In this document: in pieces, positions 1 to 60,567 of the stretch
Position numbering within the stretch: position 1 is the first letter of the stretch
Layout of the letters: each line of letters begins with the position of its first letter
Source: Minisyncoccota bacterium
GTDB lineage: Bacteria; Patescibacteriota; Minisyncoccia; Phycocordibacterales; CAIZLB01
Assembly: GCA_031973395.1 (NCBI GenBank)
Contig: DALYDD010000004.1
Location: forward strand, 447-61,013
Direction of reading: 5' to 3'
DNA: 60,567 bases
The notes under the pieces: generated by a model
Told to the model about the DNA's origin: nothing
Database searches by the model: none
What the model saw: only the letters and a program-made list of their open reading frames with translations
Made by a program: the position numbers and the translations under genes

Positions 1-255
1 ATGGGAAATGGAAAACGTATTCCAATGCTTAAGGGTAAAACGTCATCGGTATTCATTACTTGCGACGGCTCTATTATTCTGTACCTCATGATGGCACTTC
101 CATTTTGGTCAATTTGGAGATTTGCCACTCTGTACTATTGCGGTATTCGATTGCGCAAATTCAGAGTCTTAGATAAGAGCACGTGGTCAAGTCATGAACG
201 AAAAGATCGGTTTCTCGCCAAGGCAGAAGCTATTGGCAGGAGTCTAATGAAATAA
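1..255 (+). CDS. hypothetical protein, window-edge ORF (may be the 3' part of a longer gene)
   Basis: Open frame from the window edge to a stop at 253-255, 19 nt upstream of the next same-strand gene. Contains a hydrophobic stretch. No motif recognised. Confidence 0.2.
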   Translation: MGNGKRIPMLKGKTSSVFITCDGSIILYLMMALPFWSIWRFATLYYCGIRLRKFRVLDKSTWSSHERKDRFLAKAEAIGRSLMK

Positions 256-273
256 AGTTGGCCGCATCAATAT

Positions 274-861
274 ATGGACGATCCATTGCAACAAAGCATC
301 GCTGTAGAACAAAAAAATGCTAAGTATAAATATATAAGCCTGCTTTTTGTCATTGTTTTCGTGGGCGTCCTTTTCACCATTGCGTCATCGATGTATGCGG
401 AAAGAAAAAAGCAGAATGTAGTTGCTGAATTAGATGTTCAGAATAAAAGCTCTGACGAAAAGGCGCAGGTTCTGGAGGGTACATATGATACTGATGACCT
501 GGTAATCAGGAGTGCTGATTCGCGGGTAGCTCGTGCAATCTTCAAAATTGAGATCGCTGATACGCCCGCCCTACAGCAATTGGGTTTAAGTGGCCGCGCT
601 GATCTGGCTGCTGGTGATGCTCTTTTGTTTCCATTTCCAAAAGATGCATATTATCCGTTTTGGATGAAGGATATGAATTTTCCAATCGATATTATTTGGA
701 TTAATAAGGATAAAAAAATTGTGCACATCGTGGAGCATGCGTCACCTGCATCATATCCGCAAACATTTCAATCACCTGTGCTGGCGCGATACGTACTTGA
801 GGTGCGAGATGGAATAGTAAAAGAGAAGGGGATTAAGGTTGGGGATAAAGCGGAGTTTTAA
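274..861 (+). CDS. DUF192-family protein with N-terminal membrane anchor
   Basis: N-terminal TM segment. The C-terminal region (LLFPFP..YPFWMKDMNFPIDIIWINKDKKIV...ARYVLEV..G) resembles the DUF192/COG1430 pattern. Confidence 0.7.
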   Translation: MDDPLQQSIAVEQKNAKYKYISLLFVIVFVGVLFTIASSMYAERKKQNVVAELDVQNKSSDEKAQVLEGTYDTDDLVIRSADSRVARAIFKIEIADTPALQQLGLSGRADLAAGDALLFPFPKDAYYPFWMKDMNFPIDIIWINKDKKIVHIVEHASPASYPQTFQSPVLARYVLEVRDGIVKEKGIKVGDKAEF

Positions 862-885
862 GTTGGAAAATTAGATTGTCAAAAT

Positions 886-921
886 GTAAAAAAGGGAACG
901 CCGCCCCGGTTAGGGGCGGCG
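886..921 (-). terminator. intrinsic terminator (minus strand)
   Basis: Perfect 9-bp GC stem CGCCGCCCC/GGGGCGGCG (899-921) with a 5-nt loop. It is followed on the minus strand by TTCCCTTTTTTAC. Confidence 0.65.
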
Positions 922-1209
922 GTTCTGTGCTGCGAAGGCGGCGACGGCACGCTGTCGGACTGGGCATGACGTCTCCGGGCAGAGGTGGCAGGGCAGTCGG
1001 GCAGGTGCAGGTCCAGCGCTCATTATGCGGGGCTGCATGAGTCCGAGGCCAAGCATGTGGCCGAGGGTGTTTTCTGCGGGCCGAGCCCATTTTCTGAATC
1101 GGCGACGGTCTTGCGGCTGTAGGATGGTCATGGTGTGGTGGGGTCTTGGTTGGGAGAGACTGTGTGAAAATCAAGGTTCAAATGCAGGCGCCAATGCGAA
1201 TGCGAACCT
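899..1209 (-). other. GC-rich orphan transcription unit (promoter to terminator, ~310 nt); contains a doubtful 73-aa ORF at 910-1131
   Basis: Bounded by a sigma70-like promoter (1216-1244) and the 899-921 terminator. Strongly C-rich on the minus strand. The ORF has no SD and no recognisable motif, and its stop lies in the terminator loop. Confidence 0.3.
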
Positions 1210-1215
1210 TCTATG

Positions 1216-1244
1216 ATTATGCAATTATATTTAATATAAGTCAA
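1216..1244 (-). promoter_or_regulatory. sigma70-like promoter (TTGACT - 17 nt - CATAAT) reading toward 899
   Basis: On the minus strand, TTGACT lies at 1244-1239 and CATAAT at 1221-1216, with an exact 17-nt spacer. Confidence 0.45.
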
Positions 1245-1271
1245 TAAAATGAACAGAATTTCTTTTCTTCA

Positions 1272-1327
1272 TTTTATTTTTATATAAAACAAAACCACCC
1301 ACAATCTTGCGATCATGAGTGGTTTTG
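1272..1327 (-). terminator. terminator of RNase P RNA
   Basis: Long stem CAAAACCAC..CATGATC-GCAA-GATTGTG..GTGGTTTTG with a GNRA loop, followed on the minus strand by TTTTGTTTTATATAAAAAT. Confidence 0.6.
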
Positions 1328-1776
1328 GTATCGATAAGCCGAATTCTGTACTCTGTGATTCTGGCGAATTACGAAGCGACAATCATTCATCTTGATTGCA
1401 TATTGCTATGCAATTCTTTGCGTCACTCAATCTCGAATATACACGTGTGCGTATTCGAGAAGCACGGACTTGCATGGGGGTAAGGATTTTGCCGTTTCAC
1501 TTCGCGGATCACTCCGCAAATTCATCCGCATTATTTGCTTGCGCAGATTATGTGGATGCCCGAGGCTTTCGCTTTGGGCGTCACTGCTCGCACCTCTATC
1601 TGATTGCGACGTTGCCGGCGGAATCAGACCGGCGGGGATTACCCGCTACCTTTCTCCTTTGTTCATATCAACTGCATGTTGCAACACTTGCTGATATTCA
1701 ATACAAAGGCCATATTCGGACTTTCCTCTCTCCAAAAGTTTTTGCAATCCTTTGGTCGAGCGATTGTCTGATACGG
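1328..1776 (-). ncRNA. rnpB: RNase P RNA (bacterial type)
   Basis: The minus strand carries GAGAGGAAAGUCCGAA (CR-I, complement of 1725-1738) and ACAGAAUUCGGCUUAUC (CR-V, complement of ~1336-1352). A GUGAAACGG element is also present. GUAUC/GAUAC pairing closes the ends. The 5' and 3' ends are approximate. Confidence 0.85.
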
Positions 1777-1780
1777 ATAT

Positions 1781-1789
1781 ATTATAGCA
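1781..1789 (-). promoter_or_regulatory. extended -10 (TGcTATAAT) for rnpB
   Basis: The minus strand reads TGCTATAAT about 6-8 nt upstream of the proposed RNA 5' end (CCGUAUC). Confidence 0.5.
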
Positions 1790-1832
1790 TAAAATAGGGG
1801 ATTTGTCTCGCTTCTTGTTTTTTTGTCTATCT

Positions 1833-1871
1833 ATAAAAAGGTTCACCCCGCCGGCGCATTTGCCGGCGGGG
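1833..1871 (-). terminator. intrinsic terminator of the GC-rich dehydrogenase-like gene
   Basis: Perfect 10-bp stem CCCCGCCGGC/GCCGGCGGGG (1846-1871), followed on the minus strand by TGAACCTTTTTATAG. Confidence 0.7.
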
Positions 1872-1903
1872 CTTGGTTAAAGGACTGTTGGTCTGGGGTT
1901 TGA

Positions 1904-3025
1904 TCAGGCCGGCAGCACGAGCAGGCCCTGTGTCTGTTCCGTGACGTAACTCATCAAGGCTTCGGTGTCGCGATCTTCGCGCGGGGTCGTGGTGCAGTAC
2001 TTCAGGGTTTCCGCACGGACCGCATCGAAGAATGCCTTTTGGTCTGGATTGACCTTTTGGAACGCGGCGGCCATGGCAAAGATGATTGACGTAGGGTCCA
2101 GGAATTGTGCTCCTTTGAGCGGGCCCGTTGTCTTTCCATCCGCGGTGCCGCCGGGTAACTCTTCGTACGTGTATTGCGATCCGTCTTCGTTTTCGCACCA
2201 GACCTGAGAGCCCATAATGCGTCCATCCACCTGGAACTCCATGAGATCGCTCCCGGAGTCGCCGTTGGGGTTGTCGAAGCATCCGAGCACGGGCGCATGG
2301 CCCCAGGAGACACCAGAGGTCGCATTGATCGGAAGACTGGCCAGAGCCACATCCGTAAGTTCGAAGTGGTAATCGCCAGTCCAAATGGCACCTGTTTCCC
2401 GGTTTTTGGTCTCGCCAGGTTTGAGTCCACGGGCAGCCCAGATGCGTTCGACCTCGAGGCGGAAGAACTCTTCAGACCTCGCGATCGTGGATTTAGAGGC
2501 CAGAATGAGATGCAGGCCGCTTTCTTTGGCAACGTCCGCAGCCAAATTGGCATAAGGTGTGATCGCATCGACATCCATTTCCTGGACGATGCGTGCGATA
2601 CGCCTTCCGCCAAACTTTTCCTGAACGACACTGAACTCACGTTCGTCGTAGAAGCCGCCGTGCGCATAACGGATGATACCGGAGGTGGGACCATATTTGC
2701 TCGCGGCTTGGAGCATCCGAAGCAGCGCAAACGCGCCAGCTTTCGGCCGCATGACGATGTTGGCACTTTTCTTGCCAGCCTTTTTGATGCGTTTGTCATT
2801 GCTCGCGGTGCTGTTTTTGAAGCCGGCACCACACTTGCGGAAGGCTGCGAGTGCTGTGTCGATGCACAAGTCATTGGTCTCGAGGCGGGCTTCGACTGTG
2901 ACGGGAACATCTTCGGTTGGGAAGCGCAGGAAGATACTGTGTCGTGCGAGTGCTGCGCCGCGGCCCGTGCCGCCGTCGCCGTTTGCAAAGCCAATGGGCT
3001 TAAGGGAACTATGTGGATTGCTCAT
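1904..3025 (-). CDS. isocitrate/isopropylmalate dehydrogenase-superfamily protein, divergent, GC-rich (foreign composition)
   Basis: 373 aa. ANGDGGTG matches the (L/I)PGDGIGPE position, NPNGDSGSDL matches N(L/I)FGDILSD, and EELPGGTADGK...DPTSIIFAMAAAF matches EPvHGSAPDIAGkgiANPtAailSaAMML. The sequence is visibly GC-rich relative to its flanks. Confidence 0.5.
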   Translation of the reverse strand: MSNPHSSLKPIGFANGDGGTGRGAALARHSIFLRFPTEDVPVTVEARLETNDLCIDTALAAFRKCGAGFKNSTASNDKRIKKAGKKSANIVMRPKAGAFALLRMLQAASKYGPTSGIIRYAHGGFYDEREFSVVQEKFGGRRIARIVQEMDVDAITPYANLAADVAKESGLHLILASKSTIARSEEFFRLEVERIWAARGLKPGETKNRETGAIWTGDYHFELTDVALASLPINATSGVSWGHAPVLGCFDNPNGDSGSDLMEFQVDGRIMGSQVWCENEDGSQYTYEELPGGTADGKTTGPLKGAQFLDPTSIIFAMAAAFQKVNPDQKAFFDAVRAETLKYCTTTPREDRDTEALMSYVTEQTQGLLVLPA

Positions 3026-3240
3026 TTTTGGATTCTTACGTAGTGAAAAGACATTGATCAGAGATGATCTAGGAGTCTTTGGGCCTAGCAGGGTTTGGAC
3101 CTGCAGTTTTCGTCACAAATATGACAATGAACTAAGCGGGATATTTCTACCACATGAGTTGCATTTCAGCAAGATTTTCATTGAAAAACCTATATCTACA
3201 GCCATGTATTATGCTATGATACACACAACCCACCTCGAAG

Positions 3241-5019
3241 ATGGTCTCTAAAATACTCAAACTTTTTAATAGTGAAACGAGCAGTGTGCATCAGGCTGCT
3301 TTTTTGCTCGGTTTCTTTACACTGCTTGCACAGATTTTGGGATTGGTGCGTGATCGTGCATTAGCACATTTCTTTGGCGCAGGACTACAACTTGATATTT
3401 ATTATGCGGCGTTTCGCGTGCCTGATTTAATTTTTGCCACTGCCGCATCGCTTGTGTCGATCTCTGTAATTATTCCTTTTATAAATAAAGCAGAAGAAAG
3501 AGCAGAACAGGCGGGCAAAAGTAGCAATAAAGAAGTGCGTAATATTATGGACTCCTTGTTTAGTTCTTTTAGTATTTTGATGATTGTCATTTCAATCATT
3601 GCATACATTGCGATGCCGTATATCACACGAGCGATTTTCAACGGCATTGGTGATGCGGCGGCAGTCGAGCAAATCATTTTCTTGTCTCGATTGCTTTTGC
3701 TCCAGCCAATCTGTCTCGGTATTTCAAATATTCTCGGGTCGCTCACACAGTTGCGCAAGCGTTTCGTGCTGTATGCGCTTTCACCGATTTTCTACAATGG
3801 AGCGATAATTGCAGGTATATTTTTACTTCGACCATTCATGGGAATTTCCGGTGTGGTTTGGGGTGTGATCATTGGAGGGCTTCTGCATTTTCTTATTCAG
3901 ATTCCATTTATTAAAAAAGAGAATCTCATGCCGCGCTGGCAATCTCCGCACAAGATTGATTGGAAGTTGGTGAGCCAGGTTTTCAAATTATCAATTCCAC
4001 GAACGCTCACACTATCTGCCTCAATGATCGAAATGGTGGTGCTTACAGCGCTTGCTGCGACACTAACCGTTGGCTCGATCTCAATTCTTAGTTTATCTTT
4101 CAATATCCAGTCGGTACCGCTTGGTATTATCGGTGTGAGTTATGCGCTCGCAGCTTTTCCGACTCTATCTGCGCATTTTGCTCGTGGTGAGAGGGATAAA
4201 TTTTTGGCACAAATTACTGGAGCTATTCGGCATATTATTTTTTGGTCCATTCCGATCGCGGCATTCTTTGTTGTTTTGCGTGCGCAAATTGTGCGAACCG
4301 TGCTCGGTTCTGGAAATTTCAATTGGGATAATACACGGTTGACGGCGGCTTGCTTGGCGCTTTTCGTCGTATCGCTTGTAGCGCAAGGACTCGAACTCAT
4401 TTTTATTCGTTCATATTATGCTGCAGGACAAACACGCAAGCCACTTGTTATCAATTTAATTTCTTCGCTCATTACTATTGTAAGTCCCATACTATTTATC
4501 TGGCTCTATCATGTCAGCCCTGCATTCGGTAATTTTTTCGCCAGACTATTCCGTGTAGAAGGAATTCCAGGAATCGAAATCCTGATGCTGCCACTTGGCT
4601 ATACATTGGGAACTATTATCAATGCCATCGCATTTTGGGTTAAATTTGAGAAGGAATTCAGTAGAGGTGCGCTCATCAAAGCTACTTGGCATTCATGGAT
4701 CGGCTCACTTGGAGCCGGTGTGATTGGTGGATTCTTTGCGTATATAGGGCTCAATATGTTTGATCAGGTTTTTGATCTAACAACGGTGCGCGGAGTTTTC
4801 CTACATGGATTTGTCGCGGGTATCCTGGGTCTAGTCGTTTCGATTCTCATTTTGAAATTACTAAAGAGTGAAGAAATGCACGAAGTCTCGGTGACTTTGC
4901 AAAAACGCATCCCTGCCATCAATATTTTTGGTGGCTGGTTTGGAAAAAAACCTGCTCCTGCTGATTTGTCGAAGACGGGAGATGTTTTGGTCTTGGAGCC
5001 GGATAAACTAGAACACTAA
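3241..5019 (+). CDS. murJ: lipid II flippase MurJ/MviN
   Basis: 592 aa, polytopic. The N-terminus AAFLLGFFTLLAQILGLVRDRALAHFFGAG..DIYYAAFRVPD is typical of MurJ. Confidence 0.85.
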   Translation: MVSKILKLFNSETSSVHQAAFLLGFFTLLAQILGLVRDRALAHFFGAGLQLDIYYAAFRVPDLIFATAASLVSISVIIPFINKAEERAEQAGKSSNKEVRNIMDSLFSSFSILMIVISIIAYIAMPYITRAIFNGIGDAAAVEQIIFLSRLLLLQPICLGISNILGSLTQLRKRFVLYALSPIFYNGAIIAGIFLLRPFMGISGVVWGVIIGGLLHFLIQIPFIKKENLMPRWQSPHKIDWKLVSQVFKLSIPRTLTLSASMIEMVVLTALAATLTVGSISILSLSFNIQSVPLGIIGVSYALAAFPTLSAHFARGERDKFLAQITGAIRHIIFWSIPIAAFFVVLRAQIVRTVLGSGNFNWDNTRLTAACLALFVVSLVAQGLELIFIRSYYAAGQTRKPLVINLISSLITIVSPILFIWLYHVSPAFGNFFARLFRVEGIPGIEILMLPLGYTLGTIINAIAFWVKFEKEFSRGALIKATWHSWIGSLGAGVIGGFFAYIGLNMFDQVFDLTTVRGVFLHGFVAGILGLVVSILILKLLKSEEMHEVSVTLQKRIPAINIFGGWFGKKPAPADLSKTGDVLVLEPDKLEH

Positions 5020-5104
5020 AATACAAAATAGCTTGCTGTCCTCGGTTTCGATAATGGTCACACGATCGTCCTGCGGAGGCAAGCTATTTTGTATTTTAGT
5101 GTTC
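5011..5104 (+). repeat. palindromic element copy 1: 26-bp perfect inverted arms around a conserved 42-nt core; likely bidirectional terminator between murJ and mscL
   Basis: Arms 5011-5036 and 5079-5104 are exact reverse complements. The core TGTCCTCGGTTTCG...TCGTCCTGCGGAG is shared with 11350-11392 and 56663-56705. The murJ stop (5017-5019) lies inside the left arm. Confidence 0.8.
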
Positions 5105-5129
5105 TCTAAGAATGATGAGCCTTGTTCGA

Positions 5130-5477
5130 TTATTGGTTCGGTGTCGCTGTATCAATGCTTTCTCTTTTCCTAATAATTCTACTCAGTAATCTAACTGTGA
5201 TAAAGACAGAGAAACCCACGATAATCAGATTAACAATCGAGTTGATGAACGAACCCCATTTGATCGCGCCGTATGCGAATGAGCTGAAATCTGGCTTGTG
5301 GAAGAAGTTGGCAATGGCACCCATGATGATGTCTTTCACTAATGAATCCACCACGGTATTGAATGCGGTACCGATTACAACACCAACAGCGAGATCGATG
5401 GCATTACCTTTTGCAATGAATTCTTTGAATTCTTGACCGAACTTTTTTGCTTTAACTAATTTGTCTTGGATGGGCAT
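5130..5477 (-). CDS. mscL: large-conductance mechanosensitive channel
   Basis: 115 aa. FKEFIAKGNAIDLAVGVVIGTAFNTVVDSLVKDIIMG is the MscL signature region. Confidence 0.9.
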   Translation of the reverse strand: MPIQDKLVKAKKFGQEFKEFIAKGNAIDLAVGVVIGTAFNTVVDSLVKDIIMGAIANFFHKPDFSSFAYGAIKWGSFINSIVNLIIVGFSVFITVRLLSRIIRKRESIDTATPNQ

Positions 5478-5514
5478 TGTGATTTTGTGAGAAAGAAAAA
5501 CGTGGCCAAAAGAT

Positions 5515-6213
5515 TTAGTTTGCTGGCGCAGGTGCGGTTGTACTTGCTGCTAATTCAGCCGCGATCATTTCCTTCAGGGTTTGTGCGGTCTGAACACCTA
5601 CAATTGCGCTTTTGGCATTGAATACCAGTGTAGGGGTTGAAGAGATACCCATTCTCATGGCATCTGCATTGTCATTGTTCATGATATCTGTAACGAGATT
5701 TTTGAAACTTGCATCATCTAAGCGTGCGGTAAATTTGGTTACATCGAGCTTAATTTCCTTTGCGTAACCAATAAAGATTTCTTTTTGTTTTGCTTCACCT
5801 TGGCTGGCCCAGTCACTTTGCTTTGCAAATAAAAGATGTGCCATCTCGAAGAATTTGGCAGGATCTTGTTCACGTGCTGCAAATGCAGCCATGGCAGAGT
5901 TGATGGAGTCTGCACCGTGAATCGGGAGGAGGCGGAGGGCAAATGAAACTTGGTCAGCAGAAGATGAGGCGAGTGCTGCTTCGACATTCGGTGCAAGCAT
6001 TGAACATGCAGGACATGCGAAATCTCCAAATTCTACGATAGAGACTTTTGCGTTTGATGAACCCTGAATAGGGGTTGTAGAAGAAACAAGGGTTGCTGGG
6101 TCGATTTTTACACTTGGCGCCTTCGGGCCACCCTTGGTCATAGCTAAGCCACCAAAGATAACAAGAATGGTAATAAGAACGATGATAGATATTACTTTTG
6201 TTTCAGAGCTCAT
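5515..6213 (-). CDS. DsbA-family thiol:disulfide oxidoreductase, membrane-anchored
   Basis: N-terminal TM segment. Thioredoxin-fold CxxC motif in FGDFACPAC. Confidence 0.75.
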   Translation of the reverse strand: MSSETKVISIIVLITILVIFGGLAMTKGGPKAPSVKIDPATLVSSTTPIQGSSNAKVSIVEFGDFACPACSMLAPNVEAALASSSADQVSFALRLLPIHGADSINSAMAAFAAREQDPAKFFEMAHLLFAKQSDWASQGEAKQKEIFIGYAKEIKLDVTKFTARLDDASFKNLVTDIMNNDNADAMRMGISSTPTLVFNAKSAIVGVQTAQTLKEMIAAELAASTTAPAPAN

Positions 6214-6280
6214 ATAATTGATTGATTAAGATAATTTGGATTAAGGATTAAAGGCGAATAAATCGGCAGTAGCCTCATTA

Positions 6281-6769
6281 TTACGCGGGGTTTACGGTAT
6301 TTGTTTCATTCATCCTAACATATCGGCGTTGTACGTACATCATGGTGATGATCACGGTAAAGGCAATAAATGCGAGCAGAGGGATGGTTACGAAACCAAA
6401 ATATTCTATAAATTTTGTAGTGCACGATACGCCTGTACTACACGGTGAGATGGTGTCCGGAATGATTTTGTAATATAGAAGATTGTGATAAAGAGAGATA
6501 ATCCAACCAATCCAAGCGAGCGGTAGTACGTATAAATATACTCTGGCGTCTTTTCTGAGGATTCCCACCATCAGAATGAGGACAAGGGGGAACATGAGGA
6601 TTCTCTGATACCAACAGAGTACACAAGGAGGGAAGTGGGCGATATTGCTGTAATACATACTCCACAGGAATGCCACAATTGATTGGACAAAAGCTATATA
6701 TAGGGCATAAGAACCAAGGCGATTCCAAAAGCTTTGTACCGGCATGCCGGCGGGTGTTGGGTTTTGCAT
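6281..6769 (-). CDS. disulfide bond formation protein B (DsbB/BdbC family)
   Basis: Four-TM protein with PPCVLCWYQRILMFP and a second Cys pair (SPCSTGVSC). Adjacent to the DsbA-like gene. Confidence 0.75.
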   Translation of the reverse strand: MQNPTPAGMPVQSFWNRLGSYALYIAFVQSIVAFLWSMYYSNIAHFPPCVLCWYQRILMFPLVLILMVGILRKDARVYLYVLPLAWIGWIISLYHNLLYYKIIPDTISPCSTGVSCTTKFIEYFGFVTIPLLAFIAFTVIITMMYVQRRYVRMNETNTVNPA

Positions 6770-6813
6770 GGGTGGTATTATAGCAAAACTTTACAAAAAA
6801 CACCTTTTGCTCT

Positions 6814-6836
6814 ATTATGCAAACTACTTGCATAAT
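6814..6836. promoter_or_regulatory. palindromic operator ATTATGCAA-N5-TTGCATAAT overlapping the -10 and start of the Fur-family gene
   Basis: Perfect 9-bp inverted repeat with a 5-nt spacer. TATTAT lies at 6812-6817. The two candidate start codons (6817, 6835) sit in the half-sites. Confidence 0.55.
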
Positions 6837-7182
6837 GAGAACCAATAAATATAAAGAAAAAATCATAGCCCTCTTTGGCACAGAGCACCTTCTTGGCCTT
6901 GATGATATTCGGGCGCGTTTACGCGATGCTGATTTTTCAACTGTTTTTCGAAATGTTGAACACCTTTTGGCAGAAGGAAAAATCAAAAAAGTTGTTATAA
7001 ACAATAAGTATGTTTTGTATGAATTAGCAGATCACGCGCATGATCATTTTGTTTGTGATGATTGTGGAACGGTTGAATCCATTGAATTGTCGCATTCAGT
7101 TGGTCAACTTAAGGGTCGGCATGTCAGTGATATCACTGTGCATGGCACTTGTGATGTTTGTGTCGAAGTTCCGGTTCGCTGA
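6817..7182 (+). CDS. Fur-family metalloregulator (Zur/Fur-like); start may be 6835
   Basis: 121 aa. Winged-helix N-terminus, then HDHFVCDDCG..(29 aa)..CDVC metal-site motifs. Confidence 0.75.
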   Translation: MQTTCIMRTNKYKEKIIALFGTEHLLGLDDIRARLRDADFSTVFRNVEHLLAEGKIKKVVINNKYVLYELADHAHDHFVCDDCGTVESIELSHSVGQLKGRHVSDITVHGTCDVCVEVPVR

Positions 7183-7204
7183 TTGCTTTGCTGTTATCAA
7201 TACT

Positions 7205-7984
7205 ATGACACCAGAAAAAATCTTTAAAAAAATCATTGCTCTCGACACCTTGACTCCAAGTGACAAGGTAAATGCTCTATTCACTTCGCTCGTAAATTAT
7301 GTCACAGACTTTTCGAATCATTCTAGACAAAAGACTTTATCTAAGGCGAAAATTGCAAAGCTCCAAAATATATGCTCAAAAGCTGAGTATGAAATGGAAG
7401 TGTATTGGGCCAAGCGCATCATATCGGGTGAGTACGAGCTTAAGGATTTTCCATATTATCAAAATTATGTGGAGTTAACGCGGGTTGAATGGGCAGCATT
7501 GAAATCTTGTCACGATCACGCACATCACAATGTTTTATTTGTAGGCAGTGGCCCTTTGCCCATGACCGCGATCATTCTCGCCACTCTGCATAATACTAGT
7601 GTAACTTTGGTTGACAGTGACTTGGAGGCCGTACGGCTCTCAAAGAAAGTCATTAATACACTTGGCCTGGGACAACAAATTAAGATTATGCATGGCGATG
7701 CGGCGGGGTTCAAAAAATACCATAACTTCAATACGATTTTTATTGCGGCGCTCGTGGGTGATTCGGCAAAGGGCAAAATTGAAATTTTTGACAGTATAAA
7801 AGAAAACTTGGCAGACCATACACACATCATCACTCGATCGAGTTGGGGTAAAAGAAAACTGCTGTACCAACCTTTACCCAAAAAAGTGTACTCAATGTTT
7901 AGCCCGATTCTGGAAATCGTGCCTTACAATAAAATTGTTAATTCAGTAGTTATTTTCAAGTATGAAAAAAATGACCATGAATAA
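7205..7984 (+). CDS. nicotianamine synthase-like (NAS/CntL-type) SAM-dependent aminobutyryl transferase
   Basis: FPYYQNYVELTRVEWAAL, VLFVGSGPLPMTAIILA, IFIAALVG...K and ITRSSWGKRKLLY match the NAS family pattern. The longer ORF from 7040 overlaps the fur gene and is rejected. Confidence 0.6.
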   Translation: MTPEKIFKKIIALDTLTPSDKVNALFTSLVNYVTDFSNHSRQKTLSKAKIAKLQNICSKAEYEMEVYWAKRIISGEYELKDFPYYQNYVELTRVEWAALKSCHDHAHHNVLFVGSGPLPMTAIILATLHNTSVTLVDSDLEAVRLSKKVINTLGLGQQIKIMHGDAAGFKKYHNFNTIFIAALVGDSAKGKIEIFDSIKENLADHTHIITRSSWGKRKLLYQPLPKKVYSMFSPILEIVPYNKIVNSVVIFKYEKNDHE

Positions 7985-8495
7985 TATTTTTATCGAAAGG
8001 TTAGATCTAGATACAGAAAAAGGCAAAGAAGAGATTGCTGCTGCGAAAGCCTTCATGCTGAAAATAATAAAAGATGATTTTGGCTATGATTTTAATCCGA
8101 AATGGCATGATGACATTGTGCGTTTAGAGGAAGTGTATATGCCAGACACGCGTAGTTGCGTATATGTTGCTAAATTAGATAATGAAATTATTGGCACAAT
8201 TGCTTTGCGCCCTTATGATAAAAAATACCCAGAATTCATGGAGCGTTATGACGGTGCGGGTACAGCCTCGATCTGGCGTCATTATATAGCGCGAGAGTAT
8301 CGTGGCCAGGGTATTGGTACCGAACTTTTATGTGCAGCCGAAGAATTTGCTCAATCTATGGGCTATAAAACTATTTATCTGCATACGCAAAAGACCATTC
8401 CGGGTTCATTGGAATATTGGCAGGCAAAAGGTTATATAAAAGTTTTAGAGGCAGAGGATGACTTGCAAACAGTTCATTTGGAAAAAAGTATATAA
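7962..8495 (+). CDS. GNAT-family N-acetyltransferase
   Basis: IGTIALRP...YRGQGIGTELL acetyl-CoA-binding motif. The start overlaps the end of the upstream gene by 23 nt. Confidence 0.7.
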   Translation: MKKMTMNNIFIERLDLDTEKGKEEIAAAKAFMLKIIKDDFGYDFNPKWHDDIVRLEEVYMPDTRSCVYVAKLDNEIIGTIALRPYDKKYPEFMERYDGAGTASIWRHYIAREYRGQGIGTELLCAAEEFAQSMGYKTIYLHTQKTIPGSLEYWQAKGYIKVLEAEDDLQTVHLEKSI

Positions 8496-8500
8496 ACTCT

Positions 8501-9703
8501 ATGACCCATTTCATTCATCGTCATAAAAAAGCTTGGATTTTCTCTTTTCTCTTTACTATTATTTTCGGATTATTTGGCTTTACATTTGATGTAGGTGCAC
8601 AGGAATTGCAGGCAGATGAGGTGTCATTGGTAAAAGCACAGCTCATCAAGGTGGCATCAACTACTGAACAAAATGTCCCTGGTACTGATGTTAAACAAGT
8701 ATTCCGGACGATCGAAGTCCGCATACTTGAGGGTGATTATAAAGGCGACATTGTCTTTGTTGAAGATGATCACCTAAAGACTAAGCCCGGTGATAAGTTT
8801 TATCTACAGGTTACTAAGCATGCGGACGGGCAGACTCAATATGCATCTGCAGAAGCCTATCGAGTTAATTGGCTTGTTATCTATTTTATTATATTCATCG
8901 TATTGACGGTGGTCTTTGGTGGCATGCAGGGTATACGCGGTCTACTTAGCTTATTTGCCAGCGTCTTTGTTATCTTTTATTTGTTTTTGCCACAATTGGC
9001 TGGTGGCACATCACCGCTCATTATTTCGATGATAGTTTCAGGGATTATTATCGTGCTTGGATCTTATGTGACGCATGGTTTCAATCGAACCACGAGTTCT
9101 GCGGTAATCGGTATGATCTGTACGGTTTTGATAACTGGATTAATGGCTTTGCACGCGATGTTTGTTTTAAGGTTCACAGGTGTCTCTTCAGAAGAAGTTG
9201 TGTATCTGACATTCAATACTAATGGAGCAATTGATCTACATGGATTACTGCTCGGAGGAATCATGATTGGTTTACTGGGTATTCTATACGATGTTGCTAT
9301 TGGTCAAGCTATTATTGTGGAGGAATTATTGCGCTCGGCCCCGCATTTATCTATCAAGAAAATTTTTGAAAGAGCTATCCGGATTGGGCGCGAGCATATC
9401 GGCGCATTGGTAAATACTTTAGCTTTTGCGTATGTTGGAGCCTCTCTACCTTTATTACTTTTGTTTTACACTTCTGATGCCGCTGGACCGCTTGCCATTC
9501 TGAACAGAGAAGATATCTCAACTGAGATTATTCGAACACTGATCGGTTCTATTGGTCTTGTGCTTGCTGTACCAATCACAACAATGCTTTCAATTATTAT
9601 GCTTCGTGGTAGGGTAAAGTATCATGAATCTGATGGGGAGAAAAAAGAAGATCATGGTCACGCACATGCGCATATACATTCACATGGAAAGCATATTCAT
9701 TAA
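8501..9703 (+). CDS. YibE/F-family membrane protein with C-terminal His-rich tail
   Basis: Signal/TM segment, a soluble N-domain, then about 6 TM segments as in YibE/F. The tail reads EDHGHAHAHIHSHGKHIH. Confidence 0.6.
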   Translation: MTHFIHRHKKAWIFSFLFTIIFGLFGFTFDVGAQELQADEVSLVKAQLIKVASTTEQNVPGTDVKQVFRTIEVRILEGDYKGDIVFVEDDHLKTKPGDKFYLQVTKHADGQTQYASAEAYRVNWLVIYFIIFIVLTVVFGGMQGIRGLLSLFASVFVIFYLFLPQLAGGTSPLIISMIVSGIIIVLGSYVTHGFNRTTSSAVIGMICTVLITGLMALHAMFVLRFTGVSSEEVVYLTFNTNGAIDLHGLLLGGIMIGLLGILYDVAIGQAIIVEELLRSAPHLSIKKIFERAIRIGREHIGALVNTLAFAYVGASLPLLLLFYTSDAAGPLAILNREDISTEIIRTLIGSIGLVLAVPITTMLSIIMLRGRVKYHESDGEKKEDHGHAHAHIHSHGKHIH

Positions 9704-9713
9704 TTAATTTTTT

Positions 9714-10475
9714 ATGGAAATATCATTTATGTACGGATTCATCAGCATTGTCGTCGTTAGCCTCATTTCATTTGTTGGTGGCGCACTCTTTCTCATATCA
9801 AGAGAAAAACTCAGCCGTATTTTACCCTATCTGGTGAGCCTCTCAGTGGGTGCATTGCTCGGAGATGCAGCCCTACACCTATTACCCGAAGCTTTTGAAA
9901 GTGCTGCATCTGCGACATGGGTCGGTGTCTCGATCCTTATTGGCTTTTTTATTTTTCTATTACTTGAACATGGTTTGCACTGGCATCATTCGCATGGAGA
10001 AAATGAGGAAGAGCATGATCACGGCCATCATATCGGCCCACTCGTGACAATTGCAGACAGTGTCCATAATTTTATCGATGGTATTATCATCGCCCTAGGA
10101 TTTAGTCTGGGAATTGAGATTGGAATTGCTACAACAATTGCAGTTATCTTGCATGAAGTGCCGCAGGAGATTGGGGATATTGGCCTCCTCATGTATGCGG
10201 GCTGGTCAAAAAGAAAAGCACTCTTTTTCAACTTTATTTCTGCCTGTGCCGCTATTCTCGGATTTCTCGTCGTTTTCTTATTTGAAAAAAGCTCACATCT
10301 ATTCACGAATTATTTACCATACTTGCTGGCCGTTGCTGCCGGAGGGTTCATATATATAGCGGGGGCGGACCTGATTCCCGAACTTCGACGAAATCACAGG
10401 AAGGCTTTCGCGGGGCATATTATGGTTATTTTGGTGGGTATTATTGCCATGCTCGCTTTATTGTTGCTTGAATAG
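9714..10475 (+). CDS. ZIP-family divalent metal (zinc) transporter
   Basis: HNFIDG and HEVPQEIGD signature motifs, with a His-rich loop HWHHSHGENEEEHDHGHH. Confidence 0.85.
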   Translation: MEISFMYGFISIVVVSLISFVGGALFLISREKLSRILPYLVSLSVGALLGDAALHLLPEAFESAASATWVGVSILIGFFIFLLLEHGLHWHHSHGENEEEHDHGHHIGPLVTIADSVHNFIDGIIIALGFSLGIEIGIATTIAVILHEVPQEIGDIGLLMYAGWSKRKALFFNFISACAAILGFLVVFLFEKSSHLFTNYLPYLLAVAAGGFIYIAGADLIPELRRNHRKAFAGHIMVILVGIIAMLALLLLE

Positions 10476-10542
10476 GAAATTCAGCTTTTCTTTATTAAAA
10501 TTTGATCAAAAATTCATAACTTAATGTTATACTATTTTCACT

Positions 10543-10815
10543 ATGGTAATAATTTACAGCACGCCCACTTGCACATACTGCAAAATGGCAAAAGAATATT
10601 TTACTCAGCATAATGTAGCCTACGAGGAAATCGATGTGGCTGCAGATCCGGTTAAGCGCAAGGAAATGATCGACAAAAGCGGTCAGATGGGCGTTCCGGT
10701 TATCGAAATTAATGGTCAAATCATGGTTGGATTTGATGAGGAAACATTAGCATCGCTTCTTGCTGATTCTGGAACAGGAGCGACTCCTGCGCCTGCTGTC
10801 GAAGAGGCAAAATAA
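10543..10815 (+). CDS. glutaredoxin/NrdH-like redoxin
   Basis: 90 aa. YSTPTCTYCKMAKEYF (CxxC), then GVPVIEING..VGFD. Confidence 0.8.
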   Translation: MVIIYSTPTCTYCKMAKEYFTQHNVAYEEIDVAADPVKRKEMIDKSGQMGVPVIEINGQIMVGFDEETLASLLADSGTGATPAPAVEEAK

Positions 10816-10829
10816 AATATAAATTATAT

Positions 10830-11324
10830 ATGAAAAAAGCGATAGTCTCGATTATAGTTTTAATTGTCGTAGTTGGAGCAATCACTGTGTATGCAACACA
10901 AGATGCAAAAAGTGATAATTCAGCTCAGCAAGCAAATGTGGGAGCTGTTACCGTGAAAGATATGGCAGCAGATACAAATCAAGTTAATAATTCATCAAAT
11001 ACAAATATGGAAAACGCAAATGTGGCACAAAATGGAGATATGGTTTTCGTTCACTATACTGGAAAGCTAACCGATGGTACGAAATTTGATAGCTCGGTAG
11101 ATCGAGGTCAGCCATTTGGATTCATGCTCGGCTCAGGTATGGTTATCGCTGGTTGGGACAAGGGGGTTCTCGGAATGAAGATTGGGGAAAAGAAAACTCT
11201 CACAATTGCACCAGAGGATGGCTATGGGGCAACTGGCGTGAAGAATCCTCAGACAGGAGAAGTTGTCATTCCTGCGAATGCGACATTGGTTTTTGATGTT
11301 GAGTTGATTGATATTAAACGATAA
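10830..11324 (+). CDS. FKBP-type peptidyl-prolyl cis-trans isomerase, membrane-anchored
   Basis: VHYTGKLTDGTKFDSS..GQPFGFMLGSGMVIAGWDKGVLGMKIGEKKTLTIAPEDGYG..LVFDVELIDI. Confidence 0.9.
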   Translation: MKKAIVSIIVLIVVVGAITVYATQDAKSDNSAQQANVGAVTVKDMAADTNQVNNSSNTNMENANVAQNGDMVFVHYTGKLTDGTKFDSSVDRGQPFGFMLGSGMVIAGWDKGVLGMKIGEKKTLTIAPEDGYGATGVKNPQTGEVVIPANATLVFDVELIDIKR

Positions 11325-11325
11325 G

Positions 11326-11416
11326 AAAAATAAAAAGCTTTCTTTGTACTGTCCTCGGTTTCGATTATGGCAACATAGTCATCCTGCGGAGGCACTTAAG
11401 GAAGCTTTTTATTTTT
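11326..11416 (+). repeat. palindromic element copy 2 (15-bp perfect outer arms, conserved core 11350-11392, GCAA-capped apex)
   Basis: Arms AAAAATAAAAAGCTT (11326-11340) and AAGCTTTTTATTTTT (11402-11416). The core matches copies 1 and 3. The element starts 2 nt after the FKBP stop. Confidence 0.75.
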
Positions 11417-11478
11417 TTCTAAAAAAGCCAGCTTCTTGGTCTCCTGAGGATATTTTGGTAGTATCTATAAGAATCCTT

Positions 11479-11550
11479 GCCGCCGTCGTTCAATGGATAG
11501 GACTATTCTTTCCTAAAGAATTAATGCAGGTTCGATTCCTGCCGGTGGCA
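11479..11550 (+). tRNA. tRNA-Arg(CCU): tRNA-Arg (anticodon CCU)
   Basis: Cloverleaf: acceptor GCCGCCG/CGGTGGC, anticodon arm ATTCT-TTCCTAA-AGAAT, T arm GCAGG-TTCGATT-CCTGC. No encoded CCA. Confidence 0.9.
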
Positions 11551-11592
11551 CAAATAAAAATACGCCGTAAGGCGATTTTTTATTTGTGCCAC
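11545..11592 (+). terminator. terminator hairpin whose 5' arm includes the tRNA-Arg 3' end
   Basis: GTGGCACAAATAAAAA / TTTTTATTTGTGCCAC (16 bp perfect), enclosing CGCC-GTAA-GGCG followed by a T-run. Confidence 0.7.
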
Positions 11593-11729
11593 GGAGCAGG
11601 CCAACTGCTTGGCCTGCGCGCAGGAATCGAAAAGGTTCTCCTTTATTTTCGAGAATGGAGCGTAGCGAGATTGGAGAAAATAGGGAACCTGTACTGGTCC
11701 TGTAAGGACCGATTCCTGCCGGGGGCACA
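11586..11729 (+). ncRNA. tRNA-trailer structured RNA module, copy A (unnamed family)
   Basis: H1 is GCAGGCCAA-CTGC-TTGGCCTGC. GCAGGAATCG (11620-11629) pairs with CGATTCCTGC (11710-11719). P3 is GGTTCTC/GGGAACC plus ATTTTC/GAAAAT. The hairpin GGTCC-TGTAA-GGACC follows. The module ends with a 21-nt copy of the tRNA-Arg 3' end. Homologous copies lie at 18859-19054 and 37112-37278. Confidence 0.65.
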
Positions 11730-11759
11730 ATTTTAAACAGAGTTTGCTATACTATACCC

Positions 11760-13022
11760 ATGAATATCCTCGTAATCGGAAGTGGCGGCCGTGAGCATGC
11801 CCTGGTCTGGAAACTGAAACAAAGTCCCAAAGTTGAAAATATTTTTGTCGCACCAGGAAATGGTGGCACTGCGCAAATCGCCACAAATATTCCTTGTGTC
11901 TATACTGACGAAATTCTTCTTTGGTTAAAAGACAATCCGGTTGATCTCGTGGTCATCGCTCCTGATAATTATCTCGCAGAAGGCCTGGCCGATGAATTGC
12001 AAACACTTGGTATCCCTGCATTTGGCCCGACCCGAGCAGCTTCAGAAATTGAATGGTCTAAATCGTTTGCCAAAAAGTTTATGAAAGAAGAAGGGATTCC
12101 GACAGCAAGGTATGAAATTTTTTCAAGTCTTGATGAAGCGAACGAATATGTAAAACATCAGCAATTTCCGCTCGTTATAAAAGTAAGTGGTCTGGCGCTA
12201 GGCAAAGGTGTGGCAATTGCGAAGGACCTCGAAGATGCACATCGTATACTTCAGGAGGTGATGGGTAATAAGATTTTTGGTGATGCTGGCAATGAAGTTG
12301 TGATTGAAGAATATTTATACGGTAAAGAATTTTCAGTTCATGCTTTTTGTGATGGTGAGACTGCGGTACTCTTTCCTTCTTCTCAAGATCATAAAAGGAT
12401 TGGAGAAGGGGATCAAGGTCCGAATACTGGCGGTATGGGTACAGTTGCACCTTTGCCTTGGGTCACGGCTGAGAACATGAAAGAAATTGAAGAAAAAATC
12501 GTGAAGCCTACTCTTGCAGCTCTCAAAAAACTAGGTCGACCATTCAAGGGTTTATTGTATCCAGGAATCATGCTGACTGAACAAGGTCCAAAGGTTATTG
12601 AATTTAATGCGCGTTTCGGAGATCCAGAAGCACAGTCATATATGCGGCTTCTCGAAACAGATCTTGTGGATATTTGTATGGCGTGTATAAATGGCACTTT
12701 GGCCTCACAAGAAATTACTTGGTCTACTAAATATGCCTGCTGTGTCATCTGTGCCTCAGGTGGTTACCCGGTCTCATATGAAAAGGGGAAAGAGATTCAT
12801 GGCCTTGATGCAAAATTTAATCCCGACGTTCTCATTTTCCACTCTGGAACAAAATTTGATGAAAAAAATAAGCAGTTCATAACTGCAGGCGGACGAGTAT
12901 TGGGTATCACAGCAATTGGCGATTCTCTCTCTCAGGCATTGACCAAAGCTTATGCCGCGATCGAATTAATTTCTTTTGAAAAGATGCAGTTTAGAAAAGA
13001 TATCGGAAGAAAAAGTTTGTAA
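11760..13022 (+). CDS. purD: phosphoribosylamine--glycine ligase
   Basis: 420 aa. MNILVIGSGGREHALVWKL, an ATP-grasp core, and GDPEAQ. Confidence 0.9.
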   Translation: MNILVIGSGGREHALVWKLKQSPKVENIFVAPGNGGTAQIATNIPCVYTDEILLWLKDNPVDLVVIAPDNYLAEGLADELQTLGIPAFGPTRAASEIEWSKSFAKKFMKEEGIPTARYEIFSSLDEANEYVKHQQFPLVIKVSGLALGKGVAIAKDLEDAHRILQEVMGNKIFGDAGNEVVIEEYLYGKEFSVHAFCDGETAVLFPSSQDHKRIGEGDQGPNTGGMGTVAPLPWVTAENMKEIEEKIVKPTLAALKKLGRPFKGLLYPGIMLTEQGPKVIEFNARFGDPEAQSYMRLLETDLVDICMACINGTLASQEITWSTKYACCVICASGGYPVSYEKGKEIHGLDAKFNPDVLIFHSGTKFDEKNKQFITAGGRVLGITAIGDSLSQALTKAYAAIELISFEKMQFRKDIGRKSL

Positions 13023-13060
13023 CTCGAGTTGTATTTAGTTTGTGGTCTATTTAATTGCGT

Positions 13061-13100
13061 AAAAAAGGGGAAAGAAAACCCGAGCGCGTGAGCGCTCGGG
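13061..13100 (-). terminator. intrinsic terminator of the GC-rich secreted-protein gene
   Basis: CCCGAGCGC-GTGA-GCGCTCGGG (13079-13100), followed on the minus strand by TTTTCTTTCCCCTTTTTTAC. Confidence 0.7.
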
Positions 13101-13137
13101 CCTGCAGTTTGCCGTTTCCGGCTACTTGCTGATTCCT

Positions 13138-14097
13138 TCATGGCGATGGTCCAATCGCCTGTGGGTCGGGTGACCACTCGAGTCGTGCCAGAAGTTTAGG
13201 AGGCGCACCTATGGAGCTTGGGAGGCTCCACATGTACACATCTTCTGCTGGCAGGTAAACCGGAGTGGGCGAGTAGCTCGGATCGGGTGAGCTCGGGCGG
13301 TTAAGCCAGGTCGTCCCGTTAGCGGACAAGAGTTTGAGGGTGGCGAATCGGGCGAATCCACCCCTGAACTTAATGTTGCCGTGGGCTCCGGCTTTGGGCG
13401 GCGTCATGGAGACGAACGTTGGACGTTCGAGATCCACGACCTTGTAAACGAAGGTGACGTTGGCTTCTCCGTTGTACGTCACGTCGTTCTTCGTTCCGGT
13501 GTACCTCACGGTCCACCTAATTACGATGCCTTCATTCAGCCCAGGTGCGGGTGTTGATCCACCCCAGGTGACGCGCTGCTTGTTTATGAGCAGCGTTCCG
13601 GCATCTGTCACCGTCGTGGTGGCGATTGGCGAACCTTGGACGCTCTTTGTTATACCAGAGCATCCGGCGCCCGAGAGCATGGAGACTGCTGGTCGAGCGT
13701 TTGGATTCTGTTCGTGGGTGTAGATGACGGGAATCACCTCCCCATTGTCAACGAGTGTCTCTATGCCGGTCAGGACATTGAGTCGGGATACGCGACAGAC
13801 CGTCTCAGTTGTACGGATTGTCGACAGTGTCGTCGGAAAGTCGTTGATGATGGGTGAGATCCCGAATCCTAGTCGGAACCCGCTGAAACGGGCTGCGGCC
13901 TCGGGTGGGACGGCGATTTCTAGCGTCTTCGGGCCAACTGATCTGAGATCGTATGCCATGACGTCCGAGCCCCCGGTAGGGGTCTCGACTTTCATGTGTC
14001 CGATCACAAGGGAGAGGGCTTCCTCTGACGCTTGCGTTGTCTGTCCTGCAATGAGGACGGCGGCGAAGAACGCCGCAATTTTACTTGCGGTCTTCAT
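13138..14097 (-). CDS. secreted hypothetical protein, GC-rich (foreign composition)
   Basis: 319 aa. Signal peptide MKTASKIAAFFAAVLIAGQTTQA. No family recognised. Composition is far more GC-rich than the neighbours. Confidence 0.6.
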   Translation of the reverse strand: MKTASKIAAFFAAVLIAGQTTQASEEALSLVIGHMKVETPTGGSDVMAYDLRSVGPKTLEIAVPPEAAARFSGFRLGFGISPIINDFPTTLSTIRTTETVCRVSRLNVLTGIETLVDNGEVIPVIYTHEQNPNARPAVSMLSGAGCSGITKSVQGSPIATTTVTDAGTLLINKQRVTWGGSTPAPGLNEGIVIRWTVRYTGTKNDVTYNGEANVTFVYKVVDLERPTFVSMTPPKAGAHGNIKFRGGFARFATLKLLSANGTTWLNRPSSPDPSYSPTPVYLPAEDVYMWSLPSSIGAPPKLLARLEWSPDPQAIGPSP

Positions 14098-14359
14098 GGT
14101 TGTTGTGGGTGGTGGTGTTTGCTGAATTAAAAGGGTTGACGGGAGGTTTTCTTCTTATCCAAATCGGTTGGACAAAAAGTTCTTATTTAAAAGAACCTCT
14201 TGGAATCGTCATGTGTAGCCAATTCAAATGTACAACTTTTTATCCCTAGAGTCAACCTTGACTTGTACATACATCTACGCACTCCTGGGCCTTATAATAG
14301 GCCTTATATTGAAGGTGTAAGATGGTCCTGTGGATAACCATTTGCTGTGGTAATATCAG

Positions 14360-15304
14360 ATGATGTCAGAAATAATCATAAAACCTCAACCAGACTATGA
14401 ACTCATTGATTCGGGTGATGAAATGAAATTGGAAAGATACGGTGATGTGGTTCTGGTGAGGCCAGATCCACAAGCTTTGTGGCCAAAAAAGTTAGAAGAA
14501 AAAGTGTGGCAAAAAGCCGATGCAACTTTTGTCAAAGGTGGTCATGATAAGAAACACGACAGTGGTGATACTAAAAGTGAAAATGGGAAATGGAATATTT
14601 CCTCTCAATTTAAATCTAAATTTAAAGATGCTGATTCTTTGAATTGGCCAATAGCGCTGGGTTCTATCAAGCTATATGCGCGACTTACACCTTTTAAACA
14701 TACGGGAATTTTTCCTGAACAATTATCTAATTGGCAATGGTGCGAAGAGATCATAAAAAAGAATACTGATTCAACTGCTGGCAAGAAGCCAAAGGTTCTT
14801 AATCTATTTGGATATTCAGGTGGTGCGAGTATTGCCTGTGCAGCGGCAGGTGCCGAAGTGACGCATGTGGATGCTTCTCGTGCCGCAATCACTTGGGCAA
14901 AAGAAAACATGCTTCTTACTGGGCTCGGTGAGGATTCCATCAGATGGATTCTTGAGGACGCCGTTCAGTTTATCAAGAAAGAAATACGTCGCGGAAATAC
15001 ATATGACGCCATTCTCATGGATCCACCAGTTTTTGGACGGGGAGCCAAAGGTGAGGTGTGGAAGATCGAACGAGATTTATTGCCCCTTCTTGAAATGTGT
15101 TACCAGTTATTATCAAAAGAGCCACTATTCTTTATTCTCAACGGATATGCTTCTGGATATTCTGCAGTATCGTATGCAAATAATCTCGCTTTTCTATCGG
15201 CGAAATATGGAGGGGCTGTCGAGTACGGCGAGTTACTTATTGAAGAAAGTGGAAGTACAAATCGATATCTCCCATGTGGAATAGTGGCACGGTGGAAAAG
15301 TTGA
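14360..15304 (+). CDS. class I SAM-dependent methyltransferase (RlmI/PF10672-like, probable rRNA MTase)
   Basis: LNLFGYSGGASIACAAAGA.VTHVDAS (motif I) and ILMDPPVFGRG (motif IV). Confidence 0.7.
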   Translation: MMSEIIIKPQPDYELIDSGDEMKLERYGDVVLVRPDPQALWPKKLEEKVWQKADATFVKGGHDKKHDSGDTKSENGKWNISSQFKSKFKDADSLNWPIALGSIKLYARLTPFKHTGIFPEQLSNWQWCEEIIKKNTDSTAGKKPKVLNLFGYSGGASIACAAAGAEVTHVDASRAAITWAKENMLLTGLGEDSIRWILEDAVQFIKKEIRRGNTYDAILMDPPVFGRGAKGEVWKIERDLLPLLEMCYQLLSKEPLFFILNGYASGYSAVSYANNLAFLSAKYGGAVEYGELLIEESGSTNRYLPCGIVARWKS

Positions 15305-15385
15305 GATTTCTGTTAATAGCAATGTATACCCGTGAGGGTGTATAATTTAGAGGCTGAATCAATTTAATTATTTGCCTCTCAATAT

Positions 15386-18300
15386 ATGGCCCATCATTTA
15401 AAAAAGTCATTCGCAGCGCTTACGCTTGCTCTTTTTGTTTTAATTCCGACACAGAATATTTTTGCACAGACGACTCAAACACCACCTCTCCAAGATTCAC
15501 CGAGAACTCGATACGATTTGATGAGTTGTCCAAATGCTAGAGCCGGTACTGTTAATGTTCGTATCTCTTCGTCAGTAATCACGGCTATTACGGGTACAAA
15601 GGCTGAGTTTCAAAGTGAGATCTACAATGCAAATAATTATCCTCTTACCAAAGTTTCTGTACTGGTCAGAATAATAAAGGTTGATAATAATCCGTCTTTC
15701 AATCTTGAAGGAGCCGATATTATCGATGAATTTATTGCAGTCAAGGATGTAAATATACAAGGTAGAAGTACGGTCAAGTCAGCTTTCTCGTGGCAGGTGC
15801 CACTATTTGCGGAGTCGGGTAAATATGTAGCACTGCCTTTTATCATCTCTGAGCAGCAGGCGAATATGGTCGTTGGTCATATATTTGACCAACCAAATGG
15901 TACAGGTTTCTCTTTTCCTATCGTAGGGCAAAAAACATCGATGCGCTTTGAGCCACTCGCATCTGAGATCAATGGGACATCATACAAACCCACACCTCAG
16001 CTTAAAAAAATAAATAAATTTGAAGACGCTTCGATTACTACGACACTTTCAAATCCTACAGCAAAAGAAATGAATGTGCCGGTTGTTTGGAAGTTATATG
16101 CCTGGAATTCTTCTGGCCAGCAAAATCTAATTGAAGAAAAAACAGAAGTGGTTCACATCGATGCTAAAAGCAAGGTTAAGGTCAAATATACGGCTTCAAA
16201 TTACGAACACCCATTGTATGAAGTGGTCGCAGAGGCTAAATATAAAGATACTAAATCAATAATAAAAGTAGAGTTTGCTCGCCTAGGTATAGACGAGGTG
16301 GATATAAATTATCTCGCAGTAGATAAATTCCCACTAAAAGCTGGTCAAGAGACGAATGTTTTTTCTTGCCTCAGATATTTTGAAAATGTTAGCAATTCTC
16401 CGGATTCAAAGACCGTCATTACTGTTCAGGATCGTAAAGGAAATATTATTTTTACAAAAGAACAGGTGGGTACATTATCAAAAGATTTACTCTATGGCAA
16501 AAATTCATTCATCCCGGAAAAGGATTACGATTATTTCACAGTCAAACTAAATGTTTTTCAGGACAATAAACTGATTGCAGATCAGTCGATTGTATATGAT
16601 TGTAAAAATATATCTGAAGGATCATGTAAGCAGGGTGCCGGAGATTCATACCGGAATATAATTGCCATATCTATCCTAGGATTATGTGCGCTCATTTTGA
16701 TAGGCATCCTTCTCAGAAAGAGATTTGCAAAAGTTGCTATTTTCTTTTTCGTCTTCGCAATGTCTATGGGTACATATGCTGTCGTAGACGCCCGATCGGT
16801 GTCTGGTTATGTATCAGATAAAGTCAGGGTGGAATTACTTGTTCCTTATAATGATGGCATACCATTTCAGTATTGGCCATGTATAGGTGCACATTATACC
16901 GTCAAGGTAACAAGGGAAGATAATCCAAATGCAGAATTTGACGATATCTCAATGTTTGGAACACCGCCTGATCCTGCAATATCTGTTGGAGAAAGAATCA
17001 AAGTAGAATTCTTGCCAGATGACGGGCAGACCTGGTGGGATGAAGGAAAGCGTATCACATTAAGCATGGGTAATTCAGGGCCAAATCTCTGTCTTGATCA
17101 GTATGGCTTTCCGACAACAGGACCATACCTAGGTTCATGGGTTGCGGGTGCGGGTTATCCTCCAGGTTGGTACGACAGCATGACCGAAGTTTACCCAACG
17201 CATTATGTTGGTACCGTCATGGATCTTCCGGTTGGTCCAGGGAACCCATGGGGTTGGGATGAATATCATAATTTTTTTCTAACCATGCCGTTCACTGCTG
17301 AGCCACCTAGCTGGACACTTCATAATATAACAGGTATGACTTGTGATCCGTTGGATCCCGCAACCAAGAGTACCTACTGTACAATGACGACTCCTGGCAT
17401 TGCGACTATCTCACTTAAATTAGGGCAAACCCTCGGAAGATTTTATTTTACTTATCAAGAAGATCTGGGAGGGGGCTATAGTCCAATTTTTCCAAGTACA
17501 CCTGCGGTTTTCCAACTTGTACCTGGGGATGGAAGCATGACAGGTGGTAACGTCGTAATCCCTGAAGTATGGGCTCATTATGATATTGATGTTGGTGACA
17601 CATGTCCCGGAAATGCTGCCCCGTCTCTTCCACAAATATCAGGTCCGACTACGGGGCTAATCGAACAGTCTAATGATTTCTCTTTTGTCTCAACTGACGC
17701 CAATAACGACGGTGTTAAATATTTGATTGACTGGGACAATGACGGTTTTGCAGATGTTACTGTTCCTGCGAGTGGTTGGGAATCACAGGGTGTTTCTGTC
17801 ACTGCGTCAAAAGCTTGGGCTGGTGTAGGTCCACATACATTCAAGGTCAAGGCATCGGATGCTTGTGGATCTTCAGCCTGGGCTGAATATACAATTACAT
17901 TAAGTGAAGGTGCAACAGCGCTCTCTTGTTCAGCTTCACCTAATCCTGCATCTCTTAACTCGACCGTGAATTGGGCTGGTATCGTCTCACCAAGTGACAC
18001 AACTACATATACGAGCTGGGCTTGGACAGGGGATATAACGGGCAATAGTCAGAATGTAAGTACTACATATTCTTCACCAGGTACTAAGAATGGTCATCTG
18101 GTCGGAACTCATGCGGATGGAACGAAGACTGCGGATTGTTCAGTCAATGTTTCGACATGTACCCCAAAGTCTCCTGGTTGTCCAACTTCTTGTGGTGCTG
18201 CAGCTGGAGTTGGTACTGTTTCGGAAGGAGGTGGTCTGACTACGGGATCAGCCCTTTGTGCTGATGGTGCCACATATACTTCTGGTAGTTTGAATCCTGC

Positions 18301-18775
18301 TTGGTCTTGGACTTGTCGTGGTCCTTGGCAAAATAATACAGAGAGCTGTGTTGCATCTTGTACCCCTGGAACTTCTTATGACGCCTTGACTGGTTCATGT
18401 AGCAGTGCACCTCAAGACTGGTGTGTAAATATTCCAGGACTTCAAAGCGATCCAGCACCTTATACTATCGTTGACGGTAACTGTGTCTTTAATGCGGCTC
18501 AGATTGAATATTTCAGATTTAATCCAGATATTGCCAGCAGTCAATGTCCCGCTTACTGGGACACGACACTTGGCGAAGGTCTCACCATGTCTTGTATGAT
18601 TGGAAATACAAATGTAGCAAATGAACACTTGGCAGGAACTGGAGCAAATCAATTGTTTGCATCAGGCAAAACACATACGCTTTCATGCAATGTCTATGAC
18701 ACAGAAAGTACATTGGTTGCAGTCCTTAACTCGCGTGCAAAGTGTAATCGATTGGGCGATGTGATCGAGAGATAG
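15386..18775 (+). CDS. large surface protein (signal peptide, internal TM pair, PKD-like and Cys-rich C-terminal region)
   Basis: 1129 aa. N-terminal signal. TM segments near residues 425-470. DWDNDGFADV...HTFKVKASDACG is PKD-like. The tail is Cys-rich. Confidence 0.7.
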   Translation: MAHHLKKSFAALTLALFVLIPTQNIFAQTTQTPPLQDSPRTRYDLMSCPNARAGTVNVRISSSVITAITGTKAEFQSEIYNANNYPLTKVSVLVRIIKVDNNPSFNLEGADIIDEFIAVKDVNIQGRSTVKSAFSWQVPLFAESGKYVALPFIISEQQANMVVGHIFDQPNGTGFSFPIVGQKTSMRFEPLASEINGTSYKPTPQLKKINKFEDASITTTLSNPTAKEMNVPVVWKLYAWNSSGQQNLIEEKTEVVHIDAKSKVKVKYTASNYEHPLYEVVAEAKYKDTKSIIKVEFARLGIDEVDINYLAVDKFPLKAGQETNVFSCLRYFENVSNSPDSKTVITVQDRKGNIIFTKEQVGTLSKDLLYGKNSFIPEKDYDYFTVKLNVFQDNKLIADQSIVYDCKNISEGSCKQGAGDSYRNIIAISILGLCALILIGILLRKRFAKVAIFFFVFAMSMGTYAVVDARSVSGYVSDKVRVELLVPYNDGIPFQYWPCIGAHYTVKVTREDNPNAEFDDISMFGTPPDPAISVGERIKVEFLPDDGQTWWDEGKRITLSMGNSGPNLCLDQYGFPTTGPYLGSWVAGAGYPPGWYDSMTEVYPTHYVGTVMDLPVGPGNPWGWDEYHNFFLTMPFTAEPPSWTLHNITGMTCDPLDPATKSTYCTMTTPGIATISLKLGQTLGRFYFTYQEDLGGGYSPIFPSTPAVFQLVPGDGSMTGGNVVIPEVWAHYDIDVGDTCPGNAAPSLPQISGPTTGLIEQSNDFSFVSTDANNDGVKYLIDWDNDGFADVTVPASGWESQGVSVTASKAWAGVGPHTFKVKASDACGSSAWAEYTITLSEGATALSCSASPNPASLNSTVNWAGIVSPSDTTTYTSWAWTGDITGNSQNVSTTYSSPGTKNGHLVGTHADGTKTADCSVNVSTCTPKSPGCPTSCGAAAGVGTVSEGGGLTTGSALCADGATYTSGSLNPAWSWTCRGPWQNNTESCVASCTPGTSYDALTGSCSSAPQDWCVNIPGLQSDPAPYTIVDGNCVFNAAQIEYFRFNPDIASSQCPAYWDTTLGEGLTMSCMIGNTNVANEHLAGTGANQLFASGKTHTLSCNVYDTESTLVAVLNSRAKCNRLGDVIER

Positions 18776-18858
18776 TTTAGAGGTATACGAAAAGAAAGGT
18801 TTAAATAAGGGGCTCGGTCACGAATCACTAAGTCTTTTTCTTCGCTACACTTGAAAAA

Positions 18859-19054
18859 GCCCAAGTGTTCGCTGTCCTTACAGGACCAGTACACCTTTTG
18901 GATCTTTTATTTCACTTCGTTCATAAAAGCTCTCAAAAGGTTTTACGCTTTGAGTGAAACTCAAGGCTCACCCGGCTCGCCTGTCGCAAAGCGACATGAC
19001 TCCGCCTTTCTCGCCCGGACGCAAGCCAAGCAGTTGGCTTGCTCCACTCGGCAC
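18859..19054 (-). ncRNA. tRNA-trailer structured RNA module, copy B (expanded/divergent)
   Basis: The minus strand carries H1 GCAAGCCAA-CTGC-TTGGCTTGC, P3 CCTTTTG/CAAAAGG plus CTTTTAT/ATAAAAG (compensatory relative to copies A and C), TGTACT-GGTCC-TGTAA-GGAC, and a closing GCCGAG/CTTGG(G)C followed by TTTTT. Confidence 0.55.
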
Positions 19055-19100
19055 AAAATACAAAAGCACCCAGATGGGTGCTTTTGTATTTTGTGCCGAG
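19047..19100 (-). terminator. terminator hairpin sequestering the tRNA-Phe 3' end
   Basis: Perfect 25-bp stem CTCGGCACAAAATACAAAAGCACCC / GGGTGCTTTTGTATTTTGTGCCGAG with loop ATCT. The inner GCACCC/GGGTGC stem is followed by a T-run. Confidence 0.7.
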
Positions 19101-19166
19101 GGCCGGGCTCGAACCGGCGACCCCATCCTCTTCAGGGATATGCTCTACCAACTGAGCTACCTCGGC
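19094..19166 (-). tRNA. tRNA-Phe(GAA): tRNA-Phe (anticodon GAA)
   Basis: GCCGAGGTAGCTCAGTTGGTAGAGC...CTGAAGA...GCCGGTTCGAGCCCGGCCCTCGGCA forms a canonical 73-nt cloverleaf. Confidence 0.92.
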
Positions 19167-19305
19167 AAGCGAAGGTTTGTGAGAAAGTTTACTTTCTCAC
19201 AATACCTGAGCGCCGCCGAGGGAAGCTACTGCTTACCTTGGCAGACTCGGGTTAAGTACCTACTCGAATTTTATATTTTGTATTCGGATTTATCTTTCCT
19301 GAAAC

Positions 19306-19584
19306 CTAAAACTGTTTGAAGAGATCAGTTATACCGTTTCCTTGCGTACCAGAATTTCCACCACCCAAGAGTTTTGAGTATGAATCAACGACTGTATCGA
19401 GAAACGGCTGGATGAAGTAAAAGGCACCGATAGAGATACCGATGATAACCACCCATTTAACCACGTTCACAACCATATTAATTCGCGCTCTTCGGTAGAT
19501 ACCTTGGAGCATACGGCTGTTTTCCTGGGCTAGGGTTTTTAGCTCAGCAATCTCATTTTTCAAACCTTGGATTTCCGAATCCAT
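19306..19584 (-). CDS. small membrane protein with N-terminal coiled coil
   Basis: 92 aa. Heptad-like N-terminus, one TM segment (VVKWVVIIGISIGAFYFI), and a Gly-rich tail. Confidence 0.5.
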   Translation of the reverse strand: MDSEIQGLKNEIAELKTLAQENSRMLQGIYRRARINMVVNVVKWVVIIGISIGAFYFIQPFLDTVVDSYSKLLGGGNSGTQGNGITDLFKQF

Positions 19585-19640
19585 GGCCTAGATACTAGCA
19601 TATAAAGCCTTTTGACTCAATCCTCTAAGAAAATAAATGG

Positions 19641-19669
19641 CAAAAATAAAAGCGACCAGTTCCGATCGC
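19641..19669 (-). terminator. intrinsic terminator of the hsp20 gene
   Basis: The minus strand forms GCGAUC-GGAACU-GGUCGC followed by UUUUAUUUUUG. The G-U pair makes it strand-specific. Confidence 0.55.
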
Positions 19670-19698
19670 CTTTATGTTTACTGAGAGTCGGGGGGAGT

Positions 19699-20205
19699 CT
19701 ACAAAGACTTAATCTTGAGCTTCGTCTGTCGCCCCTTATCAATTCGAGGCAAGGTGAGGGTGAGCATGCCATCTCGCTCGATAGCTTCAGACTGCTCAAT
19801 GTCTACTTCATGTGGTAATTCGACGGTTCTTGAGAAAGAACCCCAATATAATTCACGGTGGAAATAGTTTTCATCTGCAATGCGGTGTTCTTCCATTCTT
19901 TTGCCTCGCAATGTCAAAGTGTCTCGAGATAGGGCAATATCAAGGTCCTCCTTTTTTACACCAGGGATCATGGTTCGAATAATAATAGAATCGGGAGTTT
20001 GATACATATCTATAGAAAGCTCTCCTTCATCTCCCTGTTCGTCTGCCCATGTTGAGCCAGCTGTTCCAAAGACGCCTCGGTTTTTTATCTGACCGCGTTC
20101 ATTGTCGTTCTCTTCAGTGTCTTCTTCGTATTCAACCAATTCTTCTTCATCGTATCCTCGGCCGGTGATCTTATCCAAAAATGAGCGCTTCTTTTTTAGG
20201 TTCAT
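19699..20205 (-). CDS. Hsp20/alpha-crystallin small heat-shock protein
   Basis: Alpha-crystallin domain: ELSIDMYQTPDSIIIRTMIPGVKKEDLDIALSRDTLTLRG...FSRTVELP..V......A....GMLTLTLPR. Confidence 0.85.
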   Translation of the reverse strand: MNLKKKRSFLDKITGRGYDEEELVEYEEDTEENDNERGQIKNRGVFGTAGSTWADEQGDEGELSIDMYQTPDSIIIRTMIPGVKKEDLDIALSRDTLTLRGKRMEEHRIADENYFHRELYWGSFSRTVELPHEVDIEQSEAIERDGMLTLTLPRIDKGRQTKLKIKSL

Positions 20206-20222
20206 AAATTGCAGATTAGTTT

Positions 20223-20957
20223 TTAGAATTTCTTTATAGTTTTTACGCGTTCGAGAGCCAGGATGAGAAGAACTGTAGTAATCCAGACAAATGAGAATAT
20301 CAGAAATGTGCTCCCTTCGGTTGTAATAATTATAAAGTAGTTAAAGAGGGTGTGCAATACAGTTGCGGCGAGTAATCCGAGAATCCAATAAATCCCTTTT
20401 ATCCATTTTGATTTATAATACGCATGTGCGATGAATACCGCGAGTGAACCAGAGGCCACGACATGCAATAAACTCGCGCCAAGGAATCGTAAATTGCCTG
20501 TCATAATAGATCCCATTGTGTCGCCTTGGAGTAGTGGGGCTAATAAGTAGAAGGTGTTTTCCATTGCGACGAATCCAAGTGCTGCGGTCATTAAATAAAT
20601 AAAAGCATCAATTGGTTCATTGAAATAGTTTTTGAATCTAAGGACACAGAAATACGCAACCGCGAACTTGAATGTCTCTTCTAAAAACGCCCATAATCCC
20701 AGTGTGCCAAAACTATCAGGTGTTAGGCCGAATACAGAGGGGAGAAATTTTTGGAAAGGATATACGAGGAAGACGGCGCACATTCCAACGATGAATGTGA
20801 GTGAGATGATCCCTTTCGGTTCATCATGCTGATAGTTTTCATGCATCCAGAACCACATCCAGAGCAAGGAGGGCAAGACGCCGCCAATTAAAGCGTAGAC
20901 GAACATTTCGACTACGAAGAAAGGAGATTTTGAAAGTCCTAAGAGTGATGCGGCCAT
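20223..20957 (-). CDS. PrsW-family intramembrane protease
   Basis: Polytopic. EETFK (EExxK), MENTFY, and HxxxN (HTLFN) motifs. Confidence 0.65.
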   Translation of the reverse strand: MAASLLGLSKSPFFVVEMFVYALIGGVLPSLLWMWFWMHENYQHDEPKGIISLTFIVGMCAVFLVYPFQKFLPSVFGLTPDSFGTLGLWAFLEETFKFAVAYFCVLRFKNYFNEPIDAFIYLMTAALGFVAMENTFYLLAPLLQGDTMGSIMTGNLRFLGASLLHVVASGSLAVFIAHAYYKSKWIKGIYWILGLLAATVLHTLFNYFIIITTEGSTFLIFSFVWITTVLLILALERVKTIKKF

Positions 20958-23284
20958 CTTTCAATAGCTATCATACCATGGCGGCTTTCATCTCGCATTG
21001 CTTTTGGAAGCAATGACCAGATTTCTTGAGTGATATGAGGCATGAATGGATGTGTGGTAAGCAAAATTTCGCGCAAAATATGCAAAAGAGTTTGTGCGCG
21101 AGAAATCGCAGCTTGTTTTTTGAGCAGAACATCTGCAGGATCCATTTGGTCAGCTTCAATTATTTTTTCCGCTTCAGTTTCTACGCCGTCTATCGCATTT
21201 GCAAAACCGGGTTTCAGGATTGGTTTACTTTCCTCGAGGATTTTGTCTGCTAAAGTGTGCCAGATATAGTGATAGAGCTCTTCTGATGCTAGGTGAATAC
21301 GATATTCGTCGAGATGTCCGGAAATACTTGCGAGCGTATCGTGCCATTCTTTGAGGACGGCTTGATCCTGCTCTGTTGGTCCGTCGGTTGCCACGAGATA
21401 ATCAGTAAGGAAGAAATTCCTATCAAACTGTACATCTTTTGCATCAGGATTTTCATCAATAGCAGAAAGAATAAATCGGGTAATATTCCAGATCTTATTT
21501 CCGAAATGTTTATAGCCTTTAATTTTGGGTTCAGAAAGGGCGAGGTCGCTTCCAGGAGTGTTTCCTGCAATTAATCCCATTCGCAAGGCGTCCGCGCCGT
21601 ATTTTGCAACCATGTCGACGGGGCTCACTACATTACCCTTTGATTTAGACATTTTCTGGCCCTTTGAATCATTCACCATTCCATGGAGATAAACTGTTTT
21701 GAAAGGAATTTCTTTTTTCAAATAAAGACCAAAAATTACCATACGTGGAATCCACTTGAAAATAAGATCGCGTCCACTTTCCATAACTGTTGTTGGGTGA
21801 TATGTAGCAACATCTGTATTTTCTTTATTGTGCTGATATCCCAAAGCAAGCAAGGTCCATTGTCCTGATGAGAACCAGGTATCAAATGTATCTGTCTCTT
21901 CTACTAATTCTGTATTGTCGGTTGGGCAATGAGTGAGAGAGTCGCTGTCGAGAAAGCCTGCATTGCAGAGAGGGCAAATTTTTGCTGGAATTTTAATACC
22001 CCAAACAATCTGGCGAGAAATATTCCAGTCGATGGTATTCGTCATCCAATAAGCAAAAATCTTTTCATAATTATCCGGAACAAAAGTGATTTGCTTCGAT
22101 TCGACTGCTTCGAGTGCAAGCTTTGCCAGAGGTGCCATTTTTACAAACCACTGGTCCTTTATTTGAGGCTCAATCTGTTTGCCACACTTATAACAGCAAT
22201 TTACATTGTGGACGTATTCTTCATCGGTTTTTACAAGAAGCCCTTTTTCCTTTAATTTCTCTACAATCAATGGGCGCGCCTTATTGATATGGAGACCAGC
22301 AAGGTCGCCAGCAATTGGTAGGAGTTTTCCCTTGAAATCAATAACTTGCTCCATGTCCAAGTTATGTCGCTTTGCAATTTCAAAGTCCACTGCATCGTGC
22401 CAAGGGGTGATGGTCATTACGCCTGTCCCGAATTCCATATCCACCGCTTCGTCTTTGATGATTGTTGCTTTGATAGGTCCATTGATCCACTCTAAATCGA
22501 TTTGTTCGCCATGCTTGTACTTAGCATATCGCTCATCATTAGGGTGCATTACTACGTATTTATCACCGAATTTTGTCTCAGGGCGAGAAGTTGCGATGAC
22601 AAATGGTCCATATTGGAAATAGTAAAAAGGTTCTTTCTTTTCTTTGAATTCCGTTTCTACATCCGAGAGGGAAGTCTGATGTTCTGCGCACCAGTTGATG
22701 ATTCGCTTGCCTCTGTAGACTAAATCGTCAGCGAACATTCTTCGAAATGTTTCCTGAACTTCTGTGATGACTTCAGGGTCGAGTGTGAATTTTTCTCGAG
22801 ACCAGTCACAAGAAGTTCCAAGCATTCGAACGTCGGCCTCCATGTGCTTTTTATTTTCAATGGTGAAATCATAGATGCCTTTGTACAATTCTTCACGCGA
22901 AAGATCGAATCGTGTCTTGCCCTCTTTTTCTAATTTCTTTTCATATACAATCTGTGTCTCAAAACCGGCATGGTCGGCACCAGGAACATAAAGTGCGCGC
23001 TTACCTTGCATGCGTGCATAACGAGTAAAAATATCCTCGAGAGCCATAGTCAAAGCATGGCCCACATGAAGGCGGCCATTGGCATTTGGCGGCGGCATAA
23101 TAATACAGAACGGTTCTGCGTTAGCATCGATATATCCTTTTTCAATCAAAACATCGGGATTATAAATAGAGGTCTCGGGTGTAGCGAGTTCGAGGGCTTG
23201 GATCCGGGGCTCGGTCTCAATTGGATCATAAGGCTTGAGAAGCTTTTCGGGGATATTGGGTTGCGAAGGCATAGTAGCGCTCAT
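20939..23284 (-). CDS. valS: valine--tRNA ligase
   Basis: PPPNANGRLHVGHAL (HIGH), DWNISRQIVWGIKIP, DTWFSSGQW, KMSKSKGN. Confidence 0.92.
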   Translation of the reverse strand: MSATMPSQPNIPEKLLKPYDPIETEPRIQALELATPETSIYNPDVLIEKGYIDANAEPFCIIMPPPNANGRLHVGHALTMALEDIFTRYARMQGKRALYVPGADHAGFETQIVYEKKLEKEGKTRFDLSREELYKGIYDFTIENKKHMEADVRMLGTSCDWSREKFTLDPEVITEVQETFRRMFADDLVYRGKRIINWCAEHQTSLSDVETEFKEKKEPFYYFQYGPFVIATSRPETKFGDKYVVMHPNDERYAKYKHGEQIDLEWINGPIKATIIKDEAVDMEFGTGVMTITPWHDAVDFEIAKRHNLDMEQVIDFKGKLLPIAGDLAGLHINKARPLIVEKLKEKGLLVKTDEEYVHNVNCCYKCGKQIEPQIKDQWFVKMAPLAKLALEAVESKQITFVPDNYEKIFAYWMTNTIDWNISRQIVWGIKIPAKICPLCNAGFLDSDSLTHCPTDNTELVEETDTFDTWFSSGQWTLLALGYQHNKENTDVATYHPTTVMESGRDLIFKWIPRMVIFGLYLKKEIPFKTVYLHGMVNDSKGQKMSKSKGNVVSPVDMVAKYGADALRMGLIAGNTPGSDLALSEPKIKGYKHFGNKIWNITRFILSAIDENPDAKDVQFDRNFFLTDYLVATDGPTEQDQAVLKEWHDTLASISGHLDEYRIHLASEELYHYIWHTLADKILEESKPILKPGFANAIDGVETEAEKIIEADQMDPADVLLKKQAAISRAQTLLHILREILLTTHPFMPHITQEIWSLLPKAMRDESRHGMIAIERWPHHS

Positions 23285-23369
23285 AATATCAGTTTTTTCG
23301 GCTTTTTTAAAGCTCTTCTGGAGCTCTGTTTTTTTCAGATATTTCTGTATAATTCATTGTATTAAAGAA

Positions 23370-23696
23370 ATGTCAGAGATTTCGAAAAAGCTTTCTAAAA
23401 AAACTATTCTCATAATTGTCGCTGTAATAGCAGTGGTCGCTATTATCATTTCAGCGCATTTACTATTCACAAAAAATGAAGAAGTTGCTTTCTCGATAGG
23501 AACAGAAGGTGGTGTGCAAAAAGAAAACCAGGCTGTTGTGAAAGTGGTCGAGGGAATCTCTACAATGATCAAGGGAGAATTTTCAGAAAGAGCGAAAATT
23601 ATTGCAAAAGAAAAAGATCAGGAGAAAGTTATTGACTCAGACAAATCGGTAATAGAAGAATTTAATTTTATTTTTGATGAAGAGCCAAAACAATAA
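23370..23696 (+). CDS. membrane-anchored hypothetical protein
   Basis: ATG at 23370 followed by a TM segment (ILIIVAVIAVVAIIISAHLLF). The upstream part of the ORF overlaps the valS start region. Confidence 0.5.
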   Translation: MSEISKKLSKKTILIIVAVIAVVAIIISAHLLFTKNEEVAFSIGTEGGVQKENQAVVKVVEGISTMIKGEFSERAKIIAKEKDQEKVIDSDKSVIEEFNFIFDEEPKQ

Positions 23697-23697
23697 T

Positions 23698-24453
23698 ATG
23701 AAATTCTCTCTGAAAAGAAATATTAAAAAAATAGTGGCTGGCGGTATTGTCTTTTGTACAATCACGGGGTTTTGTTTGCCTCATTTTGCGGCAGCACATC
23801 CAAGTGATGAGCTCCTCCATAGCTACTGCACCAGGCTTCTGGTATTTGAGGTGCAAAATTCCAAGAAAGTCATAGATATTGAACAGGCTTATACTACGAA
23901 GGAACAGGCTCGATTTAAAGAGTTGGAAGCCATTCGGGCTCGCCAGGTTAAGCAACTCGAAGCCTTTAATGCCGGTATAAGTAAAAAAGTTGCTGATACA
24001 TTGAAAGAGGCAAGAGGGACCTCAAATGATGCCAATGAGATCGAAAAAATAACCCTGCTGGAATCAGAGGTTTCGGCTAGTCTAAAAAAACACGATCAGC
24101 AAATTAATGAAATTTTAAATATATATCGTTCTGGAATAAATGATGCGATGGTTGCCAGAAAAGCTTCTTTTATGACGGCGAAAGTGGCCTTTAAAAGCAA
24201 GGTGGCCGAGATTCTCAAGCAAAGCCAAGTCGATTGCAAAGCTCTCACAGATGTAAAAATTATTTTTAGCAATACTACTACCAGCCTGAAGGCAGCGCAC
24301 GAAGTTTTCAAGGGCAAGATTGCACGATTGGGTACACCGACTTCTCTTTTTCAAAAACTTACATCCACTCGTGATGCAGCAATAGCTAAAGCTGATGAAG
24401 AGCTTTTTGCAGAACTAGATAAAGCCGTTGCAGATTTTAAGGCCCGAGAATAA
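23698..24453 (+). CDS. secreted coiled-coil hypothetical protein
   Basis: Signal-like N-terminus (KKIVAGGIVFCTITGFCLPHFAAA), then a long helical, charged region. Confidence 0.5.
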   Translation: MKFSLKRNIKKIVAGGIVFCTITGFCLPHFAAAHPSDELLHSYCTRLLVFEVQNSKKVIDIEQAYTTKEQARFKELEAIRARQVKQLEAFNAGISKKVADTLKEARGTSNDANEIEKITLLESEVSASLKKHDQQINEILNIYRSGINDAMVARKASFMTAKVAFKSKVAEILKQSQVDCKALTDVKIIFSNTTTSLKAAHEVFKGKIARLGTPTSLFQKLTSTRDAAIAKADEELFAELDKAVADFKARE

Positions 24454-24465
24454 AATAAAACGAAT

Positions 24466-25302
24466 ATGAATATATTCAATAAGAATGGCTTGAAAAAAGT
24501 AGTGCTTACAGCGTGTTTCGGTATCATGTTTCTGACTGGGGGAGGAACTGTATATGCTCACGAGCTTTTACCAAAAGCTTTGGTGGAATATATGGAAAAG
24601 AATCCAAATGCTACGCCGGAGGAAATCCAAGCTTATGTTCGCGATAATGCACCTGAATTTGCCGAAAAATATAAAGATAAGGAGGCGGTGGTTAAAATTC
24701 TTCGAGGTCAGAATACTAATTTTCTGGATAATGCCTGGGATTTCTTGAAACTCGGCGTGCATCATATTTTGTCGGGCCTTGATCATATTCTCTTTGTCCT
24801 CTCACTGCTTCTCGTTTTCGTTTCCGCGAGAGAAATTCTCAAATTGACACTGACATTTACCGTCGCACATAGCATTACTTTGATTTTGGCGGGCGCGAGT
24901 ATTATTACACTGAGTCCTCGGATAACAGAGCCGATTATTGCCTTATCGATTGCATATGTGGCGATTACGACCGTCTATTTAGCCCAGAAAAAAATCAGGG
25001 GCAGGAATATATTTTCTAGCGAGAAGGCCAAAATGGCTACAGTCTTTTTCTTCGGACTATTCCATGGTTTGGGTTTTGCAGGATTATTGCAAGAAGTACA
25101 TGTCCCTCAAGGAAATTTTGTTTCCTCTCTGTTTTCTTTTAATATCGGAATTGAATTAGGGCAATTAATTATTGTGGCAATTGCTTTGCCGATTATCTTT
25201 TGGGCAAGAAAAAAGACTTGGCACCCTTTGATTATCAAAATAGTCGCAGCAATCATAGGATTGCTAGGAATTATCTGGGCGATTCAAAGAATTTTGGGAT
25301 AA
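24466..25302 (+). CDS. HupE/UreJ-family membrane protein (metal-transport associated)
   Basis: GVHHILSGLDHILFVLSLLL plus FFFGLFHGLGFAG motifs, with about 6 TM segments. Confidence 0.65.
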   Translation: MNIFNKNGLKKVVLTACFGIMFLTGGGTVYAHELLPKALVEYMEKNPNATPEEIQAYVRDNAPEFAEKYKDKEAVVKILRGQNTNFLDNAWDFLKLGVHHILSGLDHILFVLSLLLVFVSAREILKLTLTFTVAHSITLILAGASIITLSPRITEPIIALSIAYVAITTVYLAQKKIRGRNIFSSEKAKMATVFFFGLFHGLGFAGLLQEVHVPQGNFVSSLFSFNIGIELGQLIIVAIALPIIFWARKKTWHPLIIKIVAAIIGLLGIIWAIQRILG

Positions 25303-25833
25303 GGATTAAAGATTTCGGGCCACTCCAGGCTCTCTCGGGCCGAGATTTGTCACTTATTTTCGATATCTTTTACTTCCCGTACCGCTGCGTCAGTTCACGT
25401 TTGATTTCGTGCTCCGCTTTTTGGCGATTTCGTCCATCGAGTATTCCAATTGCCATGACACCGTAGCCAATCTCCTTGAGGTAAAGCGGTATAACAGGGA
25501 AGAGTATTTCGCTCGCAATATCTGTAAAAAACTAATCAGTTATAAGAGCGAAATATTCATAGTCAGGAAAGCTGGTCTTTTGATTCGGAAAATTTTAAAC
25601 CTAAAAATTGGTCAAGATAATAAAGTGGCTCATAGGGCTATATTTTTCAAATGTTAAGACTTGAAAGGTTTGCTGGGTCAGAGGGTGAATGTTCAAGAAA
25701 ATCAATACGAGGGTTGCTACTCCAAATATAGGGGGGCGGGGTTTTTCATTCATCTCTATAATAAGAGGGATTAAGCCCTGGGGCAAGAGTGTGGTATTTT
25801 CCACAAAAGTATAGGGTGTAGGGTGTATCGTAA

Positions 25834-28800
25834 TTGTCAAAAAAAAGATATAATATGTATTACATGATCCCGATTCCTGGTATGCCAGCGCCTGAACATG
25901 GGCATGGCTTCTCTGCACAAAATTTCCCCAAAAAACAATTTTCGGCAAAAAAAATAGCCGGAGTTATTTTATTTGGCTTGGTTGCTATTCTTGGTATTTT
26001 GCAAATTCATAAGCAGGTATCAGCAATCGCAACTACCATTGCTGTCATGTCTGATGGTGGTGGGTCTACTGCGCAACAAATGATCGATGATTTGGATCAA
26101 ATCCTTTTGCAAAAATTGTCCGGTTGGAATATTGATGCGGTCGGATGGAACGGAGATATTGGGTATGACACACTAGGGTCAGGTACTTCATCTGTGGCTT
26201 TTGCGGTTGGAGCTTATGACTCATCGACTGCTGGTGTGGCGGGTATTCCACTCTTCCTTGCAGAAGGTAACCATGAAGCGGAGAATGCTGCCGATGTCCT
26301 CCGGCTTAGACAAATGTATACGCGATATCAAGGCTATGCGACAAGTTCGGTTCATGGCCCTCTAGGGTGGAACTTTTCTCAAATGCCGAATGCGTATTCT
26401 TCGACAACAAACTATGCATATGATATCGGTGATATCCGTGTAATTGTTGTAAACCAGTATGCTGCAACTACTAGTGATGCGGTAAATACGACAGGTAGGG
26501 TTCACGAACAGGTTTTCGAATGGATTAAGAGCGAAATTAAGAAGACAACCAAACAGCACATCGCGGTAATGGCCCATGAGCCGGCGTATCCGGTGCCTTC
26601 TCAAGTAAGCGGAAACCATATCGGCGATTCCCTTGATGCAGATCCTGCAAACCGAGATAAATTTGTAAACCTTCTTGCATCGTATGGTCAGATTAATCAT
26701 TTCGTAGGTCATACACATATTGCTGATTTGTACGAAATGAAAAACACTACTGCGGGTGTGAATGGTGATGCCCGAACAACAACGACGTCACTGGATGGAG
26801 GTATCTGGGAATTAGACTCCGGAGGATTTGGTGATAAGGCTCCGGGTGGTGGTGGACAGCATACATATCCTGGAATCGGTTATTTGCACACAAATTCAGC
26901 TAACTGGGGAGACTATACATTGATGCTTGTATATGGAGAGGGTTCGCCTCAGTGGGCCGCTCCCACCTCGGAAACCGTAGGTATCAGCAACCTGACTAGA
27001 CAAATTTTGGTAAATACATGGCAAGGTGCTGGTACAGGAACCTCATCAAATGGATTATTTGATATGAGTTATTATGTCGATTATACAGATGCTGTGGCTG
27101 CAAATCCTGACTGGTCTGCGAATAATTCCGGAAAGTGGTGGGAGCCTGCATTTAGTACTACGACTGCAGGATGGACCAGTGGCGAGTTAGGTGTTGGGTA
27201 TCGAACTGATGCTGCTGCGCCGCAGTGGATAAATAAGCCGATTGATGCTTTTGGTGGTCTTGCAACCACCACTCCGCAGGTATATAGCATCATGCAGCGA
27301 ATAGTTTTCCCTGCGACCACAACCTCTTCATACGGTAATATGACTCTACACCTTGACGATGATGATGGTGTAATGGTTTGGCTCAACGGTACGCTCATTT
27401 TGAATAGTACAAATGCTTCTGTGACCGCACCAACAACAGGAAGCGGAGCTGAATATTTTGATAAGGTGCAAACTAATACCTCAAACGGTTGGGTAGGAAC
27501 ATCGATTAGTCCGACATTTAGCACGGTCGATATATCTGCATTCAAAGGCTCATTGGTTAATGGGCAGAATACATTGGTGGTTTGGAATATAAACGGAGGA
27601 AGCAGTACGTCAACCGACCTAGGCGTCGCTGTTCGATTATCGATTTCAGGTGCAGTTGACGCTATTGCTCCAAATATTTCAAGTGTTGCTTCTACAACTC
27701 CCACCGTGAATACAGCAACGGTGTCTTGGACGACAAATGAATCATCTGATTCACAAGTTGAGTATGGTTTAACGAGCACCTATACGGCATCAACTACACT
27801 GGATACAAACATGGTTACAAGTCACTCTGTAAATATTTCAGGTCTTGCAACTTCAACTACGTATCATTTCCGCGTGATATCAAAAGATGCTTCGGCTAAT
27901 AGAACAAACTCTACGGATTATACATTTACCACACCTGCGTCAACCCCGTCAGCTGCCACAACTACTTTACGAGAAGGGCAAAATGGGTATACAGGAATGA
28001 CGGATACATATCTGAACGCAAGTTCTACATATACCAATAACGGGACAGCTACCACTATGCTCATTGACGGTGCTGCACCATTTGCAAACGGTTTAATGAA
28101 ATGGGATGTATCGTCAATTCCAAGCAATGCCACAATTCAAAGTGTGAGCATTTCTTATAATGTAACCAATAACTCTGGGGCTAATACGTATACAATATAT
28201 AAATCAACTCAGAACTGGGTAGAAAATGAGACCAACTGGGCTTCTAGTTCAGTGTCGGTACCGTGGGGGTTACCTGGCTCACTCGATAATTCAGATGACT
28301 ATGTGGACACGTCGCTCGGTACCCTTGGTACCGCGTCTATTGCTCCAGCAACATCGACATTGAATGCGGCAGGTATTGCTGTTGTTCAGGGTTGGGTTTC
28401 TGGATCTACTCCAAACCAAGGATTCTTTATTAGTAGGACTAGTACTGCAGATATTGATGGATTGCAATTTGATTCAAGTGAAGCGGCGACCGTAGGTAAT
28501 CGTCCAGGGCTTACTATCGTCTACAATCTTCCGAGTGGTCCCGATATTACGGCCCCCGTTGTATCGGCTGTTGCATCAAGTACCACTGCTTCAGCGGCAA
28601 CAATTACTTGGACAACAAATGAGGCGGCCACAAGCACAATTGATTTTGGTACAACATCGGGGTATGGTACGGCATCATCTTCTGCGACTGCGACAACCTC
28701 ACATAGGATTGTCATTTCTGGGCTCGCAAGCAGTACTTTGTATCATTATCGCATTAGTGTGTGGGACACATCTGGCAATTTGGCCACGACCTCTGACCTA

Positions 28801-31800
28801 ACATTTACAACCACCGCCCCAGATACGACGGCGCCGAGTATCGTTGGAAATGTTGCATCCTCTACGACTTCAAGCTCCGGGACTATTACTTGGACAACAG
28901 ACGAAGCTGCTTCTTCGAGAGTTGTTTATGGTACAAGCACTGGTACATACACCGCTTCTTCGACATCTGCTACAGCTACAACTAGTCACTCCCATGTTCT
29001 CTCAGGGTTGCTTGGTTCCACACCTTATTATTTCCGAGTGGTGTCCACTGATGCGTCTTTGAATACATCAACTTCATCTGAAATGATATTTACAACTAGC
29101 GGAGGGGCAACGACGGTCTCATTGCGAGAAGGTCAGAACAGTTATTCTGGAATGGTGGATACGTATCTCGATAGTGCAGCAGTAACAACGAATCAAGGTA
29201 CGAATGTGATTGTCGCGATCGATGGGTCACCTGCATTGACTGGTCTCATGAAATGGGATCTATCTTCGATACCGTCAAGCGCCACTGTCTCAGATGTAAA
29301 GCTTGTTTATAACGTCACTAATATAACTGCAAATACATACAATATATATAGATCGCTACGCGCATGGACAGAAGGCGGTGCAACATGGAATACATACGAT
29401 GGTACTAATTCGTGGGGTACTGTTGGGGGGTTAAATGCGACATCAGACTATAATTCAACGTCTCTTGGAACTGTGGGTGTAAATAGTTTGGGTCTTGCTA
29501 CTACGACACTCAATGCTTCTGGAATAACTTTGGTGCAAGGCTGGGTAGATGGATCTATTACAAATAATGGATTTACTCTACATCAATCGGCATCAACAGA
29601 CAGTGTTCAATTTGATTCGAGCGAGGGTTTAACAACCGCCTTGCGTCCGGCACTTGTCGTTACTTATAGCACAGGCGGACCCGACACCACACCTCCGGTA
29701 ATATCAAGTGTTGCTTCTTCGACAACTGAAACCACTTCAACGATTACCTGGAACACTGATGAATCGGCAACGACGGCTATGGTGTACGGAACGGTTTCTG
29801 GAACACTTGGCACAGCGAGCTCTTCTGCATCAACTGGTACGACACATAGTCTGGTTTTGACGGGATTGGCTCCTGCAACTACGTATTATTTCCGAGTGGT
29901 TTCAACAGATGGTTCAGCGAATACTGCGACATCTTCCGAATTTTCATTTAGAACCGTAACACCTGAGGCTACAAGTACGGCATGGTGGAACGCATCTTGG
30001 GGTAAGCGTATACCTGTCACATTTGATAATGTCGGACATGCAGAAAATTTAACCAACTTCCCAGTACGTGTGGTTTTGAATAGTTCGCGCATTACATACG
30101 GAGATTTCAAGGCGAATGGAGACGATATTAGATTTGTCGATGCGGATGGTGCAACAGTTTTGCAATATGAAATAGAAAACTGGGATACTGCGAGTACTTC
30201 AAATATTTGGGTAAAGGTTCCTCAAGTCAATTCGGCTTCTTCGAATGACTTTATATATATGTATTATAACAATCCTGCTGCAAGTGCCGCAGCAACGACA
30301 ACTGGGGTTTGGGATAGTAATTACAAGGGCGTATGGCACTTGGGTCAGAATCCAGCAGGTACTGCTCCGCAGATGCTCGATAGTACAATAAATGCAAAAC
30401 ATGCGACGACGGCCGGTTCAATGACTGCGGATCAGCGCGTACTAGGTCAATCTGGATTTGCGGTGAATCTCACAGGTAATGATTACCTTTCAATGGGGGC
30501 GCTGGGTGCTATGGCAGGCGGACGAACTGTAAGTATGTGGATCAATGGTAATTCTTGGACTCGAACTGATACAGGTGATAATGCCCTGTTCGCATTCAAT
30601 ACCTCTGCTGGTGGAAATACGGATATTGTTCGTATCAGTACGGCAGGTTCTATTGGTCACTATAACGGAACAACGGTTGTTCCCGCTTCCAGTTCTGTGG
30701 CCATCGCAACAGGCGGATGGCACCATATTTCGATTGTCTCTTCGAGTACGGCTAATGCCAGCTTGATTTATCAAGATGGTGTTTTGGTGGGAACAGCAGC
30801 TACTTGGGCACCGGCAGTTGGAGCAACGGATGTATTCTTTGCGGGTCAAGAAATTGATACTACGACCGCGAGCGACTTCTTTAATGGAAAGCAAGATGAA
30901 ATTCGTGTCGAGTCAGCTGCGAGAACGGCTAAATGGATACAGGCACAATTTGAAACACAGGAAGATTCATTTATCACATATGGTTCCGCAGAAAGTGGTG
31001 CGGATACGACACCACCTGTCATTTCAAGCATTGCTTCTTCTACCGCAACCTCTACGGCTTCGATAACATGGTCAACAAATGAAGTGGCAACATCTACTGT
31101 TCAATATGGATTAACCACAAGTTATGGATCACAAGCGACTTCAAGTGGTACAACAACGCATTCGGTATCCTTGTCCTCACTTACACCGAACACTCTTTAT
31201 CATTACCGAGTTACTGCCATAGACGCATCGACCAATCTCTCGACATCAACAGATATAACATTTACCACGACCGCCATAACAGATACTACACCGCCGGTTA
31301 TTTCAGATATTGCATCTTCGACGAGTACATCAACCGCCTCTATAACATGGTCAACTGACGAGGCTGCAACATCTACTGTTCAATATGGATTAACCACAAG
31401 TTATGGATCACAAGCGACTTCAAGTGGGACGAGTACACATTCAGTCTCATTGTCTAGTTTGACTCCAAATACTCTGTATCACTATCGAGTCACAGCGATT
31501 GATTCAAGTACGAATACTTCGACTTCTTCAGATCGAACATTCACGACTACGGCTTTGCCTGACACTACGGCACCTACCATAAGTGCCGTCGCTTCGACGA
31601 CAGGTGTTACGACAGCGACTATTACATATACAACCAATGAAGCTGCAAGTTCGACGATAGACTATGGCTTAACTACTGGCTATGGATCACAAGCAACTTC
31701 AAGTGGAACCACAAGCCACTCGGTCTCATTATCTGGTCTGACATCTTCGACTCTTTATCATTACCGAATCACAGCAACAGATTCGAGCGGTAATGCCTCA

Positions 31801-33657
31801 TCGACAACCGATCTCACGTTTACGACTACTGCTGCACCAGATGTCACTCCGCCTGCGGTTGAGCTCACTGCACCTGCGGCAAGTGCATTGGTGACAGGGT
31901 CTTCGGTTACATTAACCGCATCCTCTTCTGATGGTGTCGGTGTAGCGGGAGTTAAATTCTACGTCGACAATACATTGATCCAGTCAGAAGACACCTCTTT
32001 CCCTTATACGTTGAGTTGGGATAGTACATCAGTTGCGAGTGGTACAAGGATATTAATTGCTGTTGCTCGAGATTCTGCCGGCAACCAAGCAACTTCTTCA
32101 CCGGTATCTGTGACTGTAGACAATGCTGTGCCGGTGATCTCGAATATCGCAAGTTCTTCTGCGCAGACGACCGCATCAATCAGTTTCACTACAAATGAAA
32201 ACACTACGGTCCGTGTAAACTACGGTCTGACCAGTGGCTATGGATCAAGTACGGCATTTACATCTACTGCAAGTACGACACATACAGTGGCGCTAACTGG
32301 TTTGAATCAAAATACTGCATATCATTTCCAAATTGAAGTAAGAGACGCTGTTCCGTTTACTGCTACGTCTACAGATCGTATTTTGACCACTACACCCGAT
32401 GTGACAGCTCCTGTAATTAGTACAATAGGCGCTGTCGCTGCGAATACATCTGGAACTATTTCTTGGGTCACAGACGAAGCCGCTTCTTCCCAGGTCACAT
32501 ATGGATTACTTAGTAGATACGATCAAATCACTGCAAAAACTGATACTTCACCACGTGTTACTGATCATAGTGTCTCGATCACAGGATTATCTTCTTGTGC
32601 CGTTTATTCGTACAAAGTTATTTCTCAAGATACTGCTGGCAATACTTCGACTTCTTCTGCTACGGAATTTGTTACAACTGGTTGTACTGGCGGTGCAGCG
32701 GCAGGTGCGAATGAAGAACAGCAAATTGCAACTTCTACCGGAGGTAATGTAGAACTTATCCAGGGGGGTGAGGGAATAGGGCTTAATATCCCGGCTGGAT
32801 TTTCTTCAACTTCGAGCTCAACAGTATTCCAGATCTTGCAGGTAAATGCAGCGGCCGTAGCAAATGGTGGTGGTGCCCCAGCTCCGGGTATGGCTCCTGT
32901 TGATACGTATATGTTTAGACTTAATGCGTTGACTGCGATTAATACGGTAATCACATCATTTGATGCAGAGATCACCATCACTATTACATATTCAGATGCA
33001 GATGTTGCTGGATTCGATGAGAGTACGCTCAAGATGTATCGCTACGATGGATCATCGTGGCATGAACTTGATGACTGTGTATTGAATACCACTTTGAATA
33101 CGATTACCTGTACTACGACTCGATTCTCTGATTTTGGAATGTTTGGAATTCCTATACCGGGAAATAGTGGATCTGCTCCAGTAACCGTGGCTCCAGGCAG
33201 TGTGGCCTTCACAACAGGTACAAGCGGAGGATTATTGGCCATCAACCAAAATGCATTAGGCTGTCAAAATGGTGCGATATTCAATGTCTATAGTGGCCAA
33301 CGATGCCCAAGTTCTATCGGTTCAGTGCCAACGGGTACAAATTCTGGAAATAATACTTCGGGTAATTTCCCAAATATTCCAGCCAATTTCTCTTTCACAA
33401 AATTATTAACACCTGGAATGACTCATCCTGATATCTTGCACCTCCAGCGAGTGTTGAATGCAGATAAGACTACAAGGGTAGCTATAAAGGGTATAGGTTC
33501 GCAAGGTAAAGAAATCGATTATTTTGGTCCAGGGACAAAACAGGCGGTAATCAAATTCCAGATTAAATATGGTGTCATCAAGAATGCAAAAGATCCATAT
33601 GCAGGTACGACAGGTCCTGGTACGCGGGCTGCGCTCAATAGACTATTGAGGAAGTAG
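25834..33657 (+). CDS. giant surface protein: TM anchor, metallophosphoesterase-like domain, DNRLRE-type modules, many Fn3 repeats, DUF2341/LamG-like region, Ig-like domain, C-terminal peptidoglycan-binding domain
   Basis: 2607 aa. GNHE/GHTH phosphoesterase motifs. Repeated (T/S)WTT(N/D)E..S...YG...Y Fn3 units. WWNASWGKRIPVTFDN...DIRFVD resembles DUF2341. The C-terminal LQRVLN...GPGTKQAVIKFQ resembles PG_binding_1. The start codon is uncertain (TTG at 25834, with ATGs shortly downstream). Confidence 0.8.
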   Translation: MSKKRYNMYYMIPIPGMPAPEHGHGFSAQNFPKKQFSAKKIAGVILFGLVAILGILQIHKQVSAIATTIAVMSDGGGSTAQQMIDDLDQILLQKLSGWNIDAVGWNGDIGYDTLGSGTSSVAFAVGAYDSSTAGVAGIPLFLAEGNHEAENAADVLRLRQMYTRYQGYATSSVHGPLGWNFSQMPNAYSSTTNYAYDIGDIRVIVVNQYAATTSDAVNTTGRVHEQVFEWIKSEIKKTTKQHIAVMAHEPAYPVPSQVSGNHIGDSLDADPANRDKFVNLLASYGQINHFVGHTHIADLYEMKNTTAGVNGDARTTTTSLDGGIWELDSGGFGDKAPGGGGQHTYPGIGYLHTNSANWGDYTLMLVYGEGSPQWAAPTSETVGISNLTRQILVNTWQGAGTGTSSNGLFDMSYYVDYTDAVAANPDWSANNSGKWWEPAFSTTTAGWTSGELGVGYRTDAAAPQWINKPIDAFGGLATTTPQVYSIMQRIVFPATTTSSYGNMTLHLDDDDGVMVWLNGTLILNSTNASVTAPTTGSGAEYFDKVQTNTSNGWVGTSISPTFSTVDISAFKGSLVNGQNTLVVWNINGGSSTSTDLGVAVRLSISGAVDAIAPNISSVASTTPTVNTATVSWTTNESSDSQVEYGLTSTYTASTTLDTNMVTSHSVNISGLATSTTYHFRVISKDASANRTNSTDYTFTTPASTPSAATTTLREGQNGYTGMTDTYLNASSTYTNNGTATTMLIDGAAPFANGLMKWDVSSIPSNATIQSVSISYNVTNNSGANTYTIYKSTQNWVENETNWASSSVSVPWGLPGSLDNSDDYVDTSLGTLGTASIAPATSTLNAAGIAVVQGWVSGSTPNQGFFISRTSTADIDGLQFDSSEAATVGNRPGLTIVYNLPSGPDITAPVVSAVASSTTASAATITWTTNEAATSTIDFGTTSGYGTASSSATATTSHRIVISGLASSTLYHYRISVWDTSGNLATTSDLTFTTTAPDTTAPSIVGNVASSTTSSSGTITWTTDEAASSRVVYGTSTGTYTASSTSATATTSHSHVLSGLLGSTPYYFRVVSTDASLNTSTSSEMIFTTSGGATTVSLREGQNSYSGMVDTYLDSAAVTTNQGTNVIVAIDGSPALTGLMKWDLSSIPSSATVSDVKLVYNVTNITANTYNIYRSLRAWTEGGATWNTYDGTNSWGTVGGLNATSDYNSTSLGTVGVNSLGLATTTLNASGITLVQGWVDGSITNNGFTLHQSASTDSVQFDSSEGLTTALRPALVVTYSTGGPDTTPPVISSVASSTTETTSTITWNTDESATTAMVYGTVSGTLGTASSSASTGTTHSLVLTGLAPATTYYFRVVSTDGSANTATSSEFSFRTVTPEATSTAWWNASWGKRIPVTFDNVGHAENLTNFPVRVVLNSSRITYGDFKANGDDIRFVDADGATVLQYEIENWDTASTSNIWVKVPQVNSASSNDFIYMYYNNPAASAAATTTGVWDSNYKGVWHLGQNPAGTAPQMLDSTINAKHATTAGSMTADQRVLGQSGFAVNLTGNDYLSMGALGAMAGGRTVSMWINGNSWTRTDTGDNALFAFNTSAGGNTDIVRISTAGSIGHYNGTTVVPASSSVAIATGGWHHISIVSSSTANASLIYQDGVLVGTAATWAPAVGATDVFFAGQEIDTTTASDFFNGKQDEIRVESAARTAKWIQAQFETQEDSFITYGSAESGADTTPPVISSIASSTATSTASITWSTNEVATSTVQYGLTTSYGSQATSSGTTTHSVSLSSLTPNTLYHYRVTAIDASTNLSTSTDITFTTTAITDTTPPVISDIASSTSTSTASITWSTDEAATSTVQYGLTTSYGSQATSSGTSTHSVSLSSLTPNTLYHYRVTAIDSSTNTSTSSDRTFTTTALPDTTAPTISAVASTTGVTTATITYTTNEAASSTIDYGLTTGYGSQATSSGTTSHSVSLSGLTSSTLYHYRITATDSSGNASSTTDLTFTTTAAPDVTPPAVELTAPAASALVTGSSVTLTASSSDGVGVAGVKFYVDNTLIQSEDTSFPYTLSWDSTSVASGTRILIAVARDSAGNQATSSPVSVTVDNAVPVISNIASSSAQTTASISFTTNENTTVRVNYGLTSGYGSSTAFTSTASTTHTVALTGLNQNTAYHFQIEVRDAVPFTATSTDRILTTTPDVTAPVISTIGAVAANTSGTISWVTDEAASSQVTYGLLSRYDQITAKTDTSPRVTDHSVSITGLSSCAVYSYKVISQDTAGNTSTSSATEFVTTGCTGGAAAGANEEQQIATSTGGNVELIQGGEGIGLNIPAGFSSTSSSTVFQILQVNAAAVANGGGAPAPGMAPVDTYMFRLNALTAINTVITSFDAEITITITYSDADVAGFDESTLKMYRYDGSSWHELDDCVLNTTLNTITCTTTRFSDFGMFGIPIPGNSGSAPVTVAPGSVAFTTGTSGGLLAINQNALGCQNGAIFNVYSGQRCPSSIGSVPTGTNSGNNTSGNFPNIPANFSFTKLLTPGMTHPDILHLQRVLNADKTTRVAIKGIGSQGKEIDYFGPGTKQAVIKFQIKYGVIKNAKDPYAGTTGPGTRAALNRLLRK
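31012..31850 (+). repeat. three tandem ~280-nt Fn3-coding units inside the giant gene
   Basis: Units start near 31012, 31291 and 31570. Units 1 and 2 share a 62-nt perfectly identical block (31087-31148 = 31366-31427). Confidence 0.8.
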
Positions 33658-33659
33658 TT

Positions 33660-34943
33660 TTACTTACTAAAACTTAAATTACCTTGAGCTTTAATTTGAT
33701 CAAAACCAGAGCAAGGGATACCAGGTTGTCCATCTTTAACTTGTAGTAATGCAACAAGGCCAATCATCGATGCATTGTCTGTTGCCAAAACAGCTTCTGG
33801 GATTAATAGAGGGATATTGAGTTCCCTGCATAGGTTTTTGAAATTCTCTCTTATGAAATGATTGGAGATGACGCCTCCGCCGATGATGAGACTTTTTGAG
33901 CCTTGCTCCAAGATTGCCTTTTTGGTCTTTGATAAGAGGACCTCTATAACTGATTGCTCAAACTCTGCAGCGAGATCTTCTTTTTGATTTTGGCTGAGGG
34001 GTTCATCGTTTTGTGTTTTTATTCTATCTCTCACTGCATAGAGGGCTGCTGTTTTTAATCCTGAAAAGGAGAAATTTAAATCCTTTGAGTGAATCATTGG
34101 ACGCGGGAGAGTGAATTCTCTCGAAACCCCTTCTTTGTCTATGGTACTTCGAAAACTATCAGCAAGTTTTGAAATTTCTGGTCCGCCAGGATAGGGGAGT
34201 CCTAAAAGTCTTGCCACCTTGTCATATGCTTCACCGACAGCATCGTCTACGGTCTGGCCAATTAGAGTGTATGCATGCCATGAATCTATGCTTACAAGTT
34301 CCGTATGTCCACCTGAGATAAGCAGTGCGATAGCTGGAAAATCTATGCCCGCAGGCTCTAAATTGCCTGTAGAGGCCAGTACTGATGCAATATGCCCTTC
34401 CATATGATTGATGGGGAAAAGGGGTAAATCGAACGCTATGCCTAAGGCTTTTGCAGCTGAGATACCTACCCATAGTGCAGGTTCAAGGCCAGGTCCGTAT
34501 GTTACTGCGATACCAGCCAAGCTTTCTTTTATATGGGCAAAGTCAGCCGGAGAAATACTCAATAAATATGAGACGAGGTCGGGTCCGAGGTCGTGCTCTT
34601 TCTGTAGAATATATTTTATTTTTTCAATCGTTTCAGTGGAAAGGTTTGGATTTTGCTCAATGAGGTTTTCATCTTTGTTTTCAGAATCAGGATTCGGAGG
34701 AAGGGGGACATTGAATGCTTGATTCAGGCAAAGAGATAAAACCGGCACAAAGTTTTTGCCATGTTCTCGCTTTGCAAGATTTGGGAAGACGCCGCCAAAT
34801 TCTGCGTGCAATTTTGCCTGGGAATGGACTTGGTGACTCAGAATATTTAGCGCATTGGTGTTGGAATTTTGGGCCACGACGGAACAGGCTGTCTCATCAC
34901 AGCTTGTTTCAATGGCCAAAATTGATGTCTTCTGTCCGGGCAT
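33660..34943 (-). CDS. tsaD: tRNA N6-adenosine threonylcarbamoyltransferase TsaD (Kae1/Gcp family) with an internal insertion
   Basis: ILAIETSCDETACSVV, VTYGPGLEPALWVG, INHMEGH, GGVISN. The start is set at MPGQKTS. An extra ~65 aa lies between the first two conserved blocks. Confidence 0.85.
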   Translation of the reverse strand: MPGQKTSILAIETSCDETACSVVAQNSNTNALNILSHQVHSQAKLHAEFGGVFPNLAKREHGKNFVPVLSLCLNQAFNVPLPPNPDSENKDENLIEQNPNLSTETIEKIKYILQKEHDLGPDLVSYLLSISPADFAHIKESLAGIAVTYGPGLEPALWVGISAAKALGIAFDLPLFPINHMEGHIASVLASTGNLEPAGIDFPAIALLISGGHTELVSIDSWHAYTLIGQTVDDAVGEAYDKVARLLGLPYPGGPEISKLADSFRSTIDKEGVSREFTLPRPMIHSKDLNFSFSGLKTAALYAVRDRIKTQNDEPLSQNQKEDLAAEFEQSVIEVLLSKTKKAILEQGSKSLIIGGGVISNHFIRENFKNLCRELNIPLLIPEAVLATDNASMIGLVALLQVKDGQPGIPCSGFDQIKAQGNLSFSK

Positions 34944-34974
34944 TTTCAGTGAATTAAGTGATATTATATATACC

Positions 34975-36204
34975 ATGAACTCAAAGAAAGCGATACTTCT
35001 CATCGTCCTTACTATCCTCGTGCTTGGGGCAATAATATATGGATTGCACGTATATCAGATAAAGACCGATGAAGATTTCGATGTATTGATTCGAGACGCG
35101 AATACTCAGTTAATTGATCATTCATCATCAGGTTCGTCTACCTCCTCGGCTCTTGATGATGAAGATGGTGCCATTTCTCTTGGCGTTGCATCCTCAACTC
35201 CAAAAAAGTCAGATTTTAAAGATGTAAAAATTAATAGTTCGGCACTTAAGGCCAATTCGCCAAAGACATTTATTGTGGCTTTTTTCGGTGATCAAGGTGT
35301 AGCCAATCCCGCACATCGGGTTCTTGAATTAGTAAAAAAAGAAAATGCAGATGCTGCTGTTTTGTTAGGGGATTATGATTATGTAGATGATCCGAAGGCT
35401 TGGATGACTTTGATTGAGGGGGAATTGGGGAATGACTTTCCGATTATTCCTGTCATAGGCAATCATGATGAGAAAAAATGGAAAGAATACAGTGTATTGC
35501 TTACGGAACATTTGAAACGTACTCCTCAGGTCTTATGTGAAGGGGAATTGGCGGTGAAGGCACAGTGCACATTCAAGCGACTCCGGGTATTTGTAGTTGC
35601 GCCAGGGATAAATAGCATTCCGGTATCAAGCGATCTATACTCTGACTTCATCAATTCTGCTTCTTTGAAATTAAAAAATACATATGCGACACTGAGCGCA
35701 GCTGATGCTAATCCACTCGATACTTATTGGAATGTGTGTGCATGGCATAAAAATCAGAGATCGATGCAGGTTGGAGGTAAGGCAGATGAAACTGGTTGGG
35801 ATACATATAATACCTGTTTGAATCTCGGATTTCCGATCATTACCGCACATGAGCATTCATATTCGAGAAGTTTTTTGATGAAAAATCTCCAGAGGCAAGA
35901 ATTGGCAGAAAAGAAAACTGTATCACTGGCTTCGAGTTCGGCTATTTCTTCTCCTTTGAATATTGATGATCTGCGCATTATGCCCGGGCAAACTTTTGTC
36001 ACGGTCTCGGGGCTCGGAGGGCATAGTATTCGGGCACAATATCTCAATAATTCTTGGTGGTCTACTGTATATACATCGAATCAAGGCGCGAAACCAGGGG
36101 CATTATTCTGTGCATTTAATTACCAAGGTGATAATGGACAGACGCTCTGTTATTTCAAAAATATTGATGAGGAGGTGGTGGATGCGTTTATGATAAAGAA
36201 GTAG
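34975..36204 (+). CDS. calcineurin-like metallophosphoesterase, membrane-anchored
   Basis: TM segment, then FFGDQG, LLGDYDY, GNHD and AHEHSY motifs. Confidence 0.7.
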   Translation: MNSKKAILLIVLTILVLGAIIYGLHVYQIKTDEDFDVLIRDANTQLIDHSSSGSSTSSALDDEDGAISLGVASSTPKKSDFKDVKINSSALKANSPKTFIVAFFGDQGVANPAHRVLELVKKENADAAVLLGDYDYVDDPKAWMTLIEGELGNDFPIIPVIGNHDEKKWKEYSVLLTEHLKRTPQVLCEGELAVKAQCTFKRLRVFVVAPGINSIPVSSDLYSDFINSASLKLKNTYATLSAADANPLDTYWNVCAWHKNQRSMQVGGKADETGWDTYNTCLNLGFPIITAHEHSYSRSFLMKNLQRQELAEKKTVSLASSSAISSPLNIDDLRIMPGQTFVTVSGLGGHSIRAQYLNNSWWSTVYTSNQGAKPGALFCAFNYQGDNGQTLCYFKNIDEEVVDAFMIKK

Positions 36205-36232
36205 GTTGCATAAGATTGATGTATCACAAATT

Positions 36233-36916
36233 CTAACGAGTTATCTCAATAAAATCATCGGCACCTTCCTCTAGTTTTAAGTATTTTTTCTTGACGATCG
36301 GCGGGTTGCTTCCATAATCTGTGATGGTATTTATATAGTATTGTTCACCGCTCTCTGTAGGTTGATCAGTTGGAGTGTAAAAATTTTGATATTCACGCAC
36401 AGAGAGTTCCCACCCACCGTCTGTAAATGTATACAATTCTTTTAAGAAGATATCACCTAGTCCACGACCTTTTGAACCATTGGTAAGTATGCGTTTTTCG
36501 GTATCTACGGTCACATAACCCAACACTGGATATTCGGGGCCGTATGCTATGTCTGAACTGATTTCATACTGTTCAAAATCTCGTGTATCTGGATTTTGAA
36601 CATAAAACTCAGTACCTACATTATAAGCTCCAATCAATATCTGCATTTGAATATCCTCTAACCCGTCAAAATTGATATCAACTTTTGATAGTTCTGTCAC
36701 TGGCGCGATATAATTAGTTTCAATCTTTGTCACATATCCATCTGTGTATGTAACTGTAAGGCTAATTGGTTTTTCTTCAGTATCGGAATCTGCATCTTCG
36801 GTTACTGTAAATGTATGTGACACATCGTTTTTCTTAGTATTGTTCTTGGTATAAGAGATATAGAACAAGCCGGTCAGTATAAGAACAACGAGAACGGCTA
36901 AGAGTATTTTTTTCAT
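36233..36916 (-). CDS. membrane-anchored hypothetical protein
   Basis: 227 aa with an N-terminal TM segment. No motif recognised. Confidence 0.5.
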   Translation of the reverse strand: MKKILLAVLVVLILTGLFYISYTKNNTKKNDVSHTFTVTEDADSDTEEKPISLTVTYTDGYVTKIETNYIAPVTELSKVDINFDGLEDIQMQILIGAYNVGTEFYVQNPDTRDFEQYEISSDIAYGPEYPVLGYVTVDTEKRILTNGSKGRGLGDIFLKELYTFTDGGWELSVREYQNFYTPTDQPTESGEQYYINTITDYGSNPPIVKKKYLKLEEGADDFIEITR

Positions 36917-37111
36917 ATAGTCTATATTGTACAGCTTGTAGAATTGGATTCAATGGCACTAAGCCTTTATATATCTGCAGCAATCCTCAGAGTCTTCAAG
37001 ACATGCTCATACTCTGCCGGCGAAATTGAAACTCTATCAATAGTGGTAGTAGTGAAATGTGCCTGTAGATGATAGGTGCCTCCAAAGGAAGCTTCTAGTG
37101 CTAGCTCTAAA

Positions 37112-37278
37112 TGGTGACCCTGCGGAGAGTTGGTCCTTACAGGACCAGTACAGGTTTCCCATTTTCTCAAATTTGATTCTAATTTCGGCTTCGCCTATGG
37201 GAATAAAATTATCGAAAATATGGGAGAACCTTTTCGACTCTCCGCCGCGAGCCAAGCAGTTGGCTCGCTTAGGGTCAC
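37112..37278 (-). ncRNA. tRNA-trailer structured RNA module, copy C (Glu-type, ends in ACCA)
   Basis: The minus strand reads GTGACCC-TA-[GCGAGCCAA-CTGC-TTGGCTCGC]-CGGAGAGT-CGAAAA-[GGTTCTCCC...GGGAAACC]-TGTACT-[GGTCC-TGTAA-GGACC]-A-ACTCTCCG-CA-GGGTCAC-CA. Confidence 0.65.
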
Positions 37279-37328
37279 ACTCGCAAAACAAAAACCACCT
37301 TTCGGTGGGTTTTGCTCGTGTGACCCCA
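37272..37328 (-). terminator. terminator hairpin originally abutting tRNA-Glu (now separated from it by the island)
   Basis: GGGTCACACGAGCAAAAC-CCACC-GAAA-GGTGG-TTTTTGTTTTGCGAGTGTGACCC. Confidence 0.6.
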
Positions 37329-37364
37329 TTGTACCTTAATTGGAACACTTTAGAGAACGCAATC

Positions 37365-37661
37365 TTATCTTGGAAGTCGTTTAGACTTTCGCGTTCTTTT
37401 GATATAAATCAATCCTAAAATGGCAAAAATGATTGCTAATACGGATAAGAAAGTGTGATTATTGAAAAAAGCATATACTCCATTGATCACGCAATACCTG
37501 CTTGTGCAAGGTTGCGAAAGCTCAATAAAAGAGTTGTGTCCGGAAATCTGATCTCCGATCCATATCGCAGCAATTGCAAACCCATACAGTGCAACTATCA
37601 TTGAAAACAACCATGCGATTCCACCAATGAAATAGCTGATGATTTTTATGTTTTTTGTCAT
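37365..37661 (-). CDS. small polytopic membrane protein (island)
   Basis: 98 aa, 3 predicted TM segments, basic tail. Confidence 0.45.
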   Translation of the reverse strand: MTKNIKIISYFIGGIAWLFSMIVALYGFAIAAIWIGDQISGHNSFIELSQPCTSRYCVINGVYAFFNNHTFLSVLAIIFAILGLIYIKRTRKSKRLPR

Positions 37662-37758
37662 TGTGAACCCATTGCGTGGCTTTCAGAACTTACTAAACAG
37701 AGGGATTATATCGTCTCTGCCATTCAGAACCTTGGCTCGCTTATGGTTTCGTAAATCT

Positions 37759-38343
37759 CTATTCTGTTAATGTAACTTCTATAAAATCATTTTTTTGTTC
37801 GGGGTGTTTTATATAGTACCTAAAAGACTTATAGGGCGACTTACCTTTACCTTTGAAATAGGTATAAAATTGCGGTCGGTATGATGTGTCATCTCCTCTT
37901 TGGTCGATTGACTCAATCCACTCAAAAGGTATCACACCTGTCATTAAGATATTTGATGATGTGTCGTTACTATCTTGAGGTTTCTTACTGAAAGAAGTGT
38001 CGCCTATACGATATGCGGATATGACCTCACAAAAAAACTCGACGCCAGCAAAATGATAACCTTTAATTTCTGCCCCTAGATAGGTATATCCGTGTCTATT
38101 TTCTGTATTGCTTGTAGGATAGTGGCTATCGTATTTCTTTATGTTGATTAGTTCTATCTTGCTACTTATTCCATTTCGGACCTTATATACAAGCTCATCA
38201 ACAATCTTTTGAATTGCCTCACGCCTAGTAAAACGTTCCCTGAATGACTGTTGTTTGGAAAGACTATAAACGTGATAGGCAACGAAAGTACCGATGACAA
38301 TTCCTACGACACTGATAATTGTATTTATAATTTCAATACTCAT
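37759..38343 (-). CDS. membrane-anchored hypothetical protein (island, last gene of the idi operon)
   Basis: 194 aa with an N-terminal TM segment (IINTIISVVGIVIGTFVAYHVY) and a soluble domain with no recognised motif. Confidence 0.5.
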   Translation of the reverse strand: MSIEIINTIISVVGIVIGTFVAYHVYSLSKQQSFRERFTRREAIQKIVDELVYKVRNGISSKIELINIKKYDSHYPTSNTENRHGYTYLGAEIKGYHFAGVEFFCEVISAYRIGDTSFSKKPQDSNDTSSNILMTGVIPFEWIESIDQRGDDTSYRPQFYTYFKGKGKSPYKSFRYYIKHPEQKNDFIEVTLTE

Positions 38344-38351
38344 ATAGGTAG

Positions 38352-38374
38352 GTTCACAACGTTCACTTGTTCAT
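38352..38374. promoter_or_regulatory. triple direct repeat GTTCAC-N3-GTTCAC-N2-GTTCAT immediately upstream of the 194-aa gene
   Basis: The same triplet array recurs at 40342-40365 and partially at 40222-40237. Inverted units occur at 40370-40392. Confidence 0.5.
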
Positions 38375-38375
38375 C

Positions 38376-39668
38376 CTAGCTCTTGGCCCAAACTGAAGAT
38401 AACCTATCTTTTTCATTATCAAGCCAAGTTATCATTTCTTTTGTACGCTTATTTACCAAAGATTGCTGTGGACGAATTTTCGTATCAAATTTAATTGAAA
38501 GCAATTTAACATATCTATTACCTTTTACTAAACTCACAACTAAATCTTCAAGAAAGCTTTTACTTTCAGATGGTTCAAATTCTTTCAGTGCTTCAAGTGC
38601 AATATAAGCGTAGGCTGTGGCGTCTACTAGAGCAAGCTTAATGTAGTCACCCTTTACCATCATCTCTCTCATCTTCTCTTGCCATTCCTGTTCTGATTTA
38701 TGCTTATAAAAATCTTCAAGAAGTGAAATGTGCTCATTGTTCTTGTTATTAAGCAGGATTTGAATTGGCCACGTAAGTCTCTCGTTTTTTATATCAATAA
38801 ATACATCTTCAGATACCTTCTCACGTGTAGGCGAATTATTTCCAGTCAAGTCTAGTGCGAAGTCTTGAATATCGTTTACCACCATCATCAACATACCATA
38901 GCAGAAAGCATACCTCGTTAATTGCTTCAATGTGTTGTTTTCAACCTTTTCAGAAAAAAGAGATGTGAGAATAGTAGGAAATCGCTCAATCATATAAGCA
39001 TTTAAACCGTAAGTGCGTTTCCAAACAAATTCCGCAATACTTGAAGCGTCTATTTTCACACCCTCTTTTAGTTCATTTTCCACTAGTTTTAGCTCTGGCT
39101 TTAAAATTTGAGCATCTAACTTTCTATCTTCTGAAATAGTAAGTGGTAGGAGATTATTCTTATTGAAATTATTATACACATTAAAGAGTGTATCGAATGT
39201 TTGACCTAGATATATACCTCTGTATATCTCTTCAGTAAATAATATAAGTTTTTCCTTTTGTTCATTGTTTAGCAATGTTGTTTCATTGATAAAATCAGAA
39301 TGACAGTCTCTTAAAAAAGTAGCCGTTTTAAAAGCCGTTATTTTTTTATCTCCAATATATCCAGACTTTCCATCTGCCCCGACATTATAACAATATGCTT
39401 GTATCATATTTAATTCCAAAGATGCACATAGAAAGTAAAATGCTTCACCAGTCTCTATGTTTAAAATATGTGCAATAAGATATAAGAAATGAGCTCGTGA
39501 ACTTTGCTTTGATGCAATTTTATCAAGAGCAAATTCTTTCAACATTAGGGCGACATCTTTATCTTCACATAACAGAGATTTATTTGTTAGAAACGAATTA
39601 AGAAACGGAAAATAACTTGCGTGTATTTCCTTCATCTGCTGAAACCTTTTTTCTGTTCTATCTAACAT
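38376..39668 (-). CDS. polyprenyl synthase/terpene synthase-fold protein with degenerate Asp-rich motifs (island)
   Basis: 430 aa. ASLELNMIQAYCYNVGAD occupies the place of the first DDxxD. YLGQTFD. FCYGMLMMVVNDIQDFALDLTG aligns with GxxFQxxDDxLDxTG. DIKNERLTWPI aligns with D(l)xxGKxTlP. Confidence 0.55.
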   Translation of the reverse strand: MLDRTEKRFQQMKEIHASYFPFLNSFLTNKSLLCEDKDVALMLKEFALDKIASKQSSRAHFLYLIAHILNIETGEAFYFLCASLELNMIQAYCYNVGADGKSGYIGDKKITAFKTATFLRDCHSDFINETTLLNNEQKEKLILFTEEIYRGIYLGQTFDTLFNVYNNFNKNNLLPLTISEDRKLDAQILKPELKLVENELKEGVKIDASSIAEFVWKRTYGLNAYMIERFPTILTSLFSEKVENNTLKQLTRYAFCYGMLMMVVNDIQDFALDLTGNNSPTREKVSEDVFIDIKNERLTWPIQILLNNKNNEHISLLEDFYKHKSEQEWQEKMREMMVKGDYIKLALVDATAYAYIALEALKEFEPSESKSFLEDLVVSLVKGNRYVKLLSIKFDTKIRPQQSLVNKRTKEMITWLDNEKDRLSSVWAKS

Positions 39669-40176
39669 TGTTGAGAAAGGTTTGGTTATTCATAATAATT
39701 TTCAACCATTCTGTATAGAGGGTAGGATTATTCTCAATATCTTTCTTAAGCTCTGCAATTTTAATCCATTTATATTCTGATACCTCTTCAAAATTTGGAT
39801 GTGGCTCTTCATCACTGTTACCAATAAAGACGTGGTCAAACTCATTTTCAACTAGACCATTTTCTAATTCAACTTTATACATAAAAGTAAACAATTCTTC
39901 CAAATCACAATCAATCCCCATTTCTTCTTGAAGTCTTCTGTGAATTGCCACTCTCAAATTTTCGTTTTCTTTAGGATGACTACAGCACGTATTACTCCAT
40001 AAACCACCAGAATGATATTTAGCGGGATTTCTTCTTTGTAGGAGAAGTTCAGTATTTTTATTAAATATAAAAATAGAAAATGCCTCGTGGAGAACACCAG
40101 ATTTATGTGCTTCCAGTTTTTCAACTGTGCCTATCCTGTTTCCTTCTTTATCTACTAGATTTATTAAGTCACCCAT
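39658..40176 (-). CDS. idi: isopentenyl-diphosphate delta-isomerase, type 1 (Nudix fold) (island)
   Basis: 172 aa, collinear with E. coli Idi. EAH..GVLHEAFS supplies the His ligands. WSNTCCSHP supplies the catalytic Cys and a His. ENEFDHVF is the E-x-E motif. EVSEYKWI is also present. Confidence 0.85.
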   Translation of the reverse strand: MGDLINLVDKEGNRIGTVEKLEAHKSGVLHEAFSIFIFNKNTELLLQRRNPAKYHSGGLWSNTCCSHPKENENLRVAIHRRLQEEMGIDCDLEELFTFMYKVELENGLVENEFDHVFIGNSDEEPHPNFEEVSEYKWIKIAELKKDIENNPTLYTEWLKIIMNNQTFLNNVR

Positions 40177-40221
40177 AATTATTTGACCATAATATCAAAA
40201 ATTTCTCAAAACATCTAGACA

Positions 40222-40393
40222 TTCACGACGTTCACACTTGAGAAATAATTTGCACAAAAAAGTAGCTCTTTTTCGACTAATTTCGCCTAATTTATATCAA
40301 GACAACCCGAACCCTTTATAAAACTCTGTTTTTATTGTAAAGTTCACAATGTTCACCACGTTCATTTTTGTGAACGTGTGTACGATGTGAATG
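40222..40393. promoter_or_regulatory. divergent control region of the island with GTTCAC iteron-like repeats
   Basis: ATTCACGACGTTCAC lies at 40222-40236. GTTCAC occurs at 40342 and 40351, and GTTCAT at 40360, on a 9-nt period. The palindrome CACGTTCA-N5-TGAACGTG lies at 40357-40377. GTGAAT overlaps the ATG at 40391. Confidence 0.5.
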
Positions 40394-41791
40394 TATATGA
40401 AATTGAGTGGTAATGACAAAAAAATACTAGAGACACTTTTCAATATGCGAGGCGGTTATGTCTTGGATTTTTCCGATAGACGGATGACGGAGTTTTTCAA
40501 GGAAGAATTTGGGATAAATATCTATGATGAGAAATACGACTTTGATTTTCCAAGTAAATCCAAGGCTAACCGTTTGCGTGGTATCTGGCTCAAAGAGGAT
40601 GTGTTGGTTGTGGGACAGATAATCCTATCCCTCGTGGACTACTATGAGACAAGTCTTCTTGTTGAGAATAAAGAGATACCACAGAATACCAAAGACCTTA
40701 TTCAAAAAGGACGTGAAATTGGTGCAAGATTGCTTTTCAATGAAATGGCGAGAGGCAATGAACCGATAGTCAAAGCTATTACTGACAAGACAGCCCTCAT
40801 CAGAAACTTCAATTCTATTGATTACAAAGCTCTCAAAACCAATGAGAAAATATACTTATTGAAGGTCCTGTATTCATATTACGAAGCCATCATACGAACA
40901 TACTACGGCTCTGGTTTATTTTTCTTAACCTCTGGCATTGATGACCTGAATGACTACTTCAAAGTACTACGAAAAAGGATAATAGAAATTATCGCTTCAG
41001 ATGACACGTTTTTGGATATAAAGAACAGCCACGCCTACACGCAAATTATCGAACCTATCACAAGCCTGTATGTGAGTGCCGAGTTTTTGGACGCTATTTG
41101 GGATGATGCAATACTCCCTTCGATTATCAATATGCGTGAAGATATTGCTGATAAGGACCTATTTGAAAATCAGTCTGAAGTACACCAAGAGACAGGTATA
41201 GGATTACCACTTTTCCTTGAAGCGATTAAAAGAGAAATGGAAAAGATGAAAAAATATCTGGACCAGAGGACAAAAAGCTTTTATGCTACTGACTTACCGA
41301 AACATAAAGAGGTTTTTGAAAAAGCTTCTGGCGAGCCGAAAAAAGATGATGTCATAAAGCACGAACACACCCATCTTTTCAAAAATAGTATCCAAGAGAA
41401 AGAGATAGTCCTAAACCACAAGTTCGAGGATGGTAAACCAAGCACTAACTACATCACTAAAAAGGGCGATGATTTCTACTATAAAGGTCTTCATATTCTC
41501 GCCAACAAGAAAAATAATGATTACTACAAGGTATTTTCTGCTCTGTACGCAAAACTTCCCGATGGTGGTGAAATATCATACAAAGACCTTATTTCTGAAA
41601 TAAAAAGCCGTATGTCTGACCAAAAGAATAAGACAGATGATGAGATGCAGAAGTTTATTCAAAGAAACCTTACCGATAGAGGTAACGGCTTTATGAGATA
41701 CGCAAACATACCAGAGACAGAAGACAACGGAAAGCCACTTATCTCTGTCATTCGTGGCACTGGAGTAGTGTTCAATAACAAAACAGGCTAG
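40391..41791 (+). CDS. hypothetical protein (island)
   Basis: 466 aa, helical and charged. No motif recognised. Confidence 0.5.
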   Translation: MYMKLSGNDKKILETLFNMRGGYVLDFSDRRMTEFFKEEFGINIYDEKYDFDFPSKSKANRLRGIWLKEDVLVVGQIILSLVDYYETSLLVENKEIPQNTKDLIQKGREIGARLLFNEMARGNEPIVKAITDKTALIRNFNSIDYKALKTNEKIYLLKVLYSYYEAIIRTYYGSGLFFLTSGIDDLNDYFKVLRKRIIEIIASDDTFLDIKNSHAYTQIIEPITSLYVSAEFLDAIWDDAILPSIINMREDIADKDLFENQSEVHQETGIGLPLFLEAIKREMEKMKKYLDQRTKSFYATDLPKHKEVFEKASGEPKKDDVIKHEHTHLFKNSIQEKEIVLNHKFEDGKPSTNYITKKGDDFYYKGLHILANKKNNDYYKVFSALYAKLPDGGEISYKDLISEIKSRMSDQKNKTDDEMQKFIQRNLTDRGNGFMRYANIPETEDNGKPLISVIRGTGVVFNNKTG

Positions 41792-41965
41792 TTCCTGACT
41801 TTTCCTGAAAAATAATTATAGACTGTCCCGAAACACCCTTGAAATACGGGGTGTTTTTCTATTTACAGGAAATCAAATGAAATACGCAGAACATTCTCAA
41901 AAGGCAAAAATTGGTATGTAGCTTTTCTTGGCGGAAGTACACATATCAATAAAACACCAATATAA

Positions 41966-42253
41966 ATGTTTATGAAAAAACACATAGCAGAAGTTCCTCT
42001 CGACGATTATAAGAACTATTACTACTCAAACGACATTGATGTCGCATCGGTACTCGTGTGCAAGGGATACACGCTCGAAGATGTGGTCCCCATCTCAAAC
42101 AATAAGGCGACTTTTGTCTTCAAAAATCATCCTGCCATCACCGATGCAGTTGATGGATTTTGGAGTAACCGAATTGAGGTCCATCCTCTTGAATTTGCCA
42201 ACGCTCGCAAGAACCTGAAGTCTCGCATTTTTGGTATGCGAAAAGATTACTAA
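41966..42253 (+). CDS. small hypothetical protein (island)
   Basis: 95 aa. The pattern LVCKGYTLEDV...ATFVF...AI..FW......V.PLEF..A.K.LKSRI resembles small phage/plasmid-associated proteins. The assignment is tentative. Confidence 0.45.
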   Translation: MFMKKHIAEVPLDDYKNYYYSNDIDVASVLVCKGYTLEDVVPISNNKATFVFKNHPAITDAVDGFWSNRIEVHPLEFANARKNLKSRIFGMRKDY

Positions 42254-42265
42254 CCACTAATAAAA

Positions 42266-43642
42266 ATGTATATGCAAAACAATGAAGAAAAAATAATAAA
42301 GCCAATACTAAAAACTGCCATCTTCACCACAGATACTCTCTACGAAATGGTTTTTGACCGCAATGCAAACAAGACATCTTTCACCAAAATAAACCGTGAT
42401 GGAACGATTGAATATCTCCTCGAAGAAGTTGATATTGATGGTAGAAAATACAAACCACTTCCACCAACTTACAACCTCGTAGACAAAGACGTGATACTTT
42501 TCCCATCCGTTGCTACCGAGTATCAAAGTGAGGAAGAAATACTCAAAGAGATACAGACCTTCATACACAAATACCTAGACATCTCTGAAGTGTTCGAACA
42601 GATAGCCACTTATTATGTCCTCTTTACTTGGATGTTTGATAAGTTCAACGAGGTCCCATATCTCCGTGCCATAGGCGACTTTGGTAGCGGTAAATCTCGC
42701 TTTATTCAAGCTATAGGCATCCTATGCTACAAACCTGTGTTTACGGGCGGTGCGACTACTCCTAGCCCCATATTTCGCATTGTAAACGAGGTACACGGCA
42801 CACTTATCATTGATGAAGCCGACTTCAAGTTCTCTGATATGACCTCTGAAATCGTAAAGATTTTGAACACTGGATACCAGAGAGGTATGCCAGTCTTGAG
42901 GTCCGAAGGCAAAGGTACTTTTGAGGTAAAAGCGTATGACGTTTTCTGTCCGAAGATAGTCGCTACTCGTGAGACATTTTCTGATAAGGCACTTGAAAGC
43001 CGATTTCTCGTCGAAGAAATGGGTGCAGGAAAACTGCGTGCAGATATTCCAAGAACACTCGATGAGAGCTTTTACAAAGAAGCTGAACTCATCAGAAATA
43101 AGCTTTTGATGTGGCGATTGAAAAACTACTTTGAGCCTATCGAGCGAAGACACGACCTCATCGAAGGTATACATCCTCGCCTCAATCAGATAGTGATGCC
43201 ATTGCTTTCAATTATCAAAGACGAAGCGATACGTGAGCACCTCAAAACATTCATCGTGAAATACAATACAGACCTTGTAGCTGACCGAGGACTTTCTTGG
43301 GAAAGCGACATCGTGTTTGCGGTACTAAAACTTGAATACGAATTGAAGGTCCACGAAATTACCGTCAAACAGATAACTGATGAAGTAAACAAGGAAATCG
43401 ACATCACTGACGACACACTACAAGCTCGAAAAGTCGGATGGTATCTACGTTCAAAGTTACAGCTCAAACCATACAAAACACGAAAAGGTTTTGTGCTCTC
43501 CTTCAAGGAAAATAAAAAGCGACTTGATATGTGGAAAGAACGCTTCGGCATAACCGATGCGGATATTCGAGGTGAACAAGTGAATGTCGTGAACGATACC
43601 AAAACAGTAGATGCACCAACGGCTGAAGAGCTTGGATTTTAA
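42266..43642 (+). CDS. P-loop NTPase, putative replication initiator/helicase-like protein (island)
   Basis: Walker A DFGSGKSRF and Walker B LIIDEADF, with arginine-containing downstream motifs. Its size and context suggest an element replication protein. Confidence 0.55.
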   Translation: MYMQNNEEKIIKPILKTAIFTTDTLYEMVFDRNANKTSFTKINRDGTIEYLLEEVDIDGRKYKPLPPTYNLVDKDVILFPSVATEYQSEEEILKEIQTFIHKYLDISEVFEQIATYYVLFTWMFDKFNEVPYLRAIGDFGSGKSRFIQAIGILCYKPVFTGGATTPSPIFRIVNEVHGTLIIDEADFKFSDMTSEIVKILNTGYQRGMPVLRSEGKGTFEVKAYDVFCPKIVATRETFSDKALESRFLVEEMGAGKLRADIPRTLDESFYKEAELIRNKLLMWRLKNYFEPIERRHDLIEGIHPRLNQIVMPLLSIIKDEAIREHLKTFIVKYNTDLVADRGLSWESDIVFAVLKLEYELKVHEITVKQITDEVNKEIDITDDTLQARKVGWYLRSKLQLKPYKTRKGFVLSFKENKKRLDMWKERFGITDADIRGEQVNVVNDTKTVDAPTAEELGF

Positions 43643-43662
43643 TCATTAACTAAGTCAAAACA

Positions 43663-43920
43663 ATGGAAGAAAAAATCATATTCGAGACTGGCTATACAGA
43701 AGACGAGATACAAAGCTTCTCTGAAGCAAATTATGGGCGTGAGCTGACAGAAATTGAGATACACAGAATGAGAGACTATTTGTGGGATGACGATGATGTG
43801 TCTTGGGCACGAATAGAACTGATGGCAAAAGCAATCGAGGCGGTAATGGATAACGAAGGCAACCAATGGAAATCGGTAGACGAAGATTATCAATCTAATT
43901 CAAAACAAAATGAGCGATAA
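43663..43920 (+). CDS. small acidic hypothetical protein (island)
   Basis: 85 aa, very acidic. Overlaps the next gene by 11 nt. Confidence 0.4.
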   Translation: MEEKIIFETGYTEDEIQSFSEANYGRELTEIEIHRMRDYLWDDDDVSWARIELMAKAIEAVMDNEGNQWKSVDEDYQSNSKQNER

Positions 43921-44416
43921 AAGTGGTCCAAAAACAGACGAAGGAAAAGCTGTATCAAAATACAATGCCATAAAGCACGGCTTGCTTACCAAAGAAGTCC
44001 TTGTTGATGCTGACGAAGTGAATGACCTTAATCAACTCAAGGAAGCGTTATACGAAGCCCTAGACCCTGTAGGTCCAATGGAAAACCTACTCGTGGACCG
44101 CATTATCTCAAACGCTTGGAGACTGCGAAGAGCTATCCAAGTCGAGACCAAAACTATGGAGTGGTATCAGAACGATTTTGACTTTTTCCCTGTAGGACAA
44201 AGCGAAGAACAGCAAGCACGAAAAAGCGTAAAGAATATGTTGAGCAATGACAGTGTAGACACCATCCTTCGCTACGAAACTACCATCGAACGAAGCCTCT
44301 TTCGAGCACTCCACGAACTAGAACGTTTACAGGCAAAAAGGAACGGAAAAGATGTCCAAGTTCCTGCCGTGGTCGATGTAAATCTCGATAGTTCGTTTCG
44401 CAAAAATGAACTGTAA
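43910..44416 (+). CDS. hypothetical protein (island)
   Basis: 168 aa, helical. No motif recognised. Confidence 0.45.
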   Translation: MSDKSGPKTDEGKAVSKYNAIKHGLLTKEVLVDADEVNDLNQLKEALYEALDPVGPMENLLVDRIISNAWRLRRAIQVETKTMEWYQNDFDFFPVGQSEEQQARKSVKNMLSNDSVDTILRYETTIERSLFRALHELERLQAKRNGKDVQVPAVVDVNLDSSFRKNEL

Positions 44417-44459
44417 AAACGGTTAAACCCTATTGATTTCGGACACTTAACAAACCTTT

Positions 44460-45077
44460 ATGAGCAAATCAGAAGCTGACTGGTGCAAGAAAATAGAAAT
44501 ATGGTGGTTACTTCGAGACATAAAAGAAAAAGGTGGCTACAAATACACTACCATATCTTGGGGTGAAGACGGCTCTCGTGGAAGTATATCGGTCCAAGTA
44601 TCTGTATGCGATGAAGAAAAATACGCTCGCTTTATCTACACCCAAATAGACAACTCTACAGGTGAAAAGAAGGACTATGACTATAAGGTCCCGATAATCG
44701 AAACTCCCTGTCATTTTGGCGGTACTCGATACTGGTTCAAGTGCAATCTCTACAAGAATAATCAGTATTGCGGACGACGTGTCGGTGTCCTCTATAAAGA
44801 TGGAAACTGGTTCGGATGCCGACATTGCTACGAACTTACCTACGCCTCAAGAAAAGTGAATAAGCGATACAAACACTATCCGATGTTTCGGGTCCTTGAG
44901 ATTGATGCAGAAATCGAAAAGCTTGAACAAAAAGCGAAGCGTTATACCTACAAAGGCGTACCCACAAAAAGACGACAAAAACTAGTGAAACTCTATCAAG
45001 AAGCATCTCGCAATTATCGTGCATTTTCTGACACAGAAAAGGGTCTTAACGTGCACAAAAAAGGTCGAAGATTTTAG
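44460..45077 (+). CDS. Cys-rich (zinc-ribbon-like) hypothetical protein (island)
   Basis: 205 aa. CHFGG...C...C and C..C spacing. Basic C-terminus. Confidence 0.45.
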   Translation: MSKSEADWCKKIEIWWLLRDIKEKGGYKYTTISWGEDGSRGSISVQVSVCDEEKYARFIYTQIDNSTGEKKDYDYKVPIIETPCHFGGTRYWFKCNLYKNNQYCGRRVGVLYKDGNWFGCRHCYELTYASRKVNKRYKHYPMFRVLEIDAEIEKLEQKAKRYTYKGVPTKRRQKLVKLYQEASRNYRAFSDTEKGLNVHKKGRRF

Positions 45078-45091
45078 CAAAAAATGATATT

Positions 45092-45328
45092 ATGAACTCA
45101 TTACACGAAAGCCAAAATAATACCCTCACGGTTGAGAATACTGGAAAGCTTTTGTGTGATGAGAAGGCATCTGTAGTTCTCTCAAAGGACACACTCAATG
45201 CTCTTGAAGAGCTTGGCGATGTATTGAGAGGTATTCATAAAAGGATGGTATTTGAAGGATACGAAATTGTGGATGGAAACATTCGCAAACTAGTGCCTCA
45301 AAATGTAAATGTATATGAAAAAGTCTAG
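45092..45328 (+). CDS. small hypothetical protein overlapping the recombinase start (possible accessory/directionality factor)
   Basis: 78 aa. Its 3' end overlaps the recombinase gene by 20 nt. The function is inferred from position only. Confidence 0.35.
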   Translation: MNSLHESQNNTLTVENTGKLLCDEKASVVLSKDTLNALEELGDVLRGIHKRMVFEGYEIVDGNIRKLVPQNVNVYEKV

Positions 45329-47036
45329 TATCAAAACTGAAAAAGATTTGATTGCCGAAATACTCAACGGAAAATACCGTGACTGTTATTTAATATATAA
45401 CCGCAAGAGCACTGACGAAGCCGACAATCAGAAGAACTCCATTTCATATCAAAAATCAGAGAACGCTCGATACGCTTATCGAGAAAAACTTTCAATAGCT
45501 CAAATTACCATTAAAGGTTTCTCTGCCGATGGTATTATTTCCGAAAAACATTCTGGCTTTACCGAAGATGACGATATAAACATCACCGATGATGGCTTGG
45601 TCCAATATAGGATTGATAGACCAAAGTTTCAGAAGATGCTTCAGTTCGTAAGCCAAGGATATTTCAAAGGTGTTATCTGTTTGTGTTGGGACCGTATAAG
45701 CCGAAACAAAGGTGACGATACTCTTATCCGCAAACTTATGCGTAAGGGTGTTGATTTCCGTTTCGTGTATGCCAATTACGAGAAGACCAGCTCTGGTGCT
45801 TTGCATATGGACATCGACGGTATGTTCTCACAACACCACTCACGTGTTACCAGTGAAAAAGTTACCATCACCATACGAAATTCAAGAGAAAAAGGCATTT
45901 GTACCTATCGTGCACCGATTGGATATTTGAATAATGGTACGATGGAAGATAAGCCGATGGACCCATTTCGTGCACCCATCATCAAGCAGATGTATGAGTA
46001 CTATGCTACTGGCGATTGGAGTTTGTCTGACCTCGCTCGTTACGCCAATGAGCAGGGTTTTACGACTGTACCAATGCGACGTAGAAGGACAAAAGAAGAA
46101 ATGCTCGCTGAAGAGGATGAGTTTGAGGAAATTGAAAAGACATCACGCCCTGTAACTGAAAATCATATAAGCAGAATACTCACTAATCCTTTTTATACTG
46201 GAAAGGTCCTCAATTCAGAAGGCAAATACATACCAAGCAATAGCCATCAAGCTATTGTAACCGAAAAGCTATTCGAGGATGTGCAAGCTATACTCAAAAA
46301 GAAAAAAGTGAGTGTTCACTATACTGAAAAACTGGACCAACCACTTCGAGGTATCGTACGTTGTGAACAATGTGGACGTGTTTATACACCTTACACAAAG
46401 AAAGGTATTCAATACTATAACTCTCGATGTGTGAATGGTTGCTCAAACACCCTCAAGAACTTCAACTTTGATTTTATAGATAAGAAAATTGGCGGTCTCA
46501 TCACTGGTCTTCATTTTACCGATGACGAAATTGAGCAGATGGATGCTCGTGCAGGTACAGAGATTGCTTTGCTTGAAGAAAAGCGACACAAGAAACTCGA
46601 CCAAGTAGAGAGAAAGAAGAAAAAGATACGTGAGGACCTTGCGTATCTACGTTCAAATAAAATATCTCTTTTGAAATCTGGAGTTTACACACCAGAAGGT
46701 TATGTTGCTGAAGAGACAAAACTTGATAGCGAACTTTCTGTATTGAAAAACAGTGAAAACATTTCTGACATTGCTATACACGAAACTATGAAGGACGTAC
46801 AAAAACTTTCAGAACTTGTGAAAAACGTTGCACCTTATTACCAATTCGCAAAACCACACGAAAAAGAACAAATTGTTCGTGTTATCTTTTCAGAACTTTC
46901 AGTTTCCCAAAATACGTTGAATTATAAGTGCAAAAAAGGATTTGAGTGCTTTGAAAATCGCTTTCTTGCTGTTTGTGACCCTACGGAGAGTCGAACTCCG
47001 CTTCTCGCCTTGAAAAGGCGATGTCCTAACCGATAG
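45309..47036 (+). CDS. large serine recombinase (integrase) of the island
   Basis: The N-terminal resolvase domain contains YNRKSTDE (Ser nucleophile) and CWDRISRN. The recombinase domain contains YRAPIGY. A zinc ribbon (CEQCG...C..GC) and a coiled coil follow. The last 18 codons read antisense through tRNA-Glu beyond the att core. Confidence 0.85.
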   Translation: MYMKKSSIKTEKDLIAEILNGKYRDCYLIYNRKSTDEADNQKNSISYQKSENARYAYREKLSIAQITIKGFSADGIISEKHSGFTEDDDINITDDGLVQYRIDRPKFQKMLQFVSQGYFKGVICLCWDRISRNKGDDTLIRKLMRKGVDFRFVYANYEKTSSGALHMDIDGMFSQHHSRVTSEKVTITIRNSREKGICTYRAPIGYLNNGTMEDKPMDPFRAPIIKQMYEYYATGDWSLSDLARYANEQGFTTVPMRRRRTKEEMLAEEDEFEEIEKTSRPVTENHISRILTNPFYTGKVLNSEGKYIPSNSHQAIVTEKLFEDVQAILKKKKVSVHYTEKLDQPLRGIVRCEQCGRVYTPYTKKGIQYYNSRCVNGCSNTLKNFNFDFIDKKIGGLITGLHFTDDEIEQMDARAGTEIALLEEKRHKKLDQVERKKKKIREDLAYLRSNKISLLKSGVYTPEGYVAEETKLDSELSVLKNSENISDIAIHETMKDVQKLSELVKNVAPYYQFAKPHEKEQIVRVIFSELSVSQNTLNYKCKKGFECFENRFLAVCDPTESRTPLLALKRRCPNR

Positions 47037-47047
47037 ACGATAGGGCC
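46976..47047 (-). tRNA. tRNA-Glu(UUC): tRNA-Glu (anticodon UUC)
   Basis: GGCCCTATCGTCTATCGGTTAGGACATCGCCTTTTCAAGGCGAGAAGCGGAGTTCGACTCTCCGTAGGGTCA forms a canonical 72-nt cloverleaf. Confidence 0.9.
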
Positions 47048-47342
47048 ATATAGCTGAATAGAGCCTATTATATGCATTTTCTAGGGAAAATCAACCCGGA
47101 AATCTTGGTCTGTCAAACTAGTCTTGAATTGACAAAGCGGTCATCTTTGCCATGATAGAGCCAACATGCTTCTTACCAAGAAAATTCAGGTTTGGTCTAG
47201 TTTCGTCTAGTTTTTCCTTCTGTGCACCATATCTCAGGCGTAGTTTTTGTCTCATGTAGAGATATTGTGACAATAGTACTTTTCTCAAAAAAGCTTCAAA
47301 TTACATTCAAATTCAAATAGTACAAAAGAAAGGAAATAACTC

Positions 47343-47987
47343 ATGCATACAAGAGTGATTAATAATCGCATTGTCGTTGATCTCTGGGCTTTGCGACTCC
47401 CGATTGGAATGGAAGAGATAAAAGCTCTTCTTCACAGAGAAGGCGTCAACATTCTCGACGTGGATGTGGTGGAGATTGCTCGCGAACTTGTGGGCAAAGC
47501 TCGGTGGAAATTCGGAGTATTTCTCCACGAAATGCCGTGCTTCCTGGATTGCTCTGCGCTCACAAAATGGGTGTACGGGCAAAAAGGTATTTGGCTGCCG
47601 CGTCGGTCTATGCAGCAATATCAGTATTGCCAGCAATACGGCCAAATCATCGAGGGTGTGGATCTCATTCAACCTGGGGATCTGGTATTTATGAGCAGTC
47701 ATTATAAATATCAACGGCTCACCGATTCTGATGAGGGGATCGGCCATGTCTGTCTGGCGGTAGATAAAGACAATATCATTTGCGCCACCAATAGTGGCCT
47801 CGGAAATGATGTGGTCGAAATCTCTCTCGCCAAAGCTCTTGAACTCCGGAAGATACGCGCTATCGGAAGAGTCTTCCGTCCAGGCGCTCATCTGAAGACA
47901 CTCGAGCTCCCTGGAAATTGGGAAGTGGAATCCGCTGATGATATTCACTGGATTCTAGACCAAATCCTGGTGGCTGGTGCGGCATAA
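47343..47987 (+). CDS. NlpC/P60 (C40) family peptidoglycan endopeptidase-like protein
   Basis: FLDCSALTKWVYGQKGIWLPRRSMQQY (catalytic Cys block), QPGDLVFM, GHVCLAV (His block). The minus-strand ORF 47313-47948 is its mirror. Confidence 0.7.
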   Translation: MHTRVINNRIVVDLWALRLPIGMEEIKALLHREGVNILDVDVVEIARELVGKARWKFGVFLHEMPCFLDCSALTKWVYGQKGIWLPRRSMQQYQYCQQYGQIIEGVDLIQPGDLVFMSSHYKYQRLTDSDEGIGHVCLAVDKDNIICATNSGLGNDVVEISLAKALELRKIRAIGRVFRPGAHLKTLELPGNWEVESADDIHWILDQILVAGAA

Positions 47988-48098
47988 AACGAGCAGTAGT
48001 CGCATCTGCACGAATACTTGTACAAAGAAACCGAACCCGCAGGGCATTGCCTTGCGGGTTTTCTTTTTACGTATTTATAGTAAGATGATGCTCACAAA

Positions 48099-48171
48099 GG
48101 GCGATTAGCTCAGTTGGTAGAGCGCAACATTGACGTTGTTGATGCCAGAGGTTCGAGTCCTCTATCGCCCA
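48099..48171 (+). tRNA. tRNA-Val(GAC): tRNA-Val (anticodon GAC)
   Basis: GGGCGATTAGCTCAGTTGGTAGAGCGCAACATTGACGTTGTTGATGCCAGAGGTTCGAGTCCTCTATCGCCCA. Confidence 0.92.
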
Positions 48172-48176
48172 CAAAG

Positions 48177-48213
48177 AAAAGAAAAACGCGGACCAAATCC
48201 GCGTTTTTCTTTA
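48177..48213. terminator. bidirectional terminator between tRNA-Val and trxB
   Basis: AAAGAAAAACGCGGA-CCAAA-TCCGCGTTTTTCTTT. Confidence 0.75.
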
Positions 48214-48229
48214 TCTCTCTATTCGACCC

Positions 48230-49177
48230 CTACTTCTTACAGATATGCATATAGATATCCTCAAGCGCCTTGATGGCGTCACCTGCTGCAATATTGTTCT
48301 GGTGGTACAAACCATCTGTACAATCGCCAGCGGCCCAAACTCCAGTCACAGAAGCAGCTTGAGTCATAGGATTCACTTTTATCTTTCCGAATTCATCCAT
48401 AGCCACTAAATCAGCAGCAAAATCGGTATTTGGGATAAGTCCAATCTCAACAAATATTCCGGTAACGGGCAGGTGCTCAACTGTACCAGCAGCATTATTT
48501 TTATAAATAATTCCTTCGACAAACTTGTCTCCACGAACTTCCTCTACGACCGCTTCGGTAATAGCTTTGACATTTTCTTTTGCTAAAATCTTCTCGACAG
48601 TGACAGGGTCTGCACGAAAGTCCTTGCTTCGATTTAGAATAGTGACACTTTTGCAATATGCAGCGAGTTGCGCCGCACTTTCGAATGCGGCATTGCCTCC
48701 GCCAATCACTGCTACGTCTTGATCTGAGAAAATTGGCCCGTCACAAGTGGCACAATAGGTGAGGCCTTTATGTTCGAAAATATCAGCACCTTTAGCTTCG
48801 AGTCGGCGGCGCTTGCTACCGGTGGTGATCAGAATCGTTCGGCCGATATAAGACTCTTCGTCTTTATTTTGTCTTGTAACTTTGAATACATAACTCTCTG
48901 TACCTTCAATGTGGAGTTTCTCAACTTTTCCAACGCGTACACCAGTTTTGATTTCAACAATATCTGCTGCATAAGCTCGCAAATGAGCCTCAAGACTTTT
49001 GGATAAATCAGCACCAGAGATTTTGATGGTACCAATCCAGTTTTCAATACCTTCAGAAACCGAACTTTGACCGTCAAAGTTTTCGGTCAAGAATAATGTT
49101 TTTAGTTTTTTTCGGCTTGCATAGACACCAGCGGCTACGCCGGCGGGTCCACCGCCAATAATGATGAGGTCGTACAT
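48230..49177 (-). CDS. trxB: thioredoxin-disulfide reductase
   Basis: GGGPAG FAD motif, redox-active CATCDG, GGGNAA NADPH motif, GDC..G. Confidence 0.9.
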   Translation of the reverse strand: MYDLIIIGGGPAGVAAGVYASRKKLKTLFLTENFDGQSSVSEGIENWIGTIKISGADLSKSLEAHLRAYAADIVEIKTGVRVGKVEKLHIEGTESYVFKVTRQNKDEESYIGRTILITTGSKRRRLEAKGADIFEHKGLTYCATCDGPIFSDQDVAVIGGGNAAFESAAQLAAYCKSVTILNRSKDFRADPVTVEKILAKENVKAITEAVVEEVRGDKFVEGIIYKNNAAGTVEHLPVTGIFVEIGLIPNTDFAADLVAMDEFGKIKVNPMTQAASVTGVWAAGDCTDGLYHQNNIAAGDAIKALEDIYMHICKK

Positions 49178-49202
49178 AATTTAGGAACTTATTATATCAG
49201 AA

Positions 49203-50432
49203 TTACTTCAACTTCGATCGTCGCAAAAACGCAGGAACGGCAGACCAGTCATCATCATTTGATGTCTCGATTGGTTTTGGTTCGCTGTCAGGCTTCTTTT
49301 CTTCTTCTCGTTTCGGTACTGAGTTAAAGATTCGTCCTCGACTTTCTGCCGCTTCCTCGTCCGCATTTCGGAGAGTTGATTGCGGAACGGTAGATTGGAT
49401 TTGGTTCACATTGTCGCCTGGTCGTGCAAATTGAGGCGCAGAGGTGTCACCGAACAAAGATCGGCGAAATTCTGCTTGAGGGAAGTTTGCAGCAATAACT
49501 GTGATACGGATTTCGTTCTTTTTGAGATTCTCGTCGCGAACTGTACCGAAAATGATTTTTGCATTTGGGTCCACAGAGTCTGTGATAACTTTTGCAGCTT
49601 CCTGGATTTCCCACATAGTGAGATCGTCGCCGCCTGCGATCGAGAAGAGGACACCTTTTGCTCCATGAATAGAAACATCGATGAGTGGAGAGCTGATGGC
49701 TGCTTTTGCAGCTTCCTCGGCTCGTTTTTCACCACTTGCAGTACCGACACCCATGAGGGCTGAACCAGCATTTTCGAGAACGGCGCGAATATCAGCGAAG
49801 TCGATATTACCGACGACACCCGGTGTAGTGATCAAATCTGAAATTCCTTCGACGGCTTCTTTTAACACATCGTCACACATAGCGAATGCATGTTTTGCCG
49901 GGGTGTCTTTTGAAACTGCTGCTGCGAGCTTGTCGTTTGGAATGACCACAAGTGCATCTACTGCTTTACTCAATTCTTCGAGGCCTTGTTCTGCGAGTCG
50001 CATGCGCTGCTGTCCTTCGAATGCGAATGGTTTTGTAACAACTGCAACTGTGAGGGCTCCCATTTCTTTTGCAATCCTTGCAACAACTGGTGCTGCACCT
50101 GTACAAGTTCCACCACCAAGTCCGCCGGCGACAAAGACCATATCAGAATTTTTGAGAGCTTCTTGGATTTCTTCTTTTGTTTCTTCTGCCGCCTTTCGTC
50201 CAACGTCTGGATTCATGCCTGCGCCAAGTCCGCGCGTGAGATTTTTTCCAATATGAATTTTTCTTTTTGCGAGAGAATGATGAAGTTCTTGGGCATCAGT
50301 ATTAACCGCTATAAAATCAATGCCTTTAACTTTGGCATTCACCATGTGATTAATGGCATTTTTTCCTGAACCGCCGCAGCCGACTGCTTTGATTCTCGCA
50401 AATGTTTCAACTTCTGTTTTTACCTGTGGCAT
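49203..50432 (-). CDS. ftsZ: cell division protein FtsZ
   Basis: GCGGSGKNAINHM, the tubulin signature GGLGGGTCTGAAPV, and a C-terminal conserved tail. Confidence 0.95.
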   Translation of the reverse strand: MPQVKTEVETFARIKAVGCGGSGKNAINHMVNAKVKGIDFIAVNTDAQELHHSLAKRKIHIGKNLTRGLGAGMNPDVGRKAAEETKEEIQEALKNSDMVFVAGGLGGGTCTGAAPVVARIAKEMGALTVAVVTKPFAFEGQQRMRLAEQGLEELSKAVDALVVIPNDKLAAAVSKDTPAKHAFAMCDDVLKEAVEGISDLITTPGVVGNIDFADIRAVLENAGSALMGVGTASGEKRAEEAAKAAISSPLIDVSIHGAKGVLFSIAGGDDLTMWEIQEAAKVITDSVDPNAKIIFGTVRDENLKKNEIRITVIAANFPQAEFRRSLFGDTSAPQFARPGDNVNQIQSTVPQSTLRNADEEAAESRGRIFNSVPKREEEKKPDSEPKPIETSNDDDWSAVPAFLRRSKLK

Positions 50433-50709
50433 GATTTTTCTTGGATTATTTGCCTTGTTTGGGCGGATTAGGATACGAATTAAAAGCGAGGGCGCATATC
50501 GATCGGCTTAGTGATCGATATACTTACTCGCGATGGGTATGAGGCCTATTATAGCATTTATTCGATATGTGGAAATAGGGGAGAAGCGTCCTGGAACGAT
50601 TGACAATGGTTGGGTTATGATTTGGAATAAATGGCCTTAAATAAAGCTTTTTAAATAGTTTTTGAATTGTTTGACTATGTTTTTTGTATATTTATTGTAT
50701 GATTATTCT

Positions 50710-51714
50710 ATGAACAAACAAAAAGGGGAAAGCAGGGTTGTGATGACACTTTTAATTGCCATTCTTATTATTGTACTTGTTGGAGTGGCGGTATATTTGG
50801 TGCAACTTTCTAGTGAAGATTTGGCATCGAATACTGATGCACAAAATGCGACTTCTACAAATTCAAATTCGAACAATTCCACCACGAATACGAATCCTCC
50901 TGCGACAACTTCACCAAACGCGGTGCTTGCAGAAAATTGCGGCTTCAAAGTTTTTACTCCTGCTGTAAATACTGTAGTTTCTTTTCCTCTTGCGGTTAAT
51001 GGCGTGATCGATAGTTCGAATTATCGGCGACTCGGATGTAATTGGGGTCGATTTGAAGGACAGGGAGGAACTGCAGAAGTGTTTGCGTTTATAAAAGGAG
51101 AATGGGTGCCTGTTAGTACCTGGAAAGATCGCGGAACGAAAAAACCAATTATGCTTAGCGAAGATTGGACAAGTACTACAACACGCTTCTCTATAAATCT
51201 TTTCCTAGATGAAAGAATTGCTTCTTTGAAATTAGACGAAGGATACCAGGCGCTAACCTCAGGAACAAAGTTGAAAGCGGTATTTACTGAAGATAACGCA
51301 CAGGGCATACCAAATCCAGATAAGCTCGAGATACCGCTCGTATATGCTGGTCCAAAGACAGATACGATGAAGGTTACTATTTTTCTCAATGATATGAATT
51401 CACCGGTAGACTGTGGTGCAGTATATCCCGTGGTCAGAACTGTTCCAAAAACCATTGCTGTCGCCAACGCTTCGCTGCAGGCATTATTTATGGAAGAAAA
51501 TGTTGCACTGCAACCCCTTTATAATGGAATAAAATTGCAGGGGACAACTGCCATTGTCGATTTCAAGCGAGCGGCGCTCACATATCTAGACAGCCCAGCA
51601 TGTATGCAAGCGGCAATAAAATCCCCAATTGAAAAAACTCTTTTGCAATATCCTACAATAAAGAAAGTTGAATACTCAATTGAGGGCAAAATCAAAACAG
51701 ATTGGGATGCTTAG
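50710..51714 (+). CDS. membrane-anchored GerMN-domain protein
   Basis: TM segment, an Asn/Thr-rich linker, and a C-terminal GerMN-like block (VTIFLND....DCG.VYPVVRTVP......A.L.ALF...). Confidence 0.55.
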   Translation: MNKQKGESRVVMTLLIAILIIVLVGVAVYLVQLSSEDLASNTDAQNATSTNSNSNNSTTNTNPPATTSPNAVLAENCGFKVFTPAVNTVVSFPLAVNGVIDSSNYRRLGCNWGRFEGQGGTAEVFAFIKGEWVPVSTWKDRGTKKPIMLSEDWTSTTTRFSINLFLDERIASLKLDEGYQALTSGTKLKAVFTEDNAQGIPNPDKLEIPLVYAGPKTDTMKVTIFLNDMNSPVDCGAVYPVVRTVPKTIAVANASLQALFMEENVALQPLYNGIKLQGTTAIVDFKRAALTYLDSPACMQAAIKSPIEKTLLQYPTIKKVEYSIEGKIKTDWDA

Positions 51715-51744
51715 GTCTCGCAAGTAAAATGTGCTGCGATGCGA

Positions 51745-52989
51745 TTAAGGCAAAAACTTCTTGAGCCAACCCCAAATATTTTTTCCTGTCTTTTCAAAGA
51801 GGCGCTTTACACCAAGCATTTCGATATCAACAGTCGAACTGTCTTCGTTACCTAATCCTAAAATAGCGAGGCCATAGGCTACAGACCATTCGAATTCACG
51901 GTTGATGCCTTTGATATTTCCTTGAAGATTGAGATCACTTTGCTTTGAAGGTAGGTGAAGGGCTACTTTTGCCAACTCTTCGACATTTGCAAGTCCTGCA
52001 CCGCCACCCGTGATAATAATACCAGCAGGCAATAGACCACTGCGGTCGATGCGGCGCAAATGATCGTCGATCAAATCAAAAATATCAGAAAGTCGGGCGA
52101 TGACAATCTCATCCAATTTCTTCTTAGAATAAGAAATCCCTTTATCATTTCCAAGTTTAATTTCATTTGCATCTTCGAGGCTTAGTTTGAGTCCGAGTGC
52201 AATATCGTTGGTGACATCATTTGATCCAAAAGGAAAAACTTCCATTGAGATAGGAATATTATTCTCAAAGACTATGATTGAGCTGGTTTCCGAACCGATA
52301 TTTGCAAGCAGACAGCCGGCAATTTTTTGTGTTTTATTTAGGGTGACAATACTCGCCGCCATTGGTGCTGCGATGACGTCTAATGCTTCAAGGTCTGCTT
52401 CTTCGAGTGCGAGCAATAAGTCACTCAAATGATGAGCGAGGCAAGTGATATACAGAACACGTGCTTCGAGGCGGAGGCCTTTGAGGCCTTGGGGTTTGCC
52501 AAGTACCTTCTTTCCGTCGATTCGATATTCGAGAGGAATGGTATGAATAATCTTGCGGTTCTGAATATAGAGGTGAGGGAGCTCTTTTTCACTCTCTTCG
52601 ATGGCGCGGCGTACATCGAGATCTGTAATTTCAGAATCCGCTTTTGTAGTATTTACAACTCCTGATGCGATGATTGCACCCAAACCAATTCCGCCGACAG
52701 AAACAAAAGCACGCTTGATGGTAACGCCTGCGCTTTTTTGTGCTTGATCTACTGCGGCACGAATACTTTTGGCCACTTCTGGAATCTGGGTAATATATCC
52801 ATGACGCATGCCACGAGTTTCTGCAATACCAGTACCAATGATGCGAGGTGATTGCTCAGATTTTCCTTGACTGGCCACTTTTTCTCCGCGAGCATTTCGG
52901 CTTTCTCCAGAAGAATAGTCGGCGACAATAACCTTGACTTGGTTAGTGCCTATATCGATTCCGACTGAATATGAACGACCGATTGCCAT
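51745..52989 (-). CDS. ftsA: cell division protein FtsA
   Basis: Actin-fold motifs VGIDIGTNQVKV and ITGGGAGLANVEELA. Adjacent to ftsZ. Confidence 0.9.
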   Translation of the reverse strand: MAIGRSYSVGIDIGTNQVKVIVADYSSGESRNARGEKVASQGKSEQSPRIIGTGIAETRGMRHGYITQIPEVAKSIRAAVDQAQKSAGVTIKRAFVSVGGIGLGAIIASGVVNTTKADSEITDLDVRRAIEESEKELPHLYIQNRKIIHTIPLEYRIDGKKVLGKPQGLKGLRLEARVLYITCLAHHLSDLLLALEEADLEALDVIAAPMAASIVTLNKTQKIAGCLLANIGSETSSIIVFENNIPISMEVFPFGSNDVTNDIALGLKLSLEDANEIKLGNDKGISYSKKKLDEIVIARLSDIFDLIDDHLRRIDRSGLLPAGIIITGGGAGLANVEELAKVALHLPSKQSDLNLQGNIKGINREFEWSVAYGLAILGLGNEDSSTVDIEMLGVKRLFEKTGKNIWGWLKKFLP

Positions 52990-53107
52990 GTGGATAATTA
53001 ATAGAAAATAGCGCTTTATATATCACTATTTCATCAAATTATACCACTTGAGGCCAGGAGTATCAATGAATAGGGATGGTGGATAAATTGATATACAATT
53101 TCAATCA

Positions 53108-53533
53108 CTAAACCTTAAACTTTTTCCTCGTCTTCATTTCAGCAACCTCCATCTTTTTTGCAGCAGAATCATTTTCATGATCCATGCCCTTCAAATGATA
53201 CAATCCGTGTATAAAAAGAAATTTCAAATAGTTTTCAGGCGCTCTGTCAAATTCTTTTGCTTTCGATCGCGCCTTATCAGGATTGATGAAAATCTCGCCG
53301 CAACAGCAGTCAATTTCAAAACTCAAAATATCCGTAGTATAATCTTTTTTTCTATGTTCGCGATTGAGGGTGCGCATTCTATCTTTGCCGACAAAAACCA
53401 GGCTTAGATCGTACTGTTTGCCAAGGACATGATTTTTTGCAGACTGAAAAAACACACCATCAATGCGAGGTGTGTTTTTTCGAGAAAGCGTGCTTCCAAT
53501 GGTCAGGCTCGATGATTCAAAAATGACCTTCAT
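53108..53533 (-). CDS. ybeY: rRNA maturation RNase YbeY
   Basis: HGLYHLKGMDHE zinc motif. 141 aa. Confidence 0.9.
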   Translation of the reverse strand: MKVIFESSSLTIGSTLSRKNTPRIDGVFFQSAKNHVLGKQYDLSLVFVGKDRMRTLNREHRKKDYTTDILSFEIDCCCGEIFINPDKARSKAKEFDRAPENYLKFLFIHGLYHLKGMDHENDSAAKKMEVAEMKTRKKFKV

Positions 53534-53555
53534 GGGGTGCGTAGAATTGGCGAGA

Positions 53556-53798
53556 TTATCGCTTCTTCTTTTTGTCGTTTACGAGTTTGCCGAGCTTAGC
53601 CAATTTTTCACGAGCTTCTCGTCGTTTCATAACTTCGAGGGCAGCCTTCTTTTTCTTGTAGTGAGAAAGAGTTCGTTCTGCTTCTTTGAGGCCTCGTACA
53701 CGGTTAAGAATCCCAGAGTCCTGAGTTCTTTTTGTGAAGCGGCGGATCAATGAAGAGGCGCTTTCGTTTTGGTTTCGTTCTACTGATACATTTGCCAT
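53556..53798 (-). CDS. rpsU: 30S ribosomal protein S21
   Basis: 80 aa, basic. NESASSLIRRFTKRTQDSGIL...KKKK pattern. Confidence 0.8.
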   Translation of the reverse strand: MANVSVERNQNESASSLIRRFTKRTQDSGILNRVRGLKEAERTLSHYKKKKAALEVMKRREAREKLAKLGKLVNDKKKKR

Positions 53799-53812
53799 AG
53801 GGAGCTACTTTA

Positions 53813-55258
53813 TCACAGTTTTTTTAGATATTCAATAAGGTTGTCGATATGGATTGTCTCCTGGATTCGGGTCTCTACGTGGCGCACGGTGACGCTATTT
53901 TCAAGGGCTTCTTTTTGACCTACGAGTAAGATATACGGCACCCCTAGTTTTTCGGCTGCTTGGAGCTGGGCAGTGATCTTGTCTTTGGCCAAAGCCTGGT
54001 GAACATGGATATTTGAGCGTCGAAGAATTTCGAGAATGGCAAGACTTCGGAGCTTTGCTTCATATCCGAGATGGATAAAGTAGAATTTGATCTCTTCTTC
54101 CACGATAGTTGCGGGTGCTTTCTTTGCATCTTTGTCGTCTACAAGAATATGCGCACCCATGGCAGGGATTTCCTTTTTGCCGAGGGCTTTGCGGGCAACA
54201 CTATTGTATCTTTCGCCGATTGCGAGAACAGTTCTCTTTTCACTTTTTGCTTTTTCTTCAATTCCAATAATTTGGAAAACAGTTCCTGTTGAACAATTGC
54301 GCGTACCAATTAAGCTATTATTGATCATGTAGGGAAGACCGAGTGATTCAAGATATTCCAAAACTTCTCGGAAATGCTGCCGGCTTTCTTCTGAAAGAAA
54401 ATCAATCGGTTTGGGTGCTTCATCCTGGAATGGTTCCAGGGCTTCGTGATCCGTAGAGTTTAATGAAAGCGGGTCCTTTCTGAACATATTTCGGATATCT
54501 GCAGGAAGATCTGCGAGTCGCTTTTTGTAAAATTGAGTGAATTCTCGAGTGAATCGGGCGAACGAGTCTTTGTCTCCGACAGAGTTTACTTCAACAATCA
54601 ACTCCTCGATGTCGTGGTGTTCTTTGAGAATGACGAAGGCTGTTTCAATAACTACTGCATCTGCAATACTCTTGCTATTTCCAATGCTGTCGATATTGAA
54701 AACATGTTCACGGGTTTTGTCAGCAAATGAATTTCCCTTGAGTGGCCCGCTGAAACAAATGGTTGGCGGCTGATGCAAATCCTGCATCTTTTTTTCTACA
54801 TAATTTCTAACGATGGCAACTTTTTCCTCAAGGAAATTGTCAAAATTCAAAGCACCCTGGTCTGGTCGACTCAGCTTATCTTTCAAAACCTTGGCCTTGC
54901 TGGTGTCACCTTTCTCGACTTCAAATTCAAAAGGAATGAAGCCGTAGTGCCGCGCAGTTTTGATGCAATCTACATGACCCTTATAAATATTTGAAGGAAG
55001 GGTGAATTGTGTTTTTACTGTTTTTTGCTTAGTGATTTTAGCGCTGAAGTCACTCATCTTACTAATGCCTCCCAATGGGGTTGATCGGACGTGTAGGTCT
55101 CCAGCTCTGTATTTTGGCTTTTTCAAAGCTTGAGCTGTCACCTGGCTTTTTTCATCCTTCTTGGATGGCGAGGTGTGTGCGGGTTTTGAATGCTTAGGAT
55201 GAGCTTTTAGGGCCTTAGAAGCAGTCTTTTTGGCTGTTTTTGGTTGTTTTTTACCCAT
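53813..55258 (-). CDS. histidyl-tRNA synthetase-like class II aaRS (HisS/HisZ family) with Lys-rich N-extension and degenerate motif 2
   Basis: TGTVFQ and GERYN blocks, and a C-terminal anticodon-binding domain (VPYILLVGQKE...VTVR). The motif-2 position reads CFSGPLKGNSF...REHVFNIDSIG instead of fRYErPQ.GR.ReF.Q. Confidence 0.55.
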   Translation of the reverse strand: MGKKQPKTAKKTASKALKAHPKHSKPAHTSPSKKDEKSQVTAQALKKPKYRAGDLHVRSTPLGGISKMSDFSAKITKQKTVKTQFTLPSNIYKGHVDCIKTARHYGFIPFEFEVEKGDTSKAKVLKDKLSRPDQGALNFDNFLEEKVAIVRNYVEKKMQDLHQPPTICFSGPLKGNSFADKTREHVFNIDSIGNSKSIADAVVIETAFVILKEHHDIEELIVEVNSVGDKDSFARFTREFTQFYKKRLADLPADIRNMFRKDPLSLNSTDHEALEPFQDEAPKPIDFLSEESRQHFREVLEYLESLGLPYMINNSLIGTRNCSTGTVFQIIGIEEKAKSEKRTVLAIGERYNSVARKALGKKEIPAMGAHILVDDKDAKKAPATIVEEEIKFYFIHLGYEAKLRSLAILEILRRSNIHVHQALAKDKITAQLQAAEKLGVPYILLVGQKEALENSVTVRHVETRIQETIHIDNLIEYLKKL

Positions 55259-55333
55259 ATTTTCCGTAATTTAGACCATAGATTATCACAGAGGGGGTTA
55301 ATCTCCAAGAATCCGGGCGATTTTTAAAAGATT

Positions 55334-56005
55334 TTAGGGTTTTGGGTATCTCACGTCCTTGAACTTTGATACAGAACCAGGAAGAACCGAAAGGTCGCTA
55401 ATGGGGAGTAATCGTATCAAGGCTCGACCGGTGATGGCGTCTTTTTTCAACGGTCCCCAAATTCGAGAATCTGAACTGACCTCACGATTGTCGCCCATAA
55501 CAAAATATTCATCAGCTTTCAGTGTTCGTTCAACCTTGCGCTGACTTTCAAATGTGACATACGGTTCGTTGAGAAGAAATCCATCTGGATTTTCTGTATT
55601 AAAAATTTGAACAAGAGGGCCCTCGACAACAACACGTTCGCCAGGGAGGCCGATAACACGCTTGATAAAATATCTGCCGTCTTCGGTGGGGGCATCAAAT
55701 ACAATGACGTCTCCGCGCTCAGGTTCAGAAAATGCATATGTCAATTTATCGACGATGACATAATTGGCTTCATCAAAAGTTGGCTCCATTGAGCTGCCGT
55801 GGACGAGGAAGGGGTCAATAATAAATATTCGTAGAACCGCGACAACTACGATAAAGATAAAAATCGTCCTCCAGAAATGATCTTTTTGAGGTTTAGCCAT
55901 CTCGATTGTTGGTGTAGGATTTGGAACTGCTTGTTGAGTATTCTCCATTTGGAATATCATAACATACTGTTGCCTGTAAATCTGCACTTTTTCAGCCAAA
56001 GACAT
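55334..56005 (-). CDS. lepB: signal peptidase I
   Basis: GSSMEPTF (Ser box), a KRVIGLPGE-like block, GDNREVSSDSR. The start is uncertain, with in-frame ATGs at 56005, 55948 and further in. Confidence 0.85.
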   Translation of the reverse strand: MSLAEKVQIYRQQYVMIFQMENTQQAVPNPTPTIEMAKPQKDHFWRTIFIFIVVVAVLRIFIIDPFLVHGSSMEPTFDEANYVIVDKLTYAFSEPERGDVIVFDAPTEDGRYFIKRVIGLPGERVVVEGPLVQIFNTENPDGFLLNEPYVTFESQRKVERTLKADEYFVMGDNREVSSDSRIWGPLKKDAITGRALIRLLPISDLSVLPGSVSKFKDVRYPKP

Positions 56006-56034
56006 TGTTGGGCTGCCTATGTTACAATCTAAAA

Positions 56035-56646
56035 ATGTTTTATATCGTCGGTTTAGGAAATCCAGGAGAAGAATACGAACTCACGCGCCATAATATTGGG
56101 CGGATGGCAGTTGAATTATTGGCTGATAAATTAGATTTAGGAGAATGGAAAACAGACAAGGTTCTCGACGCAGAAAAAATGAAAGGTGAGGTTGGTGGAG
56201 AGTCAGTCACGCTCGTTATGCCCAATACGTTTATGAATAAAAGCGGAAAGTCTATCGTGCCGCTATTGAATACTTCCGGCTTAACAAAACAGCAAATAGA
56301 AAAAAAGGCCGCAAAACTGGTCGTTATTCATGATGATCTTGATTTGCCATTAGGAAAGGTCAAGATCGTCTTCAATCGAGGTTCGGGTGGACATAATGGT
56401 GTTGAATCAATCAGGAAGGCTATCAAGACAGAAGCATTTGTCCGAATCAAAATAGGTATTGTACCAACGACTCCGACAGGGAAGCTCAAAAAACCAAAAG
56501 GTGAGAAGAAGGTTGTCGATTGTATCTTAGGTAAATTCCAATCTGCCGAATTGCAGGTGATTAAGAAGTCCCTAAAGGATATTCCTGAGATTATTTCATT
56601 GATTGTGACAGAAGGGCCAACGGCAGCGATGAATATGTTCAACTAA
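56035..56646 (+). CDS. pth: peptidyl-tRNA hydrolase
   Basis: MFYIVGLGNPGEEYELTRHNIG and VIHDDLDLPLGKVK. TACAAT lies 6 nt upstream of the ATG, so the transcript may be leaderless. Confidence 0.9.
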   Translation: MFYIVGLGNPGEEYELTRHNIGRMAVELLADKLDLGEWKTDKVLDAEKMKGEVGGESVTLVMPNTFMNKSGKSIVPLLNTSGLTKQQIEKKAAKLVVIHDDLDLPLGKVKIVFNRGSGGHNGVESIRKAIKTEAFVRIKIGIVPTTPTGKLKKPKGEKKVVDCILGKFQSAELQVIKKSLKDIPEIISLIVTEGPTAAMNMFN

Positions 56647-56722
56647 AATAACTCTCGAAGTACCTCCGCAGGACGATTGTGTAACTACGACCGAAACCGA
56701 GGACAGCGCAAGGGGATTATTA
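56645..56722 (-). repeat. palindromic element copy 3 (core inverted relative to copies 1 and 2)
   Basis: The core 56663-56705 is the reverse complement of TGTCCTCGGTTTCG..TCGTCCTGCGGAGG. The AT-rich arms are imperfect. The element begins at the pth stop codon. Confidence 0.7.
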
Positions 56723-56762
56723 AATTAATCTTATCTTAATGTATTAAAGCTACACTCAGGGC

Positions 56763-57389
56763 ATGATAAAAAGTGCCATGTTTGCTGAACCACAGGTGGT
56801 AACGAGATCTGCTCTGCATGGTGACAAAAAAGCCATGAGCTCAATATATGAATACGGGTACAAGCCGCTCTATAATTTCATTTACCTTCGTCTGGGGAAT
56901 ATTCGTGCCCGTCGAGATGTTGCATTGGATCTGACAGAAGACTCTTTTTATAAATTCCTTAAATTTATAGGTAAAAATGAGGCCGCTTCAGCGCAGGTTG
57001 AAGTTAAGCCCATGCCCCTTCTCTATACTATCGCCAGAAATACCATCATCGACTATGCGAGGAAGAAAAAAGAGGTATTGATCGAGACCGAAGAATTCAC
57101 TTTCGATGACATTAAGGATGATAGCCAATCAAGCTCTGCACCTTATGAATCTTGCGAATTGCATTTGTTAGGAAAAAAATTAATGAAGCTTTTGGATAGA
57201 TTAACTTCAGGACAAAGAGAGATCATTTCACTCACTTTTTATGAAGAGTTAGAGACTAGTGAAGTGGCGTATATATTAGAAGTGTCCGAGGAGGCTGTGA
57301 GGCAACAGAAGTCACGTGCCATAAGAGCTTTACGTTATCTTATGCGAACGAATGAAACAGAAATTATCAACTCCTATCGAAGAGCATGA
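56763..57389 (+). CDS. ECF-type sigma-70 family RNA polymerase sigma factor
   Basis: The region-2-like segment reads YKPLYNFIYLRLG. Region 4 HTH reads ISLTFYEELETSEVAYILEVSEEAVRQQKSRAIRALR. Confidence 0.8.
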   Translation: MIKSAMFAEPQVVTRSALHGDKKAMSSIYEYGYKPLYNFIYLRLGNIRARRDVALDLTEDSFYKFLKFIGKNEAASAQVEVKPMPLLYTIARNTIIDYARKKKEVLIETEEFTFDDIKDDSQSSSAPYESCELHLLGKKLMKLLDRLTSGQREIISLTFYEELETSEVAYILEVSEEAVRQQKSRAIRALRYLMRTNETEIINSYRRA

Positions 57390-57765
57390 CTTACAGGCTA
57401 GTTTTAATCGTGTCTTGAAAAAAATTCATATTGAAGTTTTGCCTGTATTAAATACACGTAAGGCAATGCTACAAAAATTGATCCTCCCTATAGGGGTTCT
57501 GGTCACTGCGATTGGATTTACTGGATATTATGCACGCGCGGTGCCTCCACAGCCTGCATCTATTACTGATCAAAGTCGATCGACACCTATTTATCCTGTG
57601 GAAGTAATAAGGCAAGAGCTTTTGAATGTTCCGGGTACAACTGAAACTGGAACACCTAAAGACATTGAGGTTCAGAAACCGGCGCGCAAACCCGTATCTA
57701 AGGCAAAGATATTACATACTAATGAAACCGTTTTTCCTGAGACCATGACTTTGGAATACGAATAA
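57352..57765 (+). CDS. single-pass membrane protein, putative anti-sigma factor
   Basis: Overlaps the sigma gene by 38 nt. One TM segment (LILPIGVLVTAIGFTGYY). The function is inferred from position only. Confidence 0.4.
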   Translation: MKQKLSTPIEEHDLQASFNRVLKKIHIEVLPVLNTRKAMLQKLILPIGVLVTAIGFTGYYARAVPPQPASITDQSRSTPIYPVEVIRQELLNVPGTTETGTPKDIEVQKPARKPVSKAKILHTNETVFPETMTLEYE

Positions 57766-58030
57766 AAGAATAAGCAAAAACAGCTTCTGCGAATTGATTA
57801 AGTAATCAGTATCGAAACCGTGGGTGGCACGAAGGGGTTGTTTTTTATTGACAAACTTGCAAACGAACATACTATCTTACTCGGACAAGCGTGCATTCTG
57901 CACGTCTCCACAACATTCTCCAATCAAAGTCTGCGGACCGAGAAAGGAGACATTCCTGCGGGAATGGTTAGTACCTAAACAAGTGAATACACCGAAAAAC
58001 GCACTTGCTGCGAAAGCGGCAGAACTGAAA

Positions 58031-59197
58031 ATGCACACGCTCCTCATGGTTTTGGAGCCTCTCAATCCCGCTCAGGCTTTGGAGTCTATGCGGGCACTCA
58101 TCATGAAGACAATCGTCAGCAATGACGGTTGGCAGGAATTGCTGAGGCAGACCTTGGCGGTTCCGGACCAAACGCTCACGTACAATTATCTGCACCATAG
58201 TGGTCTGCTCGAATTTTGGATACTGGGCAATGATAATATTCCGGACACTACTCAAGCTGAAAAGTTTGATCGTGTTTGCCAACTCTTTGACAGCCTTTAT
58301 GCGCTAAGGGCCCCTCGGGATCCGGCAAAGCGCAACGAGGTGATGCAGAAAGTTATGGAGTACATGTTCAGGCTGATTTACGAACACGTAGTTGAATGTG
58401 ACTCGAAACCAGGTGAAGCCGAAAGGGCGCAGCTCCGGGAACAGTGGCGAGTATTTCTCACCGCTGGCTCGAAGTTGCCTGACGTCTGCAAGAAGTGTCT
58501 CGAAGCATGCGGCGATAGAGTCGGTCGCGGAAGTGCCTTCTGGTTGATGGAAAATATGTGCGATCCTGACAAAGAACACTACGGTACCAATGAATGGACG
58601 GGCATATTGTCCATCGCTTCTGCATTTTTATGGCGAATGGTTGCCCATTCTCGTGACGATGGAACGGCAGAACGTCGTAATCACACAGCACTGCTTCAAC
58701 CCCTCACGCGATTGCATTGGCCTCACTTCAATCGTCATCACCGTACTGTGCTGGAATCCCTCCCTTCACACTCGCACGTGGCTAGAGTTTGTGCGTCGGT
58801 GGTAGACAAAATCTGCACCTTTGCACAAATGATGATTGACCTCACCGAGGCGCTGGATTTAAAGGCGCACTTGCACGGGACATGGAATTTCAGTCGTATT
58901 GGTAATCAACAGTTTGGAAGTGATCCATGGAGATTCTTCGGTTTCCACAGTCTTATGTACGATGTAAACAGCACAACTCTGAACCGGATTGTTTTGTGGT
59001 TTGCTGCCGAGCATGTGCAGTTACCGAGATCACTTGCAGAGAGGGGTCCGCAGATCGCTGAAGCTTCGCAGGGCATTTCAGCGCTCGTCGAAGCGATCCT
59101 TGCTGAAGTTGGATTTAACGATCCCGTCGAACTCCTCATCGTTACCAATCATCGCGAAATTCACGATCTCGCATTCCAGCTCAATACCAAAGGCTAG
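58031..59197 (+). CDS. hypothetical protein, compositionally foreign (higher GC); ORF is open from 57824 but the first in-frame ATG is 58031
   Basis: About 388-457 aa, His/Cys-containing, with no motif recognised. A TTGACA-16 nt-TACTAT promoter-like site lies at 57850-57877. It has its own GC hairpin terminator. Confidence 0.5.
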   Translation: MHTLLMVLEPLNPAQALESMRALIMKTIVSNDGWQELLRQTLAVPDQTLTYNYLHHSGLLEFWILGNDNIPDTTQAEKFDRVCQLFDSLYALRAPRDPAKRNEVMQKVMEYMFRLIYEHVVECDSKPGEAERAQLREQWRVFLTAGSKLPDVCKKCLEACGDRVGRGSAFWLMENMCDPDKEHYGTNEWTGILSIASAFLWRMVAHSRDDGTAERRNHTALLQPLTRLHWPHFNRHHRTVLESLPSHSHVARVCASVVDKICTFAQMMIDLTEALDLKAHLHGTWNFSRIGNQQFGSDPWRFFGFHSLMYDVNSTTLNRIVLWFAAEHVQLPRSLAERGPQIAEASQGISALVEAILAEVGFNDPVELLIVTNHREIHDLAFQLNTKG

Positions 59198-59235
59198 GTA
59201 TTGGTCTGCAATTCACTCATTAAGAAGCCCTCAAA

Positions 59236-59272
59236 CCCGCGCGGTGTCACAACCGCGCGGGCCTTCTTTTTT
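59236..59272 (+). terminator. intrinsic terminator of the 58031-59197 gene
   Basis: CCCGCGCGG-TGTCACAA-CCGCGCGGG followed by CCTTCTTTTTT. Confidence 0.7.
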
Positions 59273-59340
59273 AAATATTTATTTTTCAAAACAAAAAATC
59301 GCCCCTTCGAGCGACTTTTTGTTTTTCTTTTGCTCAGAAA

Positions 59341-60498
59341 TTACTTCTTCGCTTTGTCGATAAACGAGAGTGCCATCTTCTGTTCCTTTGGATCGAACAA
59401 TGTGATCTTGAACTGATATGTTTTACCAAGTTCTAGTTTTTCACGAAGCTTGATTTCACTTCCGAATTCAGAGATGTGAACAAGTCCAGCAACGCCTTCT
59501 TCGATAGAGGCGAGAGCGCCGTGCTTATTGAATTTGATGATGATACCAGTGACAACATCGTCTTTCTTATATTTCTTCTCAGCTTCTTTCCAAGGATTTG
59601 GTTTCAAAGCTTTGATTGAAAGAGAGATTTTGCCATCTTTGATCTCAATGACTTTCACTTTGACCTTTTCGCCAACTTTGAACATTGCGCGAGGGTCTTC
59701 TACAAGTGACCAGTCAATTTCAGAGATATGAACGAGGCCTTCGAGATTTTCTTCAAGCTTAACGAAGATTCCGAAATCTACAGCACCAGTTACAGTACCT
59801 TCGATATCTTCACCAACATTATATTTGCTGACAATCTTTTCTTTGTCTCGACTTTCAGGGCTCTTTTCAGAGAAAATCAATTTACCTTCTTTTGGAGAAG
59901 CTGAAATGATGCAAACAGAAAGTTTTTCGCCGACTAATTTTTTCAATTCTTCGAGTACTTTATCTTTGTCGCCATTTTCTACGCGAGGGTAGTGGTCAGC
60001 CTTGAGCTGTGAAGCAGGGAGGAAGCCCTGAATTCCTTGCCAAGACATGAGGAGTCCACCTTTGTTTGCTTCGAGGACAGGAATATCGTAAATGGTTTTT
60101 GATTTGATTGCGCTTTCTGCTTCGCTCCAGATGAGGGCTTGCTTCGCTTCTTTCAAAGATAATTCGATGTATCCATCTGGGTTTTCAATATCAACAACCT
60201 TGGCAGCAATGCTATCTCCGATATTTACCTTTCGGATAATATCTCGAGCGGCGATATATTCACGGCCATAGATGATACCTGTTCCATAAGGCTTAAGATC
60301 GACGAATACACCCTTTTTATCAATTGCGATAACAGGGCCTTCGACAATATCTCCAAGACTTGGAGGGTTTGCAGAATCAGCGATTAGTTGCGCCATGAAA
60401 TGGTTAGACTTTGCAATTTCATTCGCAGCCTCCATTTCTGTCGCAGAAAGTTCAACTTCAGCATCTGTTGATGCGTCGGCAATAGTTTTTTTTGTCAT
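59341..60498 (-). CDS. rpsA: 30S ribosomal protein S1
   Basis: Four or more S1 OB-fold repeats (G.IVEG.V...K.G.FVDL, GFLP.S...). The start is set at MTKKTIAD. Confidence 0.85.
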   Translation of the reverse strand: MTKKTIADASTDAEVELSATEMEAANEIAKSNHFMAQLIADSANPPSLGDIVEGPVIAIDKKGVFVDLKPYGTGIIYGREYIAARDIIRKVNIGDSIAAKVVDIENPDGYIELSLKEAKQALIWSEAESAIKSKTIYDIPVLEANKGGLLMSWQGIQGFLPASQLKADHYPRVENGDKDKVLEELKKLVGEKLSVCIISASPKEGKLIFSEKSPESRDKEKIVSKYNVGEDIEGTVTGAVDFGIFVKLEENLEGLVHISEIDWSLVEDPRAMFKVGEKVKVKVIEIKDGKISLSIKALKPNPWKEAEKKYKKDDVVTGIIIKFNKHGALASIEEGVAGLVHISEFGSEIKLREKLELGKTYQFKITLFDPKEQKMALSFIDKAKK

Positions 60499-60567
60499 AT
60501 TTTTTGCAAAAGAGCTTCTGCTTGGATTTCCGAAGCCTTGCGGCGGCACAGCAGGGATTACACTTTC

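Follow-up and report, generated by a model that had tools for sequence, protein, structure and literature searches.

Small structured elements without proteins behind tRNA genes of Patescibacteria form an undescribed family

Introduction

Islands and prophages in the 3' ends of tRNA genes reportedly fall into sublocation classes, as laid out by Williams in 2002. In retroviruses, the primer-binding site (PBS) is re-copied from the tRNA that is actually used. In Thermoproteales, tRNA introns transpose between tRNAs, and related inserts are found at the same position, the T-loop included, in many tRNAs. Moreover, the flanking pairing of archaeal tRNA introns and split tRNA genes is adapted to each exon.

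In this study, we followed up a structured module that an initial annotation had placed behind a tRNA-Arg gene in a window of 60,567 nucleotides (the whole stretch of DNA analyzed; Minisyncoccota bacterium, contig DALYDD010000004.1, positions 447 to 61,013 of the forward strand). This module, termed copy A, is a member of a large, undescribed family of small, structured, protein-less elements of Patescibacteria that lie just 3' of tRNA genes on the tRNA strand. It contains a sense copy of the tRNA 3' end, referred to as the decoy, and an antisense copy of the same region.

Similar to integron attC sites and the CTX-phi attP(+) hairpin, the element is an imperfect palindrome that folds in one strand and rebuilds a target-site duplex, keeps its structure while its sequence varies, piles up in tandem and forms a protein-less cassette. 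Different from both, it is accompanied neither by an intI or Xer gene nor by an attI or dif context, and its stem has the sequence of the adjacent tRNA and varies together with it. Where attC possesses R/L boxes with extrahelical bases, the element possesses conserved joiners (GTAC, GTA) and tandem G.A pairs. A palindromic single-strand fold and tandem arrays were present, and no recurrent protein family, and hence no recurrent integrase, was found near the 51 loci of this study.

Similar to islands and prophages in tRNA 3' ends, the element has a direct repeat starting in the T-loop, leaves the tRNA intact and accretes in tandem at the same tRNA. Different from them, it is only ~110–200 nt long, has no integrase, carries an antisense att copy and serves 18 or more tRNA specificities with one scaffold. 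The repeated tRNA 3' segment that identifies tRNA islands was found (21 nt in copy A; p = 2e-16 for cognate decoys). However, no integrase or recombinase lay between the repeats of copy A, no protein family recurred at the 51 loci, and the recombinase in the vicinity of copy C is part of a distinct insertion. Similar to MITEs, the element is small, multi-copy, protein-less and nestable, has inverted-repeat ends and is patchy in relatives. However, its "terminal inverted repeats" are copies of the neighboring tRNA 3' end and not element-specific, it has no known fixed-length target duplication or matching transposase, and it lies strictly downstream of tRNAs on the same strand. A MITE was rejected as the arms are not the same in all copies but equal the neighboring tRNA, and the right duplication boundary varies from nt 63 to nt 98.

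Like the PBS of retroviruses and LTR elements, the element contains the complement of the 3'-terminal ~18–22 nt of a specific tRNA (acceptor and T-stem 3' strands and part of the T-loop). Different from the PBS, this complement fits the genomic trailer (CAA) and not CCA, it is interrupted by a hairpin (H1), and the element resides in a bacterial host without reverse transcriptase or LTRs. With archaeal introns, the element shares the recurrence of related inserts at one tRNA position in many tRNAs and the fitting of the flanking pairing to each of them. Unlike archaeal introns, the element lies beside an uninterrupted tRNA and shows no bulge-helix-bulge motif, and we know of no splicing endonuclease in these bacteria. 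Finally, T-box leaders and other tRNA-binding RNAs are also structured RNAs made specific for one tRNA by base pairing. The element, however, pairs with the whole tRNA 3' strand (nt 54–73) and not with the anticodon and NCCA, has no specifier loop, T-box sequence or conserved downstream gene, and lies downstream of the tRNA gene. A T-box riboswitch was also rejected for lack of an Rfam match and because the genes that follow are unrelated, namely purD for copy A and a convergent ORF for copy B.

Copy A downstream of tRNA-Arg

All features of copy A are on the + strand. The tRNA-Arg(CCT) gene (11479–11551; ARAGORN; Rfam tRNA, 59.5 bits) is followed by a terminator-like hairpin R (11552–11585), which consists of an A-tract, CGCC-GTAA-GGCG and a T-tract. 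R alone folds at -10 kcal/mol, was not flagged by a simple terminator scan and forms the apex of a long palindrome, S-R-AS. The 22-nt arms of this inverted repeat span 11545–11566 and 11571–11592, and their outer 16 bp (GTGGCACAAATAAAAA / TTTTTATTTGTGCCAC) are perfect. The first antisense segment, AS_acc, which is also the 5' strand of P1 (TTGTGCCACGG, 11584–11594), is antisense to the acceptor 3' strand and trailer and matches the reverse complement of tRNA nt 66–75 at 9 of 10 positions. An alternative assignment of AS_acc as a sense copy of the tRNA 5' acceptor strand was rejected for copy A, because AS_acc faces U69 with an A, whereas the 5' strand carries G4 at this place, and because it complements the trailer as well. 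The next feature is H1 (GCAGGCCAA-CTGC-TTGGCCTGC, 11596–11617), an inverted repeat of 9 bp with arms at 11596–11604 and 11609–11617, which sits exactly opposite the tRNA 65/66 junction.

The second antisense segment, AS_T or the P2 5' strand (GCAGGAATCGAA, 11620–11631), is the exact reverse complement of tRNA nt 54–65. Its first ten nucleotides (GCAGGAATCG, 11620–11629) are 100% complementary to the decoy sequence CGATTCCTGC (11710–11719), and the 12-mer is also 100% complementary to TTCGATTCCTGC (11531–11542) of the real tRNA-Arg. The following AAAA (J2/3, 11630–11633) had been taken as a joiner. An A-rich joiner is indeed conserved, but the first two A's are shared with AS_T and pair with T54 and T55. 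Thus, the antisense copy spans tRNA nt 54–73. The long arm P3 (11634–11689), which shows covariation, contains a GGTTCTC/GGGAACC base, an ATTTTC/GAAAAT helix and C-GA-G / G-GA-G. It is followed by the joiner J3/4 TGTACT (11690–11695), whose GTAC core is invariant in the family, and by the hairpin P4 (GGTCC-TGTAA-GGACC, 11696–11710), with pairing, covariation and a conserved loop GTA. The module ends with the decoy S' (11710–11730), a sense copy of tRNA-Arg nt 56–73 and trailer CAA with 1 mismatch, which provides the 3' strands of P2 and P1. The resulting direct repeat (11533–11553 / 11710–11730) is 21 nt long, with one mismatch; the decoy carries G for U at tRNA-Arg position 69. The copied tRNA-Arg stretch as a whole comprises nt 54–73 (11531–11550) and trailer CA. 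The initial annotation was correct on the positions of all hairpins of copy A, of its 21-nt tRNA-Arg 3'-end copy and of the internal complement.

The module of copy A folds at -67.3 kcal/mol (z = -6.05). No gene was called in the ~175 nt between the repeats, and the sole ORF spanning this stretch (11308–11736) also crosses the tRNA gene. Downstream lies purD, and Pfam searches of the neighbors in the window identified FKBP, PurD, Hsp20 and others.

Copies B and C

Copies B and C are both on the - strand. Copy B (18809–19053; model match 18872–18947) lies behind tRNA-Phe (19093–19166), as had been reported. It consists of AS_acc (GTGCCGAG, 19053–19046), H1 (19042–19021), a degenerate AS_T (TCCGGGCGAGAA, 19019–19008) and the 5' half of a second scaffold type (type-2), followed by P3, TGTACT and P4 (18940–18874). 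A 57-nt extra insert separates P4 from a short decoy (CGAGCCCC, 18816–18809). This short inner decoy lay outside the range considered previously, and the earlier statement that copy B can match only its outer closing helix does not hold.

Copy C (37112–37327; model match 37121–37246) is matched to tRNA-Glu. A 9-nt remnant GGGGTCACA (37327–37319) precedes the terminator hairpin, and AS_acc (37282–37272) lies 3' of it. H1 (37268–37247), AS_T (GCGGAGAGTCG, 37245–37235), P3 (37230–37153), TGTACT (37152–37147), P4 (37146–37132) and the decoy (37132–37112), which equals tRNA-Glu at 18 of 21 positions, then follow in order. The tRNA whose 3' end copy C carries, tRNA-Glu(TTC) (46975–47047, - strand), lies 9.8 kb upstream on the same strand. 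Copy C had been described as following tRNA-Glu as copy B follows tRNA-Phe, but ~9.6 kb of inserted DNA, including a large serine recombinase ORF, lies between the two. This island has its own 8–9-bp junction repeat GGGTCACA, and at another locus, L048, the same module lies directly behind an uninterrupted tRNA-Glu. The serine-recombinase island at tRNA-Glu is a separate, later event and is distinct from the module. The compensatory changes previously listed for H1 and P3 were correct in all three copies.

The element family in Patescibacteria

At gathering thresholds, Rfam 15 matched only the 4 tRNAs in the whole window. At E ≤ 10 for copies A and B and E ≤ 5 for the array of locus L016, only tRNA and noise below gathering scores were found. 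ARAGORN identified the 4 true tRNAs in the window, none of them inside a module, and no tmRNA or tRNA pseudogene. A search of the literature found no description of the element. Thus, the view that no described family has this layout is upheld.

The conserved 20-mer TGTACTGGTCCTGTAAGGAC was found three times in the window and not once in 100 shuffles. Exact copies were present in 51 stretches of species-representative genomes labeled as Patescibacteria-group or plain "bacterium". With a covariance model, as the initial annotation had proposed, 72 copies were identified, with strong covariation in P2, P3 and P4. The identified elements were ~110–200 nt in size and contained no protein. Of these copies, 51 were <450 nt behind a same-strand tRNA, and the tRNAs represented 18 amino-acid types. 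The rewriting of the arms to match each tRNA, first proposed from three copies, was seen across all 18 types, and copies paired with a tRNA were always on the strand of that tRNA. About 25% (12/48) of unselected tRNAs in the carrier loci bore the element. Near-identical scaffolds were found in Saccharibacteria and Paceibacteria; the same scaffold class was found behind different tRNAs, and different classes behind the same tRNA. A metagenome scan with a loose pattern found only 5 loci, with 3 model matches. As neither the exact 20-mer nor the loose pattern matched any viral contig, a viral origin was rejected.

All-against-all BLAST of 716 ORFs identified no protein family in more than 5 of the 51 loci. 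The CCA-adding enzyme was near the element in 5 loci, which probably reflects shared gene order.

Fold and covariation

In the family alignment, 88.4% of the cells were paired, vs 66.3% in shuffles and 38–53% when partners were slid, and 351 cells were changed on both sides, vs 106 expected. P2, P3 and P4 covaried strongly. The covariation alignment was fitted to the model, and part of the P2 covariation is trivial, arising from tRNA diversity. In P3, covariation was found in 10 of 10 modeled pairs; since the P3 base was misplaced by one column in some rows of the MAFFT alignment A1, the P3 counts are conservative. Among the copies found by the model, P4 was paired throughout (100%), and each of its 5 pairs covaried. 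In variant copies, the P4 3' strand is the T-loop's own TTC. Counts of G.U vs A.C in the model-fitted alignment were mildly asymmetric (63 vs 52 overall, 40 vs 15 in P2). In 61 of 68 copies, the fold of the tRNA-sense strand was the more stable one (p = 1e-10).

The conserved fold is a three-way junction with ~15 conserved unpaired or junction nucleotides, which lends circumstantial support to a possible self-cleaving ribozyme of a new class. Columns 14–15 of J2/3 were 98–100% A, and columns 178–185 of J3/4 were 95–100% conserved. In addition, GA/GA 2x2 internal loops were present in 28 of 66 P3 arms of the family. Covariation in P2, P3 and P4, the sense-strand bias and the conserved junction nucleotides all support the earlier suggestion of a selected single-strand fold and not of coding sequence or decay.

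Distribution among relatives and possible mobility

Mobility had been listed before only as one option for the module. Relatives were reached via PurD (73–75% identity) and FtsH (81%). The element was missing in the syntenic relatives L052–L054, around purD and tRNA-Phe, and L063/L064, in the ftsH-recG interval. At L060, a 99% FtsH relative, an identical module was present. L054 resembles an empty site: its terminator and flank are homologous, so that the inserted block maps immediately 3' of the terminator T-tract. As the empty-site relatives share only 73–81% protein identity, insertion boundaries are inexact. Tandem and nested arrays were found at L010, L013, L016, L017, L047 and L049, and degenerate tRNA-end junctions preceded some copies (L002, L043, and L055). 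The left boundary of the duplicated segment was fixed at nt 54–56, and its right boundary reached from nt 63 as far as nt 98. Patchiness in relatives, copy number and arrays thus point to mobility; absence from relatives could also mean loss instead of gain.

The explanation we tentatively prefer, at slightly under an even chance, is that the element is a non-autonomous structured mobile element with arms templated from the target tRNA. It would be non-autonomous as no protein family is common to more than 5 of the 51 loci. Its scaffold is composed, in order, of H1, the A-rich joiner, P3 rich in tandem G.A pairs, UGUACU and P4 with a UGUAA loop, and holds three tRNA-specific inserts: the antisense acceptor 3' strand, the antisense T-loop and T-stem 3' strand, and, after P4, sense nt 54/56 to ~75. 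The active form would be a folded single strand, most likely RNA from read-through of the tRNA promoter, given that no promoter-like site was found upstream of copies A and B and that tRNA-paired copies always share the tRNA strand; the promoter scan of copy C found only two weak sites, both within P3. Because a terminator-like hairpin is often between the tRNA and the element, transcription may be weak. The folded strand would form a three-way junction whose stem mimics the T-arm/acceptor duplex of the target tRNA gene. On settling behind a new tRNA gene, the arms would be templated from its 3' end, presumably by an enzyme acting in trans, so that the sense copy would be the duplicated target and the antisense copy the target-pairing part. 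In the read-through transcript, the antisense would have two options, namely closing the module on the decoy or clamping the 3' strand of the tRNA itself. To our knowledge, no mechanism writes antisense and sense target copies into fixed positions of a scaffold. Simple snap-back copying cannot explain the antisense copy, as H1 splits it.

Pairing with the adjacent tRNA

The main alternative, albeit rather unlikely, is that the element is a host cis-acting RNA, i.e., a switch or clamp for each tRNA on its read-through pre-tRNA, in which the antisense would pair with nt 54–73 and the trailer and the decoy would compete. Such an RNA might decide whether terminator-escaping transcripts are, for instance, matured, degraded or cut in the ~40-bp S-R-AS duplex by an RNase III-type activity; another option is that it yields a processed mimic of the tRNA top half. 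How the antisense matches the tRNA is consistent with such a role. AS_T was complementary to the real tRNA at ≥10 of 12 positions in 37 of 41 copies, and the acceptor part of the decoy was kept in only 13 of 41 (ungapped count). With gaps allowed, mean matches were 17.1/21 for the antisense copy and 15.1/21 for the decoy. At positions where tRNA and decoy differ, the antisense agreed with the tRNA in 29 cases and with the decoy in none. The initial annotation had described closing helices with the decoy, but the pairing of the antisense with the real tRNA is the better kept. The acceptor part of the antisense was also present at L005, L010, L039 and L041, where the decoy has no acceptor part, and at the tRNA-His loci L015 and L020 the tRNA, antisense copy and decoy all changed together. 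The link to the specific tRNA also speaks for the mobile-element explanation. Tests of cognate against non-cognate tRNAs gave p = 2e-16 (decoy) and p = 1e-11 (antisense copy). An antisense match of ≥11 of 12 was found downstream of 31 of 42 module-bearing tRNAs vs 1 of 40 module-less ones, and in none of 82 upstream controls. In most copies, AS_acc and AS_T were 22–26 nt apart.

The two alternative pairings proposed earlier both exist, as the clamped and closed folds of the transcript. The minimum free energy (MFE) of the tRNA-Arg and module transcript, -117.2 kcal/mol, belongs to the clamped state, which agrees with a host clamp, and an intact tRNA with a closed module gives -103.7 kcal/mol. 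The same strand and close spacing to the tRNA, the lack of a promoter-like site upstream of copies A and B, the sense-strand fold bias, and junction and tandem GA motifs typical of functional RNAs argue for a host RNA as well, and the strong conservation of the junction sequence would fit a host function equally. However, only some 25% of the tRNAs of carrier genomes bear the element, close syntenic relatives live without it, and tandem or nested copies and interchangeable scaffolds are ill-suited to a tuned regulator. Moreover, the discordances between tRNA and decoy cluster at nt 63–65 and come mostly from truncated decoys rather than from selection on the antisense. It is unlikely, too, that the element is a self-propagating RNA without any protein, possibly a new ribozyme or a small circular S-R-AS-scaffold RNA, that would re-template its guide arms at each tRNA, or that Patescibacteria use a per-tRNA antisense clamp of 3'-end maturation.

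Other explanations

It is quite improbable that the element acts in the manner of a bridge RNA or TnpB guide RNA and directs a recombinase or nuclease from another part of the genome, in which case its two segments would address both strands of the tRNA-gene 3' end. Its target-specific segments do lie at fixed places in a conserved scaffold of ~100–150 nt with the sense 20-mer at the 3' end, and the RNA-guided systems TIGR and IS110 provide a precedent with two spacers, one for each DNA strand (PMC12045711). However, the two "guides" are mutually complementary and would pair with each other, no IS110, TnpB, Tas or other conserved gene adjoined any of the 51 loci, and Rfam gave no family match at E ≤ 10 in the regions searched. 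IS110 bridge RNA, TIGR tigRNA and TnpB-IscB omega RNA were rejected because no effector gene is conserved next to the element. The unit lengths and motifs are also unlike TIGR (9-nt spacers, 36-nt RNAs), and TIGR arrays were rejected since unit sizes and gene context do not fit.

That the modules are leftover attR sites of integrase-borne islands in tRNA 3' ends, with the decoy as the displaced tRNA end and the module as a conserved arm, is highly improbable. Islands are classically recognized by a direct repeat of the tRNA 3' end, a real serine-recombinase island is present at tRNA-Glu upstream of copy C, and the degenerate tRNA-end junctions before the copies at L002, L043 and L055 would also fit. 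In 41 of 55 exact-20-mer copies, however, the whole unit lies <400 nt from an intact tRNA, which leaves no space for an island or integrase, and these compact copies largely refute this explanation. Nor does an integrase family recur across loci, and the antisense copy, H1 and the covarying P3 and P4 would be left unexplained. The tRNA-Glu island, with its own repeat, and the module behind the uninterrupted tRNA-Glu of L048 speak against attR as well.

An intron-like insertion into the T-loop (nt 55/56), with a spare 3' exon and terminator and a decoy completing the pre-tRNA after removal, would account for the fixed left boundary and for the MFE fold of tRNA-Arg and module, in which the tRNA 5' acceptor and T-stem strands pair with the decoy and S-R-AS-P3-P4 becomes a 175-nt T-loop insertion, but is very improbable given that the upstream tRNA is complete without splicing, many decoys have no acceptor part or carry tRNA-breaking mismatches, no group I, group II or bulge-helix-bulge features and no Rfam match were found, and the comparison with L054 puts the inserted block after the terminator, outside the T-loop.

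Implications

With its strong covariation and ~15 invariant junction nucleotides, the element is a well-defined RNA that is ready for biochemistry whether it is mobile or serves the host. The tRNA-flanking regions of metagenome-assembled genomes would need re-annotation. We know of no described transposon, intron or integrative element whose ends are copied from its target in both orientations. If mobile, the element would be one whose ends are copied in both orientations from its target and are not its own, which implies an unknown templating mechanism. If host-serving, it would add an unrecognized level of control over tRNAs in a vast and little-understood radiation of minimal-genome bacteria.

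Copies of the Module in the Window

The features that the initial annotation described downstream of tRNA-Arg(CCT) (11479–11551) were all found where it had placed them. In copy A, an inverted repeat with 22-nt arms (11545–11566 and 11571–11592), of which the outer 16 bp include the tRNA acceptor 3' strand, is followed by the 9-bp hairpin H1 (11596–11617), by GCAGGAATCG (11620–11629), which is 100% complementary to CGATTCCTGC at 11710–11719, by arm P3 (11634–11689), the joiner TGTACT (11690–11695) and the hairpin P4, GGTCC-TGTAA-GGACC (11696–11710). The last part is the decoy (11710–11730), a 21-nt copy of tRNA nt 56–73 plus CAA with one mismatch. The 12-mer GCAGGAATCGAA is complementary at every position to TTCGATTCCTGC in the real tRNA-Arg (11531–11542). 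Thus, the 5' half of copy A is an antisense copy of tRNA nt 54–73, into which H1 is inserted exactly opposite the tRNA 65/66 junction. The folding z of the copy A module was -6, and the 20-mer TGTACTGGTCCTGTAAGGAC occurred three times in the window and not once in 100 shuffles. No promoter-like site was found upstream of copies A and B. CCA was encoded in none of the four window tRNA genes (11479–11551, 19093–19166, 46975–47047 and 48099–48172); CA followed the discriminator (ACAAA...) in all four and in most tRNAs of related loci.

Behind tRNA-Phe, the same architecture had been proposed with only the outer closing helix matched. The architecture was found in copy B, but a short inner decoy, CGAGCCCC, was also present at 18816–18809 (- strand), past an extra 57-nt insert, and the 5' half (19019–18941) was a second scaffold type. 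Copy C (37112–37327, - strand), whose arms matched tRNA-Glu, was not directly behind that tRNA as had been stated: the matched tRNA-Glu (46975–47047) lay 9.8 kb upstream. The approximately 9.6 kb (37330–46975) that separate tRNA-Glu from its former trailer and the module are probably an integrated island. An ORF for a large serine recombinase of 575 amino acid residues with Resolvase and Recombinase domains (45309–47036, + strand) was located between tRNA-Glu and copy C, and an 8–9-nt junction repeat, GGGTCACA, was found at both ends of the intervening DNA (46975–46983 and 37319–37327). Given this repeat and that at another locus (L048) the same kind of module immediately follows an uninterrupted tRNA-Glu, the island is a later, separate insertion. 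The final ~62 nt of the recombinase ORF run antisense across the tRNA-Glu gene. The island also encodes NUDIX, DUF5659 and several ORFs without family. A motif of ~18–21 nt, A(A/T)(G/A)T(A/G)AATGT(A/T)TATGAAA, lay over the start codons of four + strand island ORFs including the recombinase (40385–40402, 41959–41979, 42259–42279 and 45302–45322) and may be a shared promoter/translation-start cassette.

Distribution and Fold of the Module

Among species-representative genomes, the 20-mer matched 51 stretches, labeled as members of the Patescibacteria group (Paceibacterota/Parcubacteria, Saccharibacteria, Nomura-, Kaiser- and Taylorbacteria) or simply as "bacterium"; viral contigs gave no match. 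A covariance model from 28 copies identified 72 copies in 474 kb of sequence and none in module-less relatives. Fifty-one of the 72 had a tRNA on the same strand <450 nt upstream, with 18 amino-acid types represented; the others were cut by contig ends, situated within arrays or, like copy C, parted from the tRNA by inserted DNA. After exclusion of the tRNAs used for seeding, 12 of the 48 tRNAs in these loci were followed by the module.

In the model-fitted alignment, 88.4% of cells were paired, versus 66.3% in shuffles and 38–53% with partners slid, and both sides had changed in 351 cells (106 expected). P4, invariant by construction in the seed copies, covaried cleanly in the model-found copies (GGTCC/GGACC, GAAGC/GCTTC, GCCGC/GCGGC, GACCG/CGGTC and GAAAC/GTTTC) around a constant TGTAA loop. 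Unpaired positions were invariant in the AA joiner, in UGUACUG (core GUAC) and in loop GUA, and tandem G.A pairs occurred in 28/66 P3 arms. The tRNA-sense strand was more stable than its complement in 61/68 copies (-36.0 vs. -32.0 kcal/mol, p = 1e-10). G.U exceeded A.C in P2, a helix with the decoy as its 3' strand (40 vs. 15), but not asymmetrically overall (63 vs. 52). From these results, the fold is genuine, belongs to the tRNA strand and resembles RNA; a folded DNA single strand is a possible alternative.

The second scaffold type (type 2), ...CGAAAG-nCGGAGC-hairpin-GCGAGGCGGGGTCG-hairpin-GTGAC|CGATTCC, is conserved and is enclosed by the same pair of tRNA arms, one antisense and one sense. 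This scaffold was found in copy B and in L016, L013, L007, L051, L008, L038 and L040, alone or fused/nested with type-1, and had no Rfam family match in L016. The decoys of L011, L017, L025, L031, L044, L018 and L046 carried a 14-nt mini-hairpin (e.g., AAGCGTACTCGCGG, loop GTACT or GTAAT) between tRNA nt 59 and 60, the loop of which is similar to the P4 loop and to the GTAC joiner.

Relation of the Arms to the Upstream tRNA

The T part of the antisense segment matched the upstream tRNA at no fewer than 10 of 12 positions in 37/41 copies, perfectly in 27. By ungapped count, the decoy T part matched at 8 or more of 10 positions in 22/41 copies and the decoy acceptor part in only 13/41; gapped alignment gave averages of 17.1 and 15.1 matches of 21 for antisense copy and decoy, respectively. 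Both arms were highly specific for the cognate over non-cognate tRNAs (antisense p = 1e-11, decoy p = 2e-16). An antisense copy with at least 11 of 12 matches was found downstream of 31/42 module-bearing tRNAs, 1/40 tRNAs without the module and 0/82 upstream controls. Decoys started at nt 56, or at nt 54–55 in P4 variants, and ended at nt 74–77, or at nt 63–69 when truncated. A few extended 6–25 nt into the genomic trailer. The decoy is thus a copy of the gene or primary transcript rather than of mature tRNA.

Of the positions at which tRNA and decoy differed, mostly through decoy truncation, the antisense segment was complementary to the tRNA at 29 and to the decoy at none. Thus, the pairing that is always possible is that between the tRNA 3' strand and the antisense segment, and the decoy helix P1 is optional. 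The suggestion that tRNA 3' end, complement and decoy could pair in two competing ways proved correct, as two states were predicted for the full tRNA-Arg plus module transcript. In the minimum-energy state (-117.2 kcal/mol), the antisense segment clamps the tRNA 3' strand in a ~40-bp hairpin continuous into the terminator, the tRNA 5' strands pair with the decoy, and P3 and P4 stand where the T-loop would be. The state with intact tRNA and closed module was at -103.7 kcal/mol. These energetics, together with the better-kept complementarity between tRNA and antisense segment, support the main rival to a mobile element, in which the module would serve the host as a cis-acting switch that acts on pre-tRNA made by read-through.

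Genomic Context and Module-Less Relatives

Patchy occurrence argues against such a switch, as do arrays and interchangeable scaffolds. One scaffold class was found behind many different tRNAs, the same tRNA was followed by different classes, and near-identical scaffolds were shared by Saccharibacteria and Paceibacteria. Tandem and nested arrays, the second scaffold type and the small hairpins within decoys were all present. No recurring protein family was found near the module among 51 loci, and the window neighbor genes were ordinary (FKBP, purD, Hsp20). The window also contains a very large ORF of 2607 amino acid residues (25834–33657, + strand).

L052, L053 and L054 lack the module yet keep the Grx-FKBP-tRNA-Arg(CCT)-purD order, their PurD being 73–75% identical. 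The tRNA-Phe of L054 is identical to that of the window. Behind it come a terminator homologous to that of the window, with the core CACCCAnnTGGGTG, and then the flank, CCTTCTTAAAC, which resembles window CCTTATTTAAAC just past the copy B decoy; this comparison places the inserted block directly after the terminator T-tract. In L063 and L064, where the order ftsH-tRNA-Ile-recG is kept, the spacer is 141 nt long and lacks the module, which L012 and L060 carry at that site. The anticodon-TAT tRNA between ftsH and recG has an entirely different body in module-bearing L012/L060 (ACACGCG... acceptor, no CCA encoded) from that in module-less L063/L061 (GCCCTT..., CCA encoded); the tRNA gene and the module may have been exchanged as one.

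The tRNA-Arg to purD spacers of L052 (9700–9770) and L053 (2350–2420) contain a different insert with an antisense T-arm-like segment, GCGGGAATCGAACCCAC, a GGCATA/TATGCC closing helix and inverted copies of nearby sequence on its flanks; it received no ARAGORN or Rfam call. Just upstream of tRNA-Arg in L054, a 205-aa ORF (1959–2576) starts with a helix-turn-helix that matches Pfam HTH_7 weakly and also contains the motif "LYWAEGHK," which resembles LAGLIDADG; this ORF may encode a free-standing homing endonuclease.

Interpretation

The results fit a multi-copy, non-autonomous element colonizing the 3' flank of tRNA genes. Given that the same scaffold carries many arm sequences, the arms would have to be templated from the target tRNA gene upon or following insertion. 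We found no known mechanism by which a sense copy and an antisense copy, the latter split by H1, are both written. The folded stem rebuilds a duplex copy of the tRNA gene from T-loop to 3' end; integron attC sites and the hairpin of CTX-phi attP operate in a similar way, and this is the analogy we favor. The mobile-element and host-switch readings are not exclusive. A classical island was rejected for want of an integrase, a MITE because the arms are target-dependent, and a bridge, TIGR or omega guide RNA for want of an adjacent effector gene. The module matched no Rfam family, tmRNA, tRNA-like call, T-box, intron or ribozyme model, and a literature search found no description of it. Thus, we rate this element as lying outside known kinds.

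Follow-up and report, generated by a model that had tools for sequence, protein, structure and literature searches.

We analysed a 60,567-nt stretch of contig DALYDD010000004.1 (positions 447 to 61,013) from a Minisyncoccota bacterium, hereafter the window. Its minus strand carries a structured module, copy C, with the following parts in 5' to 3' order:

37272-37327, minus strand: long hairpin, whose CCACC-GAAA-GGTGG inner stem and T-run are scored as an intrinsic terminator by a terminator scan
37271-37279, minus strand: acceptor', TGTGACCCT, antisense of the tRNA-Glu 3' acceptor strand plus CA, read from the sequence
37247-37268, minus strand: H1 hairpin, GCGAGCCAA-CUGC-UUGGCUCGC, seen in the fold
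37233-37244, minus strand: T', CGGAGAGTCGAA, a 12-mer perfectly antisense to the T-loop and T-stem of tRNA-Glu (T54 to C65; exact reverse-complement match, no mismatch)
37153-37231, minus strand: P3 long hairpin of the subtype GGUUCUCC...GGGAAACC, present in folds, with an extra insert relative to copy A
37147-37152, minus strand: junction UGUACU (family consensus GUACUG, the last G of which, at 37146, opens P4)
37132-37146, minus strand: P4 hairpin, GGUCC-UGUAA-GGACC, predicted in the fold; the stem is variable and the YGUAR loop conserved
37112-37131, minus strand: X_post, AACTCTCCGCAGGGTCACCA, a distal sense copy of tRNA-Glu from T-loop to discriminator, then CCA

The long hairpin opens with GGGGTCACA (37327-37319), which equals the tRNA-end core repeat, and closes with TGTGACCC (37279-37272). 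The acceptor' of copy C doubles as the 3' strand of this hairpin.

Re-reading shows that all sequence statements of the original prediction on copy C (i.e. pairings, hairpin start, and coordinates) are correct, including the encoded CCA after GGGTCA. The predicted mimicry of the tRNA-Glu 3' end by the 3' strand is equally well founded, as X_post matches that end at 16 of 17 positions. When the 17-mer ACTCTCCGTAGGGTCAC is searched with up to 3 mismatches allowed, the only sites are the tRNA-Glu 3' end and 37114-37130 (1 mismatch), against a chance expectation of 0.02. The minimum-free-energy structure of 37110-37282 (minus strand) reproduces the multi-branch fold that had been proposed, with a long coaxial closing helix in which GUGACCCU/AGGGUCAC stacks on GCGGAGAGU/ACUCUCCGC. 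This helix is uninterrupted (8 + 9 bp) and ends in a 3' CCA, and the fold has a free energy of -78.0 kcal/mol compared with -43.2 +/- 4.2 in 200 dinucleotide shuffles (z = -8.2), none of which is as stable.

Copy C is separated from tRNA-Glu by 9.65 kb, which include the following features:

46975-47047, minus strand: tRNA-Glu(UUC), originally trailed by copy C (ARAGORN and Rfam)
45309-47036, plus strand: large serine recombinase gene (575 aa) with Resolvase, Recombinase, and zinc ribbon domains (Pfam), matching the phrog_95 integrase (E = 1e-59)
37671-46974, strand not assigned: tRNA-Glu-specific integrative island with low G+C cargo (Pfam and PHROG annotation)
37662-37712, minus strand: island right arm and core (attR), GATATAATCCCTCTGTTTAGTAAGTTCTGAAAGCCACGCAATGGGTTCACA, 96% identical to L120 2907-2956
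37330-37661, minus strand: remnant of a second integrated element, ~340 nt, ending in a diverged island right arm, ..GGTACAATGGGGTCACA (right-arm alignment)

The G+C content of the island drops to 0.31-0.38, and its genes follow a conserved order (466 aa, DUF5659, 458 aa, 85, 168, and 205 aa, then the recombinase) that is also found in L121 and L123, at other genomic contexts. The final ~20 codons of the recombinase gene run antisense through tRNA-Glu. Recombinase homologs share this 62-nt overlap, and all four homologous islands adjoin tRNA-Glu. The island ends carry the short core repeats GGGTCACA and GGGTTCACA, and the right arm is conserved, with the attR of L121 bearing the same one. The region 37671-46974 has an integrase at one end, terminal core repeats, and the same target in relatives, i.e. 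the makeup of a large serine recombinase island. It represents a tRNA-Glu-specific serine-integrase island family whose integrases are up to 92% identical between genomes with PurD at most 75% identical. The recombinase belongs to the island and is separate from the module, the island right arm in L121 carrying no module. In the remnant, the 98-aa ORF at 37365-37661 has no Pfam or PHROG match.

The original prediction held that the ancestral locus had tRNA, hairpin, and module in direct succession, and this layout is present in the island-free loci L071 and L114, where tRNA-Glu is directly followed by hairpin and module. In L114, the hairpin directly 3' of tRNA-Glu is a homolog of that of copy C, and L071 is syntenic with the window (ftsZ 70% and trxB 65% amino acid identity; tRNA-Val and tRNA-Glu alongside). 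The island-free junction AGGGTCACACGAGCAAAACC had no match in the metagenome scan. The claim that an island integrated exactly at the tRNA/hairpin junction stands in that a serine-recombinase island lies at the GGGTCACA tRNA end; what changes is that the 9.65 kb consist of two tandem elements. Accordingly worded, a related element, now reduced to 340 nt, came first, and the tRNA-Glu-specific island then integrated at the GGGTCACA end of tRNA-Glu, parting the tRNA from its hairpin and copy C.

The two sister copies that had been reported at tRNA-Arg and tRNA-Phe are present, and a covariance model of the module core gives exactly three matches in the window: 11620-11722 (plus strand), 18864-18950 (minus strand), and 37120-37244 (minus strand). 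The two further copies are:

11552-11732, plus strand: copy A, directly 3' of tRNA-Arg(CCU), with terminator hairpin, acceptor', H1, T', P3, P4, and X_post; model match 74.7 bits
18800-19092, minus strand: copy B, 3' of tRNA-Phe, a long variant; model match 53.9 bits at 18864-18950

Both are seen in sequence and in predicted folds. Copy B has an additional domain between T' and P3 and an end that reads ..CGTGAC/CGAGCCCC. The H1 stem covaries among copies A, B, and C.

The family of non-coding modules that includes copy C is widespread in Patescibacteria (Paceibacteria-type CPR), where its units lie just 3' of tRNA and tmRNA genes and number at least several hundred across many assemblies. In species-representative genomes, a tRNA or tmRNA on the same strand lies no more than 400 nt upstream of 83 of the 121 sites with an exact P4 19-mer, and most others lie at contig edges. 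Metagenomes offer an independent sample, in which an H1 22-mer, the variant GCAAGCCAACTGCTTGGCTTGC, occurs in >120 loci; of its 129 sites, 94 follow a tRNA or tmRNA of the same strand at a distance of at most 200 nt (median 44 nt). Hosts of the module include 36 tRNA anticodon types as well as tmRNA, and wherever the flanking sequence is long enough, the module is preceded by an intact tRNA. Some units stand away from any tRNA.

Units measure 100-250 nt, contain no ORF, and encode no recombinase, transposase, or reverse transcriptase. On the tRNA strand, the order is X (the tRNA 3' segment from about G57 to N73, plus CA), usually an intrinsic terminator hairpin, acceptor', H1, T', the core, and X_post, a second sense copy of X. 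A terminator-like hairpin is found between tRNA and module in 44 of 81 loci (54%). The family is apparently undescribed so far. At gathering threshold, Rfam 15 finds only tRNAs in the window and 8 related loci, and searching the three window copies at E up to 10 returns chance-level matches only. A phage database search found no similar DNA, and none of the 2.9 million viral contigs of IMG/VR contains the exact P4 19-mer; the module is therefore no obvious phage attP region. We also found no description of it in the literature on tRNA genes, structured RNAs, and repeats of Patescibacteria/CPR, on T-loop integrases, or on tRNA-like minihelices.

The core consists of P3, GUACUG, and P4 with a GUA triloop, and 13 of its 21 consensus pairs show compensatory double changes. 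At the base of P3 these occur in 5-26 sequences per pair (n = 47 aligned), and the P4 stem covaries among model matches that lack the exact 19-mer. The GUACUG junction is invariant in the core alignment, with rare variants elsewhere (GAACAG, GTACAG, and ATACTG). Of the two strands, that of the tRNA gives the more stable fold in 76 of 81 modules (mean -6.9 kcal/mol, P = 2e-14). P3 subtypes are 92-96% identical across species and tRNA types, and pairs at least 90% identical are 26 times commoner within than between genomes; dating insertions by P3 identity was rejected, because the subtypes are conserved across species.

Known motifs compared by eye were also set aside. The P3 apex AUGA[stem]GAAA lacks C3 and G5 of a hammerhead core and has the wrong junction order; strings resembling hairpin-ribozyme loops merely pair with each other; and the internal loop is 2x3 rather than the 5x2 of a K-turn. 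A T-loop motif in P4 was discarded, as U..A covaries with C..G, which indicates a closed GUA triloop, and so was a pseudoknot between GUAC and the GUA loop, since junction variants do not covary with the loop.

The antisense arms follow the resident tRNA. At the 5 tRNA-specific bases of T', the mean match to this tRNA is 4.35/5, compared with 2.68 when loci are permuted (maximum of 2000 permutations, 3.19). The resident tRNA is a better pairing partner for T' than X_post is in 46 loci, and a poorer one in a single locus. Acceptor' is perfect (7/7) in 26 of 74 family members. X_post begins at a fixed T-loop position adjoining P4; it matches the neighbouring tRNA at 14 or more of 17 positions in 29 of 83 loci and is decayed in the others, and its acceptor part is perfect in 15 of 72 members. 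That T' stays perfect beside a decaying X_post implies that selection, or else templated correction, still acts on the antisense arm, which is not expected of a dead insertion. Covariation in P1b was not counted toward structure, since the tRNA is the template of both its strands. X_post is redundant: virtual splicing of upstream sequence to it never revealed a hidden split tRNA, and joining gave no tRNA where none already existed, so that a split or intron-containing tRNA was rejected.

The acceptor-like helix ending in NCCA, to which the original prediction drew attention, holds for copy C and does not extend to the family as a general feature. Antisense and distal sense acceptor segments are both kept (at least 6/7) in only 7 of 72 members, with no positive association between the arms of this helix (odds ratio 0.47). 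A CCA follows X_post, and is lacking from the tRNA gene, in L019, L060, and L040; the reverse, a CCA in the tRNA and none after X_post, is equally frequent (L066, L100, L033, and L079). Gains and losses of CCA are thus symmetrical between X_post and the tRNA end, and we rejected CCA as a signature of retro-copying from mature tRNA. Encoded CCA shows no association with modules (12/85 vs. 11/85), and all four window tRNAs are followed by CAA, which places CCA one substitution away.

Presence of the module varies at orthologous tRNAs. At tRNA-Arg(CCU)-purD, the window has a module, L119 has an empty site, and L117 and L118 carry insertions unrelated to the module. Similarly, the tRNA-Glu locus has a module in the window and L071, and none in L120, a closer syntenic relative. 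These empty-site relatives (L119 and L120) are only 73-78% identical, a distance at which module boundaries are not readable. A search for close filled and empty relatives returned a nearest PurD 75% identical to that of the window and no filled/empty pair in near-identical genomes, and no excised form turned up either, which is why we infer both the boundaries and the mobility of the module, now or in the past. About half of the tRNAs in the loci sampled carry a module, these loci having been chosen for carrying one. Tandem units of different subtypes occur at a single tRNA in L116, L104, and L016, up to three units follow each other in L186, some units are nested within the P3 of another, and L019 contains a 3.6-kb islet bounded by P3-P4-X. 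The patchy presence, the tandem and nested units, and the L019 islet are typical of a mobile element, as are the spread of near-identical P3 subtypes over species and tRNA types and the excess of such P3 pairs within genomes.

We propose that the module is a miniature, protein-less element inserted in the tRNA T-loop, where it provides a new 3' end and pushes out the former one; we consider this reading quite possible, if somewhat short of probable. A unit would have landed in the T-loop region of a tRNA gene, bringing a replacement 3' end and a terminator, and the tRNA would for this reason have stayed functional. The original 3' end would have been pushed downstream, become redundant, and decayed. 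Within the element, X would pair with acceptor' and T' to form a rod, in keeping with the copy A read-through fold described below, and the rod would bring both ends of the element together where it (X paired with T') meets P3 and P4. On this reading, the X found at the tRNA would be element-borne, and a folded single-stranded intermediate, either RNA or ssDNA, would take part. In copy C, X_post is the sole local partner left for the antisense arms, which would be why this copy looks like a clean acceptor/T-arm mimic.

A host-selected RNA would account just as well for the covariation, the strand bias, and the high conservation of P3 and H1 between species. The module would then be a cis-acting RNA in the tRNA 3' trailer: in read-through transcripts, acceptor' and T' would capture the preceding tRNA by its 3' half, this capture would be modulated by the P3/P4 junction and X_post, and the outcome would control tRNA maturation, quality control, or the stability of read-through products. 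The covariation is of RNA type and comes with a folding bias toward the sense strand, and T' is still complementary to the resident tRNA where X_post has decayed, both in line with this account. The minimum-free-energy fold of the full read-through transcript of tRNA-Arg and copy A also agrees with it, with the tRNA 3' half paired with acceptor' and T', and the 5' half with X_post (z = -9.6). However, an intrinsic terminator lies between tRNA and antisense arm in the 44 of 81 loci mentioned above, and the patchiness at orthologous tRNAs, where only about half of those in sampled loci have a module, also argues against it. Tandem units of mixed subtypes, nested units, and units distant from a tRNA fit regulation of individual tRNAs poorly, and copy C, 9.65 kb from its tRNA, cannot act in cis. 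Overall, we regard a trailer RNA as rather unlikely.

We know of no mechanism that explains how sense and antisense arms both come to match each new tRNA. In a further version, the insertion element would guide itself: in a single-stranded form (RNA or ssDNA), its sense and antisense arms would rebuild the acceptor/T-arm duplex of the target, and either a host or trans-encoded recombinase or the P3/GUACUG/P4 junction itself would join it into the T-loop. Because its arms simply copy the target, a single core could be re-armed for any tRNA or tmRNA, and such an element, if real, would be a naturally programmable, protein-less cargo homing to tRNA genes. We think this version unlikely.

The module could also be a passive by-product that neither functions nor moves by itself. 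Template switching, quasi-palindrome correction, and unequal crossing-over, recurring at highly transcribed tRNA genes, would have copied the tRNA 3' end in both orientations and kept the copies alike around a repeat that spreads locally, much as the tyrT repeats of E. coli. Inverted repeats with short spacers can stay complementary by templated mutation (quasi-palindrome mutagenesis) without selection on the antisense arm, and the antisense arm of the module could be maintained unselected in this way. Tandem arrays are common, and the breakpoints fall in universally conserved T-loop sequence (TCGAA / CGAWTC) that offers microhomology. Yet P3, GUACUG, P4, and H1 are structurally conserved with many compensatory changes, the core sequence is kept across many species, tRNA types, and environments, folding is biased to one strand, and a single architecture serves all 36 anticodon types and tmRNA. 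Such an origin thus appears improbable.

Least probable is the possibility raised in the original prediction, a tRNA-like RNA with a closing helix that ends in NCCA, mimics the coaxial acceptor/T-arm stack, and would be processed or bound by RNase P, RNase Z, EF-Tu-like factors, or the enzyme that adds CCA, as the 8 + 9 bp helix with 3' CCA of copy C, its tRNA-like topology (H1 branches from the 5' strand between acceptor and T helices), and the CCA after X_post in L019, L060, and L040 might suggest, but which is opposed by the rarity of intact acceptor helices, the reverse CCA pattern and the lack of a link between CCA and modules described above, a 5' strand that, unlike in tRNA, also pairs with the discriminator, and the lack of a T-loop or D-arm, P3 and P4 standing in the T-loop's place. 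Consistent with this, tRNA model RF00005 has no match in 36900-37500 at E up to 10, and ARAGORN reports only the four true tRNAs of the window without recognising the module. Recognition by RNase P, RNase Z, or CCA-adding enzyme thus seems an unlikely purpose for the family.

Among the closest known counterparts of the module are integrative genomic islands and prophages that target tRNA and tmRNA genes, with their integrase-less derivatives (cis-mobilisable elements, CIMEs). These also insert in the 3' part of the gene and leave the tRNA intact by a replacement 3' end, have at their flanks a direct repeat of the tRNA 3' segment whose start lies in the T-loop, and accrete in tandem at one tRNA, and short integrase-less units of them are known. 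The module has this direct repeat (X and X_post) beside an intact tRNA, and no site-specific recombinase encoded by the element. It differs from tRNA-targeting islands in being only 100-250 nt long, in its antisense copy of the same tRNA segment, and in a conserved, covarying, strand-biased structured core that adjoins the junction. In addition, one module family occupies 36 anticodon types and tmRNA with no integrase linked to it, whereas an integrase normally has one target. A MITE-like transposon was rejected, as the inverted arms (acceptor'/T' and X_post) differ per locus, copying the local tRNA, and there are no family-wide terminal repeats.

In integron attC sites and the CTXphi attP(+) hairpin (IMEX), as in the module, intrastrand pairing rebuilds a duplex that mimics a double-stranded target, structure rather than sequence is conserved, there is strand bias, and cassette-like tandem arrays form. 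The module has no XerCD/dif or IntI core sequences, however, and its arms are copies of tRNA ends; the likeness is an analogy of mechanism only. Locus-specific, target-complementary segments also flank a conserved scaffold in IS110 bridge RNA, TnpB/IscB omega RNA, and group II intron EBS; likewise, the ~20 nt of the tRNA 3' end that pair with a retroviral primer-binding site are those spanned by the antisense arm. Unlike these, the module is not associated with a recombinase, nuclease, or reverse transcriptase gene, its arm matches the genomic ...CA end rather than the mature ...CCA, and both target strands are present; Rfam gives no match, and thus no sequence or structure similarity, between it and guide-bearing element RNAs.

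Plant-virus TLS, MALAT1 mascRNA, and bacterial YrlA resemble copy C in having an acceptor/T-stem-like coaxial helix, a 3' CCA, and a branching body. In contrast to them, the module lacks a T-loop/D-loop elbow, its 5' strand is a perfect complement including the discriminator, tRNA models miss it, and its mimicry is a literal copy of the neighbouring gene that has decayed in most members. Among tRNA trailers, each of the E. coli tyrT repeats (rtT) likewise contains the tRNA 3' terminal segment downstream of the gene, and the glyW-cysT-leuZ 3' external transcribed spacer is a functional RNA. Both are single-locus enterobacterial features, though, without an antisense arm or a core shared across tRNAs, and the Rfam rtT model has no match to the module.

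If they are mobile, the modules would be the smallest known elements homing to tRNA genes, and their locus-specific arms would amount to a targeting principle undescribed for integrative elements and possibly programmable. If they are host RNAs, they would instead form a clade-wide tRNA-trailer layer in Patescibacteria, a conserved non-coding structure that is unexpected in minimal genomes. Either way, the several hundred or more copies now go unannotated, giving rise to false ORFs and to tRNA-fragment signals which may be taken for the boundaries of islands.

Copy C matters mainly because it leads to a large family of structured modules that is unannotated and linked to tRNA genes. Its region combines hairpins (H1, P3, and P4) with sequences related to the tRNA 3' end, i.e. 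acceptor' (antisense of the 3' acceptor strand), T' (antisense of the T-loop and the 3' strand of the T-stem), and X_post, a distal sense copy of X, the tRNA 3' segment from about G57 to N73 plus CA.

Features of the copy C region and the adjacent island
37327-37112, minus: copy C region, in the order GGGGTCACA, long hairpin, acceptor', H1, T', P3, GUACUG, P4, X_post
Minus: GGGGTCACA, start of the region, ahead of the long hairpin
Minus: long hairpin, inner stem CCACC-GAAA-GGTGG plus T-run; intrinsic terminator by scan score
Minus: acceptor', TGTGACCCT
Minus: H1 hairpin, GCGAGCCAA-CUGC-UUGGCUCGC
Minus: T', CGGAGAGTCGAA
Minus: P3, long hairpin between T' and GUACUG
Minus: P4 hairpin, GGUCC-UGUAA-GGACC, after GUACUG
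Minus: X_post, AACTCTCCGCAGGGTCACCA
37330-37661, minus: putative remnant, 340 nt, with a 98-aa ORF; ends in a diverged right-arm copy, ...GGTACAATGGGGTCACA
37662-37712: conserved right arm of the island, ...GTTCTGAAAGCCACGCAATGGGTTCACA; 96% match to L120, also matches L121
45309-47036, plus: large serine recombinase, 575 aa (Resolvase, Recombinase, zinc ribbon; phrog_95 integrase, E = 1e-59)
46975-47047, minus: tRNA-Glu(UUC)

The branched fold proposed in the original prediction holds, with -78 kcal/mol compared with -43 +/- 4 in shuffled sequences (z = -8.2). The underlying sequence observation is equally sound: the sense copy agrees with the tRNA-Glu 3' end at 16 of 17 positions (chance expectation 0.02), the antisense of its T-loop and T-stem is a perfect 12-mer, and there are two sister copies, one after tRNA-Arg(CCU) (copy A) and one after tRNA-Phe (copy B). 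Searched with a covariance model of the core, the window has exactly three hits, which are copies A, B, and C. Module C is overlapped by two mechanical ORFs (37037-37348, minus, 103 aa; 37059-37418, plus, 119 aa) that lack Pfam matches; they are most likely spurious, and could be annotated by gene callers as hypothetical proteins. Upstream of the studied region lies a 2607-aa ORF (25834-33657, plus).

More than 116 stretches of species-representative genomes, exclusively from Patescibacteria, contain a 19-mer over GUACUG and P4. At 83 of 121 sites a tRNA or tmRNA lies on the same strand no more than 400 nt upstream, and sites without one are mostly at contig edges; 36 tRNA anticodon types and tmRNA are represented. 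The core model yields 151 matches across the 119 related loci searched (L001-L119), and copies with different P4 stems reveal P4 as a covarying stem of 4-5 bp in which a Y-R pair closes a GUA triloop. The H1 22-mer of copy B is found in more than 120 further metagenome loci, where H1 is mostly combined with other core types, and 94 of its 129 occurrences are at most 200 nt 3' of a same-strand tRNA or tmRNA (median 44). None of the module types matches an Rfam 15 family, and literature searches found no description of such modules.

Beside the short P3/P4 core, other core types exist between T' and X_post (copy B, 18800-19056, minus; loci L021, L044, L025, L104, and L186). One is a long type, CGGAG..GAGCCGGGG..GAGTACTTAC..CGTGAC, of which copy B is a composite, while L186 carries a further type; H1 is found combined with all of them. 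A sub-class of P3-GUACUG-P4 units starts with GUGAG-hairpin-CGCAAG instead of a tRNA-derived T' (L001 6214-6284; L034 1878-1948; L080; L084 5051-5108; L082; L104 2708), and is located away from tRNA 3' ends or nested within the P3 of another unit. Modules in L030, L045, L059 (about 1690-1760), L098, and L105 come after a conserved RNA-like sequence ending ..GAAATACATTCGAACTTTGTCCAATACACACCGCA, which has no ARAGORN call and no Rfam match.

The original prediction also placed an island between tRNA-Glu and copy C. This is correct in substance (serine recombinase, att arm, and tRNA-Glu end), but the 9.65 kb separating tRNA-Glu from the hairpin hold more than one element. The ancestral order it proposed, i.e. 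tRNA-Glu, hairpin, and module, is borne out by modules at tRNA-Glu in L071 and L114. The last ~20 residues of the recombinase (DPTESRTPLLALKRRCPNR) are encoded antisense to tRNA-Glu, across the left junction, which implies that the C-terminus must change between integration and excision. The four homologs examined in four other genomes (573-575 aa; L120-L123) all adjoin tRNA-Glu (UUC or CUC) and overlap it by 62 nt, as in the window. Relatives in other Patescibacteria are up to 92% identical, while housekeeping PurD has no homolog above 75%. The position of the right arm and its matches to L120 and L121 delimit the island proper to 37671-46974, where G+C drops to 0.31-0.38. The 340-nt segment between the two right-arm copies appears to be what is left of an earlier, related tandem integration at tRNA-Glu. 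The integrase therefore targets the GGGTCACA end of tRNA-Glu whether or not a module is there: the right junction of L121 has neither hairpin nor module. The conserved island gene set (466 aa, DUF5659 of 95 aa, 458, 85, 168, 205, and 78 aa; window 40391-45077, L121 5090-10020, L123 59-4631) travels with the integrase between genomes and has no Pfam or PHROG match except DUF5659. Far-end cargo varies among islands, and in the window includes NUDIX, polyprenyl-synthase-like, and VTT-like proteins.

The modules themselves show signs of insertion. For example, the orthologous tRNA-Arg(CCU)-purD spacer holds a module in the window and is empty in L119 (tRNA, plain terminator, and purD promoter), and L117 and L118 carry unrelated insertions there. 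That of L117, the closest PurD relative, is ~200 nt long (2656-2860); its first elements are a terminator hairpin and a T'-like GGGAATCGAA, and after these comes an apparent antisense tRNA fragment. The module is present at tRNA-Glu in the window, L071, and L114 and missing there from L120, a closer syntenic relative. Single tRNAs can carry two units of different subtypes (L116, L104, and L016) or three consecutive ones (L186); some units are nested in the P3 of others, and a few have no tRNA nearby. L019 has a 3.6-kb islet with HTH and KilA-N genes that is bounded by P3-P4-X. P3 subtypes are 92-96% identical across species and across tRNA types, pairs with at least 90% identity are 26-fold enriched within genomes relative to comparisons between genomes, and L027 has identical P3 behind two different tRNAs, with differing T', P4, and X_post. 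A terminator-like hairpin follows X in 54% of cases directly after the tRNA and 19% after X_post, compared with 8% at random positions. When X_post is joined to upstream sequence, no tRNA emerges that is not already intact, and X_post is therefore redundant.

The simplest account of the family data, which we favor tentatively and at just short of an even chance, invokes a miniature element that inserts into tRNA and tmRNA genes in their T-loop region. Such an element would bring a replacement 3' end (X) and a terminator, like tRNA-targeting islands, and the displaced original 3' end would then decay. Its own X would pair with acceptor' and T', which would explain why the antisense arm tracks the resident tRNA; this pairing is seen in the minimum-free-energy fold of the full tRNA-Arg plus module transcript. 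The resulting rod would put both element ends at the junction of rod, P3, and P4.

P3, P4, and H1 have many compensatory changes, with double changes in 13 of 21 consensus pairs. In 76 of 81 units, the strand that carries the tRNA has the more stable fold of the two (mean difference -6.9 kcal/mol, p = 2e-14). This bias indicates that selection acts on the structure of one strand, that of tRNA polarity, for which RNA is the simplest candidate; together with the covariation, it suggests that the folded single strand matters at some stage. The five tRNA-specific bases of T' match the resident tRNA at 4.35 of 5, compared with 2.68 when loci are permuted (2000 permutations, maximum 3.19), and the tRNA is a better pairing partner for T' than X_post is in 46 loci, and a worse one in 1. 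The main rival to an insertion element is a trailer RNA that is under host selection and acts in cis, its antisense arm capturing the 3' half of the tRNA; we consider this unlikely though far from negligible. A purely passive repeat fits more poorly and is improbable.

Only 29 of 83 loci have an X_post with at least 14/17 identity, and 15 of 72 have one with a perfect acceptor part. The acceptor-like helix retains both of its arms in 7 of 72 loci, and the two arms are not positively associated. Encoded CCA has no link to the presence of modules: it is in X_post and absent from the tRNA in 4 loci, and the reverse holds in 4 others. It is rare in related loci (23 of 170 tRNAs), and all four window tRNA genes lack it, each having the discriminator base then CAA (11551-11554, 19090-19093, 46972-46975, and 48172-48175). 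The clean closing helix of copy C with its ACCA is therefore a well-preserved case of something that is not kept up across the family. The tRNA mimicry with a CCA function put forward in the original prediction is thus not supported, fits less well than a mobile element or a trailer RNA, and is very improbable. The family is probably either a mobile element or a trailer RNA, and this is directly testable.

What the first reader, a model, noticed from the sequence alone, without database searches (positions are those of the whole stretch)
37319..46981. 9.65 kb large-serine-recombinase island integrated at the tRNA-Glu 3' end with an 8-nt core TGTGACCC
The identical core TGTGACCC flanks the segment at 37319-37326 and 46974-46981. 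A short core with no long direct repeat fits serine-recombinase chemistry. Deleting the segment recreates a tRNA-Glu + terminator hairpin junction matching the two other tRNA loci. The cargo consists of an isoprenoid-type operon, a P-loop replication-like protein, and six or more orphan ORFs. No capsid, tail or conjugation genes were recognised, so this looks like a small integrative plasmid-like element. As far as I know, few such elements have been described for CPR-type genomes.
Basis: partly seen in the sequence, partly recalled or inferred. Interest (0 to 1): 0.6.

Follow-up and report, generated by a model that had tools for sequence, protein, structure and literature searches.

The report
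Serine-recombinase mobile element at tRNA-Glu
A roughly 9.3-kb, probably self-replicating mobile DNA element has been inserted by a large serine recombinase at the very end of a tRNA-Glu gene in a tiny Paceibacteria (CPR) bacterium, next to a 343-bp leftover of an older insertion; it belongs to a widespread family, not found in the papers searched, that also occurs as free circles.

Summary
TGTGACCC lies at 37319-37326 and 46974-46981, and the recombinase (45309-47036) is intact. Deleting the segment rebuilds a tRNA-Glu plus trailer junction. That junction matches the tRNA-Arg and tRNA-Phe loci of the window and an uninterrupted syntenic site in the closest relative found (L009).

Relatives make the case for mobility:
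- 41 of 89 related loci carry the recombinase gene end against an antisense tRNA-Glu, in unrelated chromosomal contexts.
- One relative (L024, recombinase 84% identical) is a closed 11.7-kb circle with an intact attP.
- In the source sample the element's ends join two different left flanks and two tRNA-Glu variants.

One refinement. The mobile unit is 37662-46978 (about 9.31 kb), and the shared core is TGTGA, not 8 nt. Near-identical copies elsewhere end at 37661/37662. The outer 343 bp (37319-37661) is a separate relic with a degenerate element-type arm.

The backbone includes a P-loop protein that is fused to Prim-Pol in some relatives. Cargo varies between copies (here IPP isomerase plus a prenyl-synthase-like gene). 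No capsid or conjugation genes were recognised.

It is a new member of a known kind. The closest precedents are the Dehalococcoides ssrA islands, tycheposons and SCC. No excision reads could be examined.

The parts
37112..37318 (-). Displaced trailer module of tRNA-Glu: terminator hairpin, antisense copy of the tRNA end, two hairpins, sense copy ending in ACCA. It is host DNA, not part of the element. Before any insertion its first hairpin was the tRNA-distal arm of attB.
   Evidence: Collinear with the tRNA-Arg and tRNA-Phe trailers and with the uninterrupted tRNA-Glu loci L009 and L005-L007.
37319..37326 (.). Outer left junction. Core TGTGA (37319-37323), followed by CCC.
   Evidence: Same geometry as family junctions: TGTGA, 4 nt, then ATTG.
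37324..37346 (+). Degenerate element-type (P'-like) arm CCCCATTGTACCTTAATTGGAAC. It keeps ATTG at +5..8 and GAAC at +20..23 after the core.
   Evidence: Comparison with 10 family P' arms.
37327..37661 (-). Relic segment between the two cores. It holds a 98-aa ORF (37365-37661) with hydrophobic N- and C-terminal stretches, whose ATG abuts the inner core.
   Evidence: Absent from the 99.5% identical copy L013 and from all 96 fetched loci. The ORF product is not in the protein collection. The segment is present in Logan's own assembly of the source run (record 2).
37662..37666 (.). Inner left core TGTGA: the left end of the canonical mobile unit (attL).
   Evidence: Homology to L013, X5, X9 and an X2 side-branch starts at 37661/37662, each time with a different flank.
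37667..37689 (+). P' arm ACCC-ATTGCGTGGCTTTCAGAAC, the attP-derived half-site.
   Evidence: Same arm, at most 4 mismatches to the 19-nt ATTGCGTGGCTTTCAGAAC, at the left ends of L001, L003, L013, L015, L018, L025 and L026, and directly behind the recombinase gene in the free-form sites of L024 and L051-L053.
37759..38343 (-). 194-aa protein with a hydrophobic N-terminus; conserved left-end gene of the element.
   Evidence: 94-100% identical in L001 and L013. Its 90% cluster has 14 members, one of them on 78 contigs.
38376..39668 (-). Cargo: 430-aa polyprenyl-synthase-like protein. The similarity is weak, C-terminal half only, and below the family cut-offs.
   Evidence: Pfam PF00348 at 23.7 bits against a cut-off of 27; NCBIfam hits far below cut-off. 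Found only here and in L013.
39658..40176 (-). Cargo: type-1 isopentenyl-diphosphate isomerase (NUDIX fold).
   Evidence: NCBIfam NF002995 at 167.9 bits (cut-off 127) and TIGR02150 at 122.1 bits (cut-off 105.8). Pfam NUDIX.
40177..40390 (.). Divergent control region between the cargo operon and the backbone operon, with GTTCAC-type repeats.
   Evidence: Repeat families D16, I7 and I20.
40391..41791 (+). 466-aa multi-domain backbone protein of unknown function.
   Evidence: 91-100% identical in 6 loci; only its C-terminal domain is shared with L024, L027 and L059. 1361 representative proteins share single domains with it. No Pfam, PHROG, PADLOC or PDB hit.
41966..42253 (+). DUF5659 protein (95 aa), backbone.
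   Evidence: Pfam PF18903 at 45.8 bits. Present in 24 loci.
42266..43642 (+). 458-aa P-loop ATPase (Walker A GDFGSGKS, Walker B LIIDEAD): probable replication helicase/initiator.
   Evidence: 81% identical over 434 aa to the C-terminal part of P0354, whose N-terminus is Prim-Pol plus PriCT_1. Best fold hits, not significant, are the NrS-1 primase-polymerase C-terminal region and ORC/Cdc6/MCM.
43663..45077 (+). Three backbone ORFs of unknown function: 85 aa (43663-43920), 168 aa (43910-44416) and 205 aa with four invariant Cys (44460-45077).
   Evidence: Conserved in 7, 22 and 35 loci respectively. The 205-aa model (pLDDT 75) has no significant fold match in PDB or BFVD.
45092..45328 (+). 78-aa protein overlapping the recombinase start by 20 nt. 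Candidate recombination directionality factor or regulator (inferred).
   Evidence: Accompanies the recombinase in 78 of 89 loci. Conserved motif LSKDTL.ALEELG.VL..IH.RM.SEGYEIVDG. No Pfam family.
45309..47036 (+). Large serine recombinase, 575 aa. Its last 18 codons are antisense tRNA-Glu.
   Evidence: Pfam Resolvase, Recombinase and a weak Zn_ribbon_recom. PHROG 95 integrase, E = 1.2e-59. Invariant Y30 R32 S34 D36 Q41, D128 R129 R132 and C352 C355 C374 C378. YNRKST aligns with YTRVST of TP901-1 integrase.
46950..46973 (+). P arm of attP (TTTGAAAATCGCTTTCTTGCTGTT), lying inside the recombinase coding sequence.
   Evidence: Found with at most 7 mismatches in 40 fetched loci as well as the window, always ending in the core; the core is TGTGA in all but L070, which has TGTGG.
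46974..46978 (.). Right core TGTGA, equal to tRNA positions 75-71 on the other strand. This is attR.
   Evidence: Sequence conservation among elements stops here and host-specific tRNA-Glu sequence begins.
46975..47047 (-). tRNA-Glu(UUC), intact. It is the tRNA-side arm of attB.
   Evidence: ARAGORN. Rfam tRNA at 55.4 bits.

Best explanation
Window 37662-46978 is one copy of a widespread family of small (about 8-12 kb) integrative, probably self-replicating, plasmid-like elements of Paceibacteria/Parcubacteria.

Shown:
- The element's large serine recombinase gene ends in its own attachment site. attP consists of a P arm (the last conserved codons of the gene), the core TGTGA, and a P' arm (4 nt, then ATTGCGTGGCTTTCAGAAC).
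- The partner site attB is the extreme 3' end of tRNA-Glu.
- Comparison of left and right junctions places the strand exchange inside GTGA, that is at tRNA positions 71-74 (the last two acceptor-stem nucleotides, T71 and C72, the discriminator A73 and the first trailer nucleotide). The whole tRNA is kept and only its trailer is replaced.
- In this genome the insertion separated tRNA-Glu from its structured trailer module.

Inferred:
- The enzyme's zinc-ribbon domain reads a TC(N)GAAC motif. In the tRNA this motif is the antisense T-loop, and in P' it lies 5 bp further out, as in the accepted serine-integrase model.
- The 78-aa gene coupled to the recombinase is a candidate directionality factor or regulator.
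- The P-loop protein, fused to Prim-Pol in some relatives, drives episomal replication.
- The minus-strand block next to P' is an exchangeable cargo slot. Here it holds IPP isomerase and a prenyl-synthase-like gene. In relatives it holds a ThyX-like gene, a class II aminoacyl-tRNA synthetase, a restriction-modification pair or a methyltransferase.
- The outer 343 bp (37319-37661), bounded by a second TGTGA and a degenerate P'-type arm, is the stump of an earlier insertion at the same tRNA. The present element then inserted next to the tRNA and pushed the stump outward (accretion).
For: Recombinase intact.

The junction is rebuilt by deletion and matches paralogous and orthologous uninterrupted sites.

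Family size: 966 recombinase homologues at E <= 1e-10, the top 120 being 62-92% identical. 1496 P-loop homologues, the top 120 being 77-100% identical and labelled by their sources as Moranbacteria, Nomurabacteria, Pacebacteria and similar. The nearest TrxB of any other genome is only 79% identical.

Target: of 89 loci, 41 have an antisense tRNA-Glu (CUC 24, UUC 17) at the recombinase 3' end. Eight loci of more divergent clades have tRNA-Ala, Leu, Arg or Trp there.

Element and host sequence part company at the core. Recombinases 95-98% identical sit beside tRNA-Glu genes sharing only 55-61 of 72 positions with the window's.

Free form: L024 has a 127-bp terminal overlap, giving an 11,707-bp circle. 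It carries the same backbone and an intact P-TGTGA-P' site.

Left end at 37662:
- L013 is 99.5% identical over 37661-46981 and has another flank.
- X5 and X9 contigs start at 37661/37662 with other flanks.
- In the source sample, unitigs branch at 37661 (depth 6.4 against 3.1) and at 46981 (7.3 against 3.6, leading into a tRNA-Glu variant). Island depth exceeds flank depth.

Crossover window: L003 differs between left and right junction at core position 1. L015, L018, L025 and the window's inner junction differ at position 6.

Half-site geometry: TTTCNGAAC at +15..23 in every P' arm examined, including the divergent L036 and L091. The tRNA side has TCGAAC at +13..18.

Replication: fusion of the P-loop protein to Prim-Pol/PriCT_1 in relatives.

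Cargo exchange.

Accretion precedent within the family: L001 has two P' arms 655 bp apart.
Against: No read shows excision, a circle or an empty site for this particular copy. Only assembled contigs of the source runs were served, and they drop rare forms.

The closed circle is a relative whose recombinase is 84% identical, not this element.

The dyad symmetry of attP is weak, and the exact central dinucleotide is unresolved between GT, TG and GA.

The P-loop model is poor (pLDDT 62.9) and its fold matches are not significant. No Prim-Pol domain was recognised in this copy.

No directionality factor has been demonstrated.

The origin of the 343-bp relic is inferred. It has no homologue in any fetched locus, and its right edge carries no recognisable recombinase-gene remnant.

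Serine integrases normally do not use attL or attR as targets. Stacking therefore needs either a tolerant tRNA-distal arm or an aberrant excision that regenerated a usable site.
Confidence: 0.85

Rival explanations
1. One reading: one 9.65-kb element whose ends are the two TGTGACCC copies at 37319 and 46974, with the 98-aa ORF segment as part of the element.
For: Exact 8-nt identity at both ends. Deleting the whole span restores the tRNA-plus-module junction. The outer arm keeps the family geometry of TGTGA, 4 nt, ATTG ... GAAC. The composite could still excise as one unit.
Against: Every other copy of the near-identical element ends at 37661/37662 with a different flank: L013, X5, X9 and the X2 side branch. 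The outer arm lacks the conserved TGG.TTTC part. The 343 bp has no counterpart in any of 96 loci.
Confidence: 0.12
2. The element is a small temperate virus or a phage satellite (PICI-like) rather than a plasmid-like episome. The orphan backbone genes would encode unrecognised capsid or helper-hijacking functions, and transfer would be in particles.
For: Its size and layout (integrase, small regulator, primase-helicase-type replication gene, orphans) resemble satellites. Four to six backbone proteins have no assignable function. The ATPase core has a 33% identical relative in an uncultured virus, Rctr41k.
Against: No capsid, terminase, portal or tail family in Pfam or PHROGs. No relative of the recombinase or the P-loop protein in IMG/VR. 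The 205-aa protein model matches nothing in the viral structure library. A remote relative also sits on a 17.6-kb haloarchaeal plasmid.
Confidence: 0.2
3. A fixed genomic island: an old insertion that is no longer mobile, with a domesticated or decaying recombinase.
For: No excision product was seen in the contigs of three runs.
Against: All catalytic and zinc-binding residues are invariant. A 99.5-100% identical copy occurs in other contexts, including a second context in the same sample and a 2025 wastewater run.
Confidence: 0.04
4. Classical tRNA-duplication island. The 17-nt near-repeat GTGACCCT(G/A)CGGAGAG at 37114-37130 and 46975-46991 would be the displaced tRNA 3' end, so the island would run from 37114 and include the 37112-37318 module.
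For: The repeat exists, with 1 mismatch, and ends in an encoded CCA-like ACCA.
Against: The same sense copy closes the trailer modules of tRNA-Arg and tRNA-Phe, which carry no island. It is also present at uninterrupted tRNA-Glu sites (L009, L005). It is therefore part of the module, not an att duplicate.
Confidence: 0.02

Closest known systems
Dehalococcoides ssrA-specific genomic islands with the serine recombinase DsiB (McMurdie et al. 2011, PMC3146451; read)
   Same: A CcrB-like large serine recombinase gene sits at the island edge and its ORF runs through its own att site into the antisense 3' end of a tRNA-like gene. Islands stack in tandem next to the target. Units lacking the integration module are interpreted as cis-mobilisable relics (accretion). 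Cargo is metabolic.
   Different: There the target is tmRNA (ssrA), with insertion in the T-loop and a 20-bp direct repeat. Here the target is the last nucleotides of tRNA-Glu and only TGTGA is shared. The present element has no second small serine recombinase (DsiA), ParB or Mom module. It does have a P-loop/Prim-Pol-type replication gene, and a relative is a closed circle. The host phylum differs.
Tycheposons of Prochlorococcus (Hackl et al., bioRxiv 10.1101/2020.12.28.424599; read)
   Same: Small cargo-carrying elements that integrate site-specifically at tRNA genes, carry primase/helicase-type replication genes, exchange cargo and leave remnants. Newer arrivals push older ones away from the tRNA.
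   Different: 910 of 937 tycheposon-type elements use tyrosine recombinases and leave partial tRNA duplicates. The family here uses a large serine recombinase with a 5-nt core. Its hosts are Patescibacteria.
Phage serine integrases (phiC31, Bxb1, TP901-1, A118/LI) - from general knowledge, plus the alignment
   Same: Domain order: resolvase catalytic domain, recombinase domain, zinc ribbon. Short non-palindromic crossover core with no long repeat. A distal motif lies 5 bp further out in the attP arm than in the attB arm (compare Rutherford et al. 2013, from my own knowledge).
   Different: Those enzymes serve tailed phages and target protein-coding or intergenic sites. Here attP is embedded in the recombinase gene itself, the target is a tRNA terminus, and no virion genes are present.
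SCC elements of staphylococci with CcrAB/CcrC (general knowledge; discussed in PMC3146451)
   Same: Large-serine-recombinase cassettes at the 3' end of one conserved gene. Composite arrays with recombinase-less remnants separated by short repeats. A weak NCBIfam hit to CcrB.
   Different: SCC targets rlmH (orfX) and usually needs two recombinases. It has no replication module of this type.

Membership tests
Large serine recombinase (serine integrase) | N-terminal resolvase-type catalytic domain with the nucleophilic serine and its arginines | tested here: met
   PF00239 at 54.5 bits. Y30, R32, S34, D36, Q41, D128, R129 and R132 are invariant in 20 homologues. LIYNRKST aligns with AIYTRVST of TP901-1 integrase, 3bvp.
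Large serine recombinase (serine integrase) | Recombinase domain followed by a zinc-ribbon domain | tested here: met
   PF07508 at 58.3 bits. PF13408 is only 19.1 bits, below its cut-off of 25.3, but C352, C355, C374 and C378 are invariant. PHROG 95 integrase, E = 1.2e-59, covering residues 102-535.
Large serine recombinase (serine integrase) | Short crossover core without a long direct repeat; attL and attR are hybrids of two unlike sites | tested here: met
   Left and right junctions of L015, L018 and L025 share only TGTGA. The arms on either side are unrelated.
Large serine recombinase (serine integrase) | A distal DNA motif lies about 5 bp further from the centre in attP half-sites than in attB half-sites | tested here: inconclusive
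   This holds for the P' arm against the tRNA arm: GAAC at +20..23 against +15..18. The other pair of arms is too variable to judge, and the dyad scan was ambiguous.
Large serine recombinase (serine integrase) | Catalyses attP x attB recombination; excision needs a directionality factor | not testable with these tools
   Needs an expression assay. The 78-aa partner gene is only a candidate.
Integrative self-replicating plasmid-like element (tycheposon-like) | Exists both integrated and as a free circle carrying attP | tested here: met
   Met for the family only: L024 is a circular contig with attP. Not shown for this copy.
Integrative self-replicating plasmid-like element (tycheposon-like) | Own replication gene(s) | tested here: inconclusive
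   Walker A/B protein that is fused to Prim-Pol plus PriCT_1 in relatives. The fold model is weak. No primase domain was found in this copy.
Integrative self-replicating plasmid-like element (tycheposon-like) | Tyrosine recombinase and a partial tRNA duplicate at the far end | tested here: not met
   The only recombinase is a serine recombinase. The tRNA-like copy at 37111-37130 belongs to the trailer module.
Dehalococcoides ssrA-GI type | Target is ssrA, with a 20-bp direct repeat and the DsiA/ParB/Mom integration module | tested here: not met
   The target is tRNA-Glu. No second resolvase, ParB or Mom family was hit.
Dehalococcoides ssrA-GI type | Recombinase ORF overlaps its att site and the antisense target gene; tandem accretion | tested here: met
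   The ORF runs to 47036, through the core at 46974-46978. A relic with a second core lies at 37319-37661. L001 has two P' arms.
Prophage or phage satellite | Capsid, terminase, portal or packaging-related genes | tested here: not met
   No such Pfam or PHROG family. No IMG/VR relatives. No viral fold match for the 205-aa protein. Unrecognised proteins remain.
Integrative conjugative or mobilisable element | Relaxase, coupling protein or type IV secretion genes | tested here: not met
   None of the 12 island proteins hits such a family.

The most novel reading that the evidence does not exclude
The structured trailer modules that follow tRNA genes in these genomes and the serine-recombinase elements use the same junction. 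The module's terminal sense copy of the tRNA 3' end may act as a second, decoy attachment site, capturing incoming elements away from the tRNA. In L021 a 92% identical recombinase is attached not to tRNA-Glu but to such a copy 183 nt downstream. An 11-nt repeat TGTGACCCTAC is present, and the tRNA's own terminator is left in place. The alternative is that the modules are themselves mobile and insert at the same point.
Probability: 0.12. Interest if true: 0.7.

Novelty: new member of a known kind. Interest (0 to 1): 0.5.

Why it matters
Mobile elements of the Candidate Phyla Radiation are barely described. [quoted passage not shown]

This window gives a cleanly delimited member of what appears to be a very common Paceibacteria element, with its attP, attB, attL and attR resolved to a few nucleotides. 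The family moves metabolic and defence genes between species: IPP isomerase, a ThyX-like gene, an aminoacyl-tRNA synthetase and a restriction-modification pair.

Its recombinases form a natural series that targets the 3' ends of different tRNAs. That makes them candidate site-specific integration tools for organisms that have almost no genetics.

The copy here adds three things:
- a two-layer left end, which shows accretion;
- evidence of two contexts for the same element in one community;
- a direct link to the tRNA trailer modules.

Tried and rejected
- **Whole-genome tools.** Other copies in the window's own genome and its named relatives could not be searched.
- **A hidden tRNA or known RNA at 36850-37450.** ARAGORN with introns gave nothing credible, and Rfam at E <= 10 gave only noise.
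- **The 17-nt near-repeat as an att duplicate.** Rejected; it belongs to the trailer module.
- **Circle or empty-site joints in the source runs.** None was seen, but only Logan contigs at 5-8x depth were served. The empty-site pattern scan of JGI metagenomes found nothing.
- **IMG/VR scans** with the recombinase and the P-loop protein found no relatives.
- **Dyad-symmetry scan of 12 attP sites** to fix the central dinucleotide was ambiguous.
- **PDB sequence searches** with the P-loop protein, its profile, the 466-aa protein and the single recombinase found nothing useful.
- **AlphaFold model of the P-loop protein** was mediocre and had no significant fold match.
- **Model of the 205-aa protein** was acceptable but matched nothing in PDB or BFVD.
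- **PADLOC** gave no defence family in the island.
- **Pfam at E <= 1** on the 78-aa and 205-aa families gave noise only.
- **Literature searches** for this family found no description.
- **blastn and tblastn of the 343-bp relic** against all loci found nothing.

Full report
**1. The observation**

The 8-mer TGTGACCC lies at 37319-37326 and 46974-46981. With four copies in the window against 1.15 expected, and 2 of 100 shuffles reaching four, the count alone proves little. The context matters more.

The right copy is the 3' end of tRNA-Glu(UUC), 46975-47047 on the minus strand. It also lies inside the last codons of a 575-aa ORF (45309-47036). That ORF carries the Resolvase, Recombinase and (weakly) zinc-ribbon domains and matches the PHROG integrase family 95 at E = 1.2e-59.

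In an alignment of 20 homologues the residues Y30, R32, S34, D36, Q41, D128, R129 and R132 and four cysteines are invariant. A profile of that alignment places LIYNRKST on AIYTRVST of the TP901-1 integrase catalytic domain. The recombinase is intact.

GC content drops to 0.31-0.43 inside the segment, against about 0.42-0.46 outside.

**2. The rebuilt junction**

Joining 37318 to 46974 gives, on the minus strand:
- tRNA-Glu ending in GGGTCACA;
- a terminator hairpin;
- an antisense TGTGACCC;
- the hairpin GCGAGCCAACTGCTTGGCTCGC;
- a GGTCCTGTAAGGACC hairpin;
- a sense copy of the tRNA end.

The trailers of tRNA-Arg and tRNA-Phe in the same window have exactly this order of parts.

A pattern that demands the antisense copy within 25-55 nt of the tRNA-Glu end found three uninterrupted sites in Paceibacteria genomes (L005-L007).

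The closest relative I could find by thioredoxin reductase is L009, at 78% identity. L009 has the same FtsZ-TrxB-tRNA-Val...tRNA-Glu neighbourhood. Its tRNA-Glu shares 70 of 72 positions with the window's. The tRNA is followed without interruption by a module collinear with the rebuilt window junction as far as CCAT..AGCTAGCAC.

The near-repeat at 37114-37130, which I first took for a displaced tRNA end, is part of that module and not an att duplicate.

**3. The family**

The recombinase has 966 homologues at E <= 1e-10. The best 120 are 62-92% identical and mostly 555-606 aa long; where named, they are labelled Parcubacteria.

In loci fetched through these proteins and from JGI metagenomes, the end of the recombinase gene...TTTGAAAATCGCTTTCTTGCTGTT-TGTGA, is conserved. 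The sequence then switches abruptly to the local tRNA-Glu.

Across the 89 loci with a homologue:

| What lies at the recombinase 3' end | Loci |
|---|---|
| Antisense tRNA-Glu(CUC) | 24 |
| Antisense tRNA-Glu(UUC) | 17 |
| tRNA-Ala, Leu, Arg or Trp (clades 58-71% identical) | 8 |
| Contig end | 13 |
| No tRNA | 26 |

Recombinases 95-98% identical to the window's sit beside tRNA-Glu genes that share only 55-61 of 72 positions with the window's. Chromosomal flanks differ: Mur ligase, PBP and MraZ genes in L001, and a syntenic locus with other cargo in L003.

The P-loop protein is 77-100% identical across the 120 best hits, from many sources. The host's TrxB has no relative above 79%. This is the signature of horizontal spread.

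**4. Free form**

In L024 the recombinase gene (84% identical) is followed not by a tRNA but by TGTGA-CCCC-ATTGCGTGGCTTTCAGAAC. This is the same arm that forms the left end of the integrated copies.

The contig has a 127-bp terminal direct overlap, so it is a circle of 11,707 bp. It carries the same backbone: P-loop 88%, orf168 90%, orf205 87%, orf78 64%, DUF5659 57%. Its cargo is a ResIII helicase and an N6/N4 methylase.

attP-type sites also occur in L036, L091 and L051-L053.

**5. The true left end**

The conserved arm ATTGCGTGGCTTTCAGAAC lies in the window at 37671-37689, preceded by TGTGA-ACCC (37662-37670). It does not lie at 37319. Four observations place the element's end there:
- L013, from an NCBI assembly, is 99.5% identical to 37661-46981. 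It has a different flank to the left and stops at 46981.
- A read-length contig of a 2025 wastewater RNA-seq run (X5) is 100% identical from 37662 onward and different before it.
- A 7.9-kb contig of a bioreactor run (X9) ends with 37661-37908, preceded by a module-like hairpin.
- In the source sample itself (X2, X3) the assembly graph branches at both ends. At 37661-37690 one path comes from the window's sequence (depth 6.4) and another from TTTCAAAACGCGAAGTATCTTT (depth 3.1). At 46952-46981 one path leads into the window's tRNA-Glu (depth 7.3) and another into a variant with three differences (depth 3.6 in X2, 2.1 in X3). The island interior is deeper than its flanks: 8.0-8.6 against 6.2-6.6 in X2.

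So the unit that moves is 37662-46978, about 9.31 kb.

The 343 bp between the two cores begins with a degenerate arm, CCCCATTGTACCTTAATTGGAAC. This arm keeps ATTG and GAAC at the family positions. The segment holds a 98-aa ORF with two hydrophobic stretches. It has no counterpart in any fetched locus or in the protein collection.

I read it as the stump of an earlier insertion. L001 shows a similar stack, with two arms 655 bp apart, each preceded by GTTCACAACGTTCACATGTTCAC and TGTGA. X9 holds a deletion derivative that joins 40529 to 46456.

**6. Where the strands are exchanged**

In L003 the left junction reads GGTGA and the right junction TGTGA, so core position 1 lies outside the crossover. 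In L015, L018, L025 and the window's inner junction the left reads TGTGA-A and the right TGTGA-C, so position 6 lies outside as well.

The crossover dinucleotide is therefore GT, TG or GA within GTGA. On the tRNA strand this is T71-C72-A73-C74. The mature tRNA is left whole and only its trailer is replaced.

All P' arms, including the divergent ones, carry TTTCNGAAC at +15..23. The tRNA side carries the antisense T-loop TCGAAC at +13..18. GAAC therefore lies 5 bp further out in P'. This is the relation described for the attP and attB half-sites of serine integrases (Rutherford et al. 2013, from my own knowledge). A dyad-symmetry scan did not settle the centre.

**7. Gene content**

- **Backbone (plus strand):** a 466-aa multi-domain protein, a DUF5659 protein, and the 458-aa Walker A/B protein.
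- **The 458-aa protein** is 81% identical to the C-terminal part of relatives whose N-terminus is Prim-Pol plus PriCT_1. Its model is mediocre. The best fold hits, none significant, are the NrS-1 primase-polymerase C-terminal region and ORC/Cdc6/MCM. The only remote relatives in the two annotated collections searched are a 17.6-kb haloarchaeal plasmid and an uncultured virus.
- **Three orphans** of 85, 168 and 205 aa follow. The 205-aa model matches nothing.
- **A 78-aa gene** overlaps the recombinase start and accompanies it in 78 of 89 loci.
- **Cargo (minus strand):** a conserved 194-aa protein with a hydrophobic N-terminus, a weak polyprenyl-synthase-like protein and a bona fide type-1 IPP isomerase. 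The latter two occur only here and in L013.
- No capsid, terminase, relaxase or secretion family was found, and no defence family.

**8. Comparison with what is known**

The closest published case is the Dehalococcoides ssrA islands. Their CcrB-like recombinase gene overlaps its att site and the antisense tmRNA gene, and the islands accrete in tandem. They use a 20-bp repeat in the T-loop and a different gene module (PMC3146451).

Tycheposons share the tRNA target, the replication genes, the cargo exchange and the accretion model, but nearly all use tyrosine recombinases.

Six literature searches found no description of this Patescibacteria family. Other windows of this scan have met the same family. 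Those are unchecked notes, not independent evidence, although my circle (L024) and stacking observations agree with them.

**9. Limits**

- The source runs were available only as contigs, so excision of this copy is untested.
- The replication role, the directionality factor and the history of the relic are inferences.

**Verdict**

It is a new member of a known kind and of moderate interest.

Noticed in passing
window 11533-11730 (+), 18850-19093 (-), 37112-37318 (-): All three tRNA genes (Arg, Phe, Glu) are followed by a module with the same parts: a terminator hairpin, an antisense copy of that tRNA's 3' end, a (G/C)NNGCCAACTGCTTGGC-type hairpin, a GGTCCTGTAAGGAC(C) hairpin and, for Arg and Glu, a sense copy of the tRNA end. 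tRNA-Val has only a terminator.
   Followed up: partly
L021:1830-2110: A recombinase 92% identical to the window's is joined to a sense copy of the tRNA-Glu 3' end 183 nt downstream of the tRNA, not to the tRNA itself. TGTGACCCTAC occurs at both places, and the tRNA keeps its terminator hairpin. Either the element integrated into a decoy copy, or a trailer segment was inserted later.
   Followed up: partly
window 40385-40402, 41959-41979, 42259-42279, 45302-45322: Four backbone genes start within a repeated motif AAT(G/A)TAAATGT(A/T)TATG(A/C)AAA. Three of the proteins therefore begin MYMK or MYMQ and the fourth begins MFMK. This looks like a shared translation-start or regulatory signal.
   Followed up: no
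window 38352-38373, 40216-40237, 40333-40356, 43573-43594; L001:1500-1530 and 2160-2183: GTTCAC(A/G)A(C/T)GTTCAC-type repeats mark gene starts in the island. In L001 the same repeat abuts both TGTGA cores. Its complement GTGAAC resembles the GAAC motif of the att arms.
   Followed up: no
window 40529 / 46456 (run X9): A 635-nt contig of a bioreactor metagenome joins 40529 to 46456, skipping 5926 nt. This is a deletion derivative of a related element that lacks the whole backbone but keeps the recombinase 3' end and the core.
   Followed up: no
L051:1-21668 (also L052, L053): A recombinase 66% identical to the window's, with an attP-type site (P arm, TGTGA, CCCCATTGCGTGG...), lies inside a 34-kb contig. 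That contig carries TIR, SIR2, histidine-kinase/response-regulator and cytochrome c genes and no tRNA. This is not a CPR-like context, and its state (large plasmid, or an immobile copy) is unexplained.
   Followed up: partly
window 36867-37194, 37662-37797, 40467-40616, 40920-41070 (runs X4, X5): Two 2025 wastewater RNA-seq runs hold read-length contigs 100% identical to the host intergenic/module region (X4) and to three parts of the element (X5). The same element, and perhaps the same organism, therefore occurs far from the riverine source. These stretches may be transcribed, though DNA carry-over is not excluded.
   Followed up: no
L038, L039, L049, L050 (tRNA-Ala); L085, L086 (tRNA-Leu); L040 (tRNA-Arg); L092 (tRNA-Trp): More divergent clades of the same recombinase family (58-71% identity) overlap the antisense 3' ends of other tRNAs. 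This is a natural series of changed target specificity.
   Followed up: partly
L018:11670-11792: Behind the core the sequence starts like a tRNA-Glu 3' end (CTCTACGGGGAGTCGA) and then departs from it. ARAGORN calls no tRNA before the contig ends 122 nt later.
   Followed up: no
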